Source: Macrostomum lignano
Lineage: Eukaryota
Length of the DNA: 36,457 bases
Assembly (NCBI GenBank): GCA_002269645.1
Contig: NIVC01004741.1
Span: 1-36,457, forward strand
Reading direction: 5' to 3'
The notes beneath the pieces were generated by a model. It did no database searches, was not told the DNA's origin, and was given only the letters and a program-made list of their open reading frames with translations. The translations under genes were made by a program, and so were the position numbers. Below, in pieces: positions 1-36,457 of this stretch (within the stretch, counting starts at the first letter, position 1; each line of letters opens with the position of its first letter).

Positions 1-439
1 TTTAAACACTTATACAGTGGAAACTCAAGTCTTCATTGTCAAATGCCTTGGTTTCGTTGGACAAGTTCATCCATCTCATGATCCTGCTGAGCGTAAGTCT
101 GCGCCTGCTGAGCCTGAGCCTGCTGAGCCTGCTTGTGCTATGAGTGCATATTATCTTTTATTGTATTCGCTGCTTTGCCTATTATGTCAAACAGACCCTC
201 ACCCCTATATTCGACTGGGTCTCCGACTTGCAATTCATTCAGATTGTATAAGTGTGTGTGGTGTGTCATTTTGTCTATTTTTAGTAACAGAAAAAATGAA
301 TGCAGAACACATTAAAGAATGTAGTAGCCATAAAGATTGTATTTTTTCAATCCAAAGATGGTAATAACTCTGTTTGAGCTGAGTTGATGGAACTAATAAG
401 CCATCCAGGTATATTTAAAAATTAAATATCTAAAAAAAG

Positions 440-1102
440 TCAAAATGAAATAATATCCTCATCCATCGGCAGTGGCGTATTGGAAGCTGCCTGTTGGTTT
501 GCCGCTGCCTGTTGGTGCGCCGCCATCTGTTGGTGCGCCGCCATCTGTTGGTGCGCCGCCATCTGTTGGTGCGCCGCCATCTGTTGGTGCGCCGCCATCT
601 GTTGGTGCGCCGCCATCTGTTGGTGCGCCGCCATCTGTTGGTGCGCCGCCATCTGTTGGTGCGCCGCCATCTGTTTGTGGTAGGGTTCAGATGGCCAGTT
701 GCCGCCCGCTAGTGTTGGTTGTGTTATCGCTCGTTGAATCTCTTGATATGGCGGTGGCTCATCATATCGATCTTCCCTTGGTAGTTCATTGAGGCTCGTG
801 CTCTCATCTTTCTTTGACTGATATGCTATTCGGGCATAGTTAACCGATTTTCGGCAGTTTAAATATTGCTTTAGAAGACTAAGCAGCTTATCTTCTCGAA
901 CAAAAGCGTAGAAAACATCGATGTTATCTATATTTCCCAAATTAGGAAAAACAGTCAACGGATAAAGTTTTTCAATTTTTCTTTTAATATGCTCTGTCTT
1001 GGTACGTGCGTCGTTATATCGTCTTCGCAATTTCAGAGCCGAGGGCATAATGTGAAGTAAGCAGTGACAGAGTTGTAGTTGAGTAGTTAGAGGCGCGCAC
1101 AT
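440..1102 (-). CDS. Hypothetical 220-aa protein with C-terminal (QQMAAH)n repeat
   Basis: Open ORF co-oriented with the other element A genes; PPPY motif; no recognisable family. Confidence 0.5.
   Translation of the reverse strand: MCAPLTTQLQLCHCLLHIMPSALKLRRRYNDARTKTEHIKRKIEKLYPLTVFPNLGNIDNIDVFYAFVREDKLLSLLKQYLNCRKSVNYARIAYQSKKDESTSLNELPREDRYDEPPPYQEIQRAITQPTLAGGNWPSEPYHKQMAAHQQMAAHQQMAAHQQMAAHQQMAAHQQMAAHQQMAAHQQMAAHQQMAAHQQAAANQQAASNTPLPMDEDIISF
511..672. repeat. 18-bp coding minisatellite (GTTGGTGCGCCGCCATCT) x9
   Basis: Nine perfect units read directly, plus degenerate units at ~486-510. Confidence 0.97.
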
Positions 1103-1216
1103 CTATGTCTATCTGTTGGTGAATGAACTACTTATATAGACTGGGTTTATGAGCTAATTCTTTTTAGCTTGGGCGACACTCCTATTGGTTGTCAAAATCC
1201 AAAACCAATATGAAAG

Positions 1217-1632
1217 CTAAAAAATTCCTTTAACTTTAAAAGTCTTTAGCAGCCACTTGACTGCTTCGCTGGGTACTTGTTCGACTCTTTTAGCCGCATC
1301 AACTAATACTCCACTCCCTTGAGCCTTTTTCAAGTCTTCTAGTTTTTGCCGTTCAATGCTTTCTATTGTCTTATTATGCTTAGCATTGTTGGCTGTATTA
1401 ACACTTTTTGCAATCATTGTACCAACTCCAGAGGCTGCTCCGATACCCCCCAAATTGCTGGTAGTAAGCCTAATAGAGGAATTATTCCACCTTCATATTC
1501 TTTCTGTTTCTCTTGCAATTCTCGAATCTTCTCTTTAGAAAGATACTGCTTTTGTTTATTTACAGTAACATATCTTGGTTTCCCTTCTCGAACATATCGA
1601 TTGAGTCTGGCTTCAGTGTTTTTCTCGCTCAT
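1217..1632 (-). pseudogene. Polinton virion core/membrane-active protein, adenovirus pX-like; split by a 1-nt frameshift
   Basis: Joining ORFs 1414-1632 and 1217-1453 across the G6 run (C6 at 1446-1451) gives EYEGGIIPLLGLLPAI-GGIGAASGVGTMIAKSV, resembling the GG-ILPLL...AAAIGA segment of adenoviral pX. Confidence 0.55.
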
Positions 1633-1640
1633 TTTTAAGG

Positions 1641-2141
1641 TCAGAATTTCTTCAAACCATTGCCTTGTCTCAAAGACACTTGAGACTGTTCTGCTGTTCC
1701 TAGAGCCTTTTTAACAATATCTTGAATAGCCTTATTTGATTGAGAAGCTATCTGTTGCTCTTCTTCCATTCTTTTCTTTGCTTCTTTTTCTCTACGTTTC
1801 TTTTTAATATATTCCAGTTCCTCACCTGCTTTAGACATGTCACTGTATGATTTCTTCGCATCGAATATGTTCTTCGCTGTGGTAGCTGTTTTATCTATTG
1901 CATCAGCTCCACTCACAATTTTACTTCCATGATTTGATAAAAAGTTTGTGACACCACTGATCATATCACCAATTCCTTCACCCTCTTTATCAGCTAGTAG
2001 CTGTGAATCTGACGTTTCAATCTGACCTTTCGCCCGTTTGCAGTTTGTTCGGTAAGCGCTCATTTTTAGTTGAAAAATTTGCTGGTAGAAGCTGGGATTT
2101 GTAAAATGATCCAATAATTTCTTCTCCATTCTCATCTTCAA
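1641..2141 (-). CDS. Putative Polinton virion core protein (166 aa)
   Basis: KEGEG-IGDMISGVTNFLSNHG amphipathic segment after a GxG motif; basic/coiled-coil tail ending RQGNGL; lies between the integrase and the pX-like ORF. Confidence 0.5.
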   Translation of the reverse strand: MKMRMEKKLLDHFTNPSFYQQIFQLKMSAYRTNCKRAKGQIETSDSQLLADKEGEGIGDMISGVTNFLSNHGSKIVSGADAIDKTATTAKNIFDAKKSYSDMSKAGEELEYIKKKRREKEAKKRMEEEQQIASQSNKAIQDIVKKALGTAEQSQVSLRQGNGLKKF

Positions 2142-3259
2142 TAATGTAGGTTATTGGATTTGAATAAACTATTTTCTATTATAAACTATTTGTTTATCCT
2201 AAACACTTCTGAAATTTTCCAATAACTTCTTCGACCCTTTTCAAAGTGCTCCTTATATCTATAGATATGAACTTTGTCACCTACTTTGAAGTTTTGTTTC
2301 TCATTTGAATACTCAAATGAAGGCTTTGGTACTCGCTCAGGATGTTTAGATGTTTCTGAAGGAGTTATCAGAATCTCTGAATGGATTGTGTTGTTGTACT
2401 TATCAACAATAGCTAGCAATATGTGGAGTCACTTCTGGTTTCCTTGTAGATCAAATTCAAACCAGAGTTTATTTGTGAGAGTACGATTTAACCTCTCAAT
2501 CATTGTATTCTTAGACTCACCATAAATTGAGAACATCTTGTTAATATACTCCCCATTTTCATCTTTCTTTCTAATGTTGTCTTTTGAAAACGAGTATAGC
2601 TTTTACATATGCTGATTATAAAACTCCTTGCCTTCATCTACACAAAGTCTCTCTGAACGTCTTCCTGATTCCTGAAATACTTTTTGGAAAGCTTATGCAA
2701 CTTCCGCTCCCGTCTTTGTTTTTAAAGGAACTGCCCAAGCGTAACGTGTAAAACCATCTATGATAGTGAGAGCATATTTGTAACCTCTTTCAGGTGGTAG
2801 GATAATGATATCTGCATGCCAAATTGTGTCTTTTGCATAGTGAATCATTTTTCTAAACACTCTTGGCTTTCGATTTTCTTTATGCAATTTCAAAGCATCT
2901 TCATAGCTAAGACTATTGCCGTATATGGTTAGACAGTCTATACAATTGTTGGGGTTGTGAGTATGAATGCCTAATCCAAACCGAACTTTAGCTTTGATAA
3001 TACGCTTTACTAGATTTCTAATGAGTCTCTCCTTCACAGACAAGTCGCTGGTTGGAATAGCATCTAAATCAGCTATCATTTTTTCATCAGCTATATGCTT
3101 CTTTGCTAGAGCTTCCTCTGGATTTGAAGAAGTGTTTTCAGCATCTCTATAGTTTTTGTCATGATAGTAAGCAGTCCAATCGATTGGGTTAATTGGTAGA
3201 CTGTCATACCGAGGCCGGTCTGTAATTGGATTGAGTCTTTTGTCTAAATTTGTACCGGG

Positions 3260-4153
3260 CAGTCGATCCTCAATCTTTCGAAAGAGGCTGGACTTTATCT
3301 TAAGGCATCATCAGGATTGACCAGATCCTTCAGCCCCACCCCCATTAAGTCTCTGAACCTTCTCAATATCCTTGTCAACTTCGTTCGGACTTACGAGCTT
3401 GGCTGCGGATTTCCACCATGTCTTCAAGCTTGTTACCATCGAACCATAGGATCGCGGACGAAGTCCGATTGGGAACAGGAATTACCTGTGTTCCTTCAGA
3501 AGATTTCTCAACTGAAGTGGTACTTGAGGCTGTTGTTGACGTACCTGAGGTACTCGAACTTCGTTCGGACGGAGTTCCCGCAATTTGAAGGTGTTGCCAA
3601 TCACTAAGCACTTGTTTAATGTTGGTTATAATGTTTTTGTATTGATCCCCGTAAAAAATTTTAATGCAAATTCTCCTGTTACAAGGGTGATTTCATTGTG
3701 TAGTAAAATATTATTAGGTTCCTTTGTAGTTTTATTGATGCATACATAATACAACTGATAGGTGGGATAAGAATTTTTATAGTCTAATAGTTTCTGATAA
3801 TTCCTTTCACGACTTGATGAATTGTCCTTGTTATCAGAAGATTTAAGCTCTAATGCAATCTTTCGCTCAACGTGAACCAGGTCTATCTTTTTTACCTTCT
3901 CGAATATAAAATAATTTTCTGCTAATATTTCATATAGTCTGCCTAGTCTCATTTGAATAACTTTAATCTTGTGTGAAATTATTAACTCTTCTTGGAAAAG
4001 ATCATGAAGAATTTGATCATGCCCAACCTTATCATCAATTGGTTTCAGAAGGATTTTTCGAATTGTTTGCTCCATTTTTACTTTAGAAAATTTAACAAGT
4101 GCTTATTCGATGACTAGCAAGGACATTGACTTCCTCACTCAGGCCACTACGTA
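3260..4153 (-). ncRNA. Group I self-splicing intron, IC1-like, 894 nt
   Basis: Minus strand: 5' exon ends in U paired to G in P1 (CAGGU/GCCUG); P element AAAUUGCGGGAA (3575-3586); Q AAAUCCGCAGCC (3401-3412); R GGUUCAGAGACU (3348-3359); S AAGAUAAAGUCC (3290-3301); P3 CACCUUCA/UGGGGGUG; P2.1 GCUAGUCA/UGAUUGGC; last base G (3260). Removal restores the frame and the G-P-G-T motif. Confidence 0.93.
3626..4075 (-). CDS. Intron-encoded PD-(D/E)XK restriction-endonuclease-like protein, putative homing endonuclease (149 aa)
   Basis: Intact ORF with E49 (GRLYE), D65 (KIDL), E76-x-K78 (IALELKS) and a following N/S-rich segment, the layout of type II REase-like folds; enclosed by the 12-bp inverted repeat TAAGCACTTGTT (3605-3616)/AACAAGTGCTTA (4094-4105). 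Confidence 0.72.
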   Translation of the reverse strand: MEQTIRKILLKPIDDKVGHDQILHDLFQEELIISHKIKVIQMRLGRLYEILAENYFIFEKVKKIDLVHVERKIALELKSSDNKDNSSSRERNYQKLLDYKNSYPTYQLYYVCINKTTKEPNNILLHNEITLVTGEFALKFFTGINTKTL

Positions 4154-4283
4154 ACCTGCGAAAGAATAGCCTGGAATATGAAATTCGCCAGGATACTTTC
4201 CAGTGGCGAAGATGGGTGGTAGTTTTGTTATAGCTGACTGAATATCTAAGCGTTTCCTAGAAATAATGGTTTACTGAAGGCCA

Positions 4284-4388
4284 TTATATATATATATATA
4301 TATATATATGTTATATGTTTATATGTTTATGTTTATATATGTTTATATATGTATATGTTTATTTTATGTATATAAAATAAACTTGTAT

Positions 4389-4420
<32 letters not shown>

Positions 4421-4539
4421 ATTATATATATTTGATATATATATTTGATATATATCAATTCAATGCAATTCAGGTATATACAATATGAAAGTGTCATCCA
4501 ATTCAACGATAGTAAATTATATATATATATATATATATA
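4284..4539. repeat. (TA)n microsatellite / AT low-complexity tract
   Basis: Direct reading; coincides with the 5' truncation of element A. Confidence 0.95.
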
Positions 4540-4977
4540 CTCATCTACAGACCCACGTCCAGACTCCACGACGTCCACGTACAGACGTCCACGTACAGAC
4601 CCACCAAACGTCCTAACATTGGGACCCAACTAGGACCCAACGTCCTAGTTTTGAATTGACCCGTGAATCCAACTTTTCTCATGGTTTTAGAGCTGGAATC
4701 GTGAAAATTTCACTTTTTCAAAAATTTTGAAAATCACGAAAAATTGCTGTTTTCAGACCATTTTCACCTGTTTTTAGTCATTTTCAGTTATTTTTTGTGA
4801 TTTTCAAAATGACTGAGGGCATGAGGGCGAGGGCACCCTCCTTTTTAAAAAGTATAAAAATTCTGAGAAATATACCACAGGTCAATGCCCCCCACATGCC
4901 CTCACCCTCAACACCCTCACTCACAGATATATGTATATTCATATATCACACACCCCTTGCAACTCTGACCACCTGGC

Positions 4978-5076
4978 AGTAGTAGTGTTATATAAGGGGC
5001 TGAGTCATCCAGCGAGCTGGCGCGCAATGCGCTTGAGCAATAAGTGTGGCGCAGCCCCTTATATAACACTACTACT
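4978..5076. repeat. Perfect 25-bp inverted repeat with (AGT)3 outer ends, Polinton-terminus-like
   Basis: AGTAGTAGTGTTATATAAGGGGCTG (4978-5002) and its exact reverse complement (5052-5076); 49-bp spacer; no TSD seen. Confidence 0.85.
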
Positions 5077-5128
5077 CCCATAAGTAGAATGCATGAGGGG
5101 CTTTTGGGACAATTTTTTTAACGTCCTC

Positions 5129-5325
5129 CATAATCCCATTAAATCCATCCATATTATCCCCGACAGAATCAGAAAAAAATGGGGTCGCACTTGCTCCGAA
5201 AACTTCGAACATAATCCCATTAAATCCATCCATATTATCCCCGACAGAATCAGAAAAAAGAGGGGACGCACTTGCTCCGTAAACTTCGAACATAATCCAC
5301 CTAAATCCAACCATATTATCCCTGA
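5129..5325. repeat. 81-bp tandem repeat, ~2.4 copies
   Basis: CATAATCCC(A)... units start at 5129, 5210 and 5291. Confidence 0.9.
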
Positions 5326-5867
5326 CACTGACATAATCCACCGACATCCACCCATAGCATCTTCGAAACAATCAGAAAATAATCTGCATTCTTCTCCCCA
5401 CATTCAATTCGCAATGCGAAACCAGATCCTCGGCGCAGGGTCCTTACCTTTGAAAAAATTAAATTCTCAATTAAAAATGCTTCCATTCGTCTCTCCAGGT
5501 TCTTTTTACAAAAGGCACGAGCCTAATTACAAGAGTACTCGTAAGTACCGATGCAAACTAGAATGCAGTGAGTACATGAAAAAATATTGGCCAGACCACA
5601 CAATAAATGTCCCTAATATTAATCTAGTCTCCAAAGACACTGGTTTATTAAGTATGGAGTAACCTACGTAAAAAATTATGACAGCTACTATAACTTTACA
5701 GAAATCATTAGAAATTGTGATTTTTTCTCACAAGTCACAATTCACTAATTTCACCTATCTTCACTGATATATTTATGATAATAAGATTGCTCCATCGATC
5801 CGAAAAAATTCTCATAGAGCGGACAGACAATAATATGAAGAACATTAAAAAAAGATGATAATATTAG

Positions 5868-6212
5868 TTAAAGCAACTCTTGACTCGTTGGCGAGCGGGT
5901 ACCCACGCTAGAAAATATTTCGCTCTTCTTCTCCTCCAATTTTCTTTTTCGATTGGCTTTGATCCCCTGTTGCGTAGTTGCAGCAGCCGCGGCTTCCTGG
6001 CTTCTTCTTGCAGCGTCCAACTTGTCTAGAAGATCGACAAGGTCCCGTTCCTTTGTCAACTTGTAGTCGATAGGTATCGACTTCAAAATCATGTTGACAT
6101 CTAAGTCTTTCAATACAGTTTCAGGCCAAACAGCAGCGATTTCGTCGTAAAAGTGGTTAACTTTCGCCGTTGACTCCTTGTAGCGAAGGACGAGCTCACC
6201 CTTTGAAGGCAT
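5868..6212 (-). CDS. Hypothetical 114-aa protein
   Basis: ATG-started ORF co-oriented with element B genes; RKRK NLS-like motif; no family recognised. Confidence 0.4.
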   Translation of the reverse strand: MPSKGELVLRYKESTAKVNHFYDEIAAVWPETVLKDLDVNMILKSIPIDYKLTKERDLVDLLDKLDAARRSQEAAAAATTQQGIKANRKRKLEEKKSEIFSSVGTRSPTSQELL

Positions 6213-6759
6213 GTTTTTTCAATATAAAGAGCACAGCGGAGTAAAATGTTACATTCTCTGAGTATTTTCTCAGTATTTAACAGCGCTTGTTAGTAGTATT
6301 AGTAAATTACACGCAACCACCTACACTCGAACTGTAATACGCCTCCGTCAATTCGAGCTAACGAGCGAAACGCAACTCGCCCAAGCCGGCGTTTGATAAG
6401 GTACAAATCTCACCTTTCTTATCTTATACGACACACGAACCAACACTAGCGCTCTTCTAAAAGAAATATTGAATGCAAAATCCAATTCTTCCTTAGCCTT
6501 GGCCATTTATTTCTGCAAAGTATATTTAACTGAATTCGCCGCAAGTCCAACGCATTAAATCCCGTGCTACGTAGAGCCCGGAAGGATTTAGTAGAGGGCG
6601 GTTTAAGCTTCCTGAAGAAGACGATTGGAATGGGTAAGAAACGTAGATTGACGACTACTGATGGACCAGTTGTGGTTAAGCGGCGACAAGTCAGGAAAAA
6701 GGGTATAAGCAGAAAACACCTGTGGTAAAAAAACAGGTTGGACGTGGTCGGCGACCAGG

Positions 6760-7364
6760 ACGTGGTCTGTCGTAAGTCTATGAAGAGATAGCTGAAGGCC
6801 TTGTCACTCGTCGCGTCGTCATAAGCCTGCACCAGAAATCTACTAGCTCGGGGGTACATCTGCCGACCCAAATGTTCAACGGCGCTACGATCCCTAACGT
6901 TTCGGCTTAAACAGATATAACTCGTCGATAAACTTCTTTTTCTTGCCTCAGGATCCGCAGGGTCGAACAAATTTTGGCACAAATAAAGACAAGTCAATGG
7001 CGTATGATGAGCCAATTTGGTGAATACAGCGGTAAAAGCGCGTTGCTTTGCAACTTCACCCTGCAAATCATCAACAACGACTAAATCGTGCGGTTTGAAT
7101 CTAGCCAACAACTGATCGGGGAATCCCTGTACGAAGTGACATTCGCCACTTCCACCCAACGTCCAACATTTCGAACTCGTTTTTCCTCAGACGAATGTAA
7201 CTCTGTACCGAGACACCAAATTAGACGCCTTGGTACTACTCGAAACAGACCCAAGCGCTCCCTTACCAGTCGAAGCACCCATTCAGTCTTTCCCGAATTC
7301 GAAGGACCCGCGACGATAAACGTCGAGTCATGAGCAAATCGCAAGTCGAATGTACGCCTGTCCA
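6760..7364 (-). pseudogene. A32/FtsK-like DNA packaging ATPase (Polinton type)
   Basis: MDRRTFDLRF..Walker A GPSNSGKT..Walker B LVVVDD..FTKLAHH..LYLCQNLF..AYDDAT..FSYLFIDLRQTT; frameshift near 7160-7190; C-terminus diverges after RQTT. Confidence 0.9.
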
Positions 7365-7367
7365 TTC

Positions 7368-7787
7368 TAGGCACCCAAACGCTGTTTTACGTTCATAACG
7401 CGGGACCAGTTTTGCGGCCAAACGTTCCCCCCACTTAGTTGTAGGATCCGCAGCAATCTCTCGAGCTCCTGCTTCGAGTTGTTGATCGGCCTTTGAACGC
7501 TCTGCCACGTCCGAGTGCTTCTCGTATGCCAGGTCGTGTAAGAGACACAATTTATCGAGCCGATTCTTTCCAGTATCGCCCCGCGCCAAACGTTCTTTCA
7601 ATCTGGTCCCGGGGCCGCAGAATTGGTAACTTCCCGGCAAATGAAGCTCCCCTGGGAGATGATTTATTACCCAATTAACAATACCAAACCCCGTCTGACC
7701 TCGACGACGAGATTTCTTAGCTCGAGTCGACTTTGCTGCTGTCGAACGCACTCGCTTCTTCTTCTTCTGTCGGCCTTGTGTTCCCAT
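7368..7787 (-). pseudogene. Intronless parvovirus-type PLA2-like protein (PLA2X)
   Basis: Basic N-terminus, QTGFG, ELHLPGSYQFCGPGT, NRLDKLCLLHDLAY; frameshift before the C-terminal MNVKQRLGA*. Confidence 0.88.
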
Positions 7788-7933
7788 CCCACTTAATTGT
7801 ACCAAAAGAACCAATTGCATTTACTTATACACACAGCGGTTAAATCCACGAGCAGTATCTTGTATTAATAATCAAAGTGACAAGCCGCCACCAATTCCCA
7901 CCACTGACCGACGGGCTCCGGGCGCGAGCAGCA

Positions 7934-8413
7934 TCACATGTTAGTGCTGCCCATGTCACCCGTCTCGCGAACCGCCACCGGCTCCGGTTGTCGGTGCCAC
8001 ACCCCCGGCAGCTGGCCCTCGCAAGCTCGACCGACTTCTACCGGGGGCGTGACGCAGCGCTCCAGAATCAGTTGGGCCACGCTGGTGGCACACGGCAGAT
8101 GAACTTTCTCATGACGTGTTGTGCAGGATCACGCGGAGTTCCCCGGTATAGTCCGGGTCAACCACGCCGCCCTGCACATTGAGGTTTCGGTTGGCCCAAC
8201 TGGACTGGCTCGCTATCCGACCATAGGTGCCTGGCGGCAGCATCACCCGGAGGCCGGTGCGAATGATGGCCGTGTCAAAGGCCTCCACAGTGCGGTCTTC
8301 GCACGTGGCTAGGCGTAGCCCACCGACCCGGCCGTAGCTCGCCGAGGCATCACTGCCCCGGCATCCGTGAGCACTACGCGCAGCGGGACCGTCGTGCAAG
8401 CGTCGGGGCTCAT
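7934..8413 (-). pseudogene. dut: dUTPase
   Basis: PRRATAGSVGY, YGRIASQSS, GGVVDPDYTGELRVILHN, VAQLILER, C-terminal RETGDMGST; one frameshift (~8310-8340) and a stop at 8109. Confidence 0.9.
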
Positions 8414-8748
8414 CGTGGCTGCCGGATCATAGTTCCTCTTATGCTTAGGAGGTTTGTCATCCTCTAAAATAAGTCTAGTACTACCCTCGTAATCCTCGTC
8501 CCAATCCAAAAAACTAAGCCTAGTACTAATCCCCTGCACTGCTATCATTGGTCTAGAAAAACGAAAAAAAATACAAAAAGAAAGAAGGAAAGGCGGATTC
8601 TTGCATATACATTCGATAATTGCGCACATATATTGTGAGCAGAAAAAGCATAAACAGACAGAAAATAGAGACAGGGAGAACAAGTCAAGTCAACCGCCAA
8701 TGACCAAATGGGAGGGATGAGTAGGGATCGAGCCAGGCCATTCGAGCA

Positions 8749-9069
8749 TTACATCGAGCCATTCGTGTCGAAAAAGCTAAGCGCCTGCTTGCGCTGCTCA
8801 AGAAGATAAATCTTCTGTCGTCGCGAGGTAATCGTCCGCATCGTTACATGCTCCAAAACTCGATCCTTCAACACACTCAAAAATACATTGTGCTTCATAC
8901 CTCTTACAATCGACTTCGACACGCCCTTGCAACGCACAAGAGCCTGACAGAGGCTTTTCTTTGCATACACCATTGAATAGTTTTTCGGACGTAGAAATGC
9001 AAACTCCAACGGTGTACAACCGGAAACTTCATCTCTCCAGGCCATTAACTTCCCTTTATACTTCTTCTT
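8749..9069 (-). pseudogene. polB: Protein-primed PolB, C-terminal part
   Basis: KKKYKGKLMAWRDE..EFAFLRPKNYS..CKGV..KQALSFFD matches the Polinton PolB C-terminus and joins in frame to 23725. Confidence 0.88.
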
Positions 9070-10009
9070 TCCTTATACTAAAAGTGCTGCGATGTTTGTC
9101 TGTCTGTCTGTCTGTATGTTGCAAGTAAACTCCTACAATTCTGGCAAGTCAGCGTCGAAACTTATATGGGAAAACTGCAAATTTTCCGGAGCAGGCTTTA
9201 GGCTATTTTAATGAGCTCTACCTCATTGCTAAGGGGATTAAATATTCAAAAAACTGTACTTTCCCTATCTAATTAGTGTATTTTTCTCGCAGTGAGAGCT
9301 CAATATGTCTATGGCCATAGACTAAACTTCAACTTATTGTGGCTTGGATGCTATGAGCTAAAAATAAATAAATATTTCTCGCAGTGAGCACTTGAGAAAT
9401 AATAATATGTCTATGGCCATAGACTAAGCTTCAACTTCTTGAGCTTTTGCTACGAGCTATAAATAATTCGAAATTCAAAATATGAGGATTCGAAAGCATG
9501 CTTTTCTGCATAAGGGAAAGATATCAGTTCAACTTTTAATTGCCACTGCGTACTGGAAGGGGATCGGTCGCTGTGTATTGGAGGGTTGAATTAGATTGCG
9601 CAATCTTTTTGGTAACTCTAACTGAGACCATGATATTTACTGAATGAGAAAAAATGCTTTTTTTACCGGTCCCCTTCAACATGCAGCTGTGTGTAGCTCT
9701 AACCCTAACCCTAACCAATGAATTCTGAGAGCTGAGTTCTGTTTGACGGAGGAATTTCGATTGAGTCCAGTTTCACGGAGAGGATTTCTATTTTGCGGAG
9801 AGGATTTCGATGGTGTTCAGTTTCACGGAGACGATTTCGATGGTGTTCAGTTTCACGGAGACGATTTCGATGGTGTTCAGTTTCACGGAGACGATTTCTA
9901 TTGCGCGGAGAGCTGTTGGAAAATGGGATTAGGCTGATGGAGTTCAGGGAATGGAATTCCGGTGATGGGAGTTCTTCCCCTTTCTTCTCCGAAGGAGGAG
10001 TTGGCCTCG
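9070..10009 (+). mobile_element. Non-autonomous Helitron unit 1 (940 bp)
   Basis: Starts TCCTTATACTAAAAG, ends hairpin-TTGGCCTCG; contains (CTAACC)3 and a 30-bp minisatellite (9811-9900). Confidence 0.8.
9699..9716. repeat. Telomere-like (CTAACC)3
   Basis: Direct reading. Confidence 0.9.
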
Positions 10010-10444
10010 TCTTAATACTAAAACTGGTGCGATGATTGTCTGCGTGTTGCAATTTTTCTCCTAGACTACTGGCAAGTCAGCGTTGAAACTTATATGGGAA
10101 AACTGCAAATTTTCCGGATTGGGTTTATAGCTATTTTAATGAGCTCTAGCTCATTGCTAAGGGGATTAAATATTCGAAAAACTGTATTTTCCCTATCTAA
10201 TTAGTGTCTTTTTCTCGCAGTGAGAGCTCAATATGTCTATGGCCATAGACTAAACTTCAACTTATTGTAGCTTGGATGCTATCTTAATCTTCTCTAAATA
10301 CTAAAGTTGGTGCGATGTTTGTCTGTTTGTCTGTTTGTCCGTTTGTTGCATAACTCGTCCCAGAATATCTCTAAATACTAAAGTTGGTGCGATGTTTGTC
10401 TGTTTGTCTGTTTGTCCGTTTGTTGCATAACTCCTCCCAGAATA
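10010..10444 (+). mobile_element. Truncated Helitron 5' ends (10010-~10290, then 77-bp stubs 10291-10367 and 10368-10444)
   Basis: Each starts TC..ATACTAAA; the stubs match the 5' end of the Rep-bearing unit at 19974. Confidence 0.75.
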
Positions 10445-11380
10445 TCTTCTTCTCTCTATCTATATATACTAAAGTTGACGCGTTGTTTGTCTGTCTGTAT
10501 GTCTGTCTGTATGTCTGTCTGTCATTTCGACAACTCCTCCTTGAATAGTGCCAACTCAGCGTTGAAACTTATATGGGAAGATTGGAAATTATCCGAGGTC
10601 GGCTATAGGCTATTTTAATTCTGAAATTTTAATTTCTAAGATCCTCAAAAAAGCAGAAAACGGCGGTCTTGACCTTTGATAATCTTAATTGTCCCCTCTT
10701 TCTGCTTGGAGCTGAAAATTTGCATGAATTTCAAGTGATTGCGCCACAACTTTTCCCTATCTCTGCAGTGTATTTTCTCTCCAGTGGGGGGATGGGGCGT
10801 TCTAAATGGCTGCCTGTGTACAATCGGACCCTGGCTCACTGGCTGACTGTATAGATAATTGCGCAATGATATGGCTACTGATAAGTTTTCCTGCCTTTCA
10901 ATGGGCAGCCCTGTGTATTTGTTGGACATTGAAATTCAATGCTTCAACTTGCAAGCAGGCAGTGAACGTACACTCGATACTTCAATGCTATAAATCAGAC
11001 AGTTTCAAACGCTAACTGTTCCTCGAGTTTTAAACTTTGAGAGGAGAAACTTATATTGCTGGAAAGATCTTGCAACGCTGAGTTCGGGGATATAAGTTGT
11101 TTGCTTTAAATATGAAAAGAAAAAGCACAGCATTTGAAAAACTATTTCCATACTTTTAACTTTCTGCAAAGATTGTACTTTAATCTGCAAAGATTGTTGG
11201 GGGGAGGGTTCAACTTCTCACTGCTGCTGTGTATTGGAGGGTCGATTTAGATTGCGCAATGTTTTTGTTAACTTTACCTGAGGCTGATACTGACTGACTG
11301 TGAAATCGGTTGCGCAATGAATTGATTCAAATAGTTCAATATTTTTATCTGTGCCTTTTAACACAAAGTTGTGCGTAGTT

Positions 11381-11420
11381 CTAACCCTAACCCTAACCCT
11401 AACCCTAACCCTAACCCTAA
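11381..11420. repeat. Telomere-like (CTAACC)~6.7
   Basis: Direct reading. Confidence 0.97.
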
Positions 11421-11839
11421 TGAATCTGGCGAGTTGAGTTGTTTGACGGAAAAAATTCGATTAAGTCAAGTTTAGCGGAGACGATTTCAATGTTTAAATT
11501 CTGACGGAGAAGATTTCTGTTTCGTGGAGAGGATTTCGATGATGTTCAGTTTCACGAAAGGATTTCGATGATGTTCAGTTTCACGAAAGGATTTCCATGG
11601 TGTTCAGTTTCACGGAGAGGATTTCGATCATGTTCAGCTTCACGGAGAGGCTTTCTGTTTCGCGGAGATAATTTATGATTGATTTCTGTTTTATGGAAAC
11701 AATTTTGATGGATTTAAGTTTCAAGGAGAGGATTTCGAAGGAGTCCAGTTTCACTGAGAGGATTTCGATGGTTTTTAGTTGCACAGACAGGATTTTTGCT
11801 TCGCGGAGAGGATCTTGATGGATTTGGCATCTTCAATCA

Positions 11840-12545
11840 GTCAGAGAAGAGAGTAAAGAGAAGACTGAAAAGAGAAGAGAGAAGAGATGCTAGAAAACAG
11901 AGTATAATTGAGTGGAGAGATTAGACATGACAGATTGGAGATGATAGGATAGAGAATAGATGAGGGATAAGAGCGTACAGAGGCAATAGAAGAGAGGGGA
12001 GAGTAGAGGAGAAAGAAAGAGTGAGATGAGGAGATGAGGGATGAGAGAGGAGGGGAGAGAGGAGACAGGAGAGAGTACAGACGAAAGACTAGGGAGAAGA
12101 TATAAATAAGGTAGTAAAGATGAGAGGAGAGAGAGGAGAGAGAAGCGAAAGGAGAAGAGAGTGAGGAGAGAGGAGAGAGATGAAAGGAGCAAGGAAAGGA
12201 GAAAAGAGAGAATGGAGAGAATAGAAAAGAGAGAAGAGAAGAGACAGGGGATAGTGAAAAGGAGGAAGAAAGATGGGAGACAAGAAAGAAAGTAGAGTGT
12301 GAGAGCGTATATGAGATATCAGAAATGAGAAGCAGATAGGAGAGAAAAGAGAAGAGAGAGAGGGTTAAGAGAGACGATAGATAAGTAAGGAGAAATGACA
12401 TATGAGAGAGGAGAGAAGAGGGAGAGATAAGAGTGAAGAGAGGAGACAGAAGACAGGAGAAGGTACAGACGAAAGACGAGGGAGAAGAGATAAATAAGGG
12501 AGCAGGGGTAGAGATGAGATGAGAGAGAGGAGAGAGGAGATATGA
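11840..12545. repeat. GA-rich low-complexity tract
   Basis: Purine-rich plus strand; produces spurious L/S-rich ORFs on the minus strand. Confidence 0.9.
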
Positions 12546-12717
12546 GAGACTTGAGAGTCTTTGAGCTATGGTCTTTGAAAGATTTTGTAAAGAATTTGGA
12601 GACGATTTGGAAGATAGGGTTAAAGACATGGAATTTCAGTTGATGGATATTTCAGGGAATAGAATTCCGGTGATGGGAGTTCTTCCCCTTTCTCCTCCGA
12701 AGGAGGAGTTCCACTCG

Positions 12718-15262
12718 TCTATCTATATATACTAAAGTTGACGCGTTGTTTGTCTGTCTGTCTGTCTGTCTGTGTGTCTGTCTGTCATTTCGACAACTCC
12801 TCCTTGAATAGTGCCAACTCAGCGTTGAAACTTATATGGGAAGATAGGAAATTATCCGAGGTCGGCTATAGGCTATTTTAATTCTGAAATTTTAATTTCT
12901 AAGATCCTCAAAAAAGCAGAAAACTGCCTTTTTGACCCCCAATAACCTTCTTTTGCCACTCTGCCTGGGGCTTCAGCCAGTTTGTAAAAATAGCCACCCC
13001 AACCTCCGCCCGCGGGCCGCTGTGTATTGAGGGGTGGTGGGTGCGCGTGTTCTGCGTTCAATGCAAATAAAACCCCCCGCGTGTTGGGGAGTTGAGTTGA
13101 ATTTAATGATTCCCCCGGAACGGGGGGGTGGGCTTGGGCTGAGTGTACATAGCTATTGTAAACAGATAGAACTGTGCCGAGATTCAATTGGTTTTATTAT
13201 CGGCCCTGTGTATTAGCTGGGCAGTGAAATTCAATGAATAAACTTGCGAGCATCTCTAGCAAGAAGTCGGGAAATCGGTAAATTTCAAACGCTAACTGTT
13301 CCTCGAGTTTTAAACTTTTAGAGGAGAATTAGAATTGAGACTTTTAGAGTTTGAGGATATAAGTTGTTTGCTTTAAATATGAAAAGAAAAAGCACAGCAT
13401 TTGAAAAACTATTTCCACACTTTTAACTTTCTGCAAAGATTGCACTCAGTTTTGCGAGACGTAATGGATAAAGTTGGGGGAGGGTTCAACTTTTCACTGC
13501 TGCTGTGTATTGGAGGGTTGATTTAGATTGCGCAATGTTTTTGTTAACTTTAACTGAGACTGATACTGACTGACTGACTGTGAAATCGGTTGCGCAATGA
13601 ATTGATTCAATTAGTTCAATATTTTTATCAGTGCCTTTTAACACGAAGCTGTGCGCAGTTCTAACCCTAACCCTAACCCTAACCCTAACCAATGAATCCG
13701 GAGAGTTGAGTTGTTTGACGGAAAAAAATTCTATTGAGTCCAGTTTAGCGGAGATGATTTCAATGTTTTATTTTTGACGGAGAGGATTTCTGTATCGTGG
13801 AGAGGATTTCGATGGTGTTCAGTTTCATGAAGAGAGGATTTCGATGATGTTCAGCTTCACGGAGAGGATTTCTGTTTCGCGGAGATAATTTATGATTGAT
13901 TTCTGTTTTATGGAGACGATTTCTGTGATTTTGATGGATTTAAGTTTCAAGGAAATGATTTCGAAGGAGTCCAGTTTCACGAAGAGGATTTCAATGGTTT
14001 TCAGTTGCACGGAAAGGATTTCTGCTTCGCGGAGAGGATCTTGATGGATTTGGCATCTTCAATCAGTCAGAGAAGAGAGTAAAGAGAAGAATGAAAAGAG
14101 AAGAGAGATGAGATGAGATGATAGAAAACAGAGTAGAAATGAGACGAGAGATTAGACATGACAGATGGCAGAGAAGAGGGGAGTAAGGCGGGAACGAAGG
14201 AGAGAGAAAAGAAGAGGAGAGAGGAGACGAGAGGGGAGATATGAGATAGCAGAGGGTGACAAGAGAGATGATAGGAAAGAGAATAGAGATGAGGGATAAG
14301 AGCGTACAGAGGTAATAGAAAAGAGGGGAGAGTAGAGGAGAAAGAAGGAGTGAGATGAGGGATGAGAGATGAGAGAGGAGGGGAGAGAGAAAAGAGGAGA
14401 AAAGAGGGGAGAAATGAGACAGGAGAGAGTAGAGACGAAAGACCAGGTAGAAGATATAAATAAGGTAGTATAGATGAGAGGAGAGAGAGGAGATAGAGAA
14501 GCGAGAGGAGAAGAGAGAGAGGAGAGAGGAAAGAGATGAAAGATCAGAGATAAGAGAGTTAGGAGAAGAAAAGTAGTGAGGAGAGGAGAGATGAGAGATG
14601 CGATGAGAAAAGAGATGAGTGAGAACATAAGAGAGAAGAGATTAGAGATTAGAGAAGAGAGGGGAGAAGATGAAAGGAGAAAGGAGAGGAGAGAAGAGAG
14701 AATGGAGAGGATAGAAAAGAGAGAAGAGAAGAGACAGGGGATAGTGGTAAGGAGGAAAGAAAGATGGGAGACAAGAAAGTAGAGTGTGAGAGCGTATATG
14801 AGATATGAGAAATGAGAAGCAGATAGGAGAGAAAAGAGAAGAGAGAGAGGGTTAAGAGAGACGATAGATAAGTAAGGAGAGATGACATATGAGAGAGGAG
14901 AGAAGAGAGGAGACAGGAGACAGAAGTGAAGAGGAGAGATGAGAGAAGAGAGGAGACAAGAGACAGGAGAGGGTACAAACGAAAGACGAGGGAGAAGAGA
15001 TAAATAAGGGAGTAGGGGTAGAGATGAGATGAGAGAGAGGAGAGAGAAGAGAGTCACGATAATAGCGAAGAGAGGAGAGAGGAGATACGAGAGACGTAAG
15101 AGTCTTTGAGCTATGGTCTTTGAAAGGTTTGTAAAGAATTTGGAGACGATTTGGAAGATAGGGTTCAAGACATGGAATTTCAGTTGATGGATATTTCAGG
15201 GAATGGAATTCCGGTGATGGGAGTTCTTCCCCTTTCTCCTCCGAAGGAGGAGTTCCACTTCG
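12718..15262 (+). mobile_element. Non-autonomous Helitron unit 3 (~2.5 kb)
   Basis: Same termini and internal modules as unit 2; GA tract ~14065-15095. Confidence 0.82.
13661..13690. repeat. Telomere-like (CTAACC)5
   Basis: Direct reading. Confidence 0.97.
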
Positions 15263-17517
15263 TACATATACTAAAGTTCACGTGTTGTTTGTCTGTCTGT
15301 CATTTCGACAACTCCTCCTTGAATAGTGCCAACTCAGCGTTGAAACTTACATGGGAAGATTGGAAATTATCCGAGGTCGGCTATAGGCTATTTTAATTCT
15401 GAAATTTTAATTTCTAAGATCCTCAAAAAGCAGAAAACTTGAATCTTGACCTTTGATAATCTTAATTGTCCCCTCTTTCTGCTTGGAGCTGAAAAATGCA
15501 TGAATTTTTTGTGATTGCGCCACAACCTTTCCCTATCTCTGTAGTGTATTTTCTTTCCAGTGGGGGGTGGGAGCGTTCTCAGTGGCTGCGTGTGTACACT
15601 TGGACCCTGGCTCACTGGCTGACTGTATAGATAATTGCGCAATGATATAGCTACTGATAAGTTTTCCTGCCTTTCAATGGGCAGCCCTGTGTATTTGTTG
15701 GACATTGAAATTCAATGCATCAACTTGCAAGCAGGCAGTGAATGTACACTCGATACTTCAATGCTATAAATCAGACAGCTTTAAACGCTAACTGTTCCTC
15801 GAGTTTTAAACTTTGATAGGAGAAACTTATATTGTTGGAAAGATCTTGCAACGCTGAGTTCGGGGATGTAAATATGAAAAGAAAAAGCACAGCATTTAAA
15901 AAACTATTTCCATACTTTTAACTTTTTGCAAAAATTGTACTCAGTTTTGCGAGACGTAATAGATAAAGTTAGGGGAGGGTTCAACTTCTCACTGCTGCTG
16001 TGTATTAGAGGGTTGATTTAGATTGCGCAATGTTTTTGTTAACTTTAACTGAGACTGATACTGACTGACTGTGAAATCGGTTGCGCAATGAATTGATTCA
16101 ATTAGTTCAATATTTTTATCAGTGCCTTTTAACACGAAGCTGTGTGTAGTTCTAACCCTAACCCTAACCCTAACCCTAGCCAATGAATCCGGAGAGTTGA
16201 GTTGTTTGACGGAAAAAAATTCGATTAAGTCCAGTTTAGCGGAGACGATTTCAATGTTTTAATTTTGACGGAGAGGATTTCTGTTTCGTGGAGATAATTT
16301 ATGATTAATTTCTGTTTAATGGAGACGATTTTAATGGATTTAAGTTTGAAGGAGAGGATTTCGAAGGAGTCCAGTTTCACGGAGAGGATTTCGATGGTTT
16401 TCATTTGCACCGACAGGATTTCTGCTTCGCGCAGAGGATTTTGATGGATTTTGCATCTTCAGTCAGTCAGAGAAGAGAGTAAAGAGAAGAGCGAAAAGAG
16501 AAGAGAAATGAGATGATAGAAAAGAGAGTAGAAATTAGAGAGGAGAGATGACAAATAGGAGAGAAGAGGGGAGTGATGCGGGAATGAAGAGGGGGACAGA
16601 ATAGAAGAGGAGAGAGGAGATGAGATGGGAGATATGAGATAGCAGAGAGGAGACAAGATGGATGAGAAGAGAGAGAAGAGAGACGGGATAGGAGCGTACA
16701 GGGGAAATAGAAGAGAAGAGAGAGTAAAGGAGAAAGAAAGAATGAGATGAAGGATGAGAGATAAGAGAGGAGGGGAGAGAGAAGAGAGGAGAAAAGAGGG
16801 GAGAAAGGAGACAGGAGAGGGTACAGACGACAGACCAGGGAGAAGATATAAATAAGGTAGTAGAAATGAGAGGAGAAAGAAGCGAAAGGAGTAGAGAGAG
16901 AGGAGAGAGATGAAAGATCAGAGATGAGAGAGTTAAGAGAGGAAAGTAGTGAGGAGAGGAGAGGAGAGATTAGAGATGCGATGAGAAGAGATGAGTGAGA
17001 ACATAAGATAGAAGAGATTAGAGATTAGAGAAGAAAGGGGAGAAGATGAAAGGAGCAACGAAGGGAGAATATAGAGATAAGATAAGTTGATAGATAAGTG
17101 AGTAGAGATGACATATGAGAGAGGAGGGAAGAGGGAGAGATAAGAGAGAAGAGAGGAGACAGGAGACAGAAGTGAAGAGGAGAGATGAGAGAAGAGAGGA
17201 GACAAGAGACAGGAGAAGGTACAGACGAAAGACGAGGGACAAGAAATAAATAAGGGAGTAGGGATAGAGATGAGATGAGAGAGAGGAGAGAGAAGAGAGA
17301 GAAGAGAGTCACGATAATAGCGAAGAGAGGAGAGAGGAGATATGAGAGACGTGAGAGTCTTTGAGCCATGGTCTTTGAAAAGTTTTGTAAAGAATTTGGA
17401 GACGATTTGGAAGATAGGGTTCAAGACATGGAATTTCAGTTGATGGATATTACAGGGAATGGAATTCCGGTGATGGGAGTTCTTCCCCTTTCTCCTCCGA
17501 AGGAGGAGTTCCACTCG
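15263..17517 (+). mobile_element. Non-autonomous Helitron unit 4 (~2.25 kb)
   Basis: Same termini and modules; GA tract ~16460-17350. Confidence 0.82.
16152..16181. repeat. Telomere-like (CTAACC)4 + CTAGCC
   Basis: Direct reading. Confidence 0.95.
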
Positions 17518-19973
17518 TATATACTAAAGTTGACGTGTTGTTTGTCTGTCTGTCTGTCTGTTTGTGTGTGTGTGTGTGTGTCATTTCGACAACTCCTCCT
17601 TGAATAGTGGCAACTCAGCGTTGAAACTTATATGGGAAGATTGGAAATTATCCGAGGTCGGCTATAGGCTATTTTAATTCTGAAATTTTAATTTCTAAGA
17701 TCCTCAAAAAAGCAGAAAACGGCGGTCTTGACCTTTGATAATCTTAATTGTCCCCTCTTTCTGCTTGGAGCTGAAAATTTGCATGAATTTCAAGTGATTG
17801 CGCCACAACTTTTCCCTATCTATGCAGTGTATTTTCTTTCCAGTGGGGGTGGGAGCGTTCTCAGTGGCTGCGTGTGTACACTTGGACCCTGGCTCACTGG
17901 CTGACTGTATAGATAATTGCGCAATGATATGGCTACTGATAAGTTTTCCTGCCTTTCAATGGGCAGTCCTGTGTATTTGTTGGACATTGAAATTCAATGC
18001 ATCAACTTGCAAGCAGGCAGTGAACGTACACTCGATACTTCAATGCTATAAATCAGACAGTTTCAAACGCTAACTGTTCCTCGAGTTTTAAACTTTGAAA
18101 GAAGAGACTTATATTGCTGGAAAGATCTTGCAACGCTGAGTTCGGGGATATAAATTGTTTGCTTTAAATATGAAAAGAAAAAGCACAGCATTTGAAAAAC
18201 TATTTCCATACTTTTAACTTTTTGCAAATATTGTACTCAGTTTTGCGAGACGAAATAGATAAAGTTGGGGGGAGGGTTCAACTTCTCACTACTGCTGTGG
18301 ATTGGAGGGTTGATTTATATTGCGCAATGTTTTTGTTAACTTTAACTGAGACTGATAATGACTGACTGTGAAATCGGTTGCGACATCAATTTGTTTCATT
18401 ATATGTGCCTTTTAATAGGCTGCCCTGTGTAATAGCCGGCCTGTGTAATGAATGAATAAACTTGCGAGCCTCTTTGGCAGGCAGTGAACGTATACTCGAT
18501 ATTTCAATGCTTTAAAACGGGAACTTTCAAACGCTAACTGCTCTTCGAGTTCTAAACTTTAAGAGAAGAGACTTATACTGCTGAAAAGATCTTGCAACGC
18601 TGAGTTCGAGGATATAAATTGTTTGCTTTAAATATAAAGACTAAAAGCACAGCATACAAAAACTATTTCCATACTTTTAGCTTTCTGCAAAGATTGTACT
18701 CATTTTTAGTTCAATGCCCCCAACACCCGGGTTCAATTTCTAACTGCCACTGCGTATTGAAAAGGGGCCGGTCTCTGTGTACTGGAGGGTTGATTTAAAT
18801 TGCGCAATCTTTTTGTTCACTTTACCTGAGACTGATACTGACTGACTTTGAAATCGGTTGCGCTATCAATTGATTCAATTGGCTCAATTTTTTATTTAAA
18901 CACGCAGCTGTGTGTAGCTCTAACCCTAACCCTAACCCTAACAGTAACCCTAACCAATGAATCCTAATATTTTATTCTTTTTGACGGAGAAAATTTCGAT
19001 TGAGTCCAGTTTTAAAGAGATAATTTCGATGGTTTTCAGTTTCACGGAGAGGATTTCTGTTTCGCGGAGAGGATTTCAATGGTTTTCAGTTTCACGGAGA
19101 GGATTTCTGCTTCGCGGAGAGGATCTTGATAGATTTGGCATCTTCAATCAGTCATAAAAGAGAGTAAAGAGAAGATCGAAAAGAGAAGAGACATGAGATG
19201 GTATAAAACAGAGTAGAAATGAGTGGATAGATTAGACATGACCGATGGAAGAGAAGAGGGGAGTAAGGCGGAAACGAAGAGGGAGAGAGAAGAGAAGAGG
19301 AGAGAGGAGATGAGAGGGGAGATATGAGATAGCAGAGGGAGACAAGAGAGATAATAGGAAAGAGAATAGATGACGGATAAGAGCGTACAGAGGAAATAGA
19401 AGAGAGGGGAGAGTAGAGGAGAAAGAAAGAGTGAGATGAGGGAAGAGATATGAGAGAGGAGATATGAGAGACGTGAGAGTCTTTGAGCTATGGTCTTTGA
19501 AAGGTTTTGTAAAGAATTTGGAGAGATGATAGGAGAGAGAATAGAGATGAGGGATAAGAGCGTACAGGGGAAATAGATGAGAGGGGAGAGTAGAGAAGAA
19601 AGAAAGAGTGAGATGAAGGATGAGAGATGAGGGAGGAGAGGGGAGAGAGAAGAGAGGAGAAAAGAGGGGAGAAATGAGACAGGAGAGAGTAGAGACGAAA
19701 GACCAGGGAGAAGATATAAATAAGGGAGTAGGGGTAGAGATGAGAGGAGAGAGAGGAGAGAGAAGAGAGTCACGATAATAGCGAATAGAAGAGAGAGGAG
19801 ATATGAGAGACGTGAGAGTCTTTGAGCTATGGTCTTTCAAAGATTTTGTAAAGAATTTGGAGACGATTTGGAAGATGGGATTCAAGTGGAGTTTCAGCTG
19901 ATGGATTTCAGGGAATGGAATTCCGGTGATGGGAGTTCTTCCCCTTTCTCCTCCGAAGGAGGAGTTCCACTCG
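17518..19973 (+). mobile_element. Non-autonomous Helitron unit 5 (~2.45 kb)
   Basis: Same termini; internal duplication (~18040-18380 vs ~18480-18880); GA tract ~19150-19810. Confidence 0.8.
18920..18955. repeat. Telomere-like (CTAACC)n, interrupted
   Basis: Direct reading. Confidence 0.93.
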
Positions 19974-22900
19974 TAAATACTAAAGTTGGTGCGATGTTTG
20001 TCTGTTTGTCTGTTTGTCCGTTTGTTGCATAACTCCTCCCAGAATACTTGCAACTCAGCGTTGAAACTTATATGGGAAAACTGAAAATTTTCCGAGGATG
20101 GCTTTAGGCTATTTTAATCTTTCATTTTCAATTTTTAAGATCCCTAAAAATGCAGAAAACGGCGGTCTTGACCTTTGATAATCTTAATTGTCCCCTCTTT
20201 CTGCTTGGAGCTGAAAATTTGCATCAATTTTAGTGATTGCGCCATAAAATTTTTCTATCTTGGCAGTGTATTTTCTCTCCAGTAGTAGGTCGCGTTCTCA
20301 GTGGCTGCGTGTGTACACTTGAACCCTGGCTCACTGACTGACTTTATAGACAATTGCGCAATGATATGGCTACTGTTCAGTTTTTTATTAACTATAGGCG
20401 CCTTTTTATTACTGCCTCTTTTTACCAGGCAGTGAACGTACACCCAAGAGTTCAATGCTTGAAATCGGGCTTTTTAAAACGCTATCTGTTCAAAAGAGAC
20501 ATATTACTGGAAAGATCTTTCAATGCTGAGTTCGTGAATATAAGTTGTTAAGCTCAGTATAAAACAACGATTCTATAGTTTTAATTCTCATTAAATTCTC
20601 ATTCTCAGTTTTTTAATACTAATTTTTTAGCAAGTTAGTTAGGGCGTCAAAGTCCAAGGGGGTTCAATTGCCGCTGTGCATTGGAGGGGGGTTGCTGTGT
20701 ATTGGCGGGGAGTGGGTGGCTGTATATTGGAAGGTTCAGATTGCGTAGCCATACTGTTAACTTCAAAAACTTTAACTGATACTGACCTACTAAGAAATCG
20801 ATTACGCCACCAATTTGTTTTATTATCGGTGCCTTTAGTCAGTCAGTCCCTTGCAGTTGTAAGACTGACTGCTCTAATTTTTTTAGCTTAAAATAATCGA
20901 TATCTTTTATCACTTTTGCTCATCAGCTGCATGTACATGTCTTACCAAATGCACATTATCATATTTATTTTTTATTGACAAAAAGCAAGTACACTTGGCC
21001 TTTACTTAATGACTCGACTTTTCAATTCAGTTCTACAAGCGTATTTCATTCCATATCATAATAAATTTTTCTCAAACCTTCCGATTTGGTCGAACAGTGC
21101 TCTTTGCTTATTTATATTTGCATTATTTATTAATTATTATATTATTGAACAATCAAAATGCCTAAGCGAGGTCGAGGATGCCTTTCCCGCTCTACCCGTG
21201 CTGCATCGGAAGCCAAAAGGCGCAGGGCGTCGGAGACACCCGAGGAGCGTGCAGCGCGCGCTGAGCGGGAGCGGCAGCGTAGGGCCGAGAGCCGTGAGGC
21301 TGAAGGTGAAGTGCAGCGTCAGCATCGGCTCGAACAGGACCGGCTGCGGACTGCCGAAAGCCGTTTCGCCGAGGACGAGCCAGTCCATCTGCATCGCCTG
21401 GAGGCGCAGAGGCAGCGCACAGCCAAAGGCCGCGAGTCTTTTAATGACGCCAGCATCGGCTTGACCACGACCCGCTGCGTGCTGCCGAAAGTCATGATTC
21501 TGAGGACGAAGTGCAGCGCCAGTGTCGTCTTGAGGCGAGTCGTATGCGCACAGCCAACAGCCGCGATGCTGAAGACGAGGTGGAACGCCAGCATCGGCTC
21601 GACCAAGACCGGCTGCGTGCTGCCGAAAGTCGTAAAGCCGAGGATGAGGCGGTCCAACTGCATCGGCTGGAGGCGCAGCGGCAGCGCCATAATCAGCATC
21701 GCGCGGCTGAGTCCGCTGACGACCGCGAACGTCGTGTACAGACACAAGCAGAGTGGCGCCGAGACAGGTAAGGGTTCTTATATTTTATTCTACTAATATT
21801 ATGTGCAGCTTCTCATTCGCTGAAACCACCAATAAACTTTATGAATGTACGACTAGATTTTATTATCCATGTATGATTTATGATTAAAATTCTCTTTTTT
21901 CACTGTCACAGACTGCTGGAGCTGGCGCACCAGCCACATGTTCTCGGTCGCATGGACCGCCAATGTCCTCACTGCAGGGCGCTACGCTGGAAGGACGAGC
22001 CAGCTAGCATTTGCTGTCATGCTGGAAAGGTGAGTTAACATTTTTATTTTGGTTTACTCAAATTGCTGCCTTATTGATGCTTTGTTATACCGGTGACTGT
22101 ATAAAATGAATATTGTATAAAACCTTAGACCCGCCAATGGATTCATAAACAATTGCATGATTTGCTGCAGCCAGTCTCCACAAAAAGCTACTTGAGTATT
22201 TTTTTCACTGACAGACCGTCCTGGAGCAGCGCCGAGACCCGCCTGATGTTCTGAAGAGGCTGCTGACTGGCGAGCATCCGTTCAGCTCACAGTTCCTGAA
22301 AGACATCAGGAAGTACAACGGCGCGCTCCATATGACCTCGCTTGGTTCCAGGCAGCGTGAGCAGCCCGGGTGGAACCCGAGCTTCATCCTCCATGGTCAG
22401 ATGCACCATCGGATCGGCAGCCTGTTGCCGGACCCGGGGGATGCGGCCAGGTTCTGCCAGGTCTTCTTTGTGGACCAAGAGCTGCAGAACAGACTGCAAT
22501 GGACGGCTGGTCTCAACGAAATTCTGCTGCAGGAGCTGCAAGCTGTTCTGCATGACTGCAACAGCTACGTGCGCAGCCTGAAGTCCGCAGTCGACTTGCT
22601 GCGCAGCGACTCGCAGCTGCAGAGAGCCAAGGTCGTCATCAACCCCGATGCCCGCCCATCTGGGGAGCATGTCCGACGCTTCAACTTGCCCGAGTGCAGT
22701 GAGGTCGGAATCCTGACGGACCTTCACGCCTTTGGCCGCCCAGACCTGTTTCTGACGATGACATGCAACCCGAAGTGGCCGGAAATTCTGGCCGAGCTGC
22801 TTCCAGGGCAGACTGCCGTCGATCGGCCGGACATCACCGCCCGGGTGTTCGAGCTGAAAAAGAAGGCCTTCCTAAACAGGCTGAAGAGTCTGTTTGGAGA

Positions 22901-23723
22901 TACTCTGGCTCGAGTCTGCTCGCTGGAGTACCAGAAGCGAGGCAAGTGTGCTTTTAAGCTTTAAACTATAGCATTATCTATTGCATCCATAATTTCGTTT
23001 ATTTCAATAAAATTAAATTTTATCCACATCCAGGTCTTCCCCACGTGCACGCGCTGCTGTGGCTGGCGAACAAGCTGAAGCCGGATCAGTACGACGCCGT
23101 CATCAGCGCGGAGATCCCGGACCCTGTCGCCGACGCCGACCTGCATCAGCTGGTGGCGGAGAACATGTTGCACGGTCCCTGTGGACAGCAGCTCAACTCT
23201 GCCGCGGCGAGCATGGAGAAAGGCAGGTGCAGCAAGCGCTACCCAAGGAAGTTCCTGGCCGCCACAAAGGTAGAGGAGGATGGCTACCCGCATTACTGCC
23301 GCAGATCCGTCGAGATGGGCGGCTTCACGGTGACGAAGCTCGCAAAGCTGCGCGGCGGTCAAAGGGTGATGTTCACCTTTGACAACCGCTGGGTGGTGCC
23401 GTACTGCCCAGCGCTGCTGCGCGAGTTTCGCTGTCACCTGAATGTCGAGATCTGCGCGACAGTTCGGGCCATCAAGTACGTGGTGAAGTACATCACCAAG
23501 GGTAGCGACATGGCAGCATACCAGATCCGCAAGGAGTCGGCGGCTGCTGCGAATGCCAGCGCTGATTCGGCCACTGAAGGACCACTGGCGATCGCCGGTC
23601 CGTCCACGTCGATTGGGACTGCTGCTGCTGTTGCTGCGACTTCCGCAAAGCGACGCAAGATCGACGAGATCGACGAATACCTACTTTCTTCCCCTTTCTC
23701 CTCCATCGGAGGAGTTGGCCTCG
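19974..23723 (+). mobile_element. Rep-bearing Helitron, internally deleted (3.75 kb)
   Basis: Helitron 5' end, spliced Rep gene, 3' hairpin 23698-23714 + TTGGCCTCG. Confidence 0.88.
21158..23690 (+). pseudogene. Helitron RepHel remnant, Rep (HUH) domain only; exons ~21158-21767, 21912-22029, 22215-22941, 23034-~23690
   Basis: Charged repeat N-terminus; GRMDRQCPHCRALRW..CCHAGK; IRKYNGALHMTSLG..HGQMHHRIGSLLP; GRPDLFLTMTCNPKW (motif 1); EYQKRG|LPHVHALLW (HUH motif 2); MLHGPCG; DNRWVVPY..HLNVE..IKYVVKYITKG (motif 3). GT-AG introns 1 and 2, GC-AG intron 3; frameshift in exon 1. Confidence 0.92.
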
Positions 23724-23724
23724 T

Positions 23725-26700
23725 TGTTGTATAAAGCGGATTAGAAGGTGGATAATTACTAGTATCGAACAAACCGCACTCCACCTAGTCTTTAAACAAT
23801 GTCTCCTGAGGACTCGTCTCCGGGTCGGCCATAACCAATGCCAGGATCAAACTATCCGTATCTCCACCAAGCACGCGGGCAGAAGCAAGCGACCGATGGA
23901 ATTGAATCCTTGAATAGAAAAACTCGTAGACAAATGTTTTCGCGAGGTCCAGAATAGCGCTACCAATCAGAATTGGCTTGTTTAGCAATACTCGACGAGG
24001 AGTCAAACTCATGCCCGCTAGACGTTCTGTATACAGAATCACGTCCATAAATTCCTCTTTAGCGACATACGTTTCCAACTTCTCGGCAGTAGTACACATG
24101 CGATAGCTGAGTCGGTCTCGAACTCGCTGCAGAAACTTGCCGTACACAGCATTGTTCAATAGTTTAAAGAAATCTCGATCAAAATCGCTAGTCGCCTCAG
24201 ACCGCCGAAGAATATTATGTTCAATGTATTCCTGTAGGATAGGACCTTCTACGAATTCGAGAACACGATTAACACGCGTCACGCGCATGCCTAACTCGAG
24301 GTAAAGACGCGATGCTCGATGATGTACTATGTACCCTGTGTTATGAGTAACAGAACCAATTAGTTTCCTTGTCGGAGAAGTGAATCGCTTTACGTCCTCG
24401 TATACCTCCGCATTCCTCTTCCTGGGATCAAGCTGGCGTTGCAGACAAACCCAATCCTGCTTCATATGCTCGGTTAAATAGGCACTATCAATTCTTTCAT
24501 GGCCAATAACCAGAGGTAGATCGGCAGTTGAGTCGTGCAAAAACTTTGGATAGTAAAGATCGACATTTAATAACGCCCCTCGTCCATTCTAGCAATAGCT
24601 AGACAACCAAGCCAAAAACTTGCTCGACTTGTTCGGATTTTCCAACTCAGCTGCCTCATCATCAACTGATAGATTTTCAATCACTTCACGGGGCAACCAA
24701 CGATAGGCCTTATACGGTAGTGCCTGCACCATACCACTGGCTTAAAGAGAATTAGCATCAAGGTAGGCCAAGTGAGTGCCATACGGTGCATTCCGCCGTA
24801 GTTATCTTAAATCGTCGTCGTCGTCATCCAGCTGCCGACGGCATTCTTCTACCAATGGGTTATTTGCCGTAGTAAGATGACGAGTGCCGAAACTGAACCC
24901 ACCTCGAATCGAAGCTTCAACCTCGGAGTACATACGAGCGTCTGTAAACAACTCGATCGGCTTCTTCACCTTCAACAGACACGCAGCCAGACTATACATT
25001 GGCGATCCGAGAAAATGACACACATCCAAACCGTATTCTCGAATTGCAGTCCGACGAAAACTCTCAAATACGTCGCATAACAGTAGTACATCCAACAGCA
25101 AATACACAGTCAGATAGTCACGCAAATTGGCACAATCAAACTCTTGCCAACTCTGCTGAGCGCGTGTGTACTCCTCCTTAGAACACTCTTACCGGGTCAT
25201 TGCGTCGTAAAACAAATCTCGCGATGGCAGTTCAGTCACACTGTCCAACTTCTCTTCAGAGTCCAAGTAACAATACGGAAACACTCCCTTCTGCTGCAGA
25301 GTAGACAGTTGGAGTTTAGGATAAACATTCAGCAAATCCCGACAGTGTACCAACTGTTCCTGCGTCAAACGGTTAGCCAGACTAGCTAGACTTGTCGACA
25401 AGTACGCAAACGTGTCCTTGAAGCAGATTTCAAGCCAAACAAAATTCTTCTTCTGCTTTTGTTGCTGCGGCCGTTGACTGCCAGCCAGCGGTACCTTGAA
25501 CTTTAATGAAAACGTCTTAAACCGTTCCCTCGACTCGGGCAGAACGTGCAGTTGAACGTCGTCTTCTCCACTAAACACATTGTACACCTCACGAACAATT
25601 ATTTTACCGTCATATCCTCGAAGATTGTGCAGGTAGACGATAATTCGATAGCGCTGCAGGGCAAGTTTTCGATTGCACGACATGCAGGCCATTCCACGTG
25701 GAAGACCACTCAAATGACAATGATCCCAGACTTGAGACTCGCGACGACAGACGTAGCATCGATCTGCGCTAGGACGCTGACCTAGATACTTTCTAAGCAT
25801 TGGTCTATAAGTCATCTTGCTAGTCGCATTAGTTACTTCGAATGCAAGCTCGCGCAGAGCCAAGAGAAACCTGCAAATACAATATGTTGTACCAGGCGTA
25901 GAATAAAACAACTTGCATGGAGTATTGTATCTGCGCAACAAATCCTCCCTCGTTACACTATCCAAATCCGGATCGACAACCAAACGAAAGGCCACACAAA
26001 CGGGCACGTGAATTTGTAAAACACGGCTGTTAGCCGTAGGCGCTGGCAGGCCCTTGACGAGGCCCGCCGATGCCTTTTCAACAGGTACAAGTAGACTCTC
26101 AATATCAGCATAAACCAAATACAGCGGCGGCAGTCGAGTCTCGTAGGCTGAAAAAGACAAAAGTGCCTTGCCCTCCTCTGGTAAAACCTCCTCCGTGACT
26201 GGCTTTGGCGTTCGAATGAAGCCGCCGCCACCGCCGCCTGGTTGCTCCTCCGTCGTCTGGCCACACACGTTCTTTCAAGATATAATCCCAAGACGTGGTG
26301 TGAATAAAGCTCGCCAGACATTCAGGACAATAGCGCCGGCGTTTAGCACGAGAACTCAACAGCCTATCCAGATTTAGCACCGCCATGTAGTGTCCATACT
26401 TGAATTCTGCGTAAGGTGGTATGAACAGACAATTGACTGGCGCAAGGTCACCAGTGGAACGACGGAAATTAAAAAACAGCACGGCAGTATTCGTGGCATG
26501 GCTCCAGACAAACACACGCATCAGTCTAATTCGAGGGTTCAGCCGGCAAAACTTTCTGTAGCTCCCAATTGAGTGACGAGTCACTCCGGCGCGCGTAAAT
26601 CGAAAGCTTTTCAGCCAAGGCCTGTAAGACGCCTTTCGCCTTTTACGGGCTTGCCCTTCGACCTGTGAGGAAAAGACGCTTGACACGACAGCATACATAA

Positions 26701-27721
26701 AACAATCATACTTATCTGCTCGGTGCGGGCGTAGAAACAAAACCGCTCCCGGCATACGACCAACAGCCAGTGGAACGCGGAATGGAACGGAACGGATCGG
26801 TGCGGATTCTGTTGGACCGCCGCCCGCCTGCGCGCCCGCCGCCGCCGCCGCCGCCACGCCCGCCGCCAACACCACCGCCGCCCCGCAACCCGCTCCCCAC
26901 ACGTCCTGCTGCTGCTGCCGACGACTGCTGCTGCTCGACTGTAGTAGTAGATATTTTCGGCAAAATATGCACAGCATAACGTCGACCTTGACAACGGTGA
27001 GGAACTTCCAGTTGCTACCTCGGGACTGAAAGTTGTCTAATTTAGCTACCAGATCGTTTGTTGCCTCGCTGTACCATTGGTTGAAAACGTCCTCAGAGAG
27101 AAGAAGTACACGGTGGCCGGCGGCTGGAGCATTCGCATCAAAGGAGACCATAACGACTTTGGAATTGAAGAAGGGCGCGATTACTTCTACCTCTTCGTTG
27201 TGGGGGGATTCACCAGCAGCAGTGTCATTGGCGGGGGGATAACGAGTACGATACATTTTTACATTAGGATGTATACATGTACGGAGTAAACAGTCCGCAG
27301 ATCCGAGAGAGTGAAAAAGACGGAAAAGTGGGACTTGCAGTTGTGGAAGTAACTCGCTGGGTGGTTCGGTCTCGCCATCGTCCTCGTCCAGCAGTGGCGT
27401 GAACGTCAGAAAATTCGCCCGACCTCGGTGTGCGGACTCGGTATGTTGTACCGACCAGCCTGGTGGAGTGTCCTCTTCGATTAGCCGACGCACTGGTTCT
27501 CGAAGTAAAAGTTGGTCTGGTTGATAGCACGAGTCATTGTGCGAGTGCCCATGGAGGGCGGCTTGACTGTTGAATCTCTGCCGGCACACGGGGCATCTGA
27601 TTTGTTTCGTCGTCGACGGCGGCTGGAATGTTGTTAGCAATTGTTGGCGATGGGGTGGTTGTGATAATCGCCTAAATAGTTTGCTCGGTGGCAAAAATAA
27701 GGAAGGAATGCACAGCCTCAA
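23725..27721 (-). pseudogene. polB: Protein-primed PolB, N-terminal and central part
   Basis: C2H2-like CPVC..HGH; CFMYAV; GHYMAV..RYCPECL; Exo VYADIES; EndoVII-like DHCHLSG..RG..CMSCN; HNLRGYDG; KGVFPY; DVLLLCDVFE; RGGFS; YLDANSL*; KLLNNAVYGK; GGDTDS; FDTSNYPPSNPLY. Several frameshifts and stops. Confidence 0.95.
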
Positions 27722-28093
27722 GTTTGGTGGAACAGTCCGAAAATGTCCTCCGCCGCGTGGTTAAACTGTATTTTACTTTGCAGAGATACAATTATGTAGA
27801 CAATTTGAATATTTGGGAATGAACAGAAGGCTGGTAAGTAGTAGGTCGTCGATGGTGGTTGAAAGAATAGGATCGTATAACTTAGTCAATGGTTGTGTTT
27901 TTAGGGGTCTGCAGCAGTTCGAATGGATCATCATGATAAACAAAAAATAGTTGGGTACGCATGGGAATTTTACCTTCAGGTACCAGGGGGTAGTAGTGGT
28001 AGGTGGTGTTTTTTTCAACTTGGTAGGGGCTCGATTGAATTTAGGTGTTTATTACTACAGCAGAAAATCGTTGTTGTTAATATCAAGTGCATG

Positions 28094-28859
28094 TCAGAGC
28101 TCACGACGAATGATGCCGCCAACAAGATGGGCTAGATCGGTCGTAGATGTATCCGATCTGATTAGAATTTCGTGTACGTTCGAGTAGTCCTGGTAGTGGC
28201 GTGTAAACGCCTCGTCTAGCGATCGTAGATAGTCCAGGGAGATGCCAGTCTCCTCACCGCTGCGTCCGCGCTGGGCGATGCGTTGAATGGCCAACTCCGG
28301 GTCAATGCGCAGTAAATAAGAGTCATGTTCGCGCCGGTAAAGGGTACCTCAGTCGCTTCGAGGACGGCTAGTTGGCGCTGAGCAATCACCCATTCGGCGT
28401 CAGACAGCGAGCCTTGACGGTGTAGTACGTCTTGGAACGCTCGAGCCGACCCGAGGGTTGTTGGTTAACCTCATTCCGGACCTGGGTGGTAACACAAGGT
28501 TGGCAAAAGTAGCTATACCGTGTTGTCTTTCGACATTGGTTGTACATGTAGTAGGAGCTATACAAAAGGAATTTCTAGCTACTATAGTACCACTTACTTT
28601 GCTGTCTGTCGAGCAAGTCGTGGGAGACGTGCTGTTGGAATGCGACGGCCGGAAGCTCGCCTCGATAGAATGACTGAAGCAGATTTACCGAGTCCGGGAG
28701 GAGCGGGTGTCGCGCGTACTGGTGAACAGGCTCGGGACCGAAGACGGCTTTGTCGGCCCAACCCTCGAGGCGGGAGGTGAGAGCCAGTTCTCGAAGCAAC
28801 GTCGACTTCCCGGCACCGATTACGCCCTCCAGGAGAAAAATGCGAGACTGGCTCGTCAT
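28094..28859 (-). pseudogene. Deoxynucleoside kinase (dNK/dGK family)
   Basis: IFLLEGVIGAGKSTLL (P-loop), EPV, FQQHV, then RIAQRGRSGEETGISLDYLRSLDEAF (lid); stop at 28575 and frameshifts. Confidence 0.87.
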
Positions 28860-29430
28860 ATTGGCTAGAATTGGAACAAATTCTGGTTTCGGAGCGGCTT
28901 CCTGACACAATTGTTGAACAATGTTGATCATTTCTAAAATCTGGCTAGTAGTCTCTGCACCTATTATAACGATCTTAAGGGAATGAAAAATATTGCACAC
29001 CGTCCTATTGAGTGGAGCAGTACTACGGAGGGTGATAGCTTGTGGGAATATCTCCGCGTCGTAATACAGCCGAGCTGTGTGAAAAGGCCCGATAAAGTTT
29101 TTCAGGGTCGAAAATTTGAGTCCAGGATAGTGGAGCAGACCAACGGTTGTAGAGCTGATTATACGAATCGATGTTTTGATTAGTTTAATTACTTTAAGGT
29201 GTATGAAATTCAGGGCACGTAGAAGTTGGACTCGGGATCTACAGCCATAAAGCGTGAGTAGTCCTCCGGGGTAGAACTGACATGAAAATTGGGGCAGTCC
29301 GATACGAAGCATACTTGGCTTGGCGGAGTATAATTTGGAGGGGATTCCCGCCTGGCCTAGACGTTTTTTAGCCTATTTAAATCTAACTTTTCTCCTGGAG
29401 GGGTACTCGTTCTGGCTTGCACTATTAGTA
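28860..29430 (-). pseudogene. TATA-binding-protein-like (two TBP repeats), in frame with dNK
   Basis: Repeat 1: LIVQAR..KLDLNRL..MLRIGLPQFSCQFYPGGLLTLYGCRS; repeat 2: IRIISSTT..YYDAEIFPQAITLR..VCNIFHSLKIVIIGAET. Compare TBP YEPELFPGLIYR..LLIFVSGKVVLTGAK. 1-nt deletion in the A6 run (29364-29369). Confidence 0.72.
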
Positions 29431-29666
29431 GGACCAATCTCTGAAAAGAATAAATACGAGAAAAAATTCAGTATAACAGTTAAGATTTTTATATATTTCT
29501 TGGTGATGCGTTTCCGTTTACGGAGAATGGTAGTTAGAGTTATAGGTATAGCTTCCCGCCACCAAGTGAACGCTAACGGTTTGCCAGTTGCCTTAGTTCT
29601 GCTATGAAGCCTATGATACTACCATGAAAAACCTAGACTTCAAAGAAAAAGCTTTATTGTAGACCC

Positions 29667-30098
29667 TCACTGTGCGAAGACTTCATCATCTTCGCTGTCC
29701 ATGGGCTCCGTCGAGGCCCCCGAGTCCACGTCCCCTAGCGCTGGGTTGGAGGCTACAGCTTTACCCGCTTTGGGGACAGTATTGGTAACACCGCTTACAA
29801 GATCTTTGACGGGAGTCGCCGTGATCCAGTCCTCAGCTGCTGCTGCTGCTGCTCCAGTCGTCTTGGTGGGGCGTTTGGCGGGGCTGCGACGAGTTGGGCC
29901 TTGTCGTCGTTTTCGTCCGCTAACTGGTTTCACTAGCGTCGTCGTAGTTGTTGACTCTTCTTCCTCAGTTGCGGTGGTGGCGGCGATTGAGTCGACGTAG
30001 TTGGGATGTGAAACCGCAAAGCTTGGGCTAGCATCGGCAGGTGTTTCGGGTCGTCGTCGACCAGTGTCAGCGAGCGAAGGGCGAGGCCGAGGCGCCAT
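29667..30098 (-). CDS. Hypothetical low-complexity protein (143 aa, T/A/P-rich, basic NLS-like patch, acidic tail)
   Basis: ATG-started open ORF co-oriented with element B. Confidence 0.45.
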   Translation of the reverse strand: MAPRPRPSLADTGRRRPETPADASPSFAVSHPNYVDSIAATTATEEEESTTTTTLVKPVSGRKRRQGPTRRSPAKRPTKTTGAAAAAAEDWITATPVKDLVSGVTNTVPKAGKAVASNPALGDVDSGASTEPMDSEDDEVFAQ

Positions 30099-32013
30099 GT
30101 CTTGCTTTCCTTCTGACGATAAAGACTTGTGAGCTGAACGGATAGGTGGTAAAGACCGCTAAGTCCCCTCAGCTCGCTTGTGTCAACTTTACGCGGGTGT
30201 TGATTAGGCAGTGCTCGAAAGGTGAAACATGGTAGTGTAGGTTTTATGGCAACACACTAGGCAAAGCCCAGGTCGCCTTCCTCGGTGGCGCGGGAGATGC
30301 GAAGCAGCGGCATCGGATCGCCTATTTGCTTTAGTTTGATAGCTGTAAGACTTTTCTCTCGGGCCTCGGTTATGCTTCTCTCTCGTAGTCGTCTAGCGGT
30401 CTTGTTGGATTACTTTTGCGTCTTCGAAGCCTAAGAGAGCTTACAACAAGAGATCGCTACTAGGCTGCTTATTACTCGCGCCTACGGCACAAATGATGAA
30501 GATTAAGTAAACTCAAGGGTTTTGTGAAGTGCATATGACTTCCAGACTTAACTCTGACTCTTTTCTCCGTTGCCCATTTCGGGGGCCGAGGCCGTGTCTA
30601 TTATATAGATTATTTGATACACGTCATCCCCCGCCGCTGATTAGCCACGGCGGGGTGTCCAAAACAGACGCAGCAACATTAGATTAGCGCGTTGCTACGG
30701 GGCGAGAGAGATAATCTGCTATCGGTTAATTGGTCGCATCAGGCGATGGTTAAAGGTCAGTTCAGGGTTCATCGTTCGAGTCGATTCGCACGTCAGACCC
30801 CTCGTGCGTCCCTCGGTGAGTCGTCCTCTTATTCCCTGGGGTCGTTCGTCACCGCTGACCTTGGCCTGTTGACCATTGCTTTATCTCGCCCGCCAGTCGG
30901 GCTTTGTGTCGTATTGCTTCTCCTGGCACCGCGCCGACTGGCTCTGCCTGGTACCTCGGCCGATTTGATATCATCTGGTTTTAGTCTGAAATCTTGGGGG
31001 AAAGTCAAAGTTAGTTTCTTATCTATAGCTTATTTCACTTTCTTGCCGTTCTTTAATTTCTCTCACTTAGGTGTCTTATCTTTAAATTGAACTTTCGCCC
31101 CCTGTTTTTTGCTTCTTACTTTGCCCTTTAGCGAACTCTTATTTGTCCCAACTTTCATAATTTCTAATCCCTATATTATTCCCCCTTTTTTTGAAATCCT
31201 TGTGTAACGAGGATTAGTCTTCCGAGTCTGAAATGAAATGCACATAATAATATTAACGATATAGGGTTAGAAATTAAAATTAGCCAAGTGATTAATTGAT
31301 TATTAATGATTGATAGTGCTATGTACGAGTATTAGATTGATATTGCTATGTACTATGTGAAGTGTGTCAGTTAGTTAATTTGTTGCAGCGTCGCCTTCAT
31401 TCATTCCTCATCCAGGGGCGCCCAGTAGGGTTTACGCCAGACAAACAGGCGTCGGGTTTGCAGTGTCGGCCATGAATCGTCAGGGGTGGGGGCGTAGTTG
31501 CCCCTGGCCATTCTTTTCTGGGGAGTCTAATGACTCCCCCTTCGGGGTCCGACGTTCCGGCGGCCACTGAGCGTCCCCCGTCAATGTCTTCTGGCGTCGC
31601 TTGCGTTTGGGCGTCTGCCTTGTAACAAGGCTGCCCGTGTATGTTGACATCCCTAAATCGGGTGCCTGGTCGCCTCTGATAGGCATCGTGTGCTGAATAG
31701 GGGCGCAACTCGTGGTCAGCCATTGCGCTGGAATGATTTTTTCTAAGTTAGATTCTGTGTGGCAATGTACAGCCTGAACTATTTTGATGTACGCTAGTGG
31801 ATTTCAGGGGCCTCCGCTGTTGTTTATCGCCCTTTCCCTCTTGGGGGGGGGGGGTGGCGGTTGTGGGCCGATCGATTTTTTATTAGGGGGGGTTCCCTCC
31901 ACTGTGGCTGGTATAAGTGTTAATTGAGAGGGAGTCCCCGGCGCTGGCAAGTGTTGGATATAGAATTTGACTGCTTATACTGTCTACGCTTTTGCGGGAG
32001 TGACGTTGGCACT

Positions 32014-32253
32014 ATGTCGCAGCATGCTGTGGAGCAATTGTCTAGCTTACTCTCGAAGATGGATCGGCGCCTATCGGCCTTGGAGGAGCGCGTGGGAGAG
32101 CTATCCCATCAAGCTCTAGCGACGGATTCTGGGCTCCGAGCGCTCCGAGGTGTGCTGGGTGGAGTGGGCGGAGGCGGTTTTCTCCTGCTCATTGTCTGCG
32201 TTTTAATCGTGGCGTTTTGCTGCCGGTACCGCTATCGGCCCCTATCTGCTTAA
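32014..32253 (+). CDS. Small membrane protein (79 aa): coiled coil + TM helix + CC + basic tail
   Basis: MSQHAVEQLSSLLSKMDRRLSALEERV heptads, GGVGGGG linker, FLLLIVCVLIVAF TM segment, CCRYRYR. Confidence 0.45.
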   Translation: MSQHAVEQLSSLLSKMDRRLSALEERVGELSHQALATDSGLRALRGVLGGVGGGGFLLLIVCVLIVAFCCRYRYRPLSA

Positions 32254-33043
32254 TATGGGAACCTGTCAGTTAATTAAGTAACTATTATGCGAAAGGAATG
32301 ACGAAAACATCTTTTATTGTGGAGATATATAAGCATTTTTAGTATTTGTTCTATTTAACTTTTCTTTTTTAAAAACTGCCGTATGCTACAGGTCTAAGCT
32401 ATGATTTATTATGCGCAGAATCATGCGTGCGAACTAATGTTACTTTATGCTACAAGCCATATGCGTGCTACTTTCTCGTGTTTCTGTCCATCTTTGATAG
32501 CACTACTACTACTGTGTACGAATAATCAAAAATAAATTGTAAGGTGAAGCGTGAATTTGTCCGCTTAATTGTTAAATTTGGATTATTTGGTTGGATTTTT
32601 GTACTAGTGTTGTGGCTTACTCATTCTGAAACTTTACTAGCTCCTTCGATGGTGCTCTAATTTTATTTGTGTTGCCTTGACCGCCCTTCATTATGTAGTC
32701 CGAGCGTGGATCACGCCCAGACCATACAATGACGGGTGCTTTTGGGGTTTTCTGAGGTGGTCATGTGGCAATTAGATTGGTCCTCGGATCCGATGAACCG
32801 CTCAACCACCAGACAACCGCCCCATTTATGCCCTTCTTTGGAGTGGCTTTCTAAATGCCTATCTCGCTTCTTCCCGCCATTGAGACGGGTCCCTAGCCTG
32901 CAGGAGCGCTGTTTTTAATTGGGGCCACTGTAAGGTGGCTGGTGAATACGCGAGTGTTAGTGGGGTTTTTATCTCCCGCTGTGATACTGTGATTCCGTGT
33001 TGTTTGTACGTATCAAGTAAAAAGAGGTCAAGTAATCACCTCC

Positions 33044-33468
33044 TCTCGGTTAGTTGAGGACGAATTAGTTACGTTGGGTCTCCGATTTCTGATGATGTTG
33101 AAACACGTTGCAACTTGGTCTTCTTGCTTGCTTGATGTGATGACTCGTTGACTTCACACTGACCTTGATCGAGCACGTTCTTTCTGACTTGTGAGCAGAA
33201 GATAACAGGAATAAAAACTGTTATATCTGGTTCCCTGAGAGTGAGTCACCTAGTTCCGCCAACTTGACTAGGGGTGATTGCAACAAGCCTTCTCCATCGC
33301 TAGACAACATCATCCTGCCACAGGTCAGAAAGAACGTGCTCGATCAAGGTCAGTGTGAAGTCAACGAGTCATCACATCAAGCAAGCAAGAAGACCAAGTT
33401 GCAACGTGTTTCAACATCATCGGAAATCGGAGGCCCAACGTAACTAATTCGTCCTCAACTAACCGAGA
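33044..33468. repeat. Inverted repeat with 150-bp arms (33044-33193 / 33319-33468) and 125-bp spacer
   Basis: The arms are reverse complements with three mismatches by manual comparison. Confidence 0.93.
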
Positions 33469-34596
33469 TTCTCCAGAGAGCCAAGAGACAATTATCGACG
33501 TGGTATGCTTGACGACATTAAGACGCGACTGTGACGCATCAAGCCGTTACAAATGTGCAGCCGCCGCTCTACTCGAATCGTTCAATGGAAATCCAAGAGA
33601 TATCGGTACAAAACCTATTCATCTTCTATGCACGTAGTGTTTAAGTCGGTCAAGGCACAACTTTGGATCAAACACAACATCTGGCTTTCATTTCTTCGAA
33701 TTTTGGCCTACGACTTGGCGTACAAAACGGATAATTAAACAAGTGAGAATTTAAACTCAATTAGTAACACTGCCAGATTGCGACACTGGACGTGCAACCA
33801 GGCAAGCCTGATGGAGTTCTGCAGTAACAGTATTTCAAGATATCCGCGAATTGAAAATTGAGTAACTACTGACGACTACTTCGGGGGAAAAGAGCCCCAT
33901 GAAAAACACAGACAAACTGTACTGCAAACAGAAGGGACTTGCTGGTTTGTAGCTTCCGACAAACACACCCAGCCCAAATCGACTTCACTACGACGCACAA
34001 CCAATCAGCCGACTAACTAGCTCAGCCACAACAACTAGTGACGAATTCAAGTATGAAACTGCTTATTACAAGGACGAAGTCACATCGAGAAGCAACACCT
34101 TCGTGTCAGACTGACACGAGTGTCAGTCTCCAAAAAGGGGAAGATATGTAAGCACTGAAATTGTGCTTACATCGAAGCGAAAAAACAACGGCCTCCTCTC
34201 GTCTCAACCGGTTCTATCCAGCCAGACCAGCTCTACACTAAAGGGCAGATAACAAAGCTGAGGTTCGAAGGCCAAGCCAGCAGCCTGCGAACGCGTGACA
34301 CAGTAGACTCGCAGCAATGCTTTGGGGGGGGTGATATGGTTGCCTAACAACGGGACAGAGAAAAATGCTCGAGCGATAACCCTGCCCCGCTCAAACTATG
34401 CATTGCTCTTCATTTTGTCAACTAAACCAGTTTGCTTGCTTGACTATAAAATACACTGTTTTGGATAATTTGCGGCACAGAGAGAGAGATTCGGAGATGT
34501 GAGCCTCACACTCATAACAGGGCCCTCAGAGGCCAGGTGTGTTCGAAATTCTTTCTGACTTGTGAGCAGAAGATAACAGGAATAAAAACTGTTATA
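33178..34596 (+). mobile_element. Probable LTR retrotransposon remnant
   Basis: 48-bp direct repeat containing AATAAA (33178-33225, 34549-34596). The first copy is followed by PBS-like TGGTTCCCTGA (33228-33238, matches tRNA-Glu 3' ends). A G8 polypurine tract (34324-34331) precedes TG at 34332, with TATAAAA at ~34445. No clear gag/pol ORF. Confidence 0.45.
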
Positions 34597-35710
34597 ATAG
34601 CGATGCCTCTTTCGACTTGTCTAGCGAGAGCAGGGGATTGAAAAGCAGTAAGAATTCATGGTCTAGTGAGTATGCACATGTAACGAGGATGGCGAATTCT
34701 TCAAATTACTTGATGGATTGTAGGAATTTGCTGCAAAAGGCCGATGATGACAGTCCGATGGCCACCGCCTCACGGTCTCCGGTTAAAAACTCTCCGGCAT
34801 CCTGTATTTGGACACCACGAAGAATCTCGACTGGGGTCGTGGTTTGAATCACTAGTGGGGATCTCCTGTCGACTTTGGGGGCGTCCACGTTACGCTACGG
34901 AAGGTGCAGCTTGCTGTAGGAGCGTTGGGTTCGCCTAGGTGGAGATTACCAACGTCGGCTTGGATAGCACCCGGTTGGAATACGGATTCGGCAGCGAAAC
35001 CAGCCATGGTGTTGATCTTGCCTTGCTCGGAACGCGTGTTTGAAGTGTTTTCTATTTGGAGTCTTAATGAAGATTTTATTCCGTTTAGGGGTACCTATTT
35101 TATAGAGTTGTTTTTTAAGGGGGCGTGGGATCGTTGAAGATTGTAGTTGGTCTTCTGGCTGGTGAATTCCCAGGGACTTTGGACATTTTGTTAAAGAGTT
35201 TAGGGTTGGTGAGATGCGATGCATATATACGTGCGTTAAGAGATAATTTTGGCATTATAGTAGTGCGTGCAAATCTGTGAATTGATTTGACATGCTATTT
35301 AAGTTTACTAATTTGGTGTTCACTAGTGGAATAGGAAAATGACCTCACTCGATGCGTTCGGGTTTATAATAGTACCGGTTATAGTAGGCCGGGGTCGGTG
35401 AATTGACTGCATGCATTTCATGGGCGTAAATTGCGTGCTCGTTGCTGGATTGATAAAAATTTGGAAATGCCTGCACCCTAGTTTGGGTCACGGGTGGCGT
35501 TTTCCCATAGAGGTCGGTTTGTAGAAAGATACCGGGGAGGGGGGTTTTACTGGCTTCGGCATTGAGTGGTTGGTTGACAGCGCGGTGCTATCTATATGCT
35601 ATATGCCAATAACGGATATTGTGCAATCCCCGCGTGGATTGAGTTTCATATGAATGGGATATCTAGGTCATTGAGTTAGAGAGGAGACTTGGAACTGTTC
35701 GAACGATTGA

Positions 35711-36103
35711 TTGCGATTGACAATGGCCGAGGCTCAGGACGGATCGCGGGAAGAGTATTGGAAGGCGCAGGAGGGGTACTTTGAAGAGTTGGAAGGTAAA
35801 TTCGCTTTCGTGGACTACGGTAGCGATCGACTCCGACGAGTGTCGCCCTTAAGTAGACCGTCTGGAAAGTATAGTTTTTATGGCTGCCACTCCTCTTGTA
35901 TTGCACCTTATTTTGACAGGGCATCATATACCGACTTCAGTAGACGGTCGGCGAGACCTCCGTCCGGTCGCGTAGTTCCGCCTAGTGTGCGGGGCCGCGA
36001 GGATCCCTATGACGCGGAAATTACTATAGGGAGGAATACGTTCCCACCACGGACAGAGGTATGTAATATGCATTCTGAGTTCGATTGCTTTGTGGTAGTA
36101 TAA
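35711..36103 (+). other. Unassigned ORF (130 aa), coding status uncertain
   Basis: Open frame only; no recognisable motif. Confidence 0.2.
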
Positions 36104-36457
36104 CTTACTATACCTTTATCTACTGTAGGATTACTTCAACGCAAGGACGGCAGCTTTGGAGGAGCTACGTGAGGAGCGACCCGAAGTTCGCTATCGTGAA
36201 GCGGGTTACGATGTAAGATTGTTTTTTAGTTAGTAGTGCCTGATCTTGTACTTGACGAGTTCATTTTGCCTTTTTTAGCAACTATGCACGAGTGACCGAG
36301 TACTTTTGCAGCACCAGTGGGCGACGACAGTTTTTGCGCGAATGCATGAAGTGGTGCCGGAGATAGTGGCTCAGGGAAGGAGGTACGAGACAATATTCGT
36401 ATGCTTTTCTTATCACATATTGCATTAATAAATAAAGAATTTCCATTCTCATTTTAG

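Follow-up and report, generated by a model that had tools for sequence, protein, structure and literature searches.

A group I intron carrying an Eco47II-like endonuclease gene in the PLA2-integrase gene of a Polinton-like element from an animal genome

The window, by which we mean the whole 36,457-nt stretch of Macrostomum lignano DNA analyzed here, carries on its minus strand a virus-like element in which a PLA2-like domain (PF08398) is fused to a retroviral-type (rve) integrase (PF00665). The gene for this fusion is interrupted by a group I intron, and half of the intron is an open reading frame (ORF) for an Eco47II-like endonuclease that fills the P2.1 loop and is closed by a long stem. 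The initial annotation had recognized the intron but took it for a bare ribozyme; it overlooked the ORF at 4075-3626, the PLA2-integrase fusion and the decay of the window copy, which has a frameshift in exon 1, another near the 3' end of the nuclease ORF, and stops plus a frameshift in the integrase part. The features of the locus, with the evidence for each in parentheses, are as follows.

5055-5076, minus strand: left end of the element, AGTAGTAG terminus, one arm of a 34-nt hairpin
4154-4284, minus strand: exon 1 of the PLA2-integrase gene (its last codon is the Gly of the PLA2 loop; the window copy has a frameshift)
4158-4154, minus strand: end of exon 1, CAGGU
3260-4153, minus strand: group I intron, 894 nt (Rfam RF00028, gap-0 intron-less alleles, covariation)
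4140-4158, minus strand: P1 helix, with U-G at the 5' splice site (also formed in the predicted fold)
4144-4140, minus strand: internal guide GCCUG
4094-4136, minus strand: P2 and the 5' arm of the extended P2.1 stem (predicted fold, string positions)
4136-4119, minus strand: P2
4118-4111 with 3603-3596, minus strand: strands of P2.1
3626-4075, minus strand: Eco47II-like PD-(D/E)xK endonuclease ORF, 149 codons (PF09553, catalytic motif, fold)
3596-3616, minus strand: 3' arm of the P2.1 stem closing the ORF loop (predicted fold, string positions)
3260-3593, minus strand: catalytic core P3-P9, P9.0 and terminal G (RF00028, covariation)
3593-3586 with 3344-3337, minus strand: strands of P3
3583-3577 with 3409-3403, minus strand: strands of P4
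3424-3528, minus strand: P5abc extension with GAAA loop and A-rich bulge (intron-core alignment)
3354-3347 with 3295-3290, minus strand: strands of P7
3336-3303, minus strand: P8
3287-3268, minus strand: P9
3260, minus strand: terminal G of the intron
2017-3259, minus strand: exon 2, remaining PLA2-like domain and rve integrase (PF08398, PF00665; stops and a frameshift)

A range of data supports the identity of the intron. The group I model RF00028, with which the initial annotation had proposed a search, matches window positions 3673-3269 at 85.6 bits (E 1.2e-20; cut-off 50) and is the sole Rfam family to match the window; the strings, helices and boundaries read earlier were all found in place on the minus strand, 4153-3260. 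An alignment of 17 distinct intron cores keeps the P3-P7 pseudoknot core and P4-P6, with the G-C pair of the guanosine site present in 15 of them, and its paired cells amount to 97.7%, against 93.5% in shuffled and 35 to 50% in slid controls. Two-sided changes fall in 11 of the 67 pairs (3 of 5 in P7), most of which separate the two intron families described below, so that they represent few independent events. Exon CAGGU and guide GGCCUG are unchanged in 10 of 10 aligned copies from both families, and a terminal G follows P9.0 in the window copy and in family 1. Folding energies reveal no excess stability over shuffles, with z scores of −0.97 for the whole intron and −1.16 for the core. The build is IC1-like, as had been proposed, with P2.1, P5abc, an A-rich bulge, a GAAA loop and a tetraloop receptor; the names and consensus of P5abc, the bulge and the receptor follow the Tetrahymena model, and P9.1 and P9.2 are absent, so another IC subgroup would be possible. 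A 3' splice site 9 nt upstream was considered and rejected, since it would fall inside the P9 stem and disagree with the junction that the empty alleles define. Two structural details deserve record: the receptor helix (window 3390-3397 and 3362-3368) is changed here on both strands, from C-G to G-U, and hairpin insertions of ~30 nt are variably present in the peripheral loops of P5, P5a and P6b, as they are at the end of the free-standing nuclease gene, sparing the core helices (window 3525-3555 and 3440-3470; loci L035, L065, L099, L100 and L102).

Intron-less alleles in the same genome define the junction exactly. Ten of the 38 distinct family-1 loci lack the intron, their exons meeting at the predicted junction with 0 nt between them, and one of them is a single open PLA2-integrase frame of 452 residues reading YSFTGPGT. 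The earlier prediction that excision of 894 nt rebuilds the PLA2 loop is therefore realized in natural alleles, and the survey for insertions at the G/PGT site that had been suggested finds filled and empty alleles side by side within this one genome. Together with the model match and the covariation, this confirms at the level of sequence that the 894-nt element is a genuine group I intron in the PLA2 loop of a protein gene, for which splicing is predicted. Exon 2 is open for at least 400 codons in 11 of 27 intron copies.

The gene callers behind public databases have cut PLA2-integrase proteins at this intron: 6 of 42 truncated proteins start exactly at the Pro after the junction, and the tails of 19 of 173 database proteins, in 7 clusters, translate the intron core, so the arrangement also occurs outside this genome. 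Four pairs of database entries (P0003/P0204, P0161/P0211, P0165/P0215 and P0171/P0208) combine a nuclease with a truncated PLA2-integrase on contigs of equal size (14,527, 65,222, 18,491 and 10,272, respectively), which suggests the same arrangement in outside assemblies.

Filled and empty alleles are intermingled. When the distal integrase is placed on a tree of 36 rows, from which L015 and L020 were omitted because of their long branches, the empty alleles are rejected as one clade (p-AU 6.6e-73) and at least 3 changes between the states are forced; in one intron/empty pair the identity falls from 100 to 98.0 to 93.6% from far to near the site. This mosaic and gradient are the expected trace of homing with co-conversion; ordinary recombination could leave the same trace, and neither gives a direction. 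A pattern search found 20 empty sites genome-wide, all of them GGC-CCA and never GGT-CC, and exon 1 of intron-bearing copies ends GCA GGT; the uniform GGC-CCA fits a narrower specificity with resistance as well as it fits co-conversion. Seven of the 10 empty loci (L043-L049) retain a stub of the nuclease start (72% identity over 46-58 nt) ~570-650 nt upstream of the empty site, and L043 also retains an earlier exon 1 and the first part of the intron, so these empty loci look like elements whose intron-bearing allele was disrupted and replaced.

The element itself belongs, by its gene content, with the integrating DNA viruses, as the initial annotation had held. A sister family-1 copy, 97.5% identical to window positions 1226-1830, continues into a double jelly-roll capsid gene (PF21738, E 1.7e-13) and an A32 packaging ATPase (PF04665, E 5.5e-6). 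DNA polymerase B (PF03175) lies 10-11 kb from several family-2 genes; it was not located for family 1, and the contig of the window ends before that distance. The combination of integrase, capsid and packaging ATPase supports assignment of the element to the Polintons/Mavericks. Its integration in an animal genome is supported as well: the 764-Mb genome yields 86 Wnt matches, which make the host an animal. An ORF of the element at 440-1102 (minus strand) encodes about nine tandem HQQMAA repeats and has no Pfam match.

It is very improbable, in our judgment, that these elements belong to a protist or a giant virus whose DNA was assembled together with that of the animal. Close relatives do occur in environmental assemblies of unknown host, which counts in favor of such contamination. 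The intron, however, has 41 DNA matches in the genome, 28 of them full-length at 77-100% identity on contigs of up to hundreds of kilobases, the AGTAGTAG terminus at which the window element ends (5076) recurs with different host flanks at 7 other loci, and two contigs hold a Wnt exon together with an intron copy. The full-length copies and differing flanks mean that the locus is not an assembly chimera, a concern the initial annotation had itself raised. At least half of the sampled words occur, moreover, in each of 8 sequencing runs from 4 studies of one organism, one run possibly being the source; among the 24 runs listed as containing sampled words, none is an RNA run.

Elsewhere in the window, a second PLA2-like gene, intron-less, lies at 7263-7820 on the minus strand (PF08398, E 4e-8) within another, GC-richer element (6400-9050) in which the sequence GGNCC occurs 10 times against 10.5 expected and is not depleted; the same interval contains broken remnants that are ATPase-, dUTPase- and polymerase-like by their motifs. 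A third, degraded Polinton-like element (23700-30100, minus strand) retains pieces of PF03175, a stretch resembling endonuclease VII, and one ORF that combines TBP-like with nucleoside-kinase-like parts. ORF fragments at 21100-23750 resemble a Helitron Rep/helicase by motif; the one ORF scanned has no Pfam match. Strongly purine-skewed tandem satellite blocks with repeated spacers occupy 10600-20500.

The endonuclease is a more unusual part of this intron than the ribozyme itself. Its only Pfam match is PF09553 (E 9e-5) at 22.6 bits, under the cut-off of 25.9, which the homologues P0006, P0014 and P0018 exceed. All 10 of the 10 homologues aligned share D65, E76 and K78. Structure prediction (pLDDT 83) gives a bare catalytic domain of ~145 residues with no added DNA-binding module, nearest to EcoO109I (Foldseek E 1.1e-3; VIA Z 6.9, rmsd 4.9 over 142), whose site is RGGNCCY, and to McrC (Z 7.2); these scores are modest, both Z values lying under the tool's bar of 8. 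Searching PDB sequences with the nuclease profile gave nothing meaningful and matched no described homing enzyme. The broad PD-(D/E)xK class that includes this nuclease is named among homing enzymes in the available text of one review (PMC3984707). Among the 23 ORF copies counted (4 loci were skipped, and one lacks exon 1), 13 are open for at least 200 codons and reach the ribozyme core, into which most copies other than that of the window run on. Selection has maintained the nuclease: diverged members of a single family compare at a dN/dS of 0.16-0.27, and comparisons across the two families, in which dS is saturated, give 0.07-0.14. The window nuclease, at 1.16-2.34 against its nearest relatives, has values that fit decay (the L064 row, out of frame, was excluded).

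The nuclease has relatives in giant-virus contigs, at ~30% identity; a C5 methylase adjoins them tail to tail in each of the 5 neighborhoods tested, and no intron was found at the 12 of 20 giant-virus nuclease loci that were scanned. Judging by its family and by the base composition described below, the intron nuclease probably descends from Eco47II-like enzymes of giant-virus restriction-modification pairs. No methylase accompanies the element in this genome, where the 12 PF00145 matches fall on 9 contigs, none of them shared with the listed elements.

A genome search with the nuclease returned 105 matches, among them a group at ~63% identity that we call family 2. In all 5 family-2 loci examined (L099-L103), the same position of the PLA2 domain is occupied by a group I intron (Rfam 53-63 bits); in the 3 seen whole it is 300-303 nt long and lacks an ORF, and the nuclease stands free just upstream of exon 1. 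This intron has three compensatory changes in P7 and an altered J8/7, and the genome-wide RF00028 search missed every copy of it. A pattern search for its ends found 67 introns, 64 ending in A and 3 in G; a pattern search for empty family-2 sites matched none. A-ending group I introns have a precedent in Coxiella. A nuclease lies within 1.5 kb of 18 of the 67. In a tree of 34 nucleases, free-standing copies fall inside a starred clade of 11, of which 8 are intron-borne, and a single clade of intron-borne nucleases is rejected (p-AU 0.003); the gene has thus moved into or out of the intron more than once, and the tree does not give the older state. Descent of family 1 from family 2 was considered and is not shown by this tree.

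These counts bear on the proposal, to which we give little credence, that the intron is real but its nuclease a passenger or a splicing helper, with the patchy distribution arising from ordinary recombination and precise loss. Forty-nine of the 67 family-2 introns have no adjacent nuclease, 10 of the 23 family-1 ORFs are broken, and the mosaic flanks carry no direction, all of which a passenger would allow. It would not be expected, however, to keep its catalytic residues invariant in every aligned homologue, nor to show a dN/dS of ~0.2 in free-standing copies as well, where intron structure cannot hold it.

The base composition of the element offers an indirect indication of what the nuclease recognizes. 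Homologues of Eco47II are predicted, "without certainty," to cut GGNCC, according to the available text of PMC10305163. This sequence is missing from both families: by expectation, 9.3 kb of family 1 should contain 9.2 sites and 10.7 kb of family 2 should contain 9.1, yet each has 0. None of 300 simulations was as low in either case, and GGNCC ranks first (lowest) of 256 spaced 4-mers in each. When the terminal region is added, family 1 has 2 sites against 11.5 expected, and both lie in a stretch that is missing from two other copies viewed. The controls are mildly low too, with observed/expected ratios of 0.61 for giant-virus loci with a methylase, 0.72 for the rest of the window, 0.59 for another Polinton-like element and 0.64 for host flanks, with ranks of 2-15 of 256, in a control set that includes no AT-rich nuclease-less Polinton. 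In 24 of the 27 intron copies, no GGNCC occurs anywhere from exon 1 through the intron and across 1.4 kb of exon 2. Were the nuclease only a passenger, the purge of the very site predicted for its family would be a coincidence. The composition points to a short nuclease site rather than a long one.

Any Gly codon followed by a Pro codon creates GGNCC, and in the PLA2 loop it is just such a pair of codons that the intron separates, so that the site is broken in the DNA of every filled allele. All 10 empty copies have GGNCC at the junction, and none of the 20 empty sites has a nuclease match on its own contig: nuclease and intact site are mutually exclusive in this genome. The proteins tell a similar story. 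Gly-Pro occurs 0 times against 6.2 expected in 11 ORFs of the element; among 120 PLA2-integrase proteins from outside this genome, it is kept in 70 of the 78 that span the loop, whereas other Gly-Pro pairs number 8 against 90, and in 16 near representatives (<60% identity) it is, outside the loop, the rarest dipeptide (1 against 13, rank 1 of 263). The Gly-Pro GGNCC is apparently the one site of this enzyme family that the element cannot mutate away. In 7 of the 78 outside proteins (P0179, P0184, P0190, P0197, P0201, P0202 and P0209) the loop Pro is replaced by Ala, Thr or Leu, which would be another route to the loss of GGNCC.

The reading that we favor, with slightly more belief than doubt, is that this Polinton lineage has, in the intron and its endonuclease, a unit for restriction and homing that works without a methylase. 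The PLA2-integrase gene is interrupted precisely where the genetic code forces GGNCC, and the nuclease, of giant-virus Eco47II-like origin, would cut GGNCC or a site built on it, as its family and the composition of the element suggest. Self-protection would require no methylase: GGNCC has been almost entirely lost elsewhere, and the forced site is split in DNA and would be restored only in RNA, by splicing. During replication of the virus, the nuclease would cut co-infecting intron-less relatives at the junction site, and repair from the intron-bearing genome would copy the intron with its flanks, so that homing would be a by-product. The same enzyme could also attack helper-virus or host DNA. 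Chromosomal copies, such as the decayed one in the window, would be silent or decaying passengers. Among the points against this reading, 3 of the 27 intron copies carry GGNCC, and a 5-base cutter made in the nucleus of a living cell would shred host DNA. The host might be spared if expression were confined to lytic growth or to the factory of a helper virus, which is a guess on our part.

The main competitor, which we regard as unlikely though far from negligible, is an ordinary mobile intron. The nuclease would then have turned into a homing enzyme of the usual kind, whose long target surrounds the junction, and the purge would have an outside cause, such as the restriction-modification system of a giant virus, parasitized now or formerly, that was also the source of the gene; the intron would shield the Gly-Pro site from the foreign enzyme. 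Gly-Pro depletion does extend across the wider PLA2-integrase family, mostly with an intact loop, the methylase-paired relatives do reside in giant-virus loci, and one junction variant is common to all 20 empty alleles. In the nuclease tree, moreover, a long branch separates the starred clade of the 23 nearer nucleases from 7 giant-virus restriction-modification enzymes, so that nuclease specificity may have changed. Restriction by giant viruses has been proposed as a pressure on Polinton-like viruses in the available text of PMC12220804. On its own, however, this scenario leaves the mutual exclusion of nuclease and intact site unexplained, and a domain of ~145 residues with no extra DNA-binding module is small for a long target, which oligomers could nevertheless recognize.

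Several known systems can be compared with the intron and its nuclease. IC1 introns of nuclear rDNA, of the Tetrahymena type, have P2.1, P5abc, an A-rich bulge, a GAAA loop and an 11-nt receptor; the intron described here differs in its virus-like protein gene, in having a short P9 only, and in a PD-(D/E)xK nuclease instead of a His-Cys box enzyme. The type II restriction-modification systems of the Eco47II family (PF09553) resemble it in sequence family, catalytic motif, fold and depletion of the predicted GGNCC site, but the element lacks a methylase and keeps the gene in or beside a ribozyme, and its GGNCC is nearly absent (0 of ~9) where the Eco47II-type restriction-modification side is only mildly reduced (51 of 84). 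In animals, group I introns are known from mitochondria of early-branching lineages and, putatively, shark rDNA spacers, by the available text of PMC8393795.

The initial annotation knew of no such introns in Polintons. The available text of PMC12220804, however, already reports RF00028 introns in endogenous Polinton-like elements of the protists Paulinella, Desmodesmus and Rhodomonas, likewise in protein genes; those of Rhodomonas measure 309-376 bp and lie in a short unannotated gene, with no endonuclease assigned there, and the terms Eco47II and PF09553 occur 0 times in two supplement files of that paper. Unlike those cases, as far as the available text describes them, the present one combines an animal host, a PLA2-integrase gene, an intron-borne restriction-type nuclease, and filled and empty alleles. 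Animal Mavericks and adintoviruses (PMC8502044, PMC8097293) resemble the element, in the available parts of these papers, in integrase, capsid, packaging ATPase, PLA2-like domain and AG-repeat terminus, and differ in that PLA2 is here fused to the integrase. Intact vertebrate Mavericks are described as intronless in the available text of PMC8097293, that of PMC8502044 mentions no such intron, and the word "endonuclease" occurs 0 times in the texts of both. A nematode Polinton preprint, in its available portion, cites introns only as a possible source of HNH domains. Neither a group I intron in an animal Maverick nor an Eco47II-like intron nuclease is reported in the full-text literature searched, with subscription papers outside it. 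Related introns were likewise not found in viral contigs, where a P5 pattern gave 0 matches, protein queries gave none and a 3'-end pattern gave 16 loci with no Rfam match; a metagenome scan for related intron loci gave 3 distant ones, none with an Rfam match.

Family 2, in 18 of its 67 introns, has the layout of collaborative homing, in which a free-standing endonuclease and an ORF-less intron share a common target, as the available texts of PMC3984707 and PMC11296320 describe for phages; family 1 of this genome has the composite form there, at an identical position. The phage cases involve other nuclease families, going by these texts, and here the tree gives no direction: since free-standing nucleases nest among intron-borne ones, escape from the intron is as possible as invasion. 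A functional parallel is the intron endonuclease gp210 of phage PhiPA3, used against a co-infecting virus according to the available text of bioRxiv 10.1101/2023.09.30.560319. That is a homing-type enzyme of a bacterial virus with demonstrated activity, whereas the activity considered here is predicted from sequence.

The position of the intron and its nuclease gene suggests a trick of self-protection and spreading that the literature searched does not describe for elements of this type. With somewhat more reserve than we attach to the mechanism itself, and a shade short of even confidence, we propose as new an animal Polinton that practices restriction without a methylase through a giant-virus-derived GGNCC cutter, protected by loss of the site and by a ribozyme that splits the Gly-Pro site; the coexistence of four states in one genome (empty, intron alone, intron with a free nuclease, intron with an internal nuclease); a thriving A-ending family; and group I introns of active type in protein genes on animal chromosomes.

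A practical consequence is that gene callers cut integrase genes at the intron. There are ~95 intron copies (28 plus 67) in protein genes of virus-like elements on animal chromosomes, so splicing in an animal cell is directly testable from RNA data, and the strictness of the terminal-G rule can be examined in the A-ending family. A restriction-type enzyme in a group I intron offers a concrete route from restriction enzyme to homing endonuclease, and the purge of the site predicts the target of the nuclease in advance. If the intron does serve as an immunity that replaces the methylase, it would represent a new design for distinguishing self from non-self among eukaryotic viruses.
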